NCBI GenBank assembly: GCA_051294905.1
Contig: CM119371.1
Coordinates: 18,414,001 to 18,478,000, forward strand
Direction: 5' to 3'
From: Botryllus schlosseri
Lineage: Eukaryota
DNA: 64,000 nt
Part shown: positions 1-64,000 of the stretch, one piece after another
How the letters are laid out: each line of letters starts with the position of its first letter
How positions within the stretch are numbered: position 1 is the first letter of the stretch
Notes under the pieces: generated by a model
Seen by the model: the letters and a program-made list of their open reading frames with translations, nothing else
Told to the model about the DNA's origin: nothing
The model's database searches: none
Position numbers and translations under genes: made by a program

Positions 1-593
1 GTAAGTATCGATGATAAGTACTGGTATATGTGGCCCAATCGTGGTCAAATGCATGATCAATTATGTTCTATTATGGACGTACAGTAAATAGAACTAGGTG
101 AGAGCGAGAGTTTAGCTCAGTTTATACTCATTTTCACCCAAAATACCAGAAGAATAGCGATACAATGAAACGATAGGAAGAAGATGAAACGATCTGAAAT
201 AGTCTCTATATATCAATCAAAAACACAAATAATGATATAAAGAATGCATTAAAAAGGGGTATATCCGCTAAATGAAACAGGAAATAATGGTATAGAAAGC
301 TAGAAGCGATGAAGACATTATCAAAACTGGTAACTGGTAAGTGTTGATTTGTATCTTTTTTTATAGAAATAGACCTAAATATTCGGCCGACACTCGTCAC
401 AGCTAATCGTATGCAACTGCATAGAATTGAAAAAAAAACAATGTATACCTAATGATATATATACAATGATTGGAAACTCCAGTGAGCTCTGCGTTTTAGC
501 GCGTCGCGAGTCATGCTTCACCAGGGGTATGAAATCGATGTAAACAAACGGTTCGCCAGCAATCTTTCTGCAGCAACTGGCGTTAAAACATCA

Positions 594-777
594 TCATCAT
601 TCATCGTCATTGGTTTATTAGCAATATATATCAGTTCAATACACCGCAAAAATGCGATACAATGAGAAGATAGGAAGGTGTCAAAGCGACTATGGAATCA
701 GTCACCCACCTTGGCCCATAGGCGATGTAAAGAGGAGGCATTCACACTGAATCAAAAGTAGATAAGATAGTATAGAG
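594..777 (-). mobile_element. 3' end of a LINE/SINE-type retroelement with (TGA)n tail, interrupted by the hAT insertion (continues about 7416-7500)
   Basis: Reverse complement of the recurrent tail ...CCTATCTTTTCATTGTATCGCAxTTTTGTGGTGTATTGAACTGAT...AATAAAC(C)AATGATGATGATG, also seen at 3712-4025, 5003-5125, 22465-22555, 46465-46660, 51400-51660, 57640-57870 and 63600-63860. Confidence 0.7.
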
Positions 778-989
778 CAGGGGTTCTCAACCCGCGGGCC
801 GCATGCGGCCCGCAGACGATTATTTTGCGGCCCGCGACATCTTTCAATAGGAACGGGATTACTACTGGCACATTATTGTTATGGAAGACCGATGTGTCAC
901 ATTTGTCGAAGTACAGTTGTTGCAACGAAGCGTAGAAACTTAAAATGACACCACGATAGTTTCTTCTGGAGTTGTACAATGTACAATGT

Positions 990-1620
990 ACATATTGCCT
1001 GATCTGAGAGAAACCGTTGCGAGCTAGGTTTCAAGCCCATCAATCCATATTTCGAGGCATTGTTAAAATTGCCGAATACGTTACAGACGCATTGTTCAAA
1101 ATTGCATGGAATATCGCTGAACCCAAGAATCTGTTAGAGGGTGTGACTTCAATAAAACTTTAACGTACTGTGCGAATATTCGCTGTTTCCGGAACTTTGC
1201 AGCACGTCCAACAACACCTGACAAATTTCGAAGCAAAAGTTGTCTGATTCAACATTCCCCAGAATAATAACAGCAAAGTCAGTCCATCTTTTATCGCATG
1301 TTCTGAAACACGTTGCCACGTATACTTTAGCCTAGCCTTGGACGAATCCACCGACTGCACACACGTGGCATAGCTAATCATCCAGCTGCGTTTTATCAGA
1401 CTGGACATATTTCCAGAGGAAATTCTGACGGGGCAAACGTGGGGAGGGGACCAGTGAAAAAACATCAACTTTACAAAGTTGGCTTCTGTAACTATTGGTG
1501 TAGGGCTCCAGCCATGGAAGGAAAGGAAAAGAGTTGATTGGTTTGCTCAGAAGTGATATTGGCCTCTGTAACGAAACAGTAGCCGTAATTTTATACTTGC
1601 TCGCTCACGCATTGAAACAG
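990..1620 (+). pseudogene. hAT transposase remnant
   Basis: Translates YFSLALDESTDCTHVA*LIIQLRFI from 1323 (first catalytic Asp motif of Charlie/SPIN transposases) and a downstream APAMEGKEK motif; stops and frameshifts present. Confidence 0.85.
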
Positions 1621-1652
1621 AGAGTTCGGTTCTCTTGTGGAAGGGTTTGAAG

Positions 1653-1703
1653 CAGGGATATCTAGAACTAGGAGTAGCCTACTAGCAGTTCTAGATATCC
1701 CTG
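1653..1703. mobile_element. 51-bp hAT-type mini-MITE
   Basis: TIR CAGGGATATCTAGAACT / AGTTCTAGATATCCCTG; flanks GTTTGAAG / GATTGCAT (5/8 match, degraded TSD). Confidence 0.6.
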
Positions 1704-3182
1704 GATTGCATGTGCAGATACCGACTTGGCAACGTATGCAATGCACGCTCAATGAAGGGATTTACTTGCGCCACTGGAAGCAGGGCTGTGGAGTCGGTAA
1801 ATTTTACCACCGACTCCGGCTCCGACTCCGACTCCACACATTTTCAATATACCGACTCCGACTCCGACTCCGACTCCTGAGTCTTTAAACGTACCGACTC
1901 CGACTCCGACTCCGACTCCTGGGTCTTTAAACGTACCGACTCCGACTCCCGACTCCGACTCCGACTCCAGCATTATTACCAATTTACCTCGAAAATTATA
2001 TGCCACATTGTCGGTTGAATGACTATCATACAACCATTAAACATATGCAAACATATGATTAACTGTGGCATGCTGAATTGTTTCATTGTGGCACAGCTCG
2101 AATTATCCATGAAATAAAGATTTGCTAAATATCCTTCCTTATTCAAGTTTTTATAACATGGACTCTCTAATATCCTGAAATGTATGAATCATTCAAATAT
2201 GGCAGATATCCAATCCTGTATAATAAAAATATAGATAAAAAATCCAAGTGTAGGTCTTGTGTATGACTCAGCAACTGATAAAGAAATTGAACTTACTAAT
2301 TTTGTCATTACACACTATCCTGATTACAAGCGCAAACACTCTTACTACTAGTAATAGACATTGGTCATAAATGGAATTTAGTTAAGTAGTCAAAGACCAT
2401 AGCCTATGTCTAGTCTGCATGTACTTAATCAAGTATTCAAGGATTGGGACTTGCAGTCTTTCTTAATCATTTGTTCGACCCAAACAGCTAAGCTACACTA
2501 CAAATATTTTTAATTTTGTCAAATGGGAAGCATCGTTTGGTCATATTTACATATTTTTACAATTTTACAAAACCAGCCGATGGCCTGGTCGAATTTTTTT
2601 GCAAGATAACGACTGAATTAGGCTATAGCAATATCAATAAATATGTCGCTAACATACATTGGGGGTCGCATCTGTATACCACTGGGCTCATTTAGCAAGG
2701 ACAGGATTATTCGAAGTTTAGACATAGCAAAATCGACGGTATCAGTGAACATGCCTCTATCATTTTTGGCAAATGTTTTGTCGACGATCTCGCTGCGAGT
2801 GCACAAGCGAAGCCGTATCTCCTAATTGCGAATATAGTTAGACTCAATTCTGTGAAGAATATGTATTTATAATTTTCAAAAGGGGGCTAAAATACTGAAT
2901 GCAAGAAATCTAGTGACAATGAATCATGCGAAGTTCCGAGAAAAATTTCAAGTCAAATAAATCTGCTATGAAATATTCTACTTCATGGTCATATACGAAG
3001 ATCTCGGATAAATGTGGCTGACCCCTGGATACGTCAATGCCTCAGAACTGTTGTTTTAGTCATCATCAAATTTCTCGGTCATGCTAACCAAATTTTCGTT
3101 GGCCTTGCAATTGTACCTGATGTCATAAATAATTTCGAGAATTACCTCGCAGGCCACACCTACCCTTCTCGTGGGTTCCCTA

Positions 3183-3712
3183 CTATTACCGAGAATGCTA
3201 TTACCGAGATGGACATTACCGAGAATGCTATTACCGAGAATGGACATTACCGAGAACGGACAATACCGAGAATGGACATTACCGAGAATGGACAATACCG
3301 AGAATGGACAATACCGAGAATGGACAATACCGAGAATGGACATTACCGAGAATGGACAATACCGAGAATGGACATTACCGAGAATGACATTGCCGAGAAT
3401 GCTATTACCGAGAATGAACATTACCGAGAATGCTATTACCGAGAATGGACATTACCGAGAACGGACATTACCGAGAATGGACAATACCGAGAATGGACAT
3501 TACCGAGAATGACATTACCGAGAATGCTATTACCGAGAATGGACATTACCGAGAATGCTATTACCGAGAATGGACATTACCGAGAACGGACATTACCGAG
3601 AATGGATATTACCGAGAATGGACAATACCGAGAATGGACATTAGCGAGAATGCTATTACCGAGAATGGACATTACCGAGAACGGACATTACCGAGAATGG
3701 ACATTACCGGAT
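3183..3712 (+). repeat. Minisatellite array of ~15-bp units (GGACATTACCGAGAAT / GCTATTACCGAGAAT)
   Basis: About 35 tandem copies of the core T(T/A)ACCGAGAAT(G); array ends ...CATTACCGGATA. Confidence 0.95.
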
Positions 3713-4025
3713 ATCCGACAGTCGTCGACCATGTACGCATCCAAGTCGAAATACTAGCAATTTCTACTAAATGAATACTATAGTCTGCCCACAAGATGAC
3801 CGGGGGACCACGACCTGACCTATCGATCTCGCCTGCCGTGAATGCCACCCCATTTGTGTCGCTTGCTTTTCTATACTATCTTTTCTTTTACTTTTCATTC
3901 ATTTCTGATTTCCAAGACTACGCCAAGTCCTTTTGACACCTGCCTATCTTTTCATTGTATCGCAATTTTTGTGGTGTATTGAACTGATAAAAATTGCTAA
4001 TAAACCAATGATGATGATGATGATT
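3712..4025 (+). mobile_element. LINE/SINE 3' end with AATAAAC and (TGA)n tail
   Basis: Longest + strand copy of the recurrent retroelement tail; ends AATAAACCAATGATGATGATGATGA. Confidence 0.7.
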
Positions 4026-4129
4026 ATACCTGGGCACTGTGGGACGCTGTGTGTGCAACGCGGTACATACGAGTTGTGGCATAGAACTCGGGCCTTGTTG
4101 CACGGCCTAGTCTAGAGACGGACGATAAC

Positions 4130-5200
4130 ACTGGCCCAAAAAAATTTCATCACCGTAGCCTCAGTCGGATTAAACGGATTAAACGGATTAAATAAAATCT
4201 CTCGAAAATTCGGGAGTGAATTCGTAATTGCAATTTGCATGTCTACGGCTGCCAACACAAATGCCGCACAAATTCCCTTCTACAGCCGCATGCGGCCGTA
4301 CGGGCCGCCCACCCCTGATCTAATAGTATACATGAGGTATATCTTACGCCAATTTTGAATCCGCATTACCGTTGTTTAGGCTTTTACATTGCTGACAAAC
4401 TTCCCCAACCTTGTTTGAAAATAACAAAAAAAAACATTGAAAAGGACATCAATTCATTTCAAGGTAGGTTGCACTAAGACTAATCCTGATGCTGGTAGTG
4501 ACTACAGAGAGCACGGCGTCGTTCCGTCCTGCAATGCTAAATTTAATCAGTTTTGGAAATGAATTAAATTGTGTTGATTTACAGCCAAATTGAGGGCGAA
4601 ACCGGGCAACCTATATCGCATCTAAATCTGTCTTAGGCAGTGCAGTTCGCCAGCTATCAACAACAGCTACCTAGCGCATAGAGATTTAGGCTACCGTCAA
4701 AGCTATAAAGTAATGAATGACTTGCACGTAAGAATTTCTCTAAATCTTCAAAGAATATGGAAAATTTGCTCAAATGAAGTTGAAGTCAGCCTATACTCCG
4801 TTGAGCGCGACTGCTGGAGTTTGAGTATGGCAAGCTTTCTAGAATACGAATTAAGTTTAATCTTCAATAATCGTCTCTTTAGAATGGTTGTGAAACACCT
4901 GTTTAGTCACAATATATACAGACATTGACAAAAATTTCTCGCCCCCCCTGAAAGCCCCTGCGCCCCTCAAGGGGGGCGCGCCCCCCAGGTTGAGAACCCC
5001 TGGCCTAGACTAAGGTGGGCGTCGGATCTCTAAGACTTCGTCACCTTCTTATCTTTTCATTGTATCGCAGTTTTGTGGTGTTTTGAATTGATGAAAATAA
5101 TATTAAACCGATACTGATATGCATCATCTAGACCGGTGGTTCTCAACCGGGATTCCGCGACGCATTTTCAGGGGGTACGCGAAACCTCTAAATTTGCAAA
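4130..5200. mobile_element. Additional nested hAT-MITE ends
   Basis: Right ends ...CCCACCCCTG (4317) and ...GTTGAGAACCCCTG (5002); left end CCGGTGGTTCTCAAC (about 5133); partners and TSDs not resolved. Confidence 0.55.
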
Positions 5201-6364
5201 ATGATTTATAACCTAATATCAGGGAAATCGTGAGGCAGTTTCGCTTCATAAGTGCAAAAGCTTCAGGACTCACATCAACAGAACGGGGTTTGATATGAAA
5301 TATACCGTACTGTGCAAACTCCTTTTAATTGCCAATAGCTCACTGATACTAACATTGCTGCTGAGAGATGTTATGTTGGGGTTTGTGCGAAGAAAAGTTA
5401 GAGTACTAAAAGATCAGTCATGGTGACTTTGGAATGTTTGCGCAAAATTGGGATTTGAAGTTCTTTGTACCCGCAAAATTGGAAACAATACTTTGGGATA
5501 GAAATTGCAGACTTTAAATTCCTAATCCATCCCTGCAAAGTTATTGAGACCTCGCCACGAAATATATTTTCTTCTGTGATACACAATATACATAACCACT
5601 ATTCTAGATTCTCGAAAATCACTTTCTCAATATTGGGGCCATATGTTGCGAATATATCCAAAGATATCGTCGGAAGCTTTTACGCGTTAATAGTATATTT
5701 TCGACCACCTATCTTTGAGGAAACATATTTTAGGCAGTCGTTCATATCAAATCACAGGCGTGGATTTTCAAGCCACGGCCACGTATTTCAAGAAATGCAG
5801 CTACAGAATTCGTTTTGAAGTATTAAAAGTCCACCGAATTACGATATATATCATGGTGATATTTCAGGAAAATACAGTTTTTCCGGTTTAGCACTCTACA
5901 GTTAATGTGTGCACAAGACTGATGACGGTTGCATGATAATTGAGTTAAATTTGACTTTACCTTGAGTCCATAAGCACGAAGTTTCAGCCTATAATGCTAG
6001 TGCCCGGCGTTTATCTTGATCTCCCAACGTCATACCATAAACACTCCTCGTAAGTGCACTTGGTGCCATTTCACATATTAAATCGCTTCATTTTCAACGT
6101 GTTCTCGTAACGCGTGTAGCAAAACAAATCTAGGTCATTGCGACACTGTCTGTCTAGCTAACAATGATGGAAATTTCGAAGGTTTCGTAAAAACGGGTGT
6201 AAAAGTCGAAAATTGCGATTTTTCAAACGACTATTCTGAGCCCGATCGGTTCGCTTAGTCTGTACAGCATAAGGGGAGATCGCTTATCGCGTCGGCACCC
6301 GCGGGTGGTCTCTGGGACATGAGGTCGCCGAGTATTAGTGCGCCAAAGTGTATTGTCGTTGGTG

Positions 6365-6857
6365 TCCATTCTCGGTAATGGTCATTCTCGGTAATAGCAT
6401 TCCTGGTAATGTCCATTCTCGGTAATGGTCATTCTCGGTAATAGCATTCTCGGTAATGTCCATTCTCGGTAGTGGTCATTCTCGGTAATGGTATTCTCGG
6501 TAATAGACATTCTCGGTAATAGCTTTCTCGGTAATAGCCATTCTCGGTAATAAACATTCTCGGTAATAGCATTCTCGGTAATAGTATTCTCGGTAATAGA
6601 CATTCTCGGTAATAGTAATCTCGATAATAGCTATTCTCGGTAATAGCCATTCTCGGTAATAGTATTCTCTGAATTGTCCATTCTCGGTGATGTCCATTCT
6701 CGGTATTGTCCATTTTCGGTAATGTCCATTCTCGGTATTGTCCATTCTCGGTATTGTCCATTCTCGGTATTGTCCATTCTCGGTAATGTCCATTCTCGGT
6801 ATTGTCCTTCTCGGTAATAGCATTCTCGGTAATAGCATTCTCGGTATTGTCCGGATA
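6365..6857 (-). repeat. Second 15-bp minisatellite array, inverted relative to 3183-3712
   Basis: (CATTCTCGGTAAT)-type units, about 30 copies; ends ...GGTATTGTCCGGATA. Confidence 0.95.
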
Positions 6858-8295
6858 CGCTTCTCGTGTGCCAAATTTGGCCTGCGTGCCACAGGCTGGC
6901 CGCACCTGATCTGTATGGTTAATAATAACAGTGATTGGTGGTACATAAAAATTATATTGAAAATTCTTTGAAAGCAAATGTTTTCATGATAGAGAAGTTG
7001 GAGTCGGAGTCGGAGTCGAAATCATAGTCATTCTCACAAACTCCGACTCCGACTCCAGTCAGTATTTTCCCACCGACTCCGACTCCGACTCCGACTCCAG
7101 CTATTACAGTTTTCACGACTCCGACTCCGACTCCGACTCCATCAAGCGAAAATTACCCCGACTCCGACTCCGACTCCGAATCCACAACCCTGACTGGAAG
7201 TTAGATATTCTCACAAAAAAACAGTAACTGCAATGCTTGATAATGCATAAAAATGTACTAAATGCCCGTATAAGACTGGTAAATGGGCTATAGTGTCCTC
7301 TAAATTGAACAGTAGCCCAAAAATACACGGTGATAATGTTCTGCGGCCCGCGGCCTCTTCCGCTGTTAAAATGCGGCCCGTTATACGAGGGAAGTTGAGA
7401 ACCCCTGGTATAGAGGATGAACTAGTATTTCTTTGGTAGTAATTGCTTGTATTTCGACTTTAATGTGGACATGCTCGTCGACTGGGAACGCTTGGGAATG
7501 TTATGAAAACATATTTAAAAATAAGTATTTTGCGATGATCATGGGTAGAAAGTATTTACCACTGTCCATTTCATAGTAATTTACGTGATAGATACATCAT
7601 TTTGCCTAGCTACAATATGACCACCCCGGCCAGTTTTTCGAGCTTAACAGTAATAGTTGACTTGGAAGATGCTATCGGGAACGAAATAGGGACAGTAATA
7701 GACGGAAGCAGGTTATTATGCAATTTAAGACACGTGCATTCAGTCATTCAGCCACACTAAACAATTTTCAGACTCACACAGCATCATATATTTGAAGAAA
7801 ATATCCCATCAACTTCAATTGAGGTGATCATGGACGAAGCAATGTAATTCTATCCTAGAAGAAACGAAGTTTACAAATTTATTTACATTTTTCCTTGCAG
7901 TTCAGTGCCGAATCAAATGATTGGGAAGGCCACTACGAGTTCAGAGAATTATGAATGTAAGTAAAACACCAATTAAGGTAGTAATTGTTACTTGGTTGAA
8001 ATCAACTACTTCTAGGGCAGTTTCATAAATATAAGAAATCCAGAGCTTTTGGAGCACTATTTGTGTGCTATGCATACAGAGTAGGAGCTAAAAACAAGAC
8101 CACATAGTCGGTCAAGCCGTTGTTCTTCCTTACATGATACACACATGCCAATATTTGAACTGATTTAGGGTTTTCATCTTACAAAGTGTCCATCCGTAAG
8201 CCTGAATTTACTGAATAGTTTCAGATGCTTAAATCAAAAGTGCTTGGAGCAGTAGCACCAACGGTCAAGAACTACCAGCAAATTTATTTGAGTAT

Positions 8296-8976
8296 TTGAA
8301 GAATACAATTAACAAGGCCAGTAGTGGAAGTCAGTTGATGCAGATGTTCAGCTGTGATGGTATAACACTTCCAGAACATTTCCCAAATCTGCGAAGAATA
8401 TTTCTTCTCCAAAGTGTACGAAGGGTGTTCGACATAGCGTCATCGATATTTCAAAAAAGAAAATCCGGTAAGAAGGAAGTGGAGTGTGAGCTGACCGAGG
8501 ATGAAAAGTATATAATACAGTATATTGCCGGGTATATAGGCCTACTACAGAAGATGAAAAAACGTTGCCGAGATGCAGACGAGTTTGACTTGATATGTCA
8601 ATTGATTGACTCCGAGCCCAATAACAACGTGTCGCCGAATTCATTAATATCCGTACTCCAGAAGAAGGATTTTGGCCAGTTGACAGTACCTGTCCAGGGA
8701 CTACTAAATGCACTGATGGTCATTGAGACAAAATTTAGATCAGGTTATCAACACCATAATATTATTGAAAATTTAATGCAGGATATAGATCTGACAACAT
8801 TCACCATAGCAATTCAAAACTCCATAACAAATCAGTTACTGGAAAAAATCTTCCGTTACTACATCAGAATTCGTTGCTACCAGAAAGCAAGAGTTATAAA
8901 CTCAGAACTTCAAAATAACAAGGACCAAAACATTAGTCAACGCAAGGCACTGAAGTCTATTTGTAACAAAAAGTGA
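8296..8976 (+). pseudogene. C-terminal domain resembling P-element/THAP9-type transposases (remnant)
   Basis: IIQYIAGY...LISVLQKKDFGQLTVP...IETKF...YYIRIRCYQKAR pattern recalls P/THAP9 C-termini; the upstream frame is broken by stops; AG/GT-bounded exon-like block at 7901-7956. Confidence 0.5.
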
Positions 8977-9309
8977 TTTGTACTAATGCGGATAAATTTT
9001 CCTCTTCAATTAATGAGAACTCTCCTATCATTATTAAATGAAGGACTACGCCTCGTAACGTGAATGCAGTGGATCAATCTTCTTTTCCAGTCTCCGTAAA
9101 CCATTCTATTATGATTTGACGAATAACTGTGCCATTTTGCTTATATGCAGTTGTTCCATTTCCGCAAACTGATCTATTAGGATTTCCCGAATAACTGTGC
9201 TATTTTTATTATTAAATGCAATGGATCAATTTCCGTAAACTGTTTTAAATAGTATTATTAGGATTCAAGATTTGCTTCCAAAACTACATTCATTGCAGTG
9301 AAAAACTGT

Positions 9310-9720
9310 GGCACCGATTCCGAAAATATAAATTAAAATACTGATCAGGCACTGATCCACCTAGAATCTGTCCTCTAAGTCCGAAATATCGGCATTGTTT
9401 AGAACAATCGGGTAACCGCAACACAATGACCATAACAATGACCCGTTGCCACTCTCCGACTGTTCGAACAATACCGATATTTCAGACTTGGAGGGTGGAT
9501 TCTAGGTGGATCAGTGCCTGATAATTATTTCACTTTATATTTTCGGATTCAGTGCAACAGTAGCTTTCGATCAAGACCAGATTCAATAATTTCTGCGCTC
9601 GGGAAGATAGCTTTTAGATTGCCAGAAATCCTACAGTCGCTTACGCAAAACAATTCTCCACTCCAGCCCCGGCGAAGCGGAACGAAGCTGCAAAATCGGT
9701 CGTTGCCGTTCCATGTTTAA
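9310..9720. mobile_element. Left-truncated copy of the ~590-bp palindromic MITE family
   Basis: Homologous to 10743-11331 and 11339-11920 with the centre in the opposite orientation; ends ...GTTCCATGTTTAA. Confidence 0.8.
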
Positions 9721-10735
9721 GTACAGATAACTAACCTACGGATAGATACCCAACACCCGTCGTCACGCTTGCTTGCTCGGAGGAAAATACCGCTCAGCAA
9801 TCTGAACGCAACGTAATTGCCAAACCCATAGCTGACGACCCGAGCGCTCAAATTGAATAAAGTTGATCTTATTTGAACGCTACTGTCGCACTGATTCCGA
9901 AAATATACATTAAAATCCGATTGGGGCAATAGAACCACCTCTAAATACACCTCAAAGTCTGAAAATTGGCATTGTTCGGAACAATCGAAGACACGCAAGG
10001 GTCATCATTGTTATGGTCATTGTGGTGCGTCGATGTGATTGTCTGGAACAATGCCGATTTTCAGACTTTGAACGCTATTTCGGGCTGGCTCTTTTGCCTT
10101 GATGAAAGTTTAATGTATATTTTCGGAATCAGTGCGACAGTAGCTTTCTAATAAGATCAACTATATTTAATTTGAGCGCTCGGGTCGTCAGCTATGGGAT
10201 TGGCAATTACGTTGCGTTCAGATTGCTGAGCGGTATTTTCCTCCGAGCAAGCAAGCGTGACGACGGGTGTTGGGTATCTATCAGAGATGAGCGGATTTGA
10301 AATTTCGATGTCCTAATCCAATCCAAATCCGAACCTTCCAATCCAAATCCAAATCCTTATCCATAACTTTTTCATATTCAAGTCCATGTCCAATCCTAAT
10401 CCGATTCCAACTGGAAATTCGGAAAAATACTAATTTATGCAATGGAGGGATTCGAAAATTTTCTTTCACAATCAACGATTCACTTGATTCAAGATAACTT
10501 AGTAACCATAAGTACATTAATAACTGATCTGAATAAAGTTTGTCGCCATTCGCCACACGACATTTCAATCTCCCAGAAAATCGGTAAATCCAATCCAAAT
10601 CCTAATCTGTTCTGAAAAAAATGTCTAATCCAAATCCAATCCAAATCCGACAAAATTTCACAAATCCTGTTTTTTCAAAACCTAATCCTAATCCATGCTC
10701 ATCTCTGGTATCTATCCGTAGGTTAGTTATCTATA
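9721..10735. mobile_element. Related palindromic MITE subfamily (termini TA(T/C)AGATAACTAACC), interrupted by a hAT MITE
   Basis: Long inverted arms (AGATAACTAACCTACGGATAGATACCCAACACCCGTCGTCACGCTTGC... and its reverse complement at 10200-10281 plus 10708-10735); inner sequence shared with the neighbouring MITEs. Confidence 0.8.
10282..10707. mobile_element. hAT-type MITE with AATCC-rich subterminal repeats
   Basis: TIR CAGAGATGAGC / GCTCATCTCTG; perfect 8-bp TSD GTATCTAT at 10274-10281 and 10708-10715. Confidence 0.9.
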
Positions 10736-10742
10736 GTACAAT

Positions 10743-11331
10743 TATAGAAATTAAACATGGAACGGCAACGACCGATTTTGCAGCTTTGTTCCGCTTCGCA
10801 GAGGCTGGAGAAGAGAATTGTTTTGCGTAGGCGACTTTAGGATTTCTGGCAATCCAAAAGCTATCTTCCCGAGCACGGAAATTATTGAATATGGTCTTGA
10901 TCGAAAGCCACTGCTGCACCGATTCCGAAAATATAAAGTAAAATAATAATCAGGCACTGATCCACCTAGAATCCGCCCTCCAAGTCGAAATATCGGCATT
11001 GTTCGAACAATCGGGGAGTCGCAACGGGTCATTGTTATGGTAATTGTGTTGCGGTTACCCGATTGTTCTGAACAATGCCGATATTTCAGACTTGGAGGAA
11101 AGATTCTAGGTGGATCAGTGCCTGATCATTATTTAAATTTATATTTTCGGAATCAGTGCAACAGTAGCTTTCGATCAAGACCAGATTAAATAATTTCTGC
11201 GCTCGGGAAGCTAGCTTTTGGATTGCCAGAAATCCTACAGTCACTTACGCAAAACAATTCTCCTCTCCAGCCTCCGCGAAGCGGAACGAAGCTGCAAAAT
11301 CGTCGTTGCCGTTCCATGTTTAATTTCTATA
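10743..11331. mobile_element. Palindromic MITE copy A (P-superfamily-like, 7-bp TSD)
   Basis: Termini TATAGAAATTAAACATGGAAC / GTTCCATGTTTAATTTCTATA; flanked by GTACAAT at 10736-10742 and 11332-11338. Confidence 0.88.
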
Positions 11332-11338
11332 GTACAAT

Positions 11339-11920
11339 TATAGAAATTAAACATGGAACGGCAACGACCGATTTTGCAGCTTCGTTCCGCTTCGCCGAGG
11401 CTGGAGTGTTTTGCGTAAGCGACTGTAGGATTTCTGACAATCTAAAAGCTATCTTCCCCAGCGCAGAAATTATTGAATCTGGTCTTGATCGAAAGCTACT
11501 GTTGAACCGATTCCGAAAATATAAATTAAAATAATGATCAGGCACTGATCCACTTAGAATCCACCCTCCTATCTGAAATATCGGCATTGTTCGAACAATC
11601 GGAGAGTCGCAACGGGTCATTGTTATGGCCATTGTGTTGCGGTTACGCGATTGTTCTGAACAATGCCAATATTTCAGACTTGGAGGACAGATTCTAGGTG
11701 GATCAGTGCCTGATCGATATTTTAATTTAGATTTTCGGAATCGGTGCAACAGTAGCTTTCGATCAAGACCAGATTCAGTAATTTCCGCGCTCGAGAAGAT
11801 AGCTTTCTGGTTGCCAGAAATCCTACAGTCGCTTACGCAAAACAATTCTCCACTCCAGCCTCAGCGGAGCGGAACGAAGCTGCAAAATCGGTCGTTGCCG
11901 TTCCATATTCAATTTCTATA
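11339..11920. mobile_element. Palindromic MITE copy B
   Basis: Same termini as copy A; flanked by GTACAAT at 11332-11338 and 11921-11927. Confidence 0.88.
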
Positions 11921-11927
11921 GTACAAT

Positions 11928-14279
11928 CATAGTGTCCTATATGGTGTCGACACAAGCAAATCGCACGGTTCAATGAAATTGTATCACGTCACAGTTTCCA
12001 CTTGGCTACAGGCAATTTGACGGTGATTTTTGACCGACTTGCCGAGCATTAAATTTGATGAATGGGTATCAATCGAAAGCTGACGCTGTACTGCTTGCGA
12101 AAATATAAATTTTATTCCACTCATGGCCCTCGAACCCCCACAATCTGCCCCAAATTATTCATTGTCGAGTAGATTGGCAGTGTGACGCAACAATGATGTC
12201 TGGCGCAACGAGAGACTAGCTCAAGAGCAAGGATGCGGCCGAGCGGCGAGAGTGGGATCAGCTGACGCCGCGGCAATAGCAATGTGCAGCCGCGCCACAG
12301 AGAAACGCTGCGCTGTTGATACATTTTCTATGCGTTTCGGTACAAGCGAGCACACACCAGCCTTTCCTTGACTTGTAAGGTTAGAACTGGGTCCACGGAA
12401 TGTATTAGGGTCCTACCAATTTTCGCGCAATATCCTTCAGCTGATAGAGATATGTAGGCTACGCCTAAGTAGTCTACATTGGATATGTCAGATTATTATG
12501 ATATCGATTGCCTTAGCCCGCTTGTTGCGTAGGACTCCAGAGATGCGTGGCGCTGTTGATACTTTTTCTATGCGCTTCGCTAAAAGCGAGCACACACCAG
12601 CCTTTCCTTGACTTGTAAGGGTAGAACTGGGTCCACAGAATGTATTTGGTCCCTACCAATTTTCGCGCAATCCTTCAGCTGTTAGAGATATTTCTAGTAA
12701 GGAAATATACTTTCAAGTAATAAGATTCACTCAAGACAGCAAATTTAGATAATGTAAAAATATCATATTGTAGTAATACAACTACAGTGTTGAGTTTTCA
12801 CTCTAGTCCCCATAAGCACCACGTCGGTGACCTTGCCAAATTCCGAGAAGGCGAAAAAGTGCAAACTCTGTTGGGCCGAATGGACAATTGACATTCAGTT
12901 ATTCACAGATGCAAAAAAAAAACTGCAAATCCGTTTTACGTAAGTTACATTAGGAATATATATACAGGCTACAGAATGAAAGTAATTCAAATATCTGTGA
13001 TAGCACTGTATTACTTTTGACGCAAAAGGTCCCCGGCATTCAAAAAAACTGTTTGGTGATTGAAAAATGCTAAACCAAATTCTAACGTCAACGTTTATAG
13101 TGATATCAGATATATTCCAGTGAAAAACAGAGGTATGAATTTGATGGTAACATTTTGGAATCATTTGGCAGGTATGGCCCGCAAGCTTTCTAGTAACGGA
13201 TTGAATCCGGACAGCGATACCAGTTTAATTCGACACTCCATCTGTTAAACTTTATTCAACAATCAACATTTTACCTGCTGCATTCGCGGACCAAGTCCTA
13301 CCCATACAGATCAAATAAAAGCTTAATTGTAATGTATGCTCATGCTCAATGCTCCTTGCTCACACTTAACCATAAAAGCGACTATAGAAAGTATCTACAC
13401 CCGCCATCAACAGCGCGACGTGTCTCTGGAGCCCTACGCAACAAGCGGGCTAAGGCAATCGATATCATAATAATCTGACATATCCAATGTAGACTACTTA
13501 GACGTAGCCTACATATCTCTATCAGCTGACGGATATTGCGCGAAAATTGGTAGGGCCCTAATACATTCTGTGGACCCAGTTCTACCCTTACAAGTCAAGG
13601 AAAGGCTGGTGTGTGCTCGCTTTTAGCGAAGCGCATAGAAAAGGTATCAACAGCGCCACGCATCTCTGGAGCCCTACCCAACAAGCGGGCTAAGGCAATC
13701 GATATCATAATAATCTGACATATCCAATGTAGACTACTTAGACGTAGCCTACATATTTCTATCAGCTGAAGGATATTGCGCGAAAATTGGTAGGGCCCTA
13801 ATACATTCTGTGGACCCAGTTCTACCCTTACAAGTCATGGAAAGGCCGGTGTGTGCTCGCTTGTACCGAAACGCATAGAAAAAGTATCAACAGCGCAGCG
13901 TTTCTCTGTGGCGCGGTTGCACATTGCTATTGCCGCGACGTCAGCTGATCCCACTCTCGCCGCTCGGCCGCATCCTTGCTCTTGAGCTAGTCTCTCGTTT
14001 TGCCAGAGAGCATTGTTGGGTCACACTGCCAATCTACTCTACAATGAATAATTTGGGGCTGATTGTGGGGGTTCCGGGGCCGCGAGCGGAATAAAATTTA
14101 TATTTTCGTAATCAGTGCAGAGTCAGCTTTCGATTGATACCCGATTCATCAAATTTAATGCTCGGCAAGCCGGTCAAAAATCACCGTCAAATTGCCTGTA
14201 GCCAAATGGAAACTGTGACGTGATACAATTTCATTGAACCGTGCGATTTGCTTGTGTCGACACCATATAGGACACTATG
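11928..14279. mobile_element. Foldback DNA transposon with ~0.8-kb TIRs containing ~240-bp tandem repeats (Galileo/P-superfamily-like)
   Basis: Termini CATAGTGTCCTATATGGTGTCGACAC / GTGTCGACACCATATAGGACACTATG; 7-bp TSD GTACAAT at 11921-11927 and 14280-14286; ~240-bp units at 12313-12692 and inverted at about 13410-13895. Confidence 0.85.
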
Positions 14280-15998
14280 GTACAATCGTACATCTCGAAA
14301 GCTCACTTCGGGGACTTTCCCCTCGAGAAAACGAGCGCAAGCATCGACGCCCTGTTTTTTACATTCGACGTGGCTTGTATCGTAGACTGTGCGAAATTTT
14401 CTCTGATGTCAGTCAATCAGATACAGATTTTAGATGAGGACTTACGATTCCTAGACTAGACAAGCATCGCTCATATCGTATTTTGCTTGATCGATTAGTT
14501 TTGCATTGCATATGGGTGATCGGGCAGCCGCCCTAAATTCACGTGGTGTGGTGTGGTGCGATATGCCAGTAAACATTCGGGCGCTTCTTCGATATACGCC
14601 CCAGATCGAAACAGTGTTTCACATGTCACCAGCAATTGTTTTTTATACACGTCAAAAGAAATAGTTTTTGCCTGTGGAGGGACGGATATTAGGGTGGATG
14701 TTGGTTAGGGTCCTATATGGAATCTCGGTTTATTTTTTGAAATAAATCCTGCGTGATGAGAGCTTTTTTGTATAAAATAATTGAAGCAAATAAACAGAAA
14801 ATCCTATGTGATGTTGCCACCGATTCCATTCCGGGTTAGGGTCAAAGTTGGGGTCAGGGTATCCCAAGGTTAGGTTTTGGGGAGGGGGTATTAATGTACG
14901 AGAAAAGGATATTAGGGTTGGGGTCAGGGGAGGTTATTCCAAGATTAGTGTTGGGGAAGGGGGATATAAGGGTTAGAGGTGGGTTAGGGTCAAAGTTGGG
15001 GTTAGGGTATCCCAAGATTAGGGTTAGAGGATATTATGGTCGGAAGAGTGTGGGATATTAGGGTGGAATATCGTGTCCCTCACCCTGAACCGAATCTTGT
15101 GATACCCTAATCCTAACCCTAACCCAGCTCTAACTCTAACGGGTAATTTCTTGCCAAATCAACAAGGGGGTTACACCAAGGTTGGAGAATTTATATGAAA
15201 TTTGGCACACTGGTTGATATTGCTTTAGATCTGTCAAATCCAATTTTTTTTTTAGAAAATTCTAAAAAAGTATCACGTTATGAGGCTTCGAAGTTTGAAC
15301 ATTTTCCTTGTCACGCTTCATTGAACATTGTAAATTATTTTTTTAATGTCGTAATTTTGAAGGTAAAAAGCCGTTGATGTGGATGAAATTTGGGGACATG
15401 ATACCACTGGTCCCCAGGAATTCTTAAATTGATGGCTCGAACATTTCAGAGAATGTTATCATGTAAAAAAATGTTGCATGAGACGCCTACTGCTCGTTTT
15501 GGTACCGAAAGTTCAAACTCCCATAAATAAAACTTAGGGGAAAAATTTAAGAAACCAAAATTCTGATGTAGTGATCTTGAATATATTGTCTTTCATTTAA
15601 TAATGATTCAATCCATTAATTTCCAACTACACCAGTAAAAAACTTCAAATGAATGATTGGATTATAATAACAATGGAGTTCAGACCTTTACGTCATTGTT
15701 CATTGTGATGTCACGATGCATCCAATGTTAAAGGTGGCTGAATGGAGTTAACTAGCCCTGGGAATTACAGTATAGTTGTGGCTGAGTAACTAGTCCAATT
15801 TTAGTGAGTGAGTAACTTTATTGTCTCAATTGCAGCAGGTAAATAACTTATTTTGAATGTCATAGTTAGAAAGGTGATGTCTCAGCCTGAAAATTGCAGT
15901 ATTGGAATAAATTTGCCACAAATTACATTTTAACGTGAATACCGGCTTGGTAAGTGTGCCGATAAGTGTGGTTATATGATAGGAAATGATGGATTGGA

Positions 15999-16110
15999 TT
16001 GGTGTTGGACGTAAATAAAGAGCAATATGATGCGACAATCAAATTCCTGCATCCTCACGATCCATCAGATTCATTTCATTGGCCAACAAGAGAAGATATA
16101 TCTATTATGT
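15999..16110 (+). pseudogene. Fragment resembling the C-terminus of an invertebrate DNA-transposon protein
   Basis: VLDVNKEQYDATIKFLHPHDPSDSFHWPTREDI matches the (F)LHPxGP...FxWP...D pattern seen at the ends of some transposon ORFs; family not assigned. Confidence 0.4.
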
Positions 16111-16439
16111 CCCATTTTCTCACATACCGTATCGTACTTCTTTGCATTGACATGCATTCAAATGCTATAGTGGCAGACAATAGAAAATATATGAAGACAA
16201 TATTTAAAAAAAACGGAAGATGTTACATGGATTGGGCAATTGAGATGCTTTTGTATGAAAAACTAATGCATATTCATTCAAGTATATTACGAGAACATTT
16301 TCTATTAATTTCAGTGGTTTTTCAGTTATGTTGTTCATAATACAGAAACTGTAAAATCCAGACCACATGGCATGTGAAATTTGGATTGGATTGCATGTAT
16401 TAATTTACAGTAGGCCTACATAACCAGACCACATATTTA

Positions 16440-17310
16440 AATGCTCCATCTCTAGGGTTTTGAAAAAATCGGATATAGCTCCCAAATACGGACCAGAAAA
16501 ATGCCCGGCATTTTTACACCTGCCTTGGCTAGGTAACGTGTCCAACCGTTTTGAAAAACTCATTAAATCGGCTGTTCACCGTTGTTATTACAGCGTAAAC
16601 ACGCATATGGTGTACACAACAAAACCCCTGTTGCCGAACTCTCGAAAAGGTGTACTTCCTGCCTTTGAAGCAAGTAATGTTGTTCACCAATACCAGTGCC
16701 ACTGTGATAGTAGGTATGTAGGACGTACATCTCAAAGATTGTTTGAGCGTATTAAGCAGCATATCCCAAAATTGATTCGGTCAAAAACATGCGTAAATGA
16801 TCGCACGGAGCTTGCACGTTAGTGCAAATTGGCTGCCAAAACAGACTGCTATGACGATTACCAAGCATATGCTTCGTCAATTGGTCAGCATTTGAGTGAA
16901 AACCTTGCCTGTGCACAGCACTATGATGACAATATGTTCACTGTCATTGCGCGTGGTAGGTCTTTGTTTCATCTAAAAGTGCTTGAGTCTACTATTATTC
17001 AGTTGAACAAACCTATTATATGTAGACAAAAAGATTTACTCTATAACCTAAAAATTTCTCATTAGTGCGTGTTGTCCCGTGCGTGTAAATGTTTATTTAT
17101 GAATTGCATTGCTACTATAGTACCGTATGTCCGTATACTTCATAGATTGTTATTGTTGCCATTGGTACAATGCAAATTTCATTTTCTGTGATTTTGATTG
17201 TTGCGTCATACTTTGCCTTTTTGGTTTTGCTTTTAAATCTGTTTAAATCCCTTTAGTGTGCCGTTAACTCTTAAAAAGATGCTCCCGAAAAGTCTTCGAG
17301 TTCAATAAAT
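16440..17310 (+). mobile_element. 5'-truncated Penelope-like element (GIY-YIG endonuclease region plus 3' UTR)
   Basis: HLPWLG..., CHCDSRYVGRTSQRLFERIKQH, SSIGQHL, HLKVLESTIIQLNKPIICRQK; in-frame TAG at 16820-16822; AATAAA near 17304. Confidence 0.88.
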
Positions 17311-19544
17311 ATTATTTTACAATGGGTATTGTATTGAAAGCTATAACCATTTTATGCAAATTCCGTTTGTTAAGCTTGTTTGTTTATGACATCATAATCG
17401 AAAATACCAAAAATTCACAGTAATCAGAAATTGGCAAATTTCCACCAGATAACGTGAAAAGTAATTGTTCAAATTTTGTAGCAAAGTAGAAGGCATATTG
17501 AAAATCATTCCTCGAACCCCAATATCCGCCCTCTCCAACTCTAATATCCCTCTCTCCTGCAACCCTCCCTCCCTAGCCCTAATATCCCCCTCTCCTCCAA
17601 CCATAATATCCACCCTTCCAAAACAAAGGCAAAAAACAACCTATTTTGACGTTTATAAATTTTAGTGTGTCCATGTGAAACATTTCTTGGTGTCATGGGA
17701 ACACTGTTTCGATATGGGGCGTATATCGAAGAAGCGCCAACATTTGAGGATCATGAGTTCGCAGATTAGTGTAGTTGTTCCCCAGGTTAGTCAGGTTAAG
17801 AATCTCAGTAGTGATGCACATGCACACTGGTTTTCATAACATTGATGGTACCGTTTTTATGCGTTTATAGTGACCCCGTGAACCCTGAACCGATAGATAC
17901 AAACAGATCAGTCTAGCCGACTGCAGAGAATAGTCTAATGGCTCCCTTGAACTCTTAAAATATTTGCCCAGCCTCAATATTTATTTTAGCGTCTTTACCA
18001 AACGATGGGGCCTGATCGCGAAATAGGGGATGATTACCATCACTAGCTAAACTATAAAAGCGGCACTGCGCTCTAAAAATGATGTTGTCTTAACCGAATG
18101 GCAACGGCTACAATTTTCGAAAAATTTTACTTCAATTTTCAAAATCGAAAAACTGTGCCTTAATGGGATTGGAGCCCGGTAAACAAGGTAGCGTTCGATT
18201 CAGAATTTCAACGCGGATCCGATTGCGCCACTCAAATCATTTCGAGCTCTGTGTCTGGCCACTTATATCAAGAGCAAGCCGTGAAAACGTTGGTTGGAAA
18301 CAGAAATGCTAAATTGCGGACCTTATGAACCTTAGTATAGGTATTCGACGACCATACAGTCTGGTGTATTGTATAGGCTCAGAATTCATCGTTCTAGAGA
18401 GCCCTGAGTCGACGGTCTACGTCTAGCAGGCGCTAATTTCTAATCAAAACAATGCCGACCGTTTTAGTCAGCTCGCGGTAGACCGCAGACAGAGTAAGTC
18501 ATGGCGCGTGATTCGCGCGTATGGTAACTTCGAAGGCTTATAACTCTAACTGTTGTGACCCTATATTAGTCATTTTAGTGTTCGTAGACGGATATTTACA
18601 GTCCATAATGATACCATGATACCATAATGATTTACTGCAAATGCTTATCATTACTACAACGTAAGATATATATCGATGTACGACAGCTCTTTGTATACCC
18701 AGACGCACGCTTTTGCGTAGGTATAATCGCTGAGTAATATTGTATGTATTCCGAATTATACTTTACCATTAGCCGTTATTTAGAATCATATAGACAACAA
18801 CAATTCACAGACACAATCTATGAAGGTGTATGCCTATTAGAACACGATATATTTCACGTTATGTGACGGGTATTCAGCCATGTGCTTGAGGCGGGTACGG
18901 TAGTCTGACGGAATTCGCTTCCCGGTTTTCAAATGAAACCTTGAGCGGTATAGAACTAACTAGTATAGTTGCTTTAGCACAATATAAACAGAAACTGACA
19001 ATCGCTATTCATAGCAACAAACTACAGCTGGTTATGACGAATAAAACCAACTAAACGACAGTGTATATGGCGGGTATGAGGAACGCGCGTGTCTGCGAAA
19101 TGATGCTTCGGCGGATATTTTTGTCACGCGGCCTATCACATAGCTTTTGATCAGCTTAGATGTAACTAATATCAGATATGAAGATATGTGTGGACTTGTA
19201 TGGACACTAGCTATTGACATAATGAAACAACTATGCCCGAAGGCGGCTAGAACGAAACATACAGAACGTTATCTGAGAGTGGTCAATGACGCGCGAATTG
19301 CCGACACAGGGCATTTTGCAACATAATTATCTACGGTGTTTGATATACGATTTTGACGTCTTCGATATAATAAATATCAAATAACAAGGTATCAATGAAC
19401 TTGTACGAACAATATCTATTCACAGAAATGAACAACAACGACCTAGCACGATTAATATGTAATATATCGTGGTTTCAATTACGGCACCCTTCTCTCGTAC
19501 CGGCATGTCGAAAAATAGACACGCCGGTGCGAAACGGTTAAATT

Positions 19545-19832
19545 GGTGACTCGTCTTGACTCGAGTCATTTATTCAAATGCGTAAAATGACTCGACTCGA
19601 GTCAATTTTTGTATTGAATCGACTTGTACTCGAGGCATTTCGTTGTAGCTTCGACGGACACTAAAGTTACCACATTAATGTCCTTTGTCTATCAATCCTG
19701 ATACTTGAGAATAGAGTCGGAAAATTGATTGACTCGGTGATGAATTGAAAATGTCTCGACTTGACTCGAGTCAAAACTATGAAAGTGAATTTGACTTGTG
19801 ACTCGCAACCTTTTGACTTGGTTACAACCCTG
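19545..19832 (-). mobile_element. Partial GACTCGAGTC-rich hAT MITE
   Basis: Ends GGTTACAACCCTG; same family as 31654-38372, 40092-40649, 44402-44956 and 61703-62417. Confidence 0.75.
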
Positions 19833-20674
19833 CACTACTGTTTTCAAGCGGAAAATCAAAACCGTTTTATTCACAGGAGCGTTCGAACTACGGTAGTGTT
19901 CATTCTGCCGTACAATTATGCACTCCGTCTGCCGTCGTTTACGTTCCATTCCTCCTATAACTCATTTGCCTATTTAGTGTAAGTTTGGATTTCGATGTGT
20001 GCATCCATAAGATTAAGTTATATTATTTAGTTCTCTTGATTATTCTGAGAGATCGTAATTACAATCTCTGCAAACATTGCATTGTTATTTCAATATTCAC
20101 TATTAATAGTAATATGGAGATAATGGAAGAAATGTGGGGGACCATTTCCTTGCTTCAAGCCAGTGATTCCCAACAGTTCTTATTAGCAGGTCCGCACTTA
20201 AAACTTCAAAGTACGTATTTACATGATATCTGAGTTTTTGCAGGTTTACACTACTGTGCTGATGCTTTCAAAAACATTTTTGCTACGCAAAAATTAACAA
20301 TGAACCAGTTTCTTGTAAAGGCATACATGAGCAGTCTGTACCTCAAAATGTCTCAGGAATTCCTGCGTTTAGTGTTGCTGATGTGCTTCTCAATGAGCGT
20401 GTTATTAGTAGACATCAAGTCATTCTTAAAATGTGTCTTCATAATGGTGGGAGGCTCTGAAGTGATAAAAATTGATGCAACTACGATCGTGTTGACCCTA
20501 CTTGTGCCATCGTATGTTGGTGTCGTACTTTTATTGATGTCATGGCTGGTTATTCTGCGAAATTTCTGTTATAAAATTTTAGGGATGCTCAATGCTCATT
20601 TTCATATCAATTTCTAGAATTGCATTTGTTTATTGATCACATCACAAGAAGAAAATTCATAGAGGGTTCTGGTT

Positions 20675-21679
20675 TTGAAGTGCAGATTCAAGAACAACAT
20701 GGCAATGTATGCTGATGTCAAAAGCGAATCTGATTGCGAAAACTACAAATGTGATGTGCATGGGGAAAAATTCACACGGAAGAGTGACCTGAAAAAATGC
20801 ATGGTTACGGATGCTGGTATCGACTGTCATAAATGTGATGTATGTGGGAAAGAATTTGCACGCAAATGTGGACTCGAGACACACATAGTCATGCATGCTA
20901 GTTTTAAAAACCATGAATGTGAGATTTGTGGCAAAGTATTCATTGTAAAATCTAGATTGAAGTTGCATCTTGAAGACGTTCATTTTGGTATAAAAAATCA
21001 CAAGTGTGATGTATGTGGGAAAAATTTCTCACGGAGGGGTTACTTCAAGCAGCACATGGCCATGCATGCTGGTCTTAGACGACATAAATGTGATGTTTGT
21101 GGAAAAGAATATATGGAAAAGAGTCATCTGAACTTACACATGAGCATTCACACCGGTGTAAAGAAGCATAGCTGTTTCGTTTGTGGGAAAAAATTCGCTG
21201 GAAAATCCGACTTGAACAGACATCTTTATAGGCATGCTGGTGTCAAAAACCATGAATGCGATATTTGTGGGAAAGCTTTCGATATGAAAGGTTCCTTGAA
21301 AAAGCATCTTGATATCCATTTTGGTGTCAGAAGTCACATATGTGTTCTGTGTGCCAAAGAATTCTCGTTTAAGGGTGACCTCAAAAGACACATGGATAGG
21401 CATATTGGTGTCAAGAACCATAAATGTGAGGTTTGTGGAAAAGAATTCATTCTGAAGGGTAACCAAAAGGTACACATGAATATACATTCTGGGGTCAGGA
21501 ATCACGAATGTAGAGTTTGTGGCAAAAAATTCACTTTGAAGGGTAACCTCAGGACACACATGTATATGCATTCCGGTGTCAAGAATCATAAATGTGCTGT
21601 TTGTGGGAAAGAATGTACTCTTTTTAAGGCTAATCTTGAGAAGCACATGAAAATTCATTATGGTCTCAAGAATCACTAA
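20675..21679 (+). CDS. C2H2 zinc-finger array (10 intact fingers plus degenerate flanking fingers); terminal exon of a ZNF gene or a young pseudogene
   Basis: Repeated HxCxxCGKxFxxKxxLxxHxxxH units with (A/F/T/S/I)GVKNH-type linkers; candidate splice acceptor TTTTTGCAG near 20243, but upstream frames contain stops; an out-of-frame degenerate finger follows the stop. Confidence 0.85.
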   Translation: MKCRFKNNMAMYADVKSESDCENYKCDVHGEKFTRKSDLKKCMVTDAGIDCHKCDVCGKEFARKCGLETHIVMHASFKNHECEICGKVFIVKSRLKLHLEDVHFGIKNHKCDVCGKNFSRRGYFKQHMAMHAGLRRHKCDVCGKEYMEKSHLNLHMSIHTGVKKHSCFVCGKKFAGKSDLNRHLYRHAGVKNHECDICGKAFDMKGSLKKHLDIHFGVRSHICVLCAKEFSFKGDLKRHMDRHIGVKNHKCEVCGKEFILKGNQKVHMNIHSGVRNHECRVCGKKFTLKGNLRTHMYMHSGVKNHKCAVCGKECTLFKANLEKHMKIHYGLKNH

Positions 21680-23563
21680 TTGTGGGAAGAATTCATGACA
21701 TGGAAAAGGGTAAATTTGACGCGAACATTGCAATTGCTGTAAATGCATCTAGGCGAGGCTGAGCAGTGAGCACGGTATGCCACGCACATCCAGTATTTTG
21801 GGGGGTAGGCTACACTGCATCCCATTAGTCATGTATCGGCATAAACTTGCTGGTCAATTGTGTGATTTACAAAAATTTTGCTGCCCCGTAACATCGGGTG
21901 ACTTTGTACCAATTTATCAGTTTAATGCTGTTTTTTTATGATATGTTATGATTTTCGAACATCTGCAATGTTGTTTTGAGTGGACGGATTGCATGAAAAA
22001 AACTTCATGTTCTCTATCAATTTAATAGAATTTTTAGTGCAGGTCAAAGTCACATGTAAACAGACCTACTTTCGCCGTCTGTAATTAATCACCAAATGCA
22101 GTGTCAAGACTGCTAGCAGTCATATATACTAATCACACAAGTTGACAAGTCTTTTAAAAGTGTCATATATATCTTATAGTGGTACCACTGGTACAGCATC
22201 AAGTTTATTGGTAAGATGGAGGAAATATTCTTTCATAACCTGGTGTTGAAGCCTGCTCGTTTGCAAGTATTATTTGTACACAGCCTTATTTGGTAATGAC
22301 TGATTTCCCTGACTCGCTCTCATCCTGGGCCATTTCGATTCAATCTGTCCACCACAGACATACCCATGTAATCTGTTGAATATTTTATTTTAATTCACGT
22401 AAAATGAATTTGGCGTACTTTTGGATTGCTAATTCCGCTTTATAACACTCCGTCACGCTAGCTACTCGACACCTTCCTATCTATTCATTGTATCGCAGTT
22501 TTGTGATGTTTTGAAATGATGGATGAAAATATTAATAAACTGATACTTATACTGATAGCTCACGTTATTTTCCAAAAAAAAACTATTTGAGCTAGGTATT
22601 TTATCCTGCAGCGCACTGCGTGTCGATATCGAAAAGGCAGTGTAGGCTACGGTACAACTTTTGACAGTGATGCCCTTTGTACATTAACGATATTTTGAAG
22701 CTTTTTGGCCAAAATAATTGACTAAATATACTTGTATTTGGGAGCTACAAAATTAAATTGTCAGAGTATTTCTTCATCGTAACACAAAGGATGATACTGC
22801 TTAGTGTTGTTACCCCCATTCATGTTAAATTTAAGAGCTAGGTGCAGCACGAAATTTAATGTGAGCAAATCTCTACCACATTTTTAGTTGATTTAGTAGT
22901 CACACAAAGCAATAAGACAAAACGTATTATAATCAACTTCCCCGTATTGCCAATCACAGAGGAGAATTCGGGATGTCTACATCGATCTCGAACCAAATGC
23001 TATGAGCCCGTAGGCCTTACCCGATGGTTATTATAACAACCTGAATTTGATCCCGAAAGTAGCACATACAATTATACCGTTATCAGTCGAGTGGTCTAAT
23101 ATTGAAGTCCCAACCCAAAATTGGACTTCGACCACTTACCCATTTTTTACCACAGTCCTTAAAATAGGGGGGCACCAGACTAGCTCAATTTTTAAAAGGG
23201 GGCACTGGACAAAAAAGGTCAGGAACCACTGGCTTACGCTATTCAGTTTTCACTGGTGAGCTAATTTCTTCTCCAATAAAGCAGGATGGCGTCTCGGCGA
23301 CTTGGATCCTTTTGTCTGTGCTCATTACGCAAAGTCCCCCTTGGAACTCCAGTTTTCTGACTAACTCATGTTACTCATATTTCTGACATTCCACCATGCC
23401 CGTTTATTCTCGACTCTACTCGTAGCTGATCTTCTGAGTAGTCTTTATGTCGCCTGACACCGACCTTTATTTTATATTTCTTTGGTATTTAATTACTTTG
23501 GATGATACTGATACTAAGATTGATCACAGTGCAAAAATACCGATGTTAGCTGACGGCAAATAG

Positions 23564-24010
23564 TAGGGATGGTGTGAACCTCTGAAAGGTTCTGGTTCGT
23601 GTGAATGCGAATTGCGAACCTTTTTGAGAGGTTCTGTGTGAACACGAACGTGAACCACATGACGTCATATTGCTAATACCAACCCTACATTTTAGTGAGG
23701 TGATAGCCTATATTAATGTACACAATACCTAGCGACGTCCCGGCCCACATAATGCCACAATGCTGAAGTACATATTGACGTTTTGCACGTCGCCAAATTT
23801 ATCAACTAGGGAAATCAAATGATTTAATAATCCCATATAGTCAATATCTTCCGTCGCTTTGCCAACAGTTTCGACGGGGACTTGCAAGGGAATATAAGAT
23901 TTCGCCTTAACAGTCTAGGCCAGACCGGACAAGTTTCGTTTGTGAACGTGAACCTTTAAATTTCCGAGGTTCACACAGAGAACGCGAACCTCAAGTTCAC
24001 ACCATCCCTA
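23564..24010. mobile_element. hAT-type MITE with GTGAAC subterminal motifs
   Basis: TIR TAGGGATGGTGTGAAC / GTTCACACCATCCCTA; TSD GCAAATAG / GTAAATAG (7/8). Confidence 0.85.
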
Positions 24011-24302
24011 GTAAATAGCTGGCTAATGTTGCCCCAGAACTTGAAGGGAATTTGCATGACAACAGCGAGAATTGTAGCTGGGATCCTTGTCTCGAATTAC
24101 TTCTGCTGGAACATTCGATTGTTGATATGAGCAACCAGTCGTATCTCTGAAGAACGGTACACATATGGCCTGTTTTTTCCTTCATCATTTGGTTACGATT
24201 GTTGATTTTGTTGGTATTCATTCTGTTTATCTCCATGATTTCATATCACTTTCCTCTGTAATGAGACTGATTTCAATTTGTTGCACGCAATTGCATGACG
24301 AC

Positions 24303-24812
24303 TAGGGCTGGGCAAAATGATTCGAGTACTCGAATCAGAATCGAGTAGTAATTTCAATGATTCGAGTCGAGTAGTAAAAGACGATTTTTTCGAGTAATGA
24401 AATTATACGATCCTCGCAACTGAAAGATAATTTACTGACGAGAATCATAGTTTTGATACTATTTTCCACTGAGGAAGCCGTGAAACCTTGATTGGCCGTG
24501 TTTCAGCATACCAGGCACAGTACAAAGCTACGAACGTTACTGGAAACAACACATTTCCGAAGTCATTATCATCTAAAAAAATTGTTAAGAAGTGCACTGA
24601 AATCGGTATGGTCGAAAAAGTACCAAAGCATCTTTAATGTGATGGAAAACAGGTATTACGTTCTTTGTGGAGGCATAAAAGGTTTATGTTTGAACTTCGA
24701 CATATTACATCCTGCTATGACGTCATAATGAGTGATACTCGATTACTCGACTCGAAGCATATTACGTGATTCAGAATCGAATCACTCAGGTACTCGATCT
24801 TGCCCAGCCCTA
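24303..24812. mobile_element. hAT-type MITE with ACTCGAATC motifs
   Basis: TIR TAGGGCTGGGCAA / TTGCCCAGCCCTA; perfect TSD ATGACGAC at 24295-24302 and 24813-24820; inverted relative at 39345-39856. Confidence 0.9.
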
Positions 24813-27183
24813 ATGACGACTACTGCTTCATGACATTATTGTTGAAAATGCTTTCAAACAGCACTAGCTGTTCGTCTTTGTTAACTTCGGTTCTGGTCTG
24901 TTTTCATTGCAGTCTTGTTTGGTTTATTACTACTTAGACAATCTTTAAATTCCTATGGCCAAATTATGGGGACGAGGACAAAAGAGATTCCGCAAAATCT
25001 CAAAATGACAAAGATTTTGGAGCATCGCGGCTGATCAAGATCCTGCATCATCGCTTCACATCAAATCAGTGTATACCGTATGCGGTATGTGTATGTGACG
25101 TCCTCGGCAAATTCGCTGGCAAATTTTTTGTCATAATGAATGCAGTCGCCGACTTCAGAGCCTGAACAATTGTTACTGCATAACAGCATGATGTTAATGG
25201 GACAGAATTTTCAACCGGACTTCAAAGATACAGTTACTGAAAACAATAGTTACAACGCCTGTTCCGTCTAAGAACTTGAACCTGGACGTAACCAAAATAC
25301 GATCCTACATGTGTTTTAGACCAGCTAACTACTGGTTTCACTGCGACAGCCGAGAAGATGATGAAAGCATTGGACATTTCGTACATTGAGTGCTGCACGA
25401 GGTAAGGTTCCAATGTGGACATTGAGATTATAAGGTTACAAGTATTTTCGTGAGAGATTAGAACCAGATAGTAGTCATAAACACATTTAATTTTCAAGTC
25501 CTTTTTTCCAACCCAAATCGATATATTATTTACAGCACAAGTGCGTGCAATTCGTGTTTGTCACATTATGACAGGGTTCGCCGACTCGAAATGGATCGCG
25601 GGCCACTTTCAAATTTTGTAGAGACGGGCCGCAAGAACGTAATATAGAGACGAAATAGGCCACACCGTTTAGCAAACGCGTTTTTAAAACCTCACGCCAG
25701 TACAACGCTGTGTTCTCTAACGTGGGAGACAGGCATAGTTACCCCAAAAGAAGTATGTATTATTTTACTAAAAAATACAAATACATCGAACAATATCATC
25801 ATCGTCAATGTCATTTTATTCTGAACTATGAGCAGCGCACTATACCTGACAACACTTTTCAGCAATTGAGGAATCGATATTGGGGCTAGCGAGACACTGT
25901 ACTTGCTGAATGACTATCTCCTCTTGAAGCTTGATTTTGTGGGGCAGTCCCACACCGTTTCCAAGCATCTTGGTCTTGCAAGTAACTGGGACATTGCACC
26001 TCAATGCAATATGGACATTAGCCTGGCATTCATATTGGCTGATTCTCCATCGAGGAATGCTGTTGCCATAACCGAAGCCGGTTTAGCTAGTGAGGAATAG
26101 TGATTCGGGGCAAAGAAGACCAACTTATTTTGAAAAAGCAATAGGCTACCTATATTTTGAAACTGAAATTAATTTCAGCGTTTCACAATGCTTCATTTAC
26201 CGTTTTTCCTAAATCCAAATTCAGATCGCGGGCCGTGTCTTGGTCACCCCTGCACCGGTGATTTACTGATTATAGACTACTAACTGGCCAAGAGGCCGGT
26301 TGAATCATCCAATGTTAGTGCATCACAAGAGAGGGTCAACTCAAATGTGAAAATCCAGATTGCAAGGTCAGCAACATTTTTGTAGATGAGAACCTGGTCA
26401 TAGTCGATGCATTCTGTTTGTTTAAATGTCTTTGAAATCTACGAACGCTTGCAGCTCTCATTGGAAATGGGAGACACATCGAATTGCCTTATATATTAAT
26501 TGACTGTGTCAATGACCAACCTTGAATTCGGCCTGTTTATAGCGTGGGTCCACGTCCAACAAAAGAAATTCAATATGATCGTACGGAATATCTAAGGCAG
26601 GGGTGAGCAATTATTTTTCCAAAGCGGCCAAATAGGAGGCAGAAAATAGCTTGGCGGTCGAGTCGAAAGTTTAAACTACGGTATATTCTGCAATGCATCG
26701 AATTTATTTTAAAATTGAATGGAGTGAATTGCATTATTAACTCAAGCTGATGATTGGATGTGTTGATATGAGTAATGAAGAATTAGCGTTTAATTGACAA
26801 AAAATAATAGTACTCCTGACTCCTGCGCTATTATTTAAAAAAAGGTAAACATGAAACATTTTTACCGTACCTCAATTTTTAGTGGGGCGGTTTAGCCCAA
26901 ATATTCAAAAGGATTGTGCATTTTGTGATACAAGCACCAAATTTGGCACACATGTATATTAACATGTTGCGAACATTTTCAGATATTGAGCCACTCGGAA
27001 TTCTCTCTTTATGTCCGCCTTATTGGATTTCAAAATGGCCGCCATTTGAAATCTACATTTGCGATTATCTCTGAGCCTAATGCTGCTATTGACTTTATTT
27101 TGGTATCTAAATGTATGTTTTTTGGGTCAAGGAATCCAATGGTATCAATCTGCAATGCGTATTTTTACCAATGAGCCGCCATA

Positions 27184-29370
27184 TTGAATTTGAAAATGGC
27201 GGCTTCACATTACATGTATGTGCGTTCTCTAAGGCAGAGATCGTTGACGATGTACCTCGATGCTCTGACAGAGCTAGTCACCTGGTTCCACGCACTAGAT
27301 CATACTCAGTATGCTAGGTGGATACCAGTGCACCTGAAGGACGTGGCCGAACTCACTACCAAACACCCAGACGTAGTCAGGAAATTCAGTGAAGGCCATT
27401 TCACAGTTCAGAAAACACAGAGGGTGTTCTCTTCAATCCCGATTGACCAGGCACATGAGAAAAATAATGCCTGCATTGAAGGAGACGGTGGCGCAGTTGG
27501 GCTCACTAACAACTCTGGGGCCCTTCGTCGCTGGATGGTTGCGGGACCAGAAGTTGCTAGGGTGATAGAAGAATTCCAGGACGGGAACCAATACTGGAGA
27601 CGGGAAACAGCAGACACACGTCATCACGATCAGACGCCAAGTGTACAGGCCTCATTTGTGAAAGATATTCGCTCTCTCGTCGGTGTCATAGAGGAGATGG
27701 GCAACCCATTCGAGGAGGAGAGTCAGGATCTAGTCGTACTGGACACAAAGGACATCGCAGGTCCTGCTGCTGTGGATACCGTGATGAATGCCAAGAGGAT
27801 TGGCCAAGAGCAGTTCGAGGCTTTCACCAGAGAGTGTCTGTTGGACAGAACAAAGGCAGCGGACGACCCCATTCCTCGTAACAAGCTGAAAGTGTTCAAC
27901 ACTTCAACTCCAAGAAACCAGAGCAAAGGTCAGCAACAGCTCACCTCTGTCAAGAATGACCGTGAACTTTTCGCACGCCTGTACATTAGCTGCCAGACGA
28001 GGGATGGAAACCTTGAGGAGTTTTTTCGTCACGAGAACCAGGCATGTCCTCCTGCACTGTCTGCTGGTGGAAACCTCTTCACTGGTACCAAGAATGATCT
28101 CATCACATGCTTGGAAGAAGTCTCCGACCCCAGGACAGAGACTCCTGTCACTACCTGTATAGTGCTTGATGGAGCGGCCATAGTCCAGATGCTGAGGCCG
28201 GCTGCATTAAAGACCTTTGAAGAGTATGCACATCAGATCTTCATCCGATATATGTCTACGAAGCTGCAAACAGTGTCACGCCTGGATCTGGTCTGGGATA
28301 CTTACCTTGCTGATTCGCGGAAAGGTATTACACGTGCAAAGCGGGGACAAGGCGTGCGGAGTCGTGTGGTGGCCGCCGCATCCATACCAGGAAACTGGCA
28401 AAATTTCCTACGAGTGGACAGCAACAAGACCGAGCCGTTCAAGTTCCTGTCAGCAGCTCTCATGGAATGGTTTGAACAGGAGGACAAGCAACTGGTCATT
28501 ACTGATGGAGAGTCAGTACTCAGCACGCCACTACTACCAGATCTGACCTCACTCGCCCCATGCAACCATGAAGAGGCTGACAGTCGGATGTTGCTGCATG
28601 CATCTCATGCAGCCAAGCATGGACACCACTCAATAGTCATCCGGACTGTAGACACCGATGTTGTGGTACTGGCAGTGTCCGTGGTACAGGAGTTGCAACC
28701 AGAAGAAGAACTGTGGCTGGCATTCAGAACAGGCCAAAGATTCCGATACCTAGCAGCACACGAAATTGCAGCTGGACTGGCACCAGAATAGGCTCGTGCA
28801 CTGCCAATGTTCCACGCTCTAACTGGATGCGACACTGTGTCTAGTTTTGCCAGACATGGCCAGAAGACTGCGCGGGCAGTCTGGACGGTACTGCCAGAAC
28901 TCACTGAGGCGCTGCTGCTGCTGTCCTCCGCACCACATGGCATACCAAATGATGCAATGTGCATCATCGAGAGGTTTGTGATCTTGTTGTATGATCGAAC
29001 CAGCAAATGCACGGACATTGACACGGCCAGGAGGTAACTCCTTGCAAGGAAGAACGATGCGCAGCTTATCCCTCCAACGAAGGCAGCTTTAGAGGAACAT
29101 GTCAAGAATGCAGTGTATCAAGGTGGATATGTGTGGGGTGAGATATTGCTGCCAGCACCTGAGCTCCCTCCACCAACCAACTGGGGTTGGTCAATGACTG
29201 GAGGACAGTACACACCATACTGGACCAGGCTACCTGAGGCAGCTCACAGCTGCATTGAGCTGATTTCTTGCAAGAGCCAGAGGGGGTGTGAAGCGCTGCA
29301 AATGCAAGAAGGCTGGCCTTCAGTGCACAGTCCTCTGTGTGTATGACGGGGACTGCACAAGACGATGAGT
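27184..29370 (+). pseudogene. Academ transposase C-terminal half plus XPG/FEN1-like nuclease and Cys-rich tail
   Basis: DHTQYARW, FSSIPIDQAHE, GGAVGLT...ALRRW; CNHEEADSRMLLHA, IRTVDTDVVVL, FHALTGCDTVSSF (XPG H2TH); after a frameshift, RCKCKKAGLQCTVLC; in-frame stops at 28789-28791 and 29035-29037. Confidence 0.88.
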
Positions 29371-29719
29371 CCACAACATACATGTACTTGTGGAAGTGCT
29401 GAACTTGTTAACATGACACTGTTTATGTACGCGTATCCTCAGTGCCGATATATAGGCTACCTAGCCTCAGATACCTATCATACCAGACCATTGTAGAATG
29501 TCAGTATACACCTAGCCTCAGAATTTAGACCATGTAGCATGTCAGAATTGTACCTAAGACATTTACAGACATAAGACTTTTACACCCATTTAACATGCTT
29601 GCATAAAATCATTCTTTTCAAAGTATCGTGTTCAATCAAATATTTCCTAGATAAGTTGTAATTACAATTATACAACAGACTATGAAAGATAACATTAAGT
29701 TGGAATTCGTACCATTGGA

Positions 29720-29900
29720 TTGTGCATTGGATTAGGTTTGTGCATTGCATTTGATTTAGATTTGCATATTAGAATTTTTGATTTGTGCATTTGATTTAGA
29801 TTTGTGCATTATAATCATAGATTTGTGCGTTAAAATTTTAGATTTGTGCATTTGATTTAGATTAGTGCATTAGAACTGTGCATTGGTTTGAGCATTGGAT
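29720..29900 (+). repeat. Short tandem repeat (TTTAGATTTGTGCATTTGA-like) just inside the Academ right TIR
   Basis: About 8 degenerate copies. Confidence 0.8.
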
Positions 29901-31510
29901 TGTGAAATTGGTACCATTGGATTCCTTGACCCAAAAAACATACATTTTGACACCAAAATGACGTCAATAGTAGCATTTGACCCAGACATAATCGCAAATG
30001 TAGATTTCAAATGGCGGCCATTTTGAAATCCAATATGGCGGACATAAAGAGAGAATTCCGAGTGGCTCAATATTTGAAAATGTTCGGAACATGTTAATAT
30101 GCATGTGTGCCAAATTTGGTGCTTGTATCACAAAATGCACAATAGGTTTGCTATGCTGCCCCACTATTTATTCACATCAACCGCCAGACATTTTTTCTAT
30201 TAAGACACCAAAATTTATTTGGAATATTACAAAGCTGGTTATTACAGTCGCTGCATCATGGGCAGTGTATAGCTCGGTAGAGTAACCTTGTTGTTTTGCT
30301 AGCTTCGCTAGCTGGTCATAATCTCATCGCTGGCCGTGAAATGGCGTGGTAAGTTTTCAAGTCTATGGCAAATATTTTTTGAAAAGGTCGCCAGATATAA
30401 ATAACGCTGTGAACCCGTGGGTATCTCATGATAGGTTTTCCAGTACCGTTAGCTAAAAGGCCCATGCTATCATTAGGAATTGATGACGATAAATACTTAG
30501 CGAAAAAATTCTGGATTTACCTCGTACAAATAAAGCGAATACCGGGCAGCAAAAGAAATTAAGGCCACTACACACGCATAGTGAGCATATGTTAATGTTT
30601 AGGATTTTTCCGACGTCCTGGCATTTGTCTTCTCTTCGCTAAAGCATACCAGACCAAGCTGTTTTAGAAGCTTTGTTCATGGGGTTCAAAATTGCTACTA
30701 GGGCTATTCAAAAACAACTTCTTTTTCATATTATACTGACTTATTCATAAAATTGTCAAGTTGCCAAAATTTAGGATTTCCAATCATAATACTTCTGGTG
30801 GGTATGGATCTATAATAAATAACTGAAGAACCTGCCACCATGAATAGGCTACTATTTTTTTCAAATCCAAATTTTTTACTCCTATAACTCTGTTTCTACT
30901 CGTTGGAATTGAGGCAAAATTTGTTGTCCATCGTATTTTCGGACAACCTGACTACTTTTTGGGGTGACCAGTAAAATTTAAATAAAAATTCAATAAATCC
31001 AAAACTTTTTTCTTATATAGTAATGCTTCTATAGGTTGAAATTGAGCCATGAATGGTGTGCAGTGTTTTTAGGCAACTTAACAATTTTATCAAGTAGGCC
31101 TAACCAGAAAAATTTTGGAAAATTGTGCACCTAATGTGCACTCTTGTCGTCAATTCCTATTCAATTACAAGTAGAAATAGCAATTTTCAAATTAACTCCG
31201 AGGTAGAAGTCGAATACGAAAGATCTCATAGTACTCGAGTAATTAATAAAGTAAATTGAGAAGAGGCGTCACACACTTTGATTAGTCAATCGGTGGTGAC
31301 TTATCTTTCAAAATTGTGAGGAAGATGTTCGTGACGCACAGAATGACTATTGCTGCCATGAATTCATGGTTAAATTACCAGCCTAAACGCAGGGTTTTAT
31401 TACAACATCATTGATGGAAGTGGCGTAAATCTATGCAGCCAGAACTACGGTCAGATTTATTCAATCTGTATCTAACGGCTGATGGTTCATATTATGGCTT
31501 GTTGTCGCGG

Positions 31511-31606
31511 GTGACCGATTTCGGTTTCGCAAAACTGGTAAAAGGTCGCACCTGGACTCTCTGCGACACTCCCGTGTATCTGCCGTCCGAGATGATTTTA
31601 AGTAAG
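31511..31606 (+). pseudogene. PRKACA-like: cAMP-dependent protein kinase catalytic subunit, exon 7 equivalent (degenerate)
   Basis: [32 protein letters not shown] vs [35 protein letters not shown]; exactly 96 nt; donor GTCAGT intact, acceptor mutated to CGG. Confidence 0.9.
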
Positions 31607-31763
31607 GTCAGTTGTGAATACCAGTAGTCAATGTCCGATATGTTATAATGTGACAGGGTCTAACCAAGTCACGAGGTTCCGAGTCACAAGTCAATCTCAC
31701 TTTTATAGTTTTGACTCGAGTCATTTTCAATTCACCTCCCAGTCAAGTCCGAGTCCAAGTGTA

Positions 31764-31789
31764 CTCGGCCTTTATGGCTAAGATCAAGT
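31764..31789 (+). ncRNA. U2: U2 snRNA 5' fragment (nt 8-32) forming the head of the retrotransposon; not a U2 gene
   Basis: CTCGGCCTTTATGGCTAAGATCAAGT vs U2 CTCGGCCTTTTGGCTAAGATCAAGT (one extra loop A; insect U2 has CCTTATGG). Confidence 0.85.
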
Positions 31790-32815
31790 TTCGCCGACTC
31801 CTACGTTCGACCACCGAAGACGCTGCCCACGCCGGACCACTCAACTCGACCAGAAGATTCTTCGACCGCCTCCGTCTCAGCAGCCGCTTGCCGCGCCTCT
31901 GCCGTGGGTCATCTGAACACCATCTCCTGCTACAACGTTGGAATCTCCGGAAAGGTTAGTTATTCCGGAGCTACAATTCCAACGCCGGCCAGAGATTCCT
32001 TGTTGCTCAACTAAGGCGTAGCCGTCTACGCTGCAACAAGGGATAAGCAACGAAGAAGCCTATCAATTCCGTTGCTTTTGCCACGGTACGGTGTGATTTG
32101 AACACGTCGTTCAACCTCCGGAGTGATCTTGGATCGCTTGCCTTAACTGTTCGACTATAGCAGAAAGGCTGCCGTGTGCAACTCTGGTCGAGGCCCTAGA
32201 CGTCGGGATTCCTCGCCACCTCGCTGCAAAGCATCTTCAAAGCAGCGAGACGAACTGCTACGCCGTCCAAAACAACATCATAAGAAGCGGAATATCAAGA
32301 ACATCAAGATCGCTTCGTAAGGACGGCGTAAGATCGACGGCGAATCGTTTGGACATAACATCAGTATCAACAGAGAGCCGTCGATCTGCAAAGGCGAGGA
32401 AAACCCGGGTGTTAACGCGCATTCGTAAGGTAAATTTCGTTTTTACCGTTCGCGTTAACATACGTGTAGGGCGTAGCAGTAGTGCTGCTGACGCGGGGGT
32501 AATTAAGTCCGGCGTGGGTACACAATTACGTCTGGCCTGTATCCTAACGCGTTCGCTATTCCTTTACGAACCCTTGGTTAACCTTTGTATTGTCCCTTTA
32601 ATTGTCTGTTACTATTCGTTTAATTTATCGCCTTTCCTATCCCCTCTAATAGCGAACGCTGGTGCAGGCCGCTTAGTCTTTGCTTCCAGTTATTGTCCCA
32701 ATTCTCATTTCGTTACGTTTAATTGTGTGCGTGATTTGATCTTACTTGTATTTATATTCGTTGTAATAGGTCGCGACTCGGTCACCTTTAGGCCTTTAGT
32801 CCGCAAATTTCTTCG

Positions 32816-35800
32816 ATGGCTAGCGGTAAAACTAGTCCTCTCGTTGTCCCTTACCACGGTCCAGGAACGAGCGTTGATGTCGCGTGTCCGAAACTAAATT
32901 GCGGTGCGTCCTTTTCTGCAGCCATAAGCTTAGTGGAACACTTGGCTTTTTTGCACCGCTGTGACAGTCTTATATACAAGTGTATGAAATGCGGTAATTT
33001 CTTTTCTGATTCTGATCATAAAATAAGCTGTCACTATAGGCGGTGCAAGGGCACGCGACATCATAGTTGGTTTGCCTGCCCCACTTGTGGAAAGTGTTTT
33101 AACGCGGTTCCGAAAGCGAAGGACCATTTTAAATCCAGTCACCCCGAGTCTGCTCTCCCCTTGGACTCGGCTTTTAAGCAATCTGGAATCCCCTCTGAAA
33201 TTTTATTGACGGTCCCCATTAAATATAACGGCAAGGATGCAACTAGGTATCCTTGCCCAGTTACCGGGTGCAATAAGCAGGGCTTCCCGTACAAATTGTT
33301 GGTTTCTCTCCAGAAGCACATTTGTAGCAAGCACGACATCACAAAAAATCTTATAAATTATGATGTCGTGTGCGGCAGATGTGACCAATGGACAATTCTT
33401 GAGCAGCCAGATATGATCGCTGCCAAGAACCATTGGTCCGCCTGCCGCCTACGGGAAGCTGTGCCTGCATCCGGTAACTTATCCCCAACCACGTCCACGA
33501 CTGTTTCGCGAGTCGACTCGATCTCCCCTATTTCTTCGCGTTCTGTAGTCCCCTTTGCCGTTGACGCAGCGGAAAACTCTCCTACTTCCTTTCCCGGTAC
33601 TATACCGGACCCTGCCTTATCCGTGGCCAATCTTTCACTCTCGTCGGATACCACCTCCTTGGTAACCGTGTCATCTAGGCCTTGGTCACGGATTTCGAAT
33701 AAATCTCGACGCTCTGTCAATTCTTCTAAAAAGTCAAAAAATAAAATAAAGTCCATGAGATTCTATCCCTCTTCTAGTAGTAATAGCTCCGTGTCTTCTG
33801 CTACATCCTCTGGGCCGCGCGACTCGCCAACAGTCGTGACGTCACCAAATTCCTCTGCGCCCCGAACCCCCTCCCCTATCCTTATCAGCCGATTCCCGGT
33901 CCGTAGGCCAGTCACTGGGGCCTTACCTGCCGCCCGTGCCTGGCTTCGGACTGCCGGGGATAGCAGACAGTCCCTAGGCCGACGTACCACACCCCCGAAA
34001 ATTGTGGTTTCCCCTCCAAGGGAGTTTACTCCCTCCCCACCCCAATCGTTAGTGAAGAGCCGTTTGACCCCAGTCTCTTCACCAAGCCCCATTCCATCAC
34101 TTTCGGAATTGTTTAAAGCACCTTTGCCTGGCAGCCCGAGCTCTACTCAAGAGCTCCTTGCCAGGTTGGACCGGGGAAGTCCCTTCCCCACCACACGCGA
34201 TGATCTGAAACAGATATCGTCGGCGGGATCGAGTCCGAACACCGTAGACTCGCCTCCCGTCGGTCAGGGCATGTCTCCCTCGCGCCCACTTGCGGACGAG
34301 ACATGTGCTGTGACGGCTGGACCAGCGGTCGAACGCTCCGAAGTTACCGGAGCTGTCGGCGGCTGTGAAAGCCCGACGAGATTGCCTCCTTCGGTAAGTG
34401 CACGTGACGGAGTAGATGTCGACGTGCCTTCTCCCGAACCGAGCGCACCTCGTGCAAAAGTCGATCTGCGCGAGTTGCGCTCGGAGCTTGCGGACTTGGT
34501 GTCAGAATGTCCTCACAACATCGAGGCTTTCGGGCACCTTGAACGTGAGCTGGAGCTCTGGACTGACCGTGCCTCTGATTGCAGCCGCCCTCCCGGCCGT
34601 AAACGCCCTAGGAACCGATACTCGCGCGAAGCACAACGCCGTGCTAAGGTCAATCAATTGAATGGCCAGCGCGAGTGTCGACCTGGGGCAGCCCAACATC
34701 TTCGGTCCGCTTTCTGGCGCAATCAGAAGGAAACGGTCAGACAGATCATCGAGGATGATTCTGGCGGTAAACGGTGCGAAATTCCTGCCGACATAATCGA
34801 GCGGAAATTTCGTGCTGACGCCGCCGCTGACGTCACTGATAATATTGCTGCTTTTCCTCGCTGGATGTCTCAGCACAGTTACCAGGGCAACCTGGCTTCT
34901 GCTGTTGACGACGAGTCGATTACTCCATCAGAGGTAGCAGGAGTGCTGGCGACCCTAAACACCAGTAGTTCGCCAGGCTCCGATGGTCTCACCTATGGAT
35001 TTTGGAAACGCTTAGACCCCAAGGGAGAAATCCTCTCTGAGCTTTTCGAAGTCTGTAGGCGTTGCCGACGTATTCCACTTGTGTGGCGCTCGTCGCGGGT
35101 AATCCTGATTCCAAAGGACCGCGACGGCGACATGCAAGACGTCGGTAACTGGAGACCCATCGCGCTATCCAGGACGCTGTATAAGATCTACGCGTCCGTA
35201 ATCGCTCGCCGTCTTCAGAGCTGGGCTTCCGATGGAGATGTTATCTCCATGGAACAAAAGGGGTTTGTTCCGCGAGAGGGGGTCTTCGAGCACGTGTTCA
35301 TGCTTGAGTCCTTGCTTGCGGATGCCAAGTCGTCAAGGCAGGATATTTATCTTGCCTGGCTTGACATCCGCAATGCATTCAGTACCGTTCGGCATGGATC
35401 CGTGATCGAGGTCCTGAGGCACTTTAACGCCCCGGAGTATCTGGTGGAGGTGATGACCGATATCTACGCGTCTAACGTGTTTGCAGTCGCGACCAGCTCT
35501 GGTCCGACAGACCCCATTCCAGCGGGGAAGGGTGTCCGTCAAGGATGCCCTTTATCGGCCATCACCTTCAACCTGGTCATGGAGGTTCTCCTGCGTGGCG
35601 TTGCTGGGCTTCAAAGCAGCGGTTATCGGTTTTCTGCAGCGGATGGCGTCACCGTCAGAGTTCAGGGTTACGCAGATGACACCTGTCTGTGTGCTTCGTC
35701 TCGCGCCCAGCTTCAAGCACAACTAGATCTGTGCGATGAATTTTCTCGGTGGTCTGGTATGAAATTCAAGCCCGCCAAGTGTCGTGTTCTTGCCTTGGGG

Positions 35801-37318
35801 TTCAAGGGAAGCCGATCGATCGTGGACTCGGCCCCGTTCTGCCTCGATGGTGGCGAGGTCCGGGTCCTCGATCGTGACTCTTTCTGGCGATACCTGGGCA
35901 AGAACATGGGTTACCAGGCAACCGAGAAAGGTGAGAAGGCCCTTAAAACTTTCGAGGCCTACTGTGACAGACTTTTCCTGTCACATCTCACCTCATTTCA
36001 GAAGCTGCTCGCACTGAAGAGGTTCGTTATTCCAAGAATCCTTTTTCAGTTGAGAATCCGCAAGTTTTTCCGAAGCGATCTGCGTCGCCTGGATGCGCGT
36101 ATCCGCACGTTGGTGAAGGCGGAATTCCGCCTCCCTAACAGAGCGTGTCAGCCCTTCTTCCATGCTGGGCTGACGACTGGCGGTCTGGGGATTCCCAACC
36201 TCTGCTGCGAAGCAGATGTGTTGAGGCTTTCCCAGGCCGTCAAAATGGTCAATTCCACTGACCCCTCTGTGCGGGCGGTTGCGCGTGGAAGGTTGGCGCT
36301 GGTCGTCCGGAGGACTTGCCGAGTCCCAGAGGCGTCGGAGACCCTGACAGTCGAGTTCTTGAACTGCGTGAGTCTAACAGGGCACGATTCCAGGGCGTAC
36401 GGAGACGCCTACGGGCTTTGGACCGAGGTCCGACCCGTTGCTAGGCGTCTCGGTGCTCGCTGGTTCGTGACCGAAGACGGGCTCTACCAGTTGGCTCTAG
36501 GCGCCGACTGCTGTCAGGATTTGGGTCGTCTTACCAAATTCCTTCACCTGAAGGTGAACCAACGTTGGAAGACACGGTGGATGGAGCTTCCCGACCAGGG
36601 CAAAACTGTGGAGTGCCACAGCCGGTACGGGAGCTCCAATCGCTTCCTCCGGTCTTCCAACGTCCTGACGGCAGTCGAGCGTAGCTGGATGCTTAAAGCT
36701 CGACTGAATCTTCTACCACTCCGGTCGATCCGGGGTCGGTTTAGAAAACGTGTGGAGCCAAGTGTGGTCTGCTGCAAGTGCGGACAGCATACTGAGACCC
36801 TGCCCCACGTACTGAACCACTGCCTGCCAGTGATGGATAGCATCACGAACAGGCACAATTCGGTACTTGGGGTGCTCCTGGACTGTATACCAAGCTCCTC
36901 TTCTTTTTCCAGATGCGATGTGGACCGCGTTTGCGAGGAGCACGCCACATTGGCCAACAGGCGGCTGAGACCCGACCTCATCTTAGCGGATCGTCGCCGG
37001 GTCTTGGTCATCGATGTGGTGTGCCCCTTCGAGAATGGAGTAGCCAGTATGGACGCTGCCGTTGCACTGAAACACTCAAAGTACAAGGACCTCTGTGAGT
37101 CTCTCCGCGTTGCCACGGCCAAGGTGGTGGAGATGCATACGTTCGCGGTCGGGTCCCTGGGGAGTTACCACCCCGGGAACCTGACCACCTTACGTGCGAT
37201 GGGTGTTTCGGTCTTCGAGTCCAGACTGGTCTCCGAGCGAGCCGTGGTCGCTTCTCAGCGCGGCTCTCATCGTGTCTGGAAGGCTTGGTGTAGTGTGCGG
37301 GACCACGAGAGGACTTGA
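32816..37318 (+). CDS. Polyprotein: 5 N-terminal Zn-finger motifs, S/P-rich linker, reverse transcriptase, CCHC knuckle, restriction-like endonuclease
   Basis: ATG at 32816, no stops; SSPGSDGL, WRPIAL, QKGF, WLDIRNAFSTV, GVRQGCPLS, GYADD, WRYLG; CCKCGQHTETLPHVLNHC; RHNSVL, RPDLIL, IDVVCPFE, KHSKY. Confidence 0.95.
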   Translation: MASGKTSPLVVPYHGPGTSVDVACPKLNCGASFSAAISLVEHLAFLHRCDSLIYKCMKCGNFFSDSDHKISCHYRRCKGTRHHSWFACPTCGKCFNAVPKAKDHFKSSHPESALPLDSAFKQSGIPSEILLTVPIKYNGKDATRYPCPVTGCNKQGFPYKLLVSLQKHICSKHDITKNLINYDVVCGRCDQWTILEQPDMIAAKNHWSACRLREAVPASGNLSPTTSTTVSRVDSISPISSRSVVPFAVDAAENSPTSFPGTIPDPALSVANLSLSSDTTSLVTVSSRPWSRISNKSRRSVNSSKKSKNKIKSMRFYPSSSSNSSVSSATSSGPRDSPTVVTSPNSSAPRTPSPILISRFPVRRPVTGALPAARAWLRTAGDSRQSLGRRTTPPKIVVSPPREFTPSPPQSLVKSRLTPVSSPSPIPSLSELFKAPLPGSPSSTQELLARLDRGSPFPTTRDDLKQISSAGSSPNTVDSPPVGQGMSPSRPLADETCAVTAGPAVERSEVTGAVGGCESPTRLPPSVSARDGVDVDVPSPEPSAPRAKVDLRELRSELADLVSECPHNIEAFGHLERELELWTDRASDCSRPPGRKRPRNRYSREAQRRAKVNQLNGQRECRPGAAQHLRSAFWRNQKETVRQIIEDDSGGKRCEIPADIIERKFRADAAADVTDNIAAFPRWMSQHSYQGNLASAVDDESITPSEVAGVLATLNTSSSPGSDGLTYGFWKRLDPKGEILSELFEVCRRCRRIPLVWRSSRVILIPKDRDGDMQDVGNWRPIALSRTLYKIYASVIARRLQSWASDGDVISMEQKGFVPREGVFEHVFMLESLLADAKSSRQDIYLAWLDIRNAFSTVRHGSVIEVLRHFNAPEYLVEVMTDIYASNVFAVATSSGPTDPIPAGKGVRQGCPLSAITFNLVMEVLLRGVAGLQSSGYRFSAADGVTVRVQGYADDTCLCASSRAQLQAQLDLCDEFSRWSGMKFKPAKCRVLALGFKGSRSIVDSAPFCLDGGEVRVLDRDSFWRYLGKNMGYQATEKGEKALKTFEAYCDRLFLSHLTSFQKLLALKRFVIPRILFQLRIRKFFRSDLRRLDARIRTLVKAEFRLPNRACQPFFHAGLTTGGLGIPNLCCEADVLRLSQAVKMVNSTDPSVRAVARGRLALVVRRTCRVPEASETLTVEFLNCVSLTGHDSRAYGDAYGLWTEVRPVARRLGARWFVTEDGLYQLALGADCCQDLGRLTKFLHLKVNQRWKTRWMELPDQGKTVECHSRYGSSNRFLRSSNVLTAVERSWMLKARLNLLPLRSIRGRFRKRVEPSVVCCKCGQHTETLPHVLNHCLPVMDSITNRHNSVLGVLLDCIPSSSSFSRCDVDRVCEEHATLANRRLRPDLILADRRRVLVIDVVCPFENGVASMDAAVALKHSKYKDLCESLRVATAKVVEMHTFAVGSLGSYHPGNLTTLRAMGVSVFESRLVSERAVVASQRGSHRVWKAWCSVRDHERT

Positions 37319-39344
37319 TCCCCCCCCTTCACGTGCTTTTTATTTGTTATGTGTTTTGTGTTATTGGTTATTAGCTTAGTCCGCTAGCCATCACGGGGTT
37401 CGACTGCAGGCAACTGGACACTGGATTGTATCACGGAACTCCTCCCCAAATTAACATAAATGGACCCCTGCTAGTTTTAGTTTTTTGAAGTTGTTTTTCT
37501 GAGCGGTTCTAAATGCTAAGGGGAGGAGTTCCCCCACCTCTCGACAAAAAGTTTGATTTGATTTTTCACCACCACAATTACTATGATAATGCCTGCAATC
37601 GGACCTCGCCAGTTCGTCCCTTATTTTTTGTGTTGTATGTCGGCCTCCACCACATATATCGTGTGTTTTTGGTGGAGGCCTTTGTCTGTGTTGGTGTCCC
37701 CTGTCCCCGGGCGAACTGGCCATGTCTTCTCTGGCCCTTATATTATTATCGCATTTTTCAGTATGTGATTTTCGCCATTTATTTTTTGTTAAATAAAATC
37801 TTTTTCCCCGTCACCGTAAATGGCGGGTATTGTTCTGTGATTATGTTTTGCATTTTCACAAGGTGACCGAAGTCGCGACTGTATTTATTTCAACGTGCAA
37901 TTTCATTTCATTGAATTTTTGCCGAAATAAAATATTACAACAAAAAAGTAGAGGGTAGAGTCAAAGTCATGGTGTTTGGACTCGAGTTCGAATTCAAGTC
38001 ATTATGTTCGCAGTCTAGTTTTGAGTTCAATCCACTTTTTTCAACTCTGTTCGAGCGATATAGAATGGCTCGCATTCATGGTATAGTAATTTTCCTCAGT
38101 CTTAGCAGTTTCTGGGCATATTTTCCAAGTATGAGGACTGATAGACGAAATACCAATCATGTGGTGACTTTATTATTCTTCAAAGTTACAATGAAATGTC
38201 TGTCTTGGCCGTCCTAGTCTCGAGTCATATGACTTGGTTCGAGTGATGCACAATGACTCGAGTCCAATTCGAGTCGATACAAAAATGGGCATCGGGTGAG
38301 TCGAGTAATTTTATGCATTTGAAAATATGACTCGAGTCAAGTCGCGTCATGTCTCGCGTCATTACAGCCTTGAAATGTGGTCCATCCTGATCTTCTTTGA
38401 GATCTTGGTAGCTTGTGTCAGTTGTCACACCTTGTTTAACGTCCAATGGAAATTAGATAAATTTGATTTTTTAATTTCAAATTTATTAATCTTTGTCATT
38501 CAGCTTTTCCCACGTAAGGGTTGCCAGTTGCCGCAGCTCATGAGTGATCCGCATTATAGTCTGTGCCAGAGATTAGCACTTGATTCCCTTCCTGCCCAAC
38601 CCTATCCATTGTGCTGACTTGGGATAGGCACTGGAATCGCTTTTGCTTGTCAGTGGCAGGGTTTTAGGGTGACGTCGGTTCGGAATTCTGGCCTGCCGAA
38701 TTGGAGACCAGAGCACGACCCTATGAGCTATAGCGGCTACCTCAATCTTGACTGTCCCGGTCCCTGAAATTTATTTTCAAGTTTCTTACGGCTTGGATAA
38801 ATGTTATTTGGACATGTGATGGTTTGTTTTTCGCTCGAGAACACTGCATTGATATCTGATTTTGTTAAATATTGATATCAATCTGTTGTTGATTGATGTT
38901 ACCGCCTGCCCCTGCTTACAGCATAGCATGTCTGTTTGACTCAACCATCCATTCTTTTTTCCAGAATGTTTTATCGACAGGATTCAACTGGGATGCTGGA
39001 GAACAACCATACCTATCTGGTGTTTTGCTGGAACTGGAAAATGCGCTCATCAATCATGCCATGGAAGCATCGTGTGTAAAGTATAAATATTAATAATCTC
39101 CTTAAATTTCTTCCCGTAGAAATAGCAATTTGAAGGCTTGTCAAAGCTACTTCAACTATAAGTTTAAAATGAATGGTATGAAAGTACTCGAGCAAGTAGT
39201 TTTAAAGACTTTTCGCAGGTGGCTACTTTAGGCTAACGCAGTTGTTCACCACCTTTTTGGTCATGCCCCCCTTGATGATGGTCAAAAATTCCACGCCTTA
39301 TCGAAATATAAAAAATCTAATGTTTGCAATCCCAACGCAATGAC

Positions 39345-39856
39345 TAGGGCTTGGCAAAATGGAGTACCTGAATGATGCGATTCATAATCACGTATTACGC
39401 TTAGGGTCGAGTATTCGAGTATCACTCATTATGACGTCACAACAGAATGTAATATGTCGAAGTTCAAATATGTGCCTTTTATGCCACCACAAATAACATA
39501 ATGCCTGTTGTCCGTCACATTGAAGATACTTTGATATTTTTTCGACCATACCGATTTCATTGCACTTACTGACAATGTTGTGGGATAATCATGACTTCCG
39601 AAATGTGTTATTCCCAGTAACGTTCGTAGCTAGGTGTACTGTGTCTCATATGCTGCGACACGGCCAATCAAGGTTTCAAGGCTTCAACAGTGAAAATTGG
39701 TATCAAAACTATAATTCTCGTTAGTAAATTAAGTTTCAGTTGTGAGGAGCGTATAATTTCAGTACTCGAAAAAAATCGTCTCACACTGCTTGACTCGAAT
39801 CATTAAAATTAATACTCAATTCAGATTCGAGTATTCGAATCATTGTGCCCAACCTA
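39345..39856. mobile_element. MITE, inverted relative of 24303-24812
   Basis: Termini TAGGGCTTGGCAAAAT / TGTGCCCAACCTA; internal sequence is the reverse complement of the 24.3-kb copy. Confidence 0.8.
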
Positions 39857-40091
39857 AGTTCTGGCTGATGAGGGACAAACATGATATTGGGATTATACAT
39901 AGAGCAATATTTTGTCCAAAATAATTAAGTGCAATGGTAACATGTCTCATTTATATAATTTAGCGATTGAGTGTTTCTTCCCTTCTGTTATCGCACTTGT
40001 GCTTAGCTCAAACGTGCTCGACCATGGACTAAATTAAAAGCCAATGGCCCGACCAAACGTCATCAAACTTGGTAGTTCTTCACGTGATAAA

Positions 40092-40649
40092 CAGGGTTGT
40101 AATGACTCGACTCAAGTCGCGATTTTTTGGTGACTCGACTTGACTGGAGTCATTTTTTCAAATGTGTCAAATGACTCGACTCGGGTAAATTTTAGTATTG
40201 ATCAACTTGTACTCGAGTCATTATACTGTGCATGACTCGAGACTAGGACGGCCAAGACATTTCATTGTAACTTTGAAGAATAGTAAAGTTACCGGTAGGC
40301 GGTAGCACAATATTGGTATTTCGTCTATCAGTCCTGATACTTGGAAAATACGACCAGAAACTGGTAAGACTGAGGAAAATTACTATGTTATGAATGCCAG
40401 CCACTCCAGCAGAGTTGGAAAAAGTGGGTTGAACTGGATTGAAATCAAAACTGAACACTGATGAACAATATGACTTGAAATCGGACTCTAGTCAAACACC
40501 ATATGACCCGGACTGCACCCTCAACTAGCTCACTTGGACTTGGACTTGACTCGGTGGTGAATTGAAAATGACTCGACTTGACTCGAGTCAAAACTATAAA
40601 AGTGAGATTCACTTGTGACTCGGAACCTTATGACTTGGTTACAACCCTG
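40092..40649 (-). mobile_element. GACTCGAGTC-rich hAT MITE
   Basis: TIR CAGGGTTGTAA / TTACAACCCTG; TSD degraded (GTGATAAA / CGGACAAA). Confidence 0.85.
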
Positions 40650-41562
40650 CGGACAAACATTTTTTCTCTACTGGTCGCAGGTGTTTGGCGAGAGAACAGT
40701 ATCAACTCGGCACTTTAAGGGGACTAGCAAGTCAAAAACTTAACTCTCAGATGGCTACCCCCATCATCATGAAATTTTCACAGTCGATAGATGTCGCTAT
40801 GCTATATACAAAAAAACAAAAAGTTTAGTCCTACCCTGCAGATTGTGGATTTGAAAGAAAAAAATGCACCGACACGGGGAATGCAAAATCTCAATATTGT
40901 GAAGTCCTTTTTTCAATCTAACGCCTTCTTTAGGAAGTACTAGGACAGTGCTGTGTTATGCTAAAATTTGAAGGAATATGTGAAATCCCATTTTGAAATT
41001 TTGAAATATCAAATTTCAAGTCATTTCTAGAAGAGTTTGCTGTGAAGCTCTGTAATTCAGAGCAAGGTAGACGTAGGCCAAACGTCTCTTAGCATAACAC
41101 AGGTCTCTATGTTGACTTTTCAAAAACTTAATTGAATTTGAGGTTTTATTATCTTAAACTATACCCTCCAAATAATCGGGAACCTTGGTATCTCCATGAA
41201 ATTTAGATGCAATTTCGATGATTTTTTTCCAAATCCGTCTTGGTAATAAGAAATAGGTGGTTTTTCGTGAGAACTTTTTCTAGAATGTATTTAGAACGTG
41301 CACCGGCAGTGGCTCTTTAACAATGCGCACAAAAGTCAAAAACGATAAAATTATCCTGTGCCCAAATTTTGAAAACTGAACCCTGGTCTGATCTGAATGT
41401 GATTCTGAATTCGTGTTTCGCCTCAGTTCAAATTTGCCATGAACTCGAGTTCTTGAAAAAGTAGCACGGAAATTGTAGACAATCAGAAATTATGTGTCCA
41501 AATCTGGTTTTAAATCGTAAATTCTGATGCAAATCGTCTTCTACAAATTGTATTTTTCCCAG

Positions 41563-41724
41563 GTTCGGTTTCCAGCCCACTTCACATCCGAGCTGAAATA
41601 CCTCCTCCGCAACCTCCATCAGGTCGACCTGACCAAACGATACGGCAACCTGAGAAACGACGTTGCAGACGTCAAGAACCGCTGGTTTTTGGCCGCCGAC
41701 TGGTTCGCGATTTACCGGAGAAAA
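41563..41724 (+). pseudogene. PRKACA-like: PKA catalytic subunit, exon 9 equivalent
   Basis: TTTTTCCCAG acceptor, [60 protein letters not shown] donor; boundaries match vertebrate exon 9, one codon shorter. Confidence 0.9.
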
Positions 41725-41819
41725 GTAAGTTGACAGCATTTGGTTTTCAGGGCCAGTTAGGGCTGGGCAGTTGAGCGTGTCTAGTAGAAATCCTTTGATA
41801 CTATACTGACTACCGGAGA

Positions 41820-43786
41820 TAGGGCGCTCTAAAAATGATGCGGTCTCGCATTAAGGGGCACTGCACTCTAAAATGATGTGGTCTCAAATTGAAGGGCAAA
41901 ACGATATAAAAATCTTGGCCGCACCCGTTTGCTTCAGAACGCCACGGTAATGAAGCTGCAATGCACCGAAATTTCGATAGCAACTTCACGCTCCAGCAGT
42001 CACGCAGAGATTGAACTTTATATCGTTGTCAGCCGATGTTATGAAGGAAATAGAATACACTAGGCCCGATTTTTACATAAATTTCCTGACTGGACATCTT
42101 CCATTGAACGCGGTATCTAAACCACCTTGGCGTGTACGACATATTTCCTTCATAACATCGGCTGACATCTATATGAACTTTGATCTCTGCGTGACTGCTG
42201 GAGCGTGATGCCCCTGTGGAAATTTCAATATATTGTAGCTCCATGACAATGACGTTCTGAAGAAAACTGCTGGGGCCAAAATTTTTATCTCGTTTTGCCC
42301 TACAATTTGAGACCACATCATTTTTGAAGTGCAGTGCCCCTTTAAAGCGCAGATCGAAAAAATGATTTTGGCCGCAGCCATTGTCTGCAGAAAGCCACCG
42401 TAATGGAGCTGCAATTGAATGAATTTCGCATAAGACCCGTTACGCTCCAGCTACCACGTTTCTTAACCCGTTGCGAAATTTCTGGCTCGATATCTTCACC
42501 GTCTCACTTACTCGACGCGACCTCCATATTGTAGCTTCATTTCTTGATGTAGTACGGGGAAAACATATGGTGTGTCATTCACTTTGCTGCCACAATCCAT
42601 CTGATACAACAGCACGTACTCTCAATGTCACTTGCAACATGTAGCCTATATAATCACCATACTGGTCGAGGCGCAGTTGTACGCTACATGTAATGTGCTG
42701 TGCTAGTGTCTTATGATCTGACACTCGCCAAGATTGAACTAGTTATTACAGTAGAAAAATTTGGATTTGAATTAAATAGTATTTACAGTGGCTAACTTTT
42801 TAATTATTTATTATAAAATCATGGAATTAGAAATCTTGCTACTGCAATAACTTTGCTTCTAGTGGTTGGAATTGAGCCAAATATGGTTTGCATCATCTCT
42901 ACTGACAGCCTAACAATTTTAAGGGGAAGACAGAAAAAATTTGAAATTTTACTTTTCATTTTTTATATAATAAATTCAAAACTTTCTACTGCAAGAATCT
43001 CGTTTCTACTGGTTGGATTTGAGCCAAATTTGGTGTGCAGCGTTGTTTTAGCCAACATAATAATTTTATCACGTAGCCAGTGAAATTTGAAAAAAAAATT
43101 GTTTTTGAACAGCCCTGAACAATGAACATTCTCAAGGACACATTCAAATTCACTTTAAATATTAGAAACAGCTGGCCTCTACAGGGAATTATCCAAATGA
43201 AGTCACAGCGACCGAATACGTTCTTGGCCAATGGCGTTTGTCGCTGTACTTTACCGTATGCACTACAAAAATGCTGTCATTTTACATCAATAATAATGAG
43301 GCACAGCCGGCACCACCTTCGTTATATCATTTTTGTGAATTGTGCATTTGTTGATATACAAATTATGCATCTATATTAATTCCCTATTTGATTAGACGGC
43401 ATTGGCGCAGCATGGTACCGGTAATGTACGACATAGCCTCGACAGTATCGTGGTTATACATATGTTGCACGTGGCATTGAGAGTCCGTGCTGTTGTATCA
43501 CTTGGAAGCAAACTGAGTGTCGCACTCGCAGCATATGTTCATCATATACTACATAAAGAAATTGAGCTACAACATGGAGGTCGCGTCGAGCAAGTGCGTC
43601 GGTGAAGATAGCGCCAGAAATTTCGCAACGGGTTAAGAACCGATGACGCGCCACCTTATACAAAAATCAATTAATTGCAGCTCCATTACGGTGGCTTTCT
43701 GACGAAATGGCCGCGGCCCAAAATTTTTTTTCGATCTGTTCTTCAATTTGAGACAACATCATTTTTAGAGCGCAGTGCCCCTTTAA
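41820..43786. mobile_element. TTAA-flanked non-autonomous TIR elements (Kolobok/piggyBac-like ends), one (41851-42345) nested in another
   Basis: Ends TTAA(A)GGGGCACTGC(A/G)CTCTAAAAATGATG / CATCATTTTT...GCAGTGCCCCTTTAA; related end near 18055. Confidence 0.6.
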
Positions 43787-44401
43787 AGTGCTTCGAGTCA
43801 GTTTAGTGTAGTGACTTGTCTTGAGTCACGTCACAACATTGACTTGAATATTCAACTCCTCGACTCGACGCAAACATTATATTCGTAATGGAATAACCAT
43901 GGTACTCAACTTTTCCCAGCTGCGGCAGTGACTCAAATGAATTCAGTTAAGGTAATGACTCGAGTTACCCTTATGCTGACTCAAATACTCAACCCGAAAT
44001 CGAATCAACCGGATAGCTTCTAGATTTTGCTCTACCCTGCTGTCGTCGCCATCACGTTATTTAGGGTGCCATACTTCATCCAAATACCTCATGTCCTCCT
44101 TGTTGGCAATTCTTCCTCCTTTATAACTTTAAAAGTCATGCAATCTAGGCACAACGAATACGCCATAAAAGAGAGGGAATCTGGATTTGGACGGCAAGGA
44201 TGACTAAAGACAACAAGAAAGGTCATCCAAAACCTAAATGACGTCATAGTAGGACTTCGGTAGTCTTGTTTTTGTAGAAATTGTCCTCTTTTCCTGATTT
44301 CGAAATATGGTAACCCAAAAGTTATCCGAAATTTGTTAAATCTAAAAATTCAAAACCGAAGTATCTCGAAAAAGAAAGACAAATGCCAATCACATCCCTG
44401 C

Positions 44402-44956
44402 CAGAGTTGTAACCAAGCCACAAGGCTCCGAGTCACAAGTCAAATTCTCTTTTATAGTTTTGACTCGAGTCAAGTCGAGTCATTTGCAATTCACCACCTA
44501 GTCAAGTCCGAGTCCAAGTCAGCGAGCAGTGGGTCGAGTCCAAGTCATGGTCTTACGACTCAAGTTCAAGTCTTTGATTTGACTGCTCAGTTTCCAGTTA
44601 AAGTCCTGTTAAACCCACTTTCTATAACTCTGTTTGTTGATATCGAATGGTTCGCATTTTTAATATACTAATTTTCCGCATTTTCAATTACCAGTACCAA
44701 TAGACGAAATCACAATTGTGTGGTTACTATTCTTCGAAATCACAATGAAACGTTGGTCTTGGCCGCCTGAGTCTCGATTCATATGACTTGGTTCGAGTCA
44801 TACGCAATGACTTGAGTCTAAGTCAAGTCAATTCAATTCACAGATTGACTCGAGTCGAGTCGATTCACTTCAATGTTTTTCGAAAATGACTTGAGTCAAT
44901 TTGAGTCAAAAAATCGTGACTCGAGTCGAGTCATGACTCGAGACAATACAACCCTG
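44402..44956 (+). mobile_element. GACTCGAGTC-rich hAT MITE
   Basis: TIR CAGAGTTGTA / TACAACCCTG; perfect TSD ATCCCTGC at 44394-44401 and 44957-44964. Confidence 0.9.
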
Positions 44957-45000
44957 ATCCCTGCGGTGATAGATATTGACCCCGGTGCGTTATTTACCAG

Positions 45001-45101
45001 ATGTAATCGCCGTTCGTCCGAAATTGAAGCGCGCCTTGGATAAGTCCGAGAAGGAGAGACAGCTGCGAGTTCACGTGACTGGGAAGCAAGTCAACTTTTG
45101 A
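45001..45101 (+). pseudogene. PRKACA-like: Probable PKA catalytic subunit last exon (exon 10), heavily degenerate
   Basis: TTATTTACCAG acceptor, then M*SPFV(fs)PKLKRALDKSEKERQLRVHVTGKQVNF* vs [41 protein letters not shown]; stop, frameshift and deletions needed. Confidence 0.5.
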
Positions 45102-45231
45102 TTCGGGTTTGGACCACGCCCAGGCCGAGGACGATACATTTACAAAGTATTCGAGATCATATTGGTAATTGCACTATCGAGAATTGAGCCCGGTCAAAGT
45201 GTAGAGGCAGCGTAATCACTTCCGGGATAAG

Positions 45232-46305
45232 CCTGGCTGTGGAATCGGTAAATTTTACCACCCACTCCATTATACCGCCTCCGACTCCGGAGTGTTCAAA
45301 CATATCGACTTCAACTAGTTTCTCGAAAGAACTCTGACTCCATCACTATTACCAATTTACTTCGGTTAAATAACTATCGTTAACCATGAAACATACGCAA
45401 ACATATGATTAACGATGGCATGCAAAGTTGTTTCATTTTGACCCACACAAATTATTCACTATGCAATTACCTTGAAAAAATGCATTTCTAAATATCCTTC
45501 CTTTTTTCATATTTTATCAGTTTTTATAACATGGACTCTCTAATACCCTAATATGTATGAATATGAACCATTCAAACATGACATATACCCAATCCTGTAT
45601 AATTAAAATGTAAATAAAACAATCGAAGTGGAGCTCTTGTGTATGAGTCGGCAACTGATACAGAGATGTAACTTCCTTATTTCCTCATTACACACTATAA
45701 TGGTTACAAGCACACACACTCTCACTACTAATAAACATTGGTCAGAAACGAAATTTAGGAAGTACGGTAGTCAGATAGCATATGTCTAGTCTACATGCAC
45801 TTAGTATTCAAGGACTAAGACTCTCAGTCTTTCTTGATCAATTGTTCGACCCAAACAGCTGAGCTGCAGTACAAATATTTTTAATTTTGTCAAGTGGCAA
45901 GCAGCGTTTGGTTATATTTACATCAATTTTACAACTTTACAAAACCAGACGATGTATAATTACAAAAATTGCACCAATTTGTGACAGAGTCGTGGAGATG
46001 CAATTACGATTTATTTCCTCTATGCAACTGAATGGCAATTTCCAAGTAATGTCCAATTTTATCAATATCGTTACTAATAACACTGATTGATGGTACATAA
46101 AAATCCTATTTTAGTTAGTATTAGCAACTTGAAGATACTATTTAAGCAATTGTTTTCGTAATAAAGAAGTCAGTGTCGGGGTCATTTTCACAAACTCCAC
46201 TCAGTATTCTTTTCACGACTCCGACTCCAGCCACTATATGTTTCTCGTCGTCAATTCCAGGCGCGCTAAAAAAAAGATTAGCCAAATTCCGTCACCACAG
46301 CGCTG
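45232..46305 (+). mobile_element. hAT MITE of the (CCGACT)n family (relative of 1781-7192)
   Basis: Termini CCTGGCTGTGGA / CCACAGCGCTG; TSD GGGATAAG / GTTATAAG; shared internal sequence. Confidence 0.8.
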
Positions 46306-46688
46306 GTTATAAGACCTCGTCTATGTATATTTGTACCGCGTGAGAATTTATTCACGATTTTCTTTCTGTAAAACCTTATGCCGAAATATATTCGCTTCTG
46401 ACACTTTTGCGCTATATTAGGTTTCTTCATACAAGACAGATTTAGGAAATAGCGTTCAGGTAGAAACTCATCATCATGATCATAGGTTTGTTAGCAATTT
46501 TATCAGTTCCATACACCACAAAAATGCGATACAGTGAAAAGATAGGAAGTTGTCTTCGAGTAGTCTACAGAATTAGACACCCACCTTGGCCTAGGGCCTA
46601 GGCGATGTTAAGAGGAGGCATGTACACTGAATGAAAAGTAAAAGAAGATAGTGTTGAAAAAAAGCAAGCGACAAGATTGGGGTGACAT

Positions 46689-48274
46689 TAGGCTTACCAT
46701 ATTTTGGAAATCTAAAAAGAGAACACTCTTTCAGAAATTTGAGTCTTGCAAAACCGGAGAGGAATTCTCAAAAATCTGTGAATTTTTCCCACTTTGTGAT
46801 CGGTTGACTAAAAAAAAAGGTCAACTTTCAATACCGTTTTCATCTCCACATTGCTAGGTGGTTGACTAAAACAAAATCAACTTTTCGCTCGGAGCTCAAA
46901 TCACCGTTTATCACTCCGAAATACCCGCCGGGGCGTCACTTATGTGTTAATTTACGGCAGAGGTCTCAAACACGCGGCCCGCGGGCCGCATGCGGCCCGC
47001 CAGAGCATTTTGTGCGGCCCGCGACGACGTTTTAGATTTTTATTAATTTGACAATATAGAATTGTCAAATATATCTTTTCAGGTTATAAAGTGAATATTC
47101 CCTCTTAAATTGCCCCGAAAGCCTGAAACTATTCATCAGACTTCAGTATCACATCAATTGCAAACGTTGCCGCAGTGGAAGATTCACTATTTCGCCACAT
47201 TTCCAATTCATGATGACAAAACCTGACCCTTAGGCGATTCGTGACTGAAATTCGTGACTTGGATTTGGACGCGACCTTTTTTAGAATTACTCAGACTTGG
47301 GCTAACTCGATGGCAAAATGAAAATGACTCGAGTGGACTCGGAATACCGTGAATTCATTAGAACCATGGAAGCAACAAACTAGTCGCATACAAGGGGGAT
47401 AGTAATAGATCAGAAGGTCGCAGCTTGGTATTTCGCTAACTAAGCAAGTAGTTTTGGCAACCATTGGCAATCTGTTAGTTATATCTTTGGTCGCTTAACC
47501 ATGTTATTAGGGTCTTTCAAAGGTTCCTATAGTACCGTAGTGGTACGCTCCAACGATGTAACAACAATGGGCAGTTCGGCGTATTTATATTATATTTATA
47601 TTTTTCTGCTCCTATTATTGAAGATATTTGGCCATGAGATTAATAGCCTACTTATCACAAGTATACACGAATCCTGGATTGGAATTACAATGATCAACCT
47701 AAAAATGTTTTGATGTCAGATCAGTTTCTATTATCAATCTGTTAAATTCAAAATATTCATACAGTAGCGGCAAAATTATAACCCGATAGCTTTTATGATG
47801 GCATCATATACGTTTGTCCGTCCATATGGTGTCTATATCTTATAATTAATATATATTATGTTTAATCGTTGAGTTGAGTACAACAACAATTCTATTCAAA
47901 TAGTTATAAGTTATAACTGTGATGATTCTTTTCGTCTCAGGCCTAAATTGATACAAGAGTAAATCACATTTTGACGATGTGTGTTTACTGTCAGTCTGGT
48001 GGATCGGCTCACTTTCAATAGGACAATTCATTCCCGCCAAATAAGGCTTTCTTGGAAAGACATAGAATACCCCTATAAATGATGCGGCCCGCGGCGTCGT
48101 CAAAACTAAAAAACTGGCCCGCGAGGACATTTGAGTTTGAGACCTCTGATTTACGGCATATCACTCGCGTTTTGCTCTAATTGTGACCTAAATTTTCAAA
48201 AAAGAGGACAAAATCTCAAAAAAGCAGGTCAAAAGAGGACAAATCCTCTTAAAAGGGGACGTATGGTAACCCTA
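46689..48274. mobile_element. hAT-type MITE (TAGGGTTACCATA family) containing a nested MITE
   Basis: Termini TAGGCTTACCAT / ATGGTAACCCTA; TSD GGTGACAT / CGTGACAT; other family copies start at 49794, 55754 and 62842. Confidence 0.8.
46958..48148. mobile_element. hAT (Charlie-like) non-autonomous element
   Basis: TIR CAGAGGTCTCAAAC / GTTTGAGACCTCTG with GCGGCCCGC subterminal motifs; perfect TSD ATTTACGG at 46950-46957 and 48149-48156. Confidence 0.92.
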
Positions 48275-50189
48275 CGTGACATGTCACGGAAGGCAAGAAC
48301 GATAGGTCAGGTCGTGGTCCGGTAATCTTGAGGATGGACTAGTATGTATTAAGTAGTAATTGCTTGTATTTCGACTTGAATGCGGACATGCTCGCCGACT
48401 GTCGGATGACCAGCGGGATGTTAGTTTCCAACTCCATTCATTATCATACACATAAAGTAAGAGTTGATTTTTCCGTGTCCCGAAAAACCCAAACCTATTT
48501 TAGATCTATACCGACTCCGCAATGTCGACGTATGAACTTACAAATATTAACAATAATAATGACTTGCAAGTACGGATTGATTTTCGAACTTTGTGTCAGT
48601 ACCAGTTAATAAATCATTTCAAATCAGCACAATATTTTGCAACAATGAAAAATAAGAGAGTGCTGAATATAACATTAGATCCAATCTACTACACTAGGGC
48701 GCTGTACACAAGAGGCAATAAAATATAAAAGTAATTTATACAATGTATATAAAAGACGTAGTGCATAGTTGTAGGACAGAATGAGCACTAATGTAGTTCG
48801 AACGTTCGTCTGAATAAAACGATTTTGATTTTGCCCTTGAAAACATCGTGTATCAGTTAGTCTGATGGAAAGAAACTTGAAGATTGTTCCACAGGGTGGC
48901 GGCCGAGGAAGAAAAGGTTTTCTCGCCACAGGTCGATGTATCGGCTCTTGGAACTGACAAGAGTTTCCGCGACTGAGAACGCAAAACTCTTCTGGGACTG
49001 TTTCGAAAGTATTGAAGTAGTATTTGATATGAGACGCCCACTTCAGCGTTTGTGAACGAGCCTTAGTGCCGGCTAGTTTGATTTGGAAGAGGTAATCAGG
49101 GACTGTTAGGTAGAATTGGTCAGTGACGAAGTACTACTTTTACAAAGTCGGGTTTGCACATACTCAAGTGGCTATGATTTTCGGCTATACTTCTACTTGA
49201 CCGATTCAAGTTTTTACGTTAAACTAGGCCGGAGAAGCCGGACTCATCACCATTACACTATCTCGCACGGTTTCGGGATGTCATAAAGTTAGCATCATGC
49301 AAACTCGGAACAAAATAACTCACTCGTGACGTGGCAAAAAAGAAATCGAAGTAGAAACACTCACTGTAACTGTGACACATTGATCAAAATGACACAAAGG
49401 CCTCGACACGCGTTACCAAGAGAATGAATATAAATGCATTGAATGCGCACATCACTGTATGCACAGTGCACAGCTTATATGGTTAGTCGGTGAAAATGAA
49501 ACAGTCAAATGATGCCGAACATTACGGCACCCTATGAAAGGGAAAGATTTCTCGCAGAATCCTAGCACTTCGAGTAGCCCTATGCAGGACTTTTTAAAAC
49601 CAGAATGGAAGTCTTCACCAGATTGAAGTGTTCATAACAAAATATTTCTACTTTTCAAAGTGATTCAAATATATTTTGCCTACTTGCGCTACTTCCTTAA
49701 GTGGATGTGGTTTTAGACTAGTTCTACTTGACTGTTTTCATTTTTTGCGGCTAAAATAGGTCTTGAATATTTACCTTTTTTACTTAGTATATGTAGGGTT
49801 ACCATATTTTGGAAATATGAAATGAGGACAGTTTTTCAAAATTTTCAGACTTTCATTACCGGAGTAAAATTCTGAAAAAGTGATAAATTTTTTGCACTTC
49901 GTGGTCGGTTGTCTAAAATAGGTCAACTTTTCTGGCCCAAATCCCAGAATACAGTTTTTTTCTTTCACATTATCAGTTGGTTAAATAAAAAAAGTTCAAC
50001 TTTCCGGCTCAGTTGCCGAAATAGCCGCCGAGGACACTTTCAAAAAAGAGGACAAATACTCTTAAAAGAGGACGTATGATATGATAAAACCCCACTACTT
50101 GTAAATCGCTATTGTACTTCTACTTGAGTAAAAATTGAGAACGTTACCTCTGCTTGAGTACCGATGATGACTTCTTTGATCACCTTTGA

Positions 50190-50211
50190 CAGGGATATCT
50201 AGATATCCCTG
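50190..50211. mobile_element. 22-bp perfect palindrome = collapsed hAT mini-element
   Basis: CAGGGATATCTAGATATCCCTG flanked by the direct repeat ACCTTTGA (50182-50189, 50212-50219); same TIR as 1653-1703. Confidence 0.75.
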
Positions 50212-50372
50212 ACCTTTGATCACACCATGACATGATGATGATACCTTTGGTCACATATATGCATATCATGAGTACATGATGTGCATATGCCGCCGGACTT
50301 GGCGGTTATGGCTCTGCGGTAGGCTCCAATGGGACGGCAATATGATAAAGTCTTAATTATTTACGTTCTACC

Positions 50373-50505
50373 ATGAATGGTGATCGACTATCAGATCCAT
50401 CCATTCTTTCCATAGAAAGGGACCACGTTCAAAAACTTGATTTTAAGGATATTGTCGCTGATTTCGCATCGGCGAAGACCCGAAAAGTTCAGTTTTCCCT
50501 ACATT
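50373..50505 (+). pseudogene. hAT transposase C-terminal dimerisation-domain remnant
   Basis: MNGDRLSDPSILSIERDHVQKLDFKDIVADFASAKTRKVQF matches the M..ERLS.LAILSIE...DF..VI..FA..K.RK motif. Confidence 0.8.
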
Positions 50506-50589
50506 CGTTCACCGTTTCTTGTGTTCATTATTTTGGGCCTCGTCATAAGCGTCGAGACGGTGAGGCTTCTTTCTCAAGCTTCCGAGACG

Positions 50590-50912
50590 CATCATATTAT
50601 TTGCAATAATTTGTATTGAAAAGATTGCTTGGACATGAAACTGGGTCGGAATTTGCTGCGGTCTACTTAGGGGGTGGGGTGGCATTTTCCACGAAAGCCA
50701 TGGGCGACAGCTCATGCTGCTACGCCACTGCAAGGAAGGTACAGATATAGCCTTTTCCGGTTTTCTAAGTCTTGCACCAACCCGCCATGCTATCCCATTA
50801 ATGCATGAGCACCAAGCAAGGAAGTCATGGGTACCAGTGGTTACCCGGTCGGGGATCGAACCCACGACGTACCGGTCAAGAAGCCGGGCGCTTCACCATT
50901 ACACTATATCTT
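50590..50912 (-). mobile_element. tRNA-derived SINE
   Basis: Minus strand GATATAGTGTAATGGTGAAGCG...GGGTTCGATCCCCGACC (A box TAGTGTAATGG, B box GGTTCGATCC), followed by a core GGTACCCATGACTTCCTTGCTTGGTGCTCATGCATTAATGGG; degenerate heads also near 49250, 55215 and 61525. Confidence 0.75.
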
Positions 50913-52792
50913 ATCGGTCAGAATAAAAGTATCGCAACTGCATGCGTCTCGTTCGACATCCTCCTATCTTTTCATTACATCGAATTGTGTCTTATAGCAT
51001 TGTACATTGTGTGTGACTTGTTCAGTCGAAAAAATAACCCAACGATTAATATAATTATTATTATTATAGTTCACATCACTGCACACTGCACAAAGCTACG
51101 GGACGTTAGATGGCGTACACGCAACACGGGTCAGTTGGGGGAATTCCCTATAAAAACACATGCACGGGTATTTCTTGTCTCAACTCAAGTCGATGTGCTA
51201 GTATTCACGCATTCAGCTCAACGTGTTTGCACGTATTGTACATCACTTCTCTGTTTTGTAGTCAATCAGATGTTGATTTCAGGTGAGAAATTGAAATGCA
51301 TAGCCATCATTCATACTATGAACCGCGATCGATTTGTATATGAGGGTTCAGAATCGCAGAATCCGACACCGTAGGCTGGCTGTTGAATTACTGTTGATTA
51401 TCATCATCATAACTATTAATTTTTTTTATCAAATCAATACACCACAAGATTGCAATATAGTGAGAAGATATGAGGGTGCCGGAACGTCTTGGAGTAGTCT
51501 TTTAATCGGACACGGACACCCACCTTGGCCTACACCTGCATCATGTATATAAGTAAGAGGCATATACATACTGGAGTTGAAGAAAAAATAACATAAAACG
51601 ATAAAAGCAAGTGACGAAAATGAATGCTGCATGTGTCGGTAGGCGAGAGCGATATGTCAGATTGTGGTTGGGTAATCTTGGTCATTTTTATTTCTGAAAT
51701 CAAATACTTAATTGACCGTTGATGTGCGATTTCTTATGGTATTGTAAAATGATAGCAACTGATTATGATTTGTTACGATTGCCAGTTGCAGAACTTGGGT
51801 CCGTGTATGGTCTGCTATGGTTGAACAATTACAATGTAATGATAATATCAAGTTTCTTACATACAACAATTGACAGTTCCGTGTATGCGCGGTCCACCCT
51901 CTTTATTGAATGACTTTATGATATTCTTGTTCAGTGATTTCGTGTGGCAGCATATTATGTAGATTTATCAATAAACTACTTGCTTTTTGACAAAAAAACG
52001 AAAAGTTAGTATTTTTCCTTACAAACCTGTTGAAGTGTAACTATAATCTAATAACATTACTAATTGTAACACAACCAGCGTACTGATTCCTTCCCCCCCA
52101 ATAAAATAATTTACTGATAATTTGTAGGCTGTAGAGTCAATGGTTTTCAAGGCGAATAAAAATTACTTCAGGTCACAGAATACAGCAAGGATTACATTAC
52201 TCAAGACAAAATTGGATTATTTGACAATATTTCATTACACTTTAAGAAAATCAGGACTTATTATCGAAGTGGTAGTAGTCTTAAAGCAAAATTGTATTGT
52301 GAGTTGTGCCTGTTCCGCAGACCGCTGCTTTCTTTGTGTATTTTGTGATAGATTGCCACTTTCGTTCGGTCCTCCGTTTGGTATTGCTTGTTCCACTGTG
52401 TAGATTTGAGTCATTTATCTCTGTCAGTAGTTTCGCACGGTCCGCCGTTTAGTGAAACAAGTTCCGCTGGCCGCCGTGGAGAGTTCACCTTTTCTGGTGA
52501 CTCTGATGGTAACTGCTAAATCTGTCTGCTGATGAGAAGGATATGCATTGTCGAGTAACAATCAAGCTTTCCGGTATACAGCTGATTGAATACACCTAGG
52601 ATTGCCACAATTGTACCATGCTTGAGCCGCATGTCTCAACAATTAGTTTTAAAAAGCACAGAGCATCAAAAAAGGTAATGAGTAATGAGCCAAGGACTCT
52701 AATCTAAATCGAGTATTAATCGTGATGGAATGGCGAAATAATGTGCATCTTTTCTCTTGGTTGTCTTGCAGATCCGATTATTATAGTAAGTT

Positions 52793-54000
52793 GTGTATCG
52801 AATATTACGTATCAGAACTGAGATGAAGAGAATATTACAGCACAATGGACGTGCTGATCAGACCGCCTTGTCGAAGCAGCAAGTAGAAACAAGTACAGTA
52901 CAAGCCAACGAACACAAATTCAACAGTGGCAACTGTGACAAATCCTGTGAAAAACCGAGCCATTCGGAGATTATGAGTTTTTGGGGAAACATCATGCGGA
53001 CAAAACGTGGTTATGATGATAGGAAGGTGGATCAAGCCAGGGACACTGCCTGGGACATTTTAAAGTTCATCTCGGAACAGGAAGTGAAACATTCTCTCTC
53101 CGTCTCCTACGAGTCATCAGGTCCGTATGGAATGACGATCTGCGATATCAAGCGAATCTCTCTGAGGTGCCTGGTCAAGATGTTTAATTTGTGGCTCTTG
53201 TCTCGGGCACTGCCGACACCTTTCCGAAACGGCCGAACCGTACTGGTCCCCGTGATTAGCGAGCCGCGCACTCCCGAAGATTACCGGCCAATGACCACAG
53301 GTCCGTTGTTCGCCAGGGTATTCCATAATATACTGGCCCAACGTCTCAGTCAAAATTTCAAACTAGCTCCGACGCAGATGGCGTTTATGCCGACCAATGC
53401 GTGTTCGGAGAATGTTACACTACTGGATGGGTTAATATCACAGGCGAAAGCAAATCTGACTAACTTGAACGTGGTTTTTCTGGATTTACGGAAATCATTT
53501 GATTCCGTAAAACATGATAGCGTCCTTCGTGCAGCACGTAGGTTGGGAGCTCCGGAACCTTTCGTCGAGTACTTGCAGAGCTGTTTCACAGAGGCGTGGA
53601 CTGACCTTTACGGGGAATCCATTTTAGTATCACGCGGAGTTAGGCGGGGAGATCCCATGTCGGCCATACTGGTTAATGCGGTACTTGACGAAGCTTTATG
53701 TATTTCAGCGGAAGCGGGGCCGACCATCGGGGGTAAAATGGTCAGTGCCATCGGGTTTGTCGATCACATCGCCCTGGTGACGGTGACCGAGGTTGCGATG
53801 AAAACACGGCTAAAGCGATTTACGGATTGGCTGGAAGAATCCGGTGTGAAGTTCGATGCGGCGAAATGTAGGTCATTGGTGATACGGGCAGATGACAAAT
53901 GAAAGAGTTGTTCTATTGATATGGTAGCTACGTTCCAAATCGGTGACAGCCTCGTCCCAGAGATAGGATGTCGCGAAGCTTTTGGATACCTGGAAATCAA
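52793..54000 (+). pseudogene. R2-clade reverse transcriptase fragment, copy 1 (catalytically dead)
   Basis: SSGPYG, DYRPMT, VFLDLRKSFDSV, RGVRRGDPMS, FVDH in place of (Y/F)ADD; TGA at 53900-53902 interrupts a frame that continues KSCSIDMVATFQIG...FGYLEIK; no endonuclease domain. Confidence 0.85.
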
Positions 54001-56324
54001 AAATGGCAAAACCCTTGGAAAACCGTTGAACAGGGCATGCAAGAGACTTTCAAAGCCCCGCTTATACCTCAGTAGTGACTGTATATTCTCAGAGACCATC
54101 TTTTCCCGAAGCTAGCGTATGGTGGATCTAGTTGGAAACCTAAAAAATGCAAACTCATTCTCACAAACTCCGACTCCACTCAGTATTTTTTCCACGACTC
54201 CAGCCACTATGGTTTTCCCGACTTCGTTTCCAAGACATGCTAAAATATTTTGAGAGTCCGACCCCATTAAGCGAAAAATTAGCCAAACTCCGTCACTACA
54301 GCCCTGGGTATAAGAACTCGTATATGTGGATTTGTGCCGTGTGAGAATTTATTCGCGAGTTTCTTTCTGTAAAAATAATTTCTATTCTGACACTTTTCCG
54401 CTATATTAGATTTCTTCATACTAGACAGATTTAGGAAATAGCGATCAGGTAGAAACTAATGTTAGTTGGACACATAAAGTAGAAGTTGATTTTTCCGTGT
54501 CCTGAAAAATGCAAACCTGTTTCAGATCTATACCGACGCCGCAATGTCGACGTGTGAACTTGCAAGTACGGATTGATTTTGAACTCAGTATCATAATTTC
54601 GTCATTTCAAGTCACCACAAGATTTTGTAACAATGAAAAATGATAGTGTGCTGAATATAACAATATATCTATACTACACTAGGGCGCTGTACACAAGAGC
54701 CAATAAAATCTAGAAGTAATCTATACAATGTGTATAAAAGACGGAGTGCATAGTTGTAGGGCAGAATGAACACTACTGTTATTCGAACGTTCGTTCGCAT
54801 AAAACGGTTTTGATTTTGCGCTTGGAAACATATAGTGAGTCAGATAATATGATCGAAAGAAACTGGAAGATTGTTCCATAGGATGGCAGCCGAGGAAGAA
54901 AAGGTTCTCTCGCCACAGGTCGATGCATTGGCTTTTGCGCCTGAGAACGTAACGCTGTTCTGGAAAGGTGTCGAAACGACTTGAAGTAGTATTTGATATC
55001 AGACGCTCACCTCGGCGTTTGTAAACGTGCTTTAGTACCCGCGAGCATTATTTGGGAGGGGACATCAGTGGCTGTTAGGTAGAAATGGTCAGTGACCAAG
55101 TACTGCTTTTTCATAGTAGATTTTGTACATACTCAGGTGGTTATGATTTTCCGCTATACTTCTATTTGGCCGATTCAAGTTTTTACGTTAAACTAGGACG
55201 GACGCTGGACGCATCACCATTACACTATCTCGCACGGATTCGGGATGTCATGAAGTCAGCATCATGCGAACTAGGAACCAAATAACTCACTCGTGACAGC
55301 AAAAAGGAAGTCGAAGTAGAAACACTCACAGTAACTGTGGCAAATTGATCAAAATGACATAAATGCATAGCCACGCGTTATAAAGAGAATTAATAAATAA
55401 ATAAACTAGATGCGTAGATCACTGCATGCTCAGTTTATGGTTAGTTGGTGAAAATGAAACAGCCAAAAGATGTCGAACATAACGGCACCCTACGAAAGGG
55501 AAAGATTGCTCGCAGCATCCTAGCACTTAGAGTAGGCCTGTGCAAGACGTTTCAAAACCATCATGGGAGTCTTGACCAGATTGAGGTGTTCAGTAACGAA
55601 TTATTTCTACTTTGCAGAGTAATTCAAATATATTTTGCCTACTTGCACTACTACTCCCTCAAGTGGATGTGGTTTTAGACTAGCTACTTGACTGTTTTCA
55701 TTTTTTGCGGCTAAAATAGGCCTAGAATATGTACTTTTTTTACTTACTATAGGTAGGGTTACCATATTTTGGAAATCTGAAAAGAATACATTTTTTCAAA
55801 ATTTTGAGACTTGCAATACCGGAGGAAAATTCTGAAAAAGTGGTAAATTTTTGGCACTTCGTGGTTGGTTTACTAAAAAAGGTCGACTTTTCTGGCTCGA
55901 CTCCCATAATACAGTTTTTTCTTTCACATTATCAGTTGGTGAACTTAAAAAAGGTTAACTTTCCGGCTCAGCTGCCGAAATAGCCGCCGAGGACACTTTC
56001 AAAAAACAGGACGTATGCTAACCCCAAGTATAGGCCTACTTGTAAATTGCTATTCTACTTCTACTTGTGTAAAAATTGACAACGTTACTTCTGCTAGAGT
56101 ACTGATAGAGTGCCGATGATGACTTCTTTGATCACCTCCGGTCATGACGAGCTTTCATGGGAACGAAATTTACGATTGCGGTACTCAGAGTACGCGTTTG
56201 CGGGACGTTTTTAGTTCACATCACTGCACGGAGCTACACGACGTTAGATGGCGTACACGCAAGACGGGTGAGCTGGGGGAATTCCCTACAAAAACACAAG
56301 CACCGGCATTTCTTGTCTTGTCTC

Positions 56325-57416
56325 GGTTGCCAGTAAACTCGCCCCAAAGTAAATTCGGCCCAGGCAAATTCGGCCATTACATCAGTAAATTCGGCCCACC
56401 GAGAATATTGTATTAAAATGTATTACCAACCGTTAACATGAATTAATTACATAATTATACTGTTATTAAGTGATTTGGATGTCAGGGTATGCGTAGATCG
56501 CGTAATCACGGGAGATAGCGCGGATATTCACGGGGACCGAATTTACCGACGGCCGAATTCACCGGTCAATTCACTGGTTACTCGGTCAATTCTGCCCTCG
56601 GAGAATTTTTTATAAAAATGTATTACCAACTATTAATGTGAATTAATTTCATAATTATATTATTATCAAGTGATTTGGAGAACAGGGTATGCGTATAAAT
56701 ACATATATGTATATATTTATGCCGATGTTTATGGGGCCGAATTTACCGACAGCCGACTTCAATCGGTATATTCGGCCCTCGGAGAACATTGTGTGAAATT
56801 GTATTACGAACTAATAATGTGTATTATATTACATAATTATAATATTATCTAACCTGAACCCTAACACTAATCCTAACCCTAATTCTAACCTAACCCTAAT
56901 CCTAACCTAACCCTAACCCTAATCCTAACCTAACCCTAATCCTAACCTAACCCTAATCCTAAACCGAATCCTAACCTAACCCTAATCCTAACCTAACCTA
57001 ACCTAACCCTAACCTAATCCTAACCCTAACGCTAATCCTAACCCTAAACCTACTAATAACTAATAACTAATAATGTGCATTATATTACATAATTATAATA
57101 TTATCAAGTGATTTGGAGGTTAGGGGTTAGGTTTAGGGTTAGGATTAGCCGATTAGGGTTAGGTTAGGGTTAGGATTAGGGTTAGGTTAGGTTAGGATTA
57201 GGGTTAGGTTAGGATTAGGGTTAGGTTAAGATTAGGGTTAGGATTAGGGTTAGGATTCAGGTTAGGTAATGGTATTGTAACTGTTATTGTTACTCTGGCC
57301 CTGGCCGAATTTACCGAGGGCCGAATTTACCGAGGGCCGAATTCACCGACGGCCAAAGTGACCGAGGGCCGAATTCGACGGGCCGAATTTACTTTGGGGC
57401 GAGTTTACTGGCAACC
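56325..57416. mobile_element. Near-perfectly palindromic TIR element with AATTCGGCC motifs and inverted telomere-like tracts
   Basis: TIR GGTTGCCAGTAAACTCGCCCCAAAGTAAATTCGGCCC and its reverse complement; perfect 8-bp TSD CTTGTCTC at 56317-56324 and 57417-57424; (CCTAAC/CCTAAT)n 56855-57050, (GTTAGG/ATTAGG)n 57115-57268; absent from units 1 and 3. Confidence 0.9.
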
Positions 57417-59067
57417 CTTGTCTCAAGTCGATGTGCTATTCACGCATTCGGCTCAAGGTGGTTGTACGACTGTACGTAATGTAGATCACTTCTCTGTTTT
57501 ATAGTTCATCAGATGTTGATTTCAGGTGAGAAATTGAAATGCATAGCCCTAATTCATAATATGAACCGCGATCGGTTTGTATAAGAGTGTTCAGAATTGC
57601 AGCATCCGATACCGTAGGCTGCCTTGTGAATTACTGTTTATTTATCATCATACGATTAAATTTTTATCAAATCAATGCACCACAAGATTGCAATATAATG
57701 AGGGTGCCGGAACGTCTTGGAATAGTCTTTTAATCGGACACCCACCTTGGCCTACACCTCCATCATGTAAGTAAGAGGCATACACACTGGAGTTGAAGAA
57801 AAAATAACATAGAACGATAAAAGCCAGTGACGAAAATGAATGCTGCATGTGTCGGTAGGCGAGAGCGATATGTCAGATTGTGGTTGGGTAATCTTGGTCA
57901 TTTTTATTTCTGAAATCAAATACTAAATTGACTGTTGATGTGCGATTTCGTACGGTATTGTAAAATGATAGCAACTGATTAGGATTTGTCACGATTGCCA
58001 GTTGCAGAACTTTGATCTGTGTATAATCTGTATATGATAGCTTTGCTATGGTTGAACAATTACCATGTAATTATGATTTCAAGTTTATTACATACACACG
58101 GTACAACAATTAGAGTTCTCTGTTTACGCGGTCCACCCTCTTCATTGAATGACTTTATGATATACTTGTTCAGTGATTTCGTGTGGCAGCTTGTTATTGA
58201 GATTTATCAATAAACTACTTGCTACTTGACGAAAACGAAAAGTAACTATCAACTATTTTTCCTTAAAAGCCTGCTGAAGTGTAACTATAATCTAATAACC
58301 TAACTATAATTGTAACACAACCACGGTTCATGTAGAGATCCTTACTTGCTACTTTGCTACTGATTCCTTCCCCCCAATAAAATAATTTACTGATAATTTG
58401 TAGGCTGTGGAGTAAATGGTTTTCAAGGTGAATAAAAATTACTTCAGGTCACAGAATACAGCAAGGATTACATTAATTGACAAAATTAGATTATTTGACA
58501 ATATTTCATTACAATTTAAAAAAAAATCAGTACTTATTATCGAAGGGGCACTAGTCCTAGATCAAAATTGTATTGTGAGTTGTGCCTGTTCCGTAGACCG
58601 CTGCTTTCCTTGTGTATTTTATGGTAGTTGGCCACTTCCGTTCGGTCCTCCGTTTGGTATTGCGTGTTCCGCTGTGTAGATTTGAGTCATTTATCTCTGT
58701 CAGTAGTTTCGCACGGTCCGCCGTTTAGCAAAACAAGTTCCGGGGGTCGCTGTGTAGAGTTTGCCTTTTCTGATGATTCTGACGGTAACTGCTAAATATG
58801 TCCGCTAATGAAAACGATCAGCATTGTCAAGTAACAACAACCTTTCCGGTATACAGCTGATTGAATAGACCTAGGATTGCCACAATTGTTCCATGCTTGA
58901 GCCGCATGTCTCGACAATTAGTTTTAAAAAGCACAGAGCATCAAAAAAGGTAATGAGTAATGAGTCAAGGACTCTAATCTAAATCGAGTATTAATCGTGA
59001 TGGAATGGCGAAATAATGTGCATCTTTTCTCTTGGTTGTCTTGCAGATCCGATTATTATAGTAAGTT

Positions 59068-60280
59068 GTGTATCGAATATTACGTATCAGAACTGAGATG
59101 AAGAGAATATTACAGCACAATGGACCTGCTGATCTGACCGCCTTGTCGAAGCAGCAAGTAGAAACTAGTACAGTACAAGCCAACGAACACAAATTCAGCG
59201 GTGGCAACTGTGACAAATCCTGTGAAAAACCGAGCCGGTCGGAAATGATGAGTTTTTGGGGAAACATCATGCGGACGAAACGTGGTTGTGATGATAGGAA
59301 GGTGGATCAAGCCAGGGACACTGCCTGGGACATTTTAAAGTTCATCTCGGAACAGGAAGTGAAACATTTTCTCTCCGTCTCCTACCAGTCATCAGGTCCG
59401 GATGGAATGACGATCTGCGATATCAAGCGAATCTCTCTGACGTGCCTGGTCAAGATGTTTAATTTGTGGCTCTTGTCTCGGACGCTGCCGACACCTTTCC
59501 GAAACGCCCGAACCGTACTGGTCCCCGTGGTTAGCGAGCCGCGCACTCCTGAAGATTACCGGCCAATGACCACAGGTCCGGTGCTCGTCAGGGTATTCCA
59601 TAATATACTGGCCCAGCGCCTCAGCCAAAATTTCAAACTAGCTCCGACGCAGATGGCGTTTATGCCGACCAATGCGTGTTCGGAGAATGTTACACTACTG
59701 GATGGGTTAATATCACAGGCGAAAGCAAATCGGTCCAACTTGAACGTGGTTTTTCTGGATTTACGGAAAGCATTTGATTCCGTAAAACATGATAGCGTCC
59801 TTCGTGCCGCACGTAGGTTAGGAGCTCCGGAACCTTTCGTTGAGTACTTGCAGAGCTGTTACACAGAGGCCTGGACTGACCTTGACGGGGAATCCATTTT
59901 AGTATCACGCGGAGTTAGGCGGGGAGATCCCATGTCGGCCATACTGGTTAATGCGGTACTTGACGAAGCTTTATGTAATTCAGCGGAAGATGGGCCGACC
60001 ATCGGGGGTAGAATGGTCAGTGCCATTGGGTTTGCCGATCACATCGCCCTGGTGACGGTGACCGAGGTTGCGATGAGAACACGACTAAAGCGGTTTACGG
60101 ATTGGCTGGAAGAATCCGGTGTGAAGTTCGATGCGGCGAAATGTAGGTCATTGGTGATACGGGCAGATGACAAATGAAAGAGTTGTTCTATTGATATGGT
60201 AGCTACGTTCCAAATCGGTGACAGCCTCGTCCCAGAGATAGGATGTCGCGAAGCTTTTGGAACCTGGAAATCAAAAATGG
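59068..60280 (+). pseudogene. R2-clade reverse transcriptase fragment, copy 2 (catalytically dead)
   Basis: SSGPDG, DLRKAFDSV, RGVRRGDPMS, FADH; same premature TGA at 60175-60177; 27 of 369 aa differ from copy 1 by manual comparison. Confidence 0.85.
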
Positions 60281-61702
60281 CAAAACCCTTGGAAAACCGT
60301 TGAACAGGGCATGCAAGAGACTTTCAAAGCCCCGCTTATACCTCAGTAGTGACTGTATATTCTCAGAGACCATCTTTTCCCGTAGCTAGCGTATGGTGGA
60401 TCGAGTTGGAAACCTAAAAAATGCAAACTCATTCTCACAAAAATGCAAACTCATTCTCACAAACTCCGACTTCAGTCAGTATTCTTTCCACGACTACAAC
60501 TCCTGCCACTATGGTTTTCCCGACTTCGTTTCCAAGACATGCTAAAATAGTTTGAGAGTCCGACCCCATTAAGCGAAAAATTAGATAAACTCCGTCACTA
60601 CAGCCCTGGGTATAAGAACTCGTATATGTGGATTTGTGCCGTGTGAGAATTTATTCGCGATTTTCTTTCTGTAAAAATAATTTCGATTCTGACACTTTTC
60701 CGCTATATTAGATTTCTTCATACTAGACAGATATAGGAAATAGCGATCAGGTAGAAACTAATGTTAGTTGGACACATAAAGTAGAAGTTGATTTTTCCGT
60801 GTCCCGAAAAATGCAAACCTGTTTCAGATCTATACCGACGCCGCAATGTCGACGTATGAACTTGCAAAATAATCACTTGCAAGTACGGATTGATTTTGAA
60901 CTCAGTATCATAATTTCGTCATTTCAAGTCGCCACAACATTTTGTAACAATGAAAAATAATAGAGTGCTGAATATAAGAATATATCTATACTACACTAGG
61001 GCGCTGTACACAAGAGGCAATAAAATATAGAAGTAATCTATACAATGTGTATAAAAGACAGAGTGCATAGTTGTAGGGCAGAATGAACACTACTGTAGTT
61101 CGAACGTTCGTTCGCATGAAACGATTTTGATTTTGCGCTTGGAAACATATAGTGAGTCAGATAATATGATCGAAAGAAACTGGAAGATTGTTCCATAGGA
61201 TGGCAGCCGAGGAAGAAAAGGTTCTCTCGCCACAGGTCGATGCATTGGCTTTAGCGCCTGAGAACGTAACGCTGTTCTGGAAAGGTGTCGAAACGACTTG
61301 AAGTAGTATTTGATATCAGACGCTCACCTCGGCGTTTGTAAACGTGCTTTAGTACCCGCGAGCATGATTTAGGAGGGGACATCAGTGGCTGTTAGGTAGA
61401 AATGGTCAGTGACCAAGTACTGCTTTTTCATAGTAGGTTTTGTACATACTCGGGTGGTTATGATTTTCCGCTATACTTCTATTTGGCCGATTCAAGTTTT
61501 TACGAGTCGGGATAAGCCGGACGCATCACCATTACACTATCTCGCACGGTTTCGGGATGTCATGAAGTCAGCATCATGCAAACTACGAACCAAATAACTC
61601 ACTCGTGACTTGGCAAAAAGGAAATCGAAGTAGAAACACTCACAGTAACTGTGTCAAATTGATCAAAATGACACAAATGCCTAGGCACGCGTTATCTTAA
61701 GA

Positions 61703-62417
61703 CAGGGTTGTAACCAAGTCACAAGTCAATCTCACTTTTATATTTTTGACTCGAGTCAAGTCGAGTCATTTTCAATTCCCACCGAGTCCAAGTCAGCGAA
61801 CAGAGGATGGAGTCCGAGTCATGGTATTATGACCCGAGTCCAAGTCATTGTGTTGACTGCTCAGTTTCCAGTTAAAGTCTTCCTAAACCCACTTTTTGAA
61901 CTCTGTTTGGTGATATTGAATGGTTCGCATTATATTTTTGACTCGAGTCAAGTCGAGTCATTTTCAATTCCCACCGAGTCCAAGTCAGCGAACAGAGGAT
62001 GGAGTCCGAGTCATGGTATTATGACCCGAGTCCAAGTCATTGTGTTGACTGCTCAGTTTCCAGTTAAAGTCTTCCTAAACCCACTTTTTGAACTCTGTTT
62101 GGTGATATTGAATGGTTCGCATTTATAATATATCAATTTTCCTCACTTTTAGCCGTTTCTGGTCGCATTTTCAAGCACCATTACCAACAAACGAAATCCC
62201 AATAATGTGTTGGCTTCAAAATTACAATGAAATGTCGGTCTTGGCCGTCTGAATCTCGAGTCAATGACTTGCTTCGAGTCCAAGTCGAGTCAATACACAG
62301 ATTGACTCGAGTCGAGTCATTTCCGTCTTTTGAGAAAATGACTCGAGTCGAGTCATCCGAAAATCGTGACTCGAGTCTGACTCGAGTCGAGTCGTGACTC
62401 GAGTCATTACAACCCTG
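61703..62417 (+). mobile_element. GACTCGAGTC-rich hAT MITE with an internal 192-bp tandem duplication
   Basis: TIR CAGGGTTGTAA / TTACAACCCTG; perfect TSD TCTTAAGA at 61695-61702 and 62418-62425; absent from units 1 and 2. Confidence 0.92.
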
Positions 62418-62789
62418 TCTTAAGAGAATGAATAATTAAATAAATTGAATGCGTAGATCACTGCATGCACAGTTCATGGTTAGTTGGTGGAAATGAAACA
62501 GCCAAAAGATGACGAACGTCACGGCACCCTATGAAAGGGAAAGATTGCTCGCAGCATCCTAGCACTTGGAGTAGGCCTGTGCAAGACGTTTTAAAACCAT
62601 TATGGGCGTCTTGACGAGATTGAGATGTTCAGTAACGAATTATTTCTACTTTCCATAGTAATTCAAATATATTTTGCCTACTTGCACTACTTCCTAAAGT
62701 GGATGTGGTTTAAGACTAGCTACTTAACTGCTTCCATTTTTTACGGCTAAAATAGGTCTAGGATATGTACTTTTTTTTACTTAGTATAA

Positions 62790-62832
62790 GCAATGATATA
62801 TATACATATATATATACATACATATATATCAT
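62790..62832. repeat. (AT/ACAT)n microsatellite
   Basis: GATATATATACATATATATATACATACATATATATC. Confidence 0.8.
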
Positions 62833-64000
62833 TGGTATAGGTAGGGTTACCATATTTTGGAAATCTGAAAAGAGGACACTTTTTCAAAATTTTCAGACTT
62901 TCAATACCGGAGGAAAATTTTGAAAAAGTGGTAAATTTTTTGCACTTCGTGGTCGGTTGACTAAAAAAAGGTCAACTTTTCTGGCCCAAATCCCAGAATA
63001 CAGTTCTTTCTTTCACATGATCAGTTGGTTAAATAAAAAAAGGGGTCAACTTTCCGGCTCAGCTGCCGAAATAGCCTCCGAGGACACTTTAAAAAAAAGA
63101 GAACAAATCCTCATAAATAGGATGTATGATATGATAACCCCAAGTATAGGCCTACTTGTAAATCGCTATTGTACTTCTACTTGAGTAAAAATTGAGAACG
63201 TTACTTCTTCTTGAGTACCGATGATGACTTCTTTGATCACCTCTGATCATGACGAGCTTTCATGGGAAGGAAATTTACGATTGCGGTACTCAGAGTACAC
63301 GTTTCTAGTTCACGTCACTGCACGGAGCTACGGGACGTTAGATGGCGTACACGCAATACGGATGAGTTGGGGGAATTCCCTACAAAAACACAGACACAAA
63401 AGCACAGGCATTTCTTGTCTCAACTCGATGTGCTATTCACCCATTCGGCTCAAGGTGTTTGTACGTATTGTAGATCACTTATCTGTTTTTTAGTCAATCC
63501 CATGTTGATTTCAGGCGAGGAATTGAAATGCATAGCCCTAATTCATAGCGTGAACCGCGATCGATTTGTATCAGAGTGTTCAGAATCGCAGCATCCGATG
63601 GCTGGTGAATTTCTGTTGATTTATCATCAATCATCATCATACTATTAAATCACTACACAACTAGATTTCAATATCATGAGAAGATTTGAGGGTGCCGGGA
63701 CATCTTGGAATAGTCTTTTAATCGGACACCCACCTTGGCCTACACCTGCACCATGTAAGTAAGAGGCATAAACAGTGGAGTTGAAGAAAAAATAACATAG
63801 GATGATAAAAGCAAGTGACGAAAATTAATGCTGCATGTGTCGGTAGGCGAGAGAGATATGTCAGATTGTGGTTGGGTAATCTTGGTCATTTTTATTTCTG
63901 AAATCAAATACTTAATTGACTGTTGATGTGCGATTTCTTATGGTATTGTAAAATGATAGCAACTGATTATGATTTGTCACGATTGCCAGTTGCAGAACTT

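What the first reader, a model, noticed from the sequence alone, without database searches (positions are those of the whole stretch)
9310..14286. At least four different TIR elements stacked end-to-end at one 7-bp target (GTACAAT)
Seen: exact GTACAAT at 10736, 11332, 11921 and 14280, each sitting between the terminus of one element and the start of the next (MITE subfamily 2 | MITE A | MITE B | foldback element). The junction at about 9720 looks like a fifth, partly deleted copy. All elements have (T/C)ATAG...CTAT(A/G) termini. Established: 7-bp TSDs and CA-type termini typify the P superfamily (Galileo, 1360), and tandem insertions separated by one TSD are known for Drosophila P elements. 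Inference: one transposase repeatedly re-targeted the TSD regenerated next to a resident element end, building a multi-family array. This suggests an end-guided or strongly sequence-specific targeting system and a possible satellite seed.
Basis: partly seen in the sequence, partly recalled or inferred. Interest (0 to 1): 0.75.

Follow-up and report, generated by a model that had tools for sequence, protein, structure and literature searches.

The report
Five transposons stacked at one target site
Five non-coding jumping-gene copies from three related families landed one after another in the same 7-base target, which was re-created between every pair; this is an extreme but explicable case of the "double insertion" already known for P elements in flies.

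Summary
[quoted passage not shown] The motif CTATR-N7-YATAG occurs nowhere else in the window (3 found, 0.28 expected).

The array is: a truncated palindromic MITE (9305-9720), a degraded junction keeping only GTACA, MITE X (to 10735, carrying a nested hAT-type MITE with an 8-bp TSD), MITE A, MITE B, and a 2.35-kb foldback element.

GTACAAT is a target-site duplication, not part of the termini. It is non-palindromic and direct on both sides of each element. Contigs of other foldback copies diverge 2 nt into it.

The elements are three related families, not four. They share a conserved block about 150-190 nt from each end.

A and B show no sister relationship, and the truncated copy is inverted. 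Independent insertions are therefore favoured over local duplication.

The 7-bp TSD, the GT…AC flanks and the Galileo-like foldback fit the P superfamily. No transposase could be tied to these elements.

The best reading is serial insertion into a regenerated preferred target, a mechanism known from Drosophila P-element dimers. Resident-end guidance is not shown. Genome-wide statistics could not be obtained.

Unchecked scan notes report similar CATAG / 7-bp-TSD foldbacks elsewhere in this genome.

The parts
9305..9720 (-). Truncated palindromic MITE of the A/B family ('P'). The left arm is cut at about 9290-9305. The right end lacks its last 8 nt (TTTCTATA). It is inverted relative to A and B.
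   Evidence: 92% identity to A and B on the minus strand against 85-87% on the plus strand; arm-specific indels show that its right arm is of the A/B left-arm type.
9721..9725 (+). Degraded junction. GTACA is the remnant of the shared 7-bp TSD, with small deletions on both sides. Alternative reading: only G remains and X starts at 9722 as TAcAG.
   Evidence: sequence; loose ends before 9725, whose consensus ends ...TAT, show that other X copies carry TATAG there.
9722..10735 (.). MITE X (subfamily 2). It is a 580-bp palindromic element once the nested insertion is removed. Termini are TA(c)AGATAACTAACC... and ...GGTTAGTTATCTATA.
   Evidence: arms 9741-10282 self-complementary at 86%; 9725-9750 matches 10707-10732 at 100%; alignment.
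10282..10707 (.). Nested hAT-type MITE (CAGAGATGAGC...GCTCATCTCTG) inside the right arm of X, with the 8-bp TSD GTATCTAT at 10274-10281 and 10708-10715.
   Evidence: sequence; loose ends of 106 and 57 contigs fall exactly at 10282 and 10707.
10736..10742 (+). GTACAAT, shared TSD between X and A.
10743..11331 (+). MITE A. 589 bp, palindromic over its full length (88.5%), termini TATAGAAATTAAACATGG.
11332..11338 (+). GTACAAT, shared TSD between A and B.
11339..11920 (+). MITE B. 582 bp, same orientation as A, 91% identical to A, with an 8-bp deletion relative to A and P.
11921..11927 (+). GTACAAT, shared TSD between B and the foldback element.
11928..14279 (.). Non-coding foldback element of 2352 bp. 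Arms 11928-12691 and 13513-14279 are 95% complementary. Each arm holds 240-bp tandem repeats (12298-12691; 13406-13896). The centre is 821 bp. Termini are CATAGTGTCC...GGACACTATG.
   Evidence: no long ORF and no transposase similarity.
14280..14286 (+). GTACAAT, outer right TSD, followed by low-copy flank CGTACATCTCG...
   Evidence: the bin 14348-14538 has depth 7.6 in X1.
11140..11173 (-). One of nine copies of the conserved subterminal block CGAAAGCT-N5-TG-N-AC-N-GATT-N-CGAAAATATA. It lies about 150-190 nt from each element end in all three families. The other copies are at 9536, 9874, 10116, 10902, 11490, 11728, 12074 and 14099. It is a candidate transposase-binding site.
   Evidence: 9 matches, 0 expected, all inside the array; alignment.

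Best explanation
A single genomic 7-bp site, GTACAAT, was hit at least four or five separate times. The elements are non-autonomous cut-and-paste transposons from three related families: two kinds of ~590-bp palindromic MITE and a 2.35-kb foldback.

Each integration makes a 7-bp staggered cut and duplicates the target. The site therefore survives on both sides of the newcomer and can be used again. The result is a chain of elements, each pair separated by exactly one copy of the TSD.

The families most likely belong to the P superfamily, of the Galileo/1360 type. That type makes 7-bp TSDs and prefers a loosely palindromic GT...AC target. They are probably served by the same or closely related transposases that recognise the shared subterminal block.

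Shown: the anatomy, the TSD nature of the 7-mer, the relatedness of the families, the inverted orientation of one copy, and the lack of A-B sisterhood.

Inferred: the order of events, the superfamily, the shared transposase, and that the site (or the resident ends) is strongly preferred.
For: - Exact direct GTACAAT flanks A, B and the foldback, and lies to the right of X.
- The junction motif occurs only here.
- Neighbouring elements have different terminal ~120 nt, so they cannot be copies of one another.
- The truncated copy is inverted relative to A and B.
- Three-way site patterns give 19 private to A, 11 private to B, and 11 private to P (which would include any changes shared by A and B). 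There is no excess of shared A/B changes.
- All elements are high-copy in runs of the same organism.
- 93 and 33 contigs of foldback paralogues diverge just behind 14281, after CTATG+GT, with flank agreement of only 0.36. The 7-mer is therefore not part of the element, and flanks tend to start GT.
- Flanks to the left of X-family copies have a consensus ending ...GAC before TATAG.
- Galileo makes 7-bp TSDs with consensus GTAGTAC / GTANTAC / GTATTAC inside a 15-bp palindromic motif. It has long TIRs with ~210-bp internal tandem repeats (PMC4168063, PMC2775673, PMC3573991).
- P-element tandem dimers separated by one 8-bp TSD arise by double insertion at strong target sites. Small deletions at such junctions are common (PMC5932611). 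This matches the degraded junction at 9721.
Against: - No solo copies with flanks could be retrieved, so TSD length and consensus rest on this locus plus the loose-end summary.
- GTACAAT matches the Drosophila Galileo consensus at only 4 of 6 specified positions.
- No transposase is encoded in or matched to these elements.
- A 5-fold stack is far more than simple motif preference predicts unless the site is exceptionally hot.
- The leftmost junction is lost, so the original empty site is unknown.
- An old A/B duplication cannot be strictly excluded.
Confidence: 0.7

Rival explanations
1. Resident-end-guided targeting. The transposase bound to, or recognising, the end of an element already in place directs the next integration into the 7 bp beside that end. 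Stacks of unlike families would then form far more often than the target motif alone allows.
For: - Five elements in one register is hard to reach by motif preference alone (inference).
- The element end plus the TSD reads ATA|GT. That equals the ANAGT half-site reported for the P and 1360 target motifs (quoted in PMC4168063). A resident end may therefore rebuild a good half-target.
- All families carry the same subterminal block.
- One contig in another individual joins an X-type right end to a foldback-type left terminus, apparently with a different spacer (joint 10735>11934). This is weak: only 23 nt lie on the shorter side.
Against: - There is no frequency data. Published P-element dimers are explained by strong sites without any need for end guidance.
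- The motif coincidence uses a Drosophila consensus.
- The joint is short and ambiguous.
Confidence: 0.2
2. Only some members are insertions. A and B (and perhaps the truncated copy) arose on the spot by unequal exchange or slippage between the flanking TSD copies, giving a nascent tandem repeat of 596 bp.
For: - A and B have the same orientation, are 91% identical, and are separated by exactly one TSD.
- Dimers can expand by unequal exchange (PMC5932611).
Against: - A and B are no closer to each other (91%) than either is to the inverted copy beyond X (92%).
- There is no excess of A=B-only sites (11, against 19 and 11).
- The inverted copy and the two other families cannot come from tandem duplication.
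Confidence: 0.2
3. GTACAAT is part of the element ends or an obligatory recognition sequence, so the 'shared TSD' would be trivial.
For: All junctions show the same 7-mer. The same 7-mer also occurs as a short tandem at 974-993.
Against: - The 7-mer is not palindromic, yet it is direct on both sides. A terminal repeat would appear as ATTGTAC on one side.
- Three families with unlike termini share it only here.
- Flanks of paralogous foldback copies lose agreement after GT (0.36).
Confidence: 0.03
4. Assembly artefact: repeats were joined wrongly.
For: The region consists entirely of high-copy repeats. No listed contig spans it.
Against: Mis-joins do not produce exact 7-bp direct repeats at every boundary between complete element termini. 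The nested hAT MITE has a clean 8-bp TSD.
Confidence: 0.03

Closest known systems
P-element tandem dimers formed by double insertion (McGurk & Barbash 2018, PMC5932611). From my own knowledge: the two inverted P elements at one 8-bp site in the Drosophila singed-weak allele.
   Same: Complete elements are separated by exactly one TSD-length spacer identical to the outer TSD. The logic is the same: insertion preserves the target and makes a second copy. Small deletions occur at some junctions.
   Different: There are five members instead of two. Three different families are mixed, in both orientations. The TSD is 7 bp, not 8. The host is probably a tunicate. The copies are old (85-95% identity) rather than recent.
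Galileo (and its Kepler and Newton subfamilies), the foldback-like P-superfamily transposons of Drosophila.
   Same: 7-bp TSD. Flanks tend to GT...AC (Galileo consensus GTANTAC). Arms are several hundred bp long with ~210-240-bp internal tandem repeats. Two-TIR non-autonomous copies are abundant. Other elements are often found at Galileo termini (14.7% of D. willistoni copies; PMC4168063).
   Different: No sequence similarity was tested or found. The termini are YATAG. No transposase is linked. The MITE members are palindromic over their full length.
Tetris, and MITE- or hAT-derived tandem arrays that seed satellites (PMC4079207).
   Same: A direct A-TSD-B dimer with a 596-bp period could serve as a substrate for unequal exchange.
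   Different: Only two direct units are present. There is no sign of expansion.

Membership tests
P superfamily (Galileo/1360 type) | 7-bp (or 8-bp) target-site duplication | tested here: met
   Exact 7-bp direct repeats flank A, B and the foldback.
P superfamily (Galileo/1360 type) | Palindromic target preference (Galileo GTANTAC within a 15-bp motif) | tested here: inconclusive
   GTACAAT matches 4 of 6 specified positions. The loose-end summaries suggest that flanks start GT and end AC. No set of independent TSDs could be collected.
P superfamily (Galileo/1360 type) | Transposase with THAP, split RNase H and GTP-binding insertion domains, encoded by an autonomous copy that has the same termini | not testable with these tools
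   No such ORF exists in the elements or the window. The genome itself cannot be searched. A P-transposon-associated ORF lies 330 bp to the left, but it has no link to these termini.
Galileo-like foldback structure | Long TIRs with internal tandem repeats | tested here: met
   Arms of 764 bp at 95%, with 240-bp tandem repeats in both arms.
TE tandem formed by double or multiple insertion | Each junction holds exactly one copy of the TSD between intact termini | tested here: met
   This holds at 10736, 11332 and 11921. The fourth junction, at 9721, is degraded.
TE tandem formed by double or multiple insertion | Members are independent insertions, not local duplicates | tested here: inconclusive
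   Met for X, the foldback and the inverted copy, which differ in family or orientation. For A against B, the three-way site patterns give no sister signal, but no family consensus was available.
MITE | Short, non-coding, with terminal inverted repeats and a TSD, and present in high copy number | tested here: met
   580-589 bp with only spurious ORFs. Very high summed contig depth in four runs.
hAT superfamily (nested element only) | 8-bp TSD and CAG-type termini | tested here: met
   TSD GTATCTAT with termini CAGAGATGAGC. The ends are confirmed by loose ends at 10282 and 10707. The transposase was not tested.
Dada superfamily (6-7-bp TSD; considered) | Insertion into multicopy small-RNA genes | tested here: not met
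   No Rfam family matches in 8000-16000.

The most novel reading that the evidence does not exclude
The transposase of this tunicate P/Galileo-like group preferentially integrates into the 7 bp next to an element end that is already in place. The reason would be that the YATAG terminus plus a GT-starting TSD rebuilds its palindromic target, or that the transposase is tethered at the conserved subterminal block. Heterologous TSD-linked arrays would then be a regular product and a route to new satellites.
Probability: 0.2. Interest if true: 0.65.

Novelty: new member of a known kind. Interest (0 to 1): 0.4.

Why it matters
The locus shows, outside insects, that P/Galileo-type elements can re-use a regenerated target several times and can mix families while doing so. 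That is the first step proposed for turning transposons into tandem repeats. If such stacks prove frequent genome-wide, the system would offer a natural test of how strongly target choice depends on sequence and how much on resident transposon ends. As a single locus, it is a clear but unsurprising illustration of a published mechanism.

Tried and rejected
- Metagenome scan with a 16-nt terminus. It returned 120 loci, and none contains the MITE.
- Protein-database search with the ORF spanning the A|B junction. It found no relatives, so copies could not be fetched by that route.
- Exact look-ups of window ORFs. None is on record.
- Scans of prokaryote genome contigs and viral contigs with the 28-nt conserved block. 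Both returned 0.
- Long ENA contigs fetched through P-transposase relatives (L123, L124). They hold no copy of these families and come from another organism.
- A 14-nt TATAGAAATATTT inverted repeat around the L124 transposase. It has no TSD and was rejected as chance.
- An inner CATAG...CTATG pair in X (9827-10196). It has inverted, not direct, flanks. It is part of the palindrome, not a nested element.
- The 38082-40387 YATAG pair. It lies inside longer arms that end at 37947 and 40526 with other termini, so it does not belong to this group.
- Findings search by sequence. It returned nothing.
Full report
**Observation**

Reading 9000-14700 and searching for the motif confirm exact GTACAAT at 10736, 11332, 11921 and 14280. 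At each place the 7-mer follows a CTATA or CTATG element end. At the first three it precedes a TATAG or CATAG element start.

The bare 7-mer is not enriched in the window (15 found, 10.1 expected). The composite CTATR-N7-YATAG occurs only at these three internal junctions (0.28 expected, no shuffle reaches 3).

**Anatomy** (self-BLAST; TIR/TSD scan; repeats)

| Coordinates | Feature |
|---|---|
| 9305-9720 | Truncated palindromic MITE, 'P' |
| 9721-9725 | GTACA remnant |
| 9722-10735 | MITE X, 580 bp without its nested insert |
| 10282-10707 | Nested hAT-type MITE inside X |
| 10743-11331 | MITE A, 589 bp, arms 88.5% complementary |
| 11339-11920 | MITE B, 582 bp, 91% identical to A, same orientation |
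| 11928-14279 | Foldback, 2352 bp |

- The nested MITE has CAGAGATGAGC termini and the 8-bp TSD GTATCTAT.
- The foldback has 764-bp arms that are 95% complementary. Each arm contains 240-bp tandem repeats. The centre is 821 bp with no coding capacity.
- None of these families occurs elsewhere in the 64-kb window.

**Is the 7-mer a TSD?**

It is non-palindromic and lies in direct orientation on both sides of A, B and the foldback. An extension of an inverted terminal repeat would read ATTGTAC on one side.

Contigs from four public runs, three of them labelled as one organism, were laid at 85% likeness or more. All the elements are highly repeated there.
- For the foldback family, 93 contigs in one run and 33 in another stop matching just behind 14281, that is after ...CTATG plus GT. 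Agreement among the flanks beyond that point is only 0.36.
- The same table places the hAT MITE ends exactly at 10282 and 10707, so these positions are precise.
- The remainder of GTACAAT is therefore not part of the element, and flanks tend to begin with GT.
- Flanks to the left of X-family copies have a consensus ending ...GAC before TATAG.
- Together this suggests a GT...AC target.

**Relatedness of the elements**

An alignment of all nine available arms shows unrelated terminal ~120 nt apart from YATAG. About 150-190 nt from every end lies a shared block, CGAAAGCT-N5-TG-N-AC-N-GATT-N-CGAAAATATA. It occurs nine times in the window, and all nine are inside the array (0 expected).

The stack therefore holds three related families, not four unrelated elements. 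The shared block is a candidate transposase-binding site. That last point is an inference.

**Independent insertions or local duplication?**

- X and the foldback differ in family from their neighbours.
- The truncated copy is inverted relative to A and B: 92% identity on the minus strand against 85-87% on the plus strand. Arm-specific indels near the centre agree.
- A three-way comparison gives 19 sites private to A, 11 private to B, and 11 private to the truncated copy. The last figure would include any changes shared by A and B.
- A and B are thus not sisters relative to a copy that lies two elements away in the opposite orientation.

This favours independent insertions of family members. 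It does not strictly exclude an old duplication, because no family consensus could be built.

**The degraded junction at 9721**

The expected sequence is ...GTTTAA TTTCTATA GTACAAT TATAGATAAC. The observed sequence is ...GTTTAA GTACA GATAAC. This fits two small deletions around the TSD remnant. Such junction deletions are reported as common in DNA-transposon dimers (PMC5932611).

**Comparison with known systems**

Galileo (P superfamily):
- It makes 7-bp TSDs with consensus GTAGTAC / GTANTAC / GTATTAC inside a 15-bp palindromic motif.
- 14.7% of D. willistoni copies have other elements at their termini (PMC4168063. See also PMC2775673).
- Its TIRs grow by ~210-bp internal tandem repeats (PMC3573991).

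P-element tandem dimers:
- They are separated by one 8-bp TSD and arise by double insertion.
- They form preferentially at sites close to the consensus.
- The authors state the logic explicitly: an insertion preserves its target while making a new one (PMC5932611).

The present array is that mechanism repeated four or five times with mixed families. GTACAAT matches the fly Galileo consensus at 4 of 6 specified positions.

**Superfamily assignment**

No transposase is present in the elements or anywhere in the window.

ORFs at 7629-7838 and 8296-8976 lie 330 bp to the left of the array.
- They are homologous to ORFs on a Logan contig, L121, at 54% and 83% amino-acid identity respectively (P0001 found).
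- On L121 those ORFs lie convergent to a genuine P-type transposase core (TNP-like RNaseH_N, GBD and RNaseH_C, plus a THAP ORF).
- The larger ORF is 35% identical to an ORF beside another P transposase on L124. That ORF has a sub-threshold Tnp_P_element_C match.

This shows that P-type transposon material lies next to the array. It does not link a transposase to these termini.

Unchecked scan notes report CATAG / 7-bp-TSD foldbacks elsewhere in this genome, one with a P-transposase remnant, and suggest a sea-squirt host. P transposons are published for Ciona (cited in PMC7776569).

No Rfam family lies in the region, which argues against a Dada-like RNA-gene target.

**Limits**

I could not obtain solo copies with their flanks. 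The following therefore remain untested:
- the TSD consensus;
- the genome-wide frequency of TSD-linked stacks;
- the choice between a hot site and resident-end guidance;
- empty or shorter alleles.

One contig in another individual joins an X-type end to a foldback-type start with what seems a different spacer (joint 10735>11934). Only 23 nt lie on its shorter side, so I treat it as a hint.

**Verdict**

The locus is real and cleanly structured. It is best explained by serial insertion into a regenerated preferred target by P/Galileo-like non-autonomous elements. It is an unusually deep, mixed-family example of a known process, of moderate interest.

Noticed in passing
window 974-993: GTACAAT GTACAAT GTACAT is a short tandem of the same 7-mer that serves as the TSD 9 kb away. 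The array's right flank also reads GTACAAT-C-GTACAT. This could be chance, a microsatellite, or an excision scar of the same transposon group.
   Followed up: partly
window 7629-8976 (+): Two ORFs (about 70 aa and 226 aa) are homologous to ORFs on Logan contig L121 (54% and 83% aa identity). On L121 these lie convergent to a P-type transposase core. The larger is 35% identical to a Tnp_P_element_C/THAP9_C-like ORF on L124. It is a P-transposon fragment, or a gene derived from one, directly to the left of the array. There is no transposase core in the window.
   Followed up: partly
L121:1224-3234 and L124:10001-12970: On contigs from two different samples, the P transposase core and the THAP9_C-like ORF lie in opposite (convergent) orientation. 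This may be a conserved rearranged gene layout in this P lineage.
   Followed up: no
window 26906-30150: An element is bounded by 244-nt inverted repeats (93%) and encloses a 535-aa ORF (27184-28791) with no Pfam match.
   Followed up: partly
window 37947-40526: Another foldback-type element has arms of about 400 nt and termini AGTAGAGGGTAGAG... It does not have YATAG termini. It lies next to the retrotransposon noted by an earlier finding at 31755-37960.
   Followed up: partly
window 52793-53902 and 59068-60177: Two 369-aa ORFs are present. The first has a reverse-transcriptase domain (RVT_1). They look like two copies of one retroelement.
   Followed up: partly
window 16460-16822: A 120-aa ORF has a motif that looks GIY-YIG-like (…YVGRTSQRLFERIKQH…). 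This is by eye only and may indicate a Penelope-like element.
   Followed up: no
window 20675-21679: A 334-aa ORF consists of tandem C2H2 zinc fingers (Pfam E 1e-43 to 1e-51).
   Followed up: partly
window 10735/11934 (run X17): A contig from another individual joins an X-type right end to a foldback-type left terminus. It skips exactly the span of A, B and their TSDs, apparently with a different spacer. It may be another stack elsewhere or a shorter allele. Only 23 nt lie on the shorter side.
   Followed up: no

What the first reader, a model, noticed from the sequence alone, without database searches (positions are those of the whole stretch)
31755..37960. Intact Utopia-like retrotransposon carrying a U2 snRNA 5' head but inserted outside U2, in a MITE
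Seen: the element begins with U2 nt 8-32 (31764-31789), ending immediately before the branch-point recognition sequence GUAGUA (U2 nt 33-38). Its 3' flank is not U2 (GTAGAGGGTAGAG rather than GTAGTATCTG), and both flanks rejoin one hAT MITE with about 4 nt lost. The 1500-aa ORF has no disabling lesion. Established: Utopia (NeSL clade) elements target the 5' region of U2 genes, and R2-type elements are co-transcribed with their host RNA gene. Inference: the template was a U2-promoter co-transcript from a parent copy inside a U2 gene, copied to within about 7 nt of the cap and integrated off-target. The host site has weak U2-target similarity (CCAAGTG...AGTAG vs TCAAGTGTAGTA). This would be a recent, possibly active, relaxed-specificity RLE element, relevant to RNA-templated insertion tools.
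Basis: partly seen in the sequence, partly recalled or inferred. Interest (0 to 1): 0.85.

Follow-up and report, generated by a model that had tools for sequence, protein, structure and literature searches.

The report
U2-headed Utopia/YURE retrotransposon, off-target copy
This is a full-length, protein-intact copy of a tunicate jumping gene that normally lives inside U2 spliceosomal RNA genes; it landed in an ordinary repeat but still carries the first letters of U2, which suggests that the family is copied from RNAs started at the U2 gene promoter.

Summary
Observation confirmed. Window 31764-37947 (+) is a 6.18-kb non-LTR retrotransposon. It has one intact 1500-aa ORF with N-terminal zinc fingers, a reverse transcriptase (RT) and a CCHC finger plus restriction-like endonuclease (RLE).

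- **U2 head.** The first 26 nt match exactly the U2 variant of four U2 genes on contig 14.
- **Flanks.** They rejoin a high-copy MITE-like repeat, about 3 nt shorter than intact copies. "hAT" was not verified.
- **Classification.** The RT groups with Ciona and Clavelina YURE-like elements, inside the Utopia/NeSL group and outside R2.
- **Census.** All four contig-14 U2 genes are split by this family, with U2 resuming at nt 37-39. Only two intact U2 target sites remain. At least 23 of 27 scorable 3' ends are outside U2.
- **Heads.** Nine off-target copies carry the head, starting at U2 nt 1 to about 10, never upstream of nt 1.
- **Mother-daughter pair.** A U2-resident copy and a contig-2 off-target copy are 99.6% identical.

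The co-transcript reading is therefore well supported, though only by inference, because RNA reads gave nothing. "Recent/active" is only partly supported: the window copy has no U2 promoter, and its nearest relative is about 95% identical.

New here: the leader holds a second U2-derived block (29/32, stem-loop III). Clavelina elements show the same. Another window's first-stage note in this scan says likewise.

The parts
31654..31763 (.). Left part of the interrupted MITE-like high-copy repeat (5' flank of the insertion)
   Evidence: 85-95% identical to many dispersed copies (766 first-look candidates). It aligns continuously with the 3' flank in intact copies.
31764..31789 (+). U2 snRNA head: U2 nt 8-32 in human numbering, contig-14 variant with loop TTTAT
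   Evidence: 26/26 identical to the native 5' parts of the contig-14 U2 genes. 24/26 to the contig-1 U2 genes. The 22-nt core is rare genome-wide.
31790..32815 (+). Non-coding leader (5' UTR). Highly conserved structured part at about 31940-32050.
   Evidence: No ORF conserved with the related element L078. Alignment and consensus fold of 10 copies. No Rfam family, including HDV-like ribozymes and U2 as a whole.
31883..31914 (+). Second U2-derived block inside the leader, matching U2 nt 127-159 (stem-loop III region)
   Evidence: 29/32 identical to the contig-14 U2, at almost the same distance from the 5' end as in U2. Local score 49 against a shuffle maximum of 27 (0 of 1000 shuffles reached it). 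Present but more diverged in older subfamilies, and deleted in one.
32816..37318 (+). Single intact ORF, 1500 aa
   Evidence: The genome scan reports no stops in this copy.
32885..33145 (+). N-terminal C2H2-type zinc fingers (aa 24-110)
   Evidence: Aligns to the zinc fingers of R2Tg (9dou) and to Zif268-type fingers.
35114..35794 (+). Reverse transcriptase core (aa 767-993). The RT plus thumb alignment spans aa 617-1152.
   Evidence: Pfam RVT_1, E 6e-32. R2Tg/R2 structures, E 2e-74.
36572..37216 (+). C-terminal CCHC zinc finger and restriction-like endonuclease (aa 1253-1467; CCKCG...H...HC, RPDLIL...D...K)
   Evidence: Aligned to the R2Tg C-terminal domain. No APE (apurinic/apyrimidinic-type) endonuclease domain in Pfam.
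37319..37947 (+). 3' UTR with AATAAA (37926-37931) and a short A-rich tail ending at 37947
   Evidence: The same tail abuts U2 nt 37-39 in four contig-14 copies.
37948..38033 (.). Right part of the interrupted MITE-like repeat (3' flank)

Best explanation
The window holds a full-length off-target copy of a tunicate family of RLE-type non-LTR retrotransposons. The family belongs to the YURE branch of the Utopia/NeSL group, and its home site is U2 snRNA genes.

Resident copies: these split all four contig-14 U2 genes. The arrangement is U2 promoter, then U2 nt 1-32, then the element, then U2 nt 37-39 onward.

Proposed transcription (inferred): RNA starts at U2 +1 from the external U2 promoter. 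It runs through the U2 head, a roughly 1-kb non-coding leader and the single ORF, and ends at the element's own AATAAA and A-rich tail.

Proposed integration (inferred): the protein nicks the bottom strand at U2 nt 36-39 and primes reverse transcription there (target-primed reverse transcription). At a U2 target, the U2-complementary 3' end of the cDNA can anneal to the upstream half of the target and set a clean 5' junction.

Off-target events: only about six U2 genes exist in the assembly and four are occupied. The endonuclease is also permissive; a residual TA/TAT preference is seen. So most new copies land elsewhere. Those copies keep the U2 head, more or less 5'-truncated (from nt 8 in the window), but not the promoter. 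They are therefore probably dead ends for transcription unless read through from a host gene.

Leader origin: the leader itself descends from a longer U2 sequence, shown by the head plus a stem-loop III block.

Shown versus inferred: the anatomy, the census, the junctions and the phylogeny are shown. The U2-promoter start, the homology-guided 5' joining and the silence of off-target copies are inferred.
For: Architecture and clade.

Home site: four 3' junctions join the tail directly to U2 nt 37-39, all on contig 14. They pair with four U2 5' halves that carry the conserved upstream region shared with the intact contig-1 genes.

Target pool: only two intact U2 target sites remain in the assembly.

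Heads: 17 occurrences of the head core, 13 of them dispersed. Of these 13, 9 (8 independent) are attached to the family leader. Those heads start at U2 nt 1 (three copies), about 3-4, 6, 8 and about 10, with unrelated upstream DNA and never any promoter sequence. The MITE empty sites contain no U2 sequence.

Mother-daughter pair: the U2-resident copy at contig 14, 25.69 Mb and the off-target copy on contig 2 are 99.6% identical over 2.09 kb, and both have intact ORFs.

Selection: dN/dS (ratio of protein-changing to silent substitution rates) is about 0.17-0.21 between the window ORF and its two closest copies.

Site preference: off-target 3' flanks start with TAT in 6 of 23 cases against a 4.2% background (p = 3e-4), matching U2 nt 37-39.

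Native target sequence: 5'-truncated insertions in U2 keep target nt 1-37 or 1-33, which shows that the contig-14 variant head is native U2.

Second U2 block. A parallel block occurs in Clavelina.

No ribozyme or RNA family was found in the leader.
Against: No transcript evidence. An RNA-seq run sampled at about 6% gave essentially no reads on the U2-resident copy, a second run gave none, and the contig runs look like DNA.

snRNA-type promoters normally yield short RNAs, so a 6-kb transcript from one is an assumption.

The parent of the window copy is not in the assembly. The nearest copies are about 95-97% identical over the ends that could be compared, and the last 450 nt of the 3' UTR is at most 91% identical to any other copy.

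For the three heads that start at nt 1, the 3' flanks could not be recovered.

The tree has no Repbase-labelled references, and the identification of Q76IM9 as YURECi is my inference.
Confidence: 0.8

Rival explanations
1. The U2-like head and leader are an autonomous internal promoter or 5' UTR of the element. Transcription starts at element nt 1 wherever the copy sits, so off-target copies such as the window's are themselves active sources, and the head says nothing about the U2 promoter.
For: Many non-LTR elements use internal 5' UTR promoters (general knowledge). The junction at U2 nt 32 and the leader are inherited by all subfamilies, down to 72-76% identity. The leader has a strongly conserved, structured segment. 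Three off-target copies keep intact ORFs.
Against: snRNA genes have no known internal promoter (PMC4494074 states none has been reported). The only near-identical pair found has the U2-resident copy as one member. Heads are variably 5'-truncated, so many off-target copies lack the putative start. No RNA was detected, although the test had low power.
Confidence: 0.13
2. The head was not carried by the element RNA from a U2-resident parent. Either it was added at each event by template switching of the RT onto mature U2 snRNA, or the element inserted into pre-existing U2 pseudogene fragments.
For: R2-type RTs do jump between templates. Recurrent 5' addition of U1/U2 sequence is described for SINEU (PMC4494074). 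Crocodilian Utopia copies sometimes sit in U2-like sequence (PMC4640811, S4 Fig).
Against: A jump onto U2 snRNA would add U2 from its 3' end. Here every full-length copy shares the same internal junction (U2 nt 32 joined to the leader), and nothing of U2 nt 33 onward follows the head. Intact copies of the MITE have no U2 sequence at the site. The 3' flanks of the three fully characterised off-target copies are not U2. Template switching remains a plausible origin of the ancestral U2-derived leader, but not of each individual head.
Confidence: 0.04
3. Assembly artefact: the element, or its junction with the MITE, is a mis-join.
For: None specific. Repeats are prone to mis-assembly.
Against: Both junctions are clean and complementary within one MITE copy. 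The copy has its own sequence variants, being at most 97% identical to any other copy. Several public DNA runs hold more than half of its sampled words.
Confidence: 0.02

Closest known systems
Utopia (U2 snRNA gene-targeting RLE non-LTR retrotransposons; Kojima & Jurka 2015, PMC4640811)
   Same: Single ORF with N-terminal zinc fingers, RT, and a C-terminal zinc finger plus RLE. The 3' junction lies at U2 nt 39. Disrupted U2 genes outnumber intact ones. Families with weak specificity that mostly sit outside U2 are already described (reptiles, ants). A short target-like motif is seen at off-target sites.
   Different: Here the full-length element carries U2 nt 1-32 as a heritable 5' head that travels to non-U2 sites, and its leader contains a second U2-derived block. 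I found no mention of promoter use or co-transcription in that paper. In the tree the element sits in the sister (YURE-like) clade rather than with the arthropod Utopia sequences.
YURE (YURECi, YURE_CSa, YURE-2_Cis of Ciona; Kojima & Fujiwara 2004, cited in PMC4640811)
   Same: These are the nearest named relatives. Ciona Q76IM9 and two Clavelina proteins are 42-43% identical over RT-RLE and form a supported clade with the window protein. The hosts are tunicates. YURE is reported to associate with U2-derived sequence (U2_sat).
   Different: This family inserts into bona fide U2 genes with promoters at the Utopia site. Clavelina relatives give about a 24-bp duplication of U2 (nt 33-56), whereas here nt 33-36/38 are lost. 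That Q76IM9 is YURECi is inferred, not verified.
R2 (28S rDNA-specific RLE retrotransposon)
   Same: The domain order aligns to the solved R2 structures. It depends on the host gene's transcription. In many R2 lineages the RNA keeps upstream 28S sequence, which can anneal the cDNA to the target (established R2 literature, recalled from memory).
   Different: No 28S target, no Myb domain detected, and no HDV-like ribozyme detected. The RT falls outside the R2-like clade. The proposed start is the host gene's own +1, so no processing step is needed.
SINEU (SINEs with U1/U2-derived heads; Kojima 2015, PMC4494074) and Keno (Tx1-clade, APE-type, same U2 site)
   Same: SINEU are retroposons whose 5' head is U2-derived and whose transcription may depend on upstream promoters. 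Keno uses the same U2 insertion site.
   Different: SINEU are short, non-coding, crocodilian elements with CR1/other partners. Keno has an APE endonuclease, whereas this element has an RLE.

Membership tests
Utopia / NeSL-group RLE non-LTR retrotransposons | Single ORF with N-terminal zinc fingers, central RT, C-terminal CCHC finger plus PD-(D/E)xK-type endonuclease, and no APE domain | tested here: met
   Pfam finds RVT_1 only. Three-domain alignment to R2Tg, including the CCHC finger and the RPD...D...K motif.
Utopia / NeSL-group RLE non-LTR retrotransposons | Insertion in U2 snRNA genes with the 3' flank starting at about U2 nt 39 | tested here: met
   Met for the family: four contig-14 copies join the tail to U2 nt 37-39. 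Not met for the window copy itself, which sits in a MITE-like repeat.
Utopia / NeSL-group RLE non-LTR retrotransposons | RT groups with Utopia/NeSL/YURE and not with R2 | tested here: met
   Quick maximum-likelihood tree of 31 proteins. The YURE-like clade has support 100. It joins the arthropod-Utopia plus NeSL clade at 97, and the R2-like clade is separate at 99. One ant member was verified by its U2 nt-39 flank. No Repbase references were available.
Utopia / NeSL-group RLE non-LTR retrotransposons | Lacks the R2 Myb domain (criterion used in PMC13188248) | tested here: inconclusive
   No Myb family in Pfam at E <= 0.01, and the R2Tg alignment skips the Myb region. No structure prediction was done.
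YURE (tunicate lineage) | Closest RT relatives are the Ciona YURE elements | tested here: met
   Clade with Ciona Q76IM9 and the Clavelina proteins, support 96. The label of Q76IM9 as YURECi is inferred.
YURE (tunicate lineage) | Association with the U2-derived satellite U2_sat | not tested
R2 | Specific insertion in 28S rDNA | tested here: not met
   All characterised junctions are U2 or dispersed non-rDNA sequence.
hAT MITE (host of the insertion) | Terminal inverted repeats of hAT type and an 8-bp target-site duplication | tested here: inconclusive
   It is a high-copy repeat with GACTCGAGTC palindromes. Its termini and duplication were not resolved.

The most novel reading that the evidence does not exclude
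The U2-derived leader (U2 nt 1-32 plus a stem-loop III block, and in relatives a stem-loop IV-like hairpin) may be a functional module that tunicate YURE/Utopia elements keep matched to their host's U2. It would let the element RNA be made from the snRNA promoter, mimic part of U2, and guide homology-directed 5' joining at U2 genes. Near-saturation of a tiny U2 gene pool (4 of 6 occupied) would then drive the spread to TAT-like off-target sites.
Probability: 0.25. Interest if true: 0.65.

Novelty: new variant of a known kind. Interest (0 to 1): 0.5.

Why it matters
It offers genomic evidence for how a Utopia-type element is expressed. The suggested template is an RNA that begins at the U2 gene's own start site, so U2-resident copies act as masters and dispersed copies as by-products. 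I did not find this stated in the paper that named Utopia.

It also documents a genome in which the element has taken four of six assembled U2 genes, and where relaxed target choice is the main mode of spread. The U2-derived leader, seen in two tunicate lineages each matching its own host's U2, raises a testable question about RNA mimicry or repeated capture of snRNA sequence by retrotransposons. Site-specific RLE elements are being developed as gene-insertion tools, so a natural example with a short residual motif and a target-homologous 5' end is of some practical interest.

Tried and rejected
1. Rfam. There was no hit at gathering thresholds in the window. No U2 or ribozyme hit at E <= 10 on 31600-32200. 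The leader is therefore not recognisable as a whole U2 by the covariance model.

2. Similarity of the leader hairpin to U2 stem-loop IV was not significant (1914 of 2000 shuffles scored as high). The middle block (14/17) is marginal, p about 0.015.

3. RNA evidence. One RNA-seq run sampled at about 6% gave 19 partial reads on repeats only. Another gave none. Two runs labelled 'RNA?' cover the non-transcribed flank and look like DNA. This is no verdict on expression.

4. Search for an ORF1. The 182-aa upstream frame is not conserved with the related element L078.

5. hAT classification of the MITE was not resolved.

As a result, four dispersed heads without a leader match (contigs 4, 9, 13 and 14 at 21.5 Mb) and the 3' flanks of the three nt-1 heads stay uncharacterised.

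7. The exact event at the MITE site (origin of the GTA before the head: filler, a 3-bp duplication, or local divergence) could not be resolved from copies that are 10-15% diverged.

8. L078, a 61%-identical relative, is a public contig bounded by SMART-type adaptor sequence and ending in tail|TCTGTTC (U2 nt 39). It may be a cDNA, but the library type is unknown, so it is not used as expression evidence.

Full report
**What is there**

Window 31764-37947 (+ strand) is a 6,184-bp non-LTR retrotransposon.
- It opens with CTCGGCCTTTATGGCTAAGATCAAGT (31764-31789).
- A roughly 1-kb non-coding leader follows, then one ORF of 1500 aa (32816-37318).
- The 629-bp 3' UTR has AATAAA at 37926-37931 and a short A-rich tail ending at 37947.
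- Pfam sees only RVT_1 (aa 767-993) and no APE domain.
- Against solved structures the protein aligns to the R2Tg and other R2 proteins in three blocks: zinc fingers (aa 24-110), RT plus thumb (aa 617-1152), and CCHC finger plus restriction-like endonuclease (aa 1253-1467).
- The upstream 182-aa frame is not conserved in a related element, so I treat the element as single-ORF.

**The U2 head is real**

The genome (495 Mb; a tunicate according to the protein hits and an earlier scan note) has two intact U2 genes on contig 1. It also has U2 pieces on contig 14.
- The head matches U2 nt 8-32 at 24/26 against the contig-1 genes.
- It matches 26/26 against the variant (loop TTTAT) carried by the contig-14 genes.
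- A 22-nt core of the head occurs 17 times in the assembly with up to 2 mismatches. The reversed control occurs 0 times.

**The flanks**

The 114 nt before the element and the sequence after it belong to one high-copy repeat with 766 first-look candidates. Intact copies run straight through the insertion point. The window copy is about 3 nt shorter there and shows no clear target-site duplication. Those intact copies contain no U2 sequence, so the head arrived with the element. I could not confirm that the repeat is a hAT MITE.

**Family census**

- *3' ends.* A search with the 3' end found at least 41 matches. Of the 30 fetched, 27 had a scorable end junction. Four tails join directly to U2 nt 37-39 (TCTGTTC..., or TATCTGTTC...), all on contig 14. 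One abuts another copy in tandem. The rest are dispersed non-U2 sites on many contigs.
- *Pairing with U2 5' halves.* The four U2 3' halves pair with four U2 5' halves that carry the roughly 100-nt upstream region shared with the intact contig-1 genes.
- *Occupancy.* Every contig-14 U2 gene is therefore occupied. Two hold full-length copies and two hold 5'-truncated ones.
- *Remaining targets.* A pattern scan across the insertion site finds only two intact targets in the assembly. Arrays may be collapsed.
- *ORFs.* Five copies have uninterrupted 1500-aa ORFs: the window, two in U2 on contig 14, and two off-target on contigs 2 and 5.

**Heads at off-target sites**

Eleven copies reach the 5' end.
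- The two in U2 read promoter, then ATCGCTT, then the head.
- The other nine have unrelated upstream DNA. Eight are independent, because two lie in a local duplication. Their heads start at U2 nt 1 (three copies), about 3-4, 6, 8 (the window) and about 10.
- None continues into promoter sequence.
- All share the same boundary, U2 nt 32 joined to the leader. This includes subfamilies only 72-86% identical to the window copy.
- 5'-truncated insertions in U2 keep target nt 1-37 or 1-33. This shows that the TTTAT variant is native to those genes, and that little target sequence is lost at cleavage.
- The U2-resident copy at contig 14, 25.69 Mb and the off-target copy on contig 2 are 99.6% identical over 2.09 kb. 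That fits a mother-daughter or sister pair.

Together these points support RNAs that begin at U2 +1 of U2-resident copies and are reverse-transcribed, with small 5' losses, at both U2 and non-U2 sites.

**The window copy itself**

- Its closest sampled relatives are about 95-97% identical over the ends that could be compared. The last 450 nt of its 3' UTR are at most 91% identical to any other copy.
- In the coding parts that could be compared, dN/dS against its two closest copies is 0.17-0.21. Most of the difference therefore arose in selected, active lineages rather than by decay after insertion.
- Its parent is not in the assembly.
- It lacks the U2 upstream region, so I expect it to be silent unless read through.
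- It lies just downstream of a kinase-like exon fragment on the same strand, so intronic read-through is conceivable.

**Target choice**

Off-target 3' flanks begin with TA in 9 of 23 cases and with TAT in 6 of 23. The backgrounds are 11.9% and 4.2% (p = 8e-4 and 3e-4). TAT matches U2 nt 37-39. The window's own site (CCAAGT...GTAG) resembles U2 nt 27-36 only loosely.

**Classification**

- The best named relatives over RT-RLE are Clavelina lepadiformis proteins and Ciona intestinalis Q76IM9, at 42-43% identity. Arthropod sequences come next, then Ulp1-bearing Caenorhabditis NeSL proteins. R2-like proteins are more distant.
- In a quick maximum-likelihood tree the window protein joins a 61%-identical public relative (support 100), then the Ciona/Clavelina group (96), then marine metagenome sequences (100).
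- This clade is sister to an arthropod plus NeSL clade. The two together (97) exclude the R2-like clade (99).
- The ant member of the sister clade has the canonical Utopia junction, tail|TCTGTTCTTATCAG.
- Kojima & Jurka (PMC4640811) place YURE with Utopia and NeSL. They also describe weakly specific Utopia families, so off-target insertion as such is known. I found no discussion there of promoter use or co-transcription.

**A second U2-derived block**

- Leader nt 120-151 (window 31883-31914) matches U2 nt 127-159 at 29/32, at almost the same distance from the 5' end as in U2. None of 1000 shuffles reached its score.
- A further block (14/17) is marginal, and the resemblance to stem-loop IV is not significant.
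- The block is present but more diverged in older subfamilies.
- In Clavelina, elements lie in a U2 array with about a 24-bp duplication of U2 (nt 33-56). Their leaders hold a 12-13-nt exact match to Clavelina's own stem-loop III at the equivalent offset.
- A TARA (marine metagenome) scaffold relative starts with U2 nt 4-60 and a stem-loop IV-like hairpin.
- The leader therefore appears to descend from a longer U2 sequence. It has either been captured repeatedly or kept in step with host U2.
- A first-stage note on another window of this genome (s1-300885) makes the same suggestion. I reached it independently and tested it only in part.

**Expression**

Laying reads on the U2-resident copy gave no usable RNA signal. 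The test had little power. The mechanism therefore rests on genomic inference.

**Verdict**

The element is a new tunicate member of the YURE/Utopia group. Its heritable U2-derived 5' module is noteworthy but not revolutionary. It also gives clear genomic traces of U2-start-site templates.

Noticed in passing
window 31445-31610 (+): Kinase-like exon fragment (…[30 protein letters not shown]) followed by GTAAG. It gives a weak Pkinase hit (E 0.0045). The MITE and the element lie just downstream on the same strand, probably inside an intron in sense orientation.
   Followed up: partly
G000 contig 14: 22.18, 22.19, 24.25 and 25.69 Mb; contig 1: 6.173 and 6.181 Mb: All four contig-14 U2 genes are split by this family, and only two intact U2 target sites are found in the assembly. 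An earlier scan note places the contig-1 genes inside histone repeat units. U2 arrays may be collapsed in the assembly.
   Followed up: partly
G000 C4:8464931, C9:14519083, C13:4704989, C14:21526191: Four further dispersed copies of the U2 head core gave no match to the family leader. They could be non-autonomous derivatives, U2 retropseudogenes of the contig-14 type, or another subfamily.
   Followed up: no
L043, L059 (3' flanks); L076 (5' flank); L015/L016 (5' ends): A repeat containing CTAATTGGCGACACGC adjoins several copies on either side. In one older subfamily it replaces the first 20 nt of the head. This may be a preferred off-target site or a 5' transduction.
   Followed up: no
L044 and L049 (contig 9): Two copies have 3' flanks with a tRNA-like T-arm (GGTTCGATCCC), suggesting insertion next to a tRNA-derived SINE or tRNA gene.
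   Followed up: no
L053 (contig 14, 24.307 Mb): The tail of one copy is joined directly to a 5'-truncated second copy (tandem arrangement), as reported for Nasonia Utopia.
   Followed up: no
L078 (public contig, 6150 bp): A 61%-identical relative from another organism is bounded by SMART-type adaptor sequences and ends in tail|TCTGTTC (U2 nt 39-69). It may be a cDNA that reads through into the U2 3' half.
   Followed up: partly
L079 200-430 and L080 880-1070 (Clavelina lepadiformis): Long poly(A) tails are joined to U2 at nt 31-33, within a repeating unit of U2 promoter, U2 nt 1-56 and the element. This is a U2 array heavily occupied by YURE-like elements, with about a 24-bp duplication of U2.
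   Followed up: partly
window 31940-32050 (leader): This segment is more conserved among subfamilies than the rest of the leader. It is predicted to form long hairpins, with a few compensatory changes (5 of 58 pairs).
   Followed up: partly
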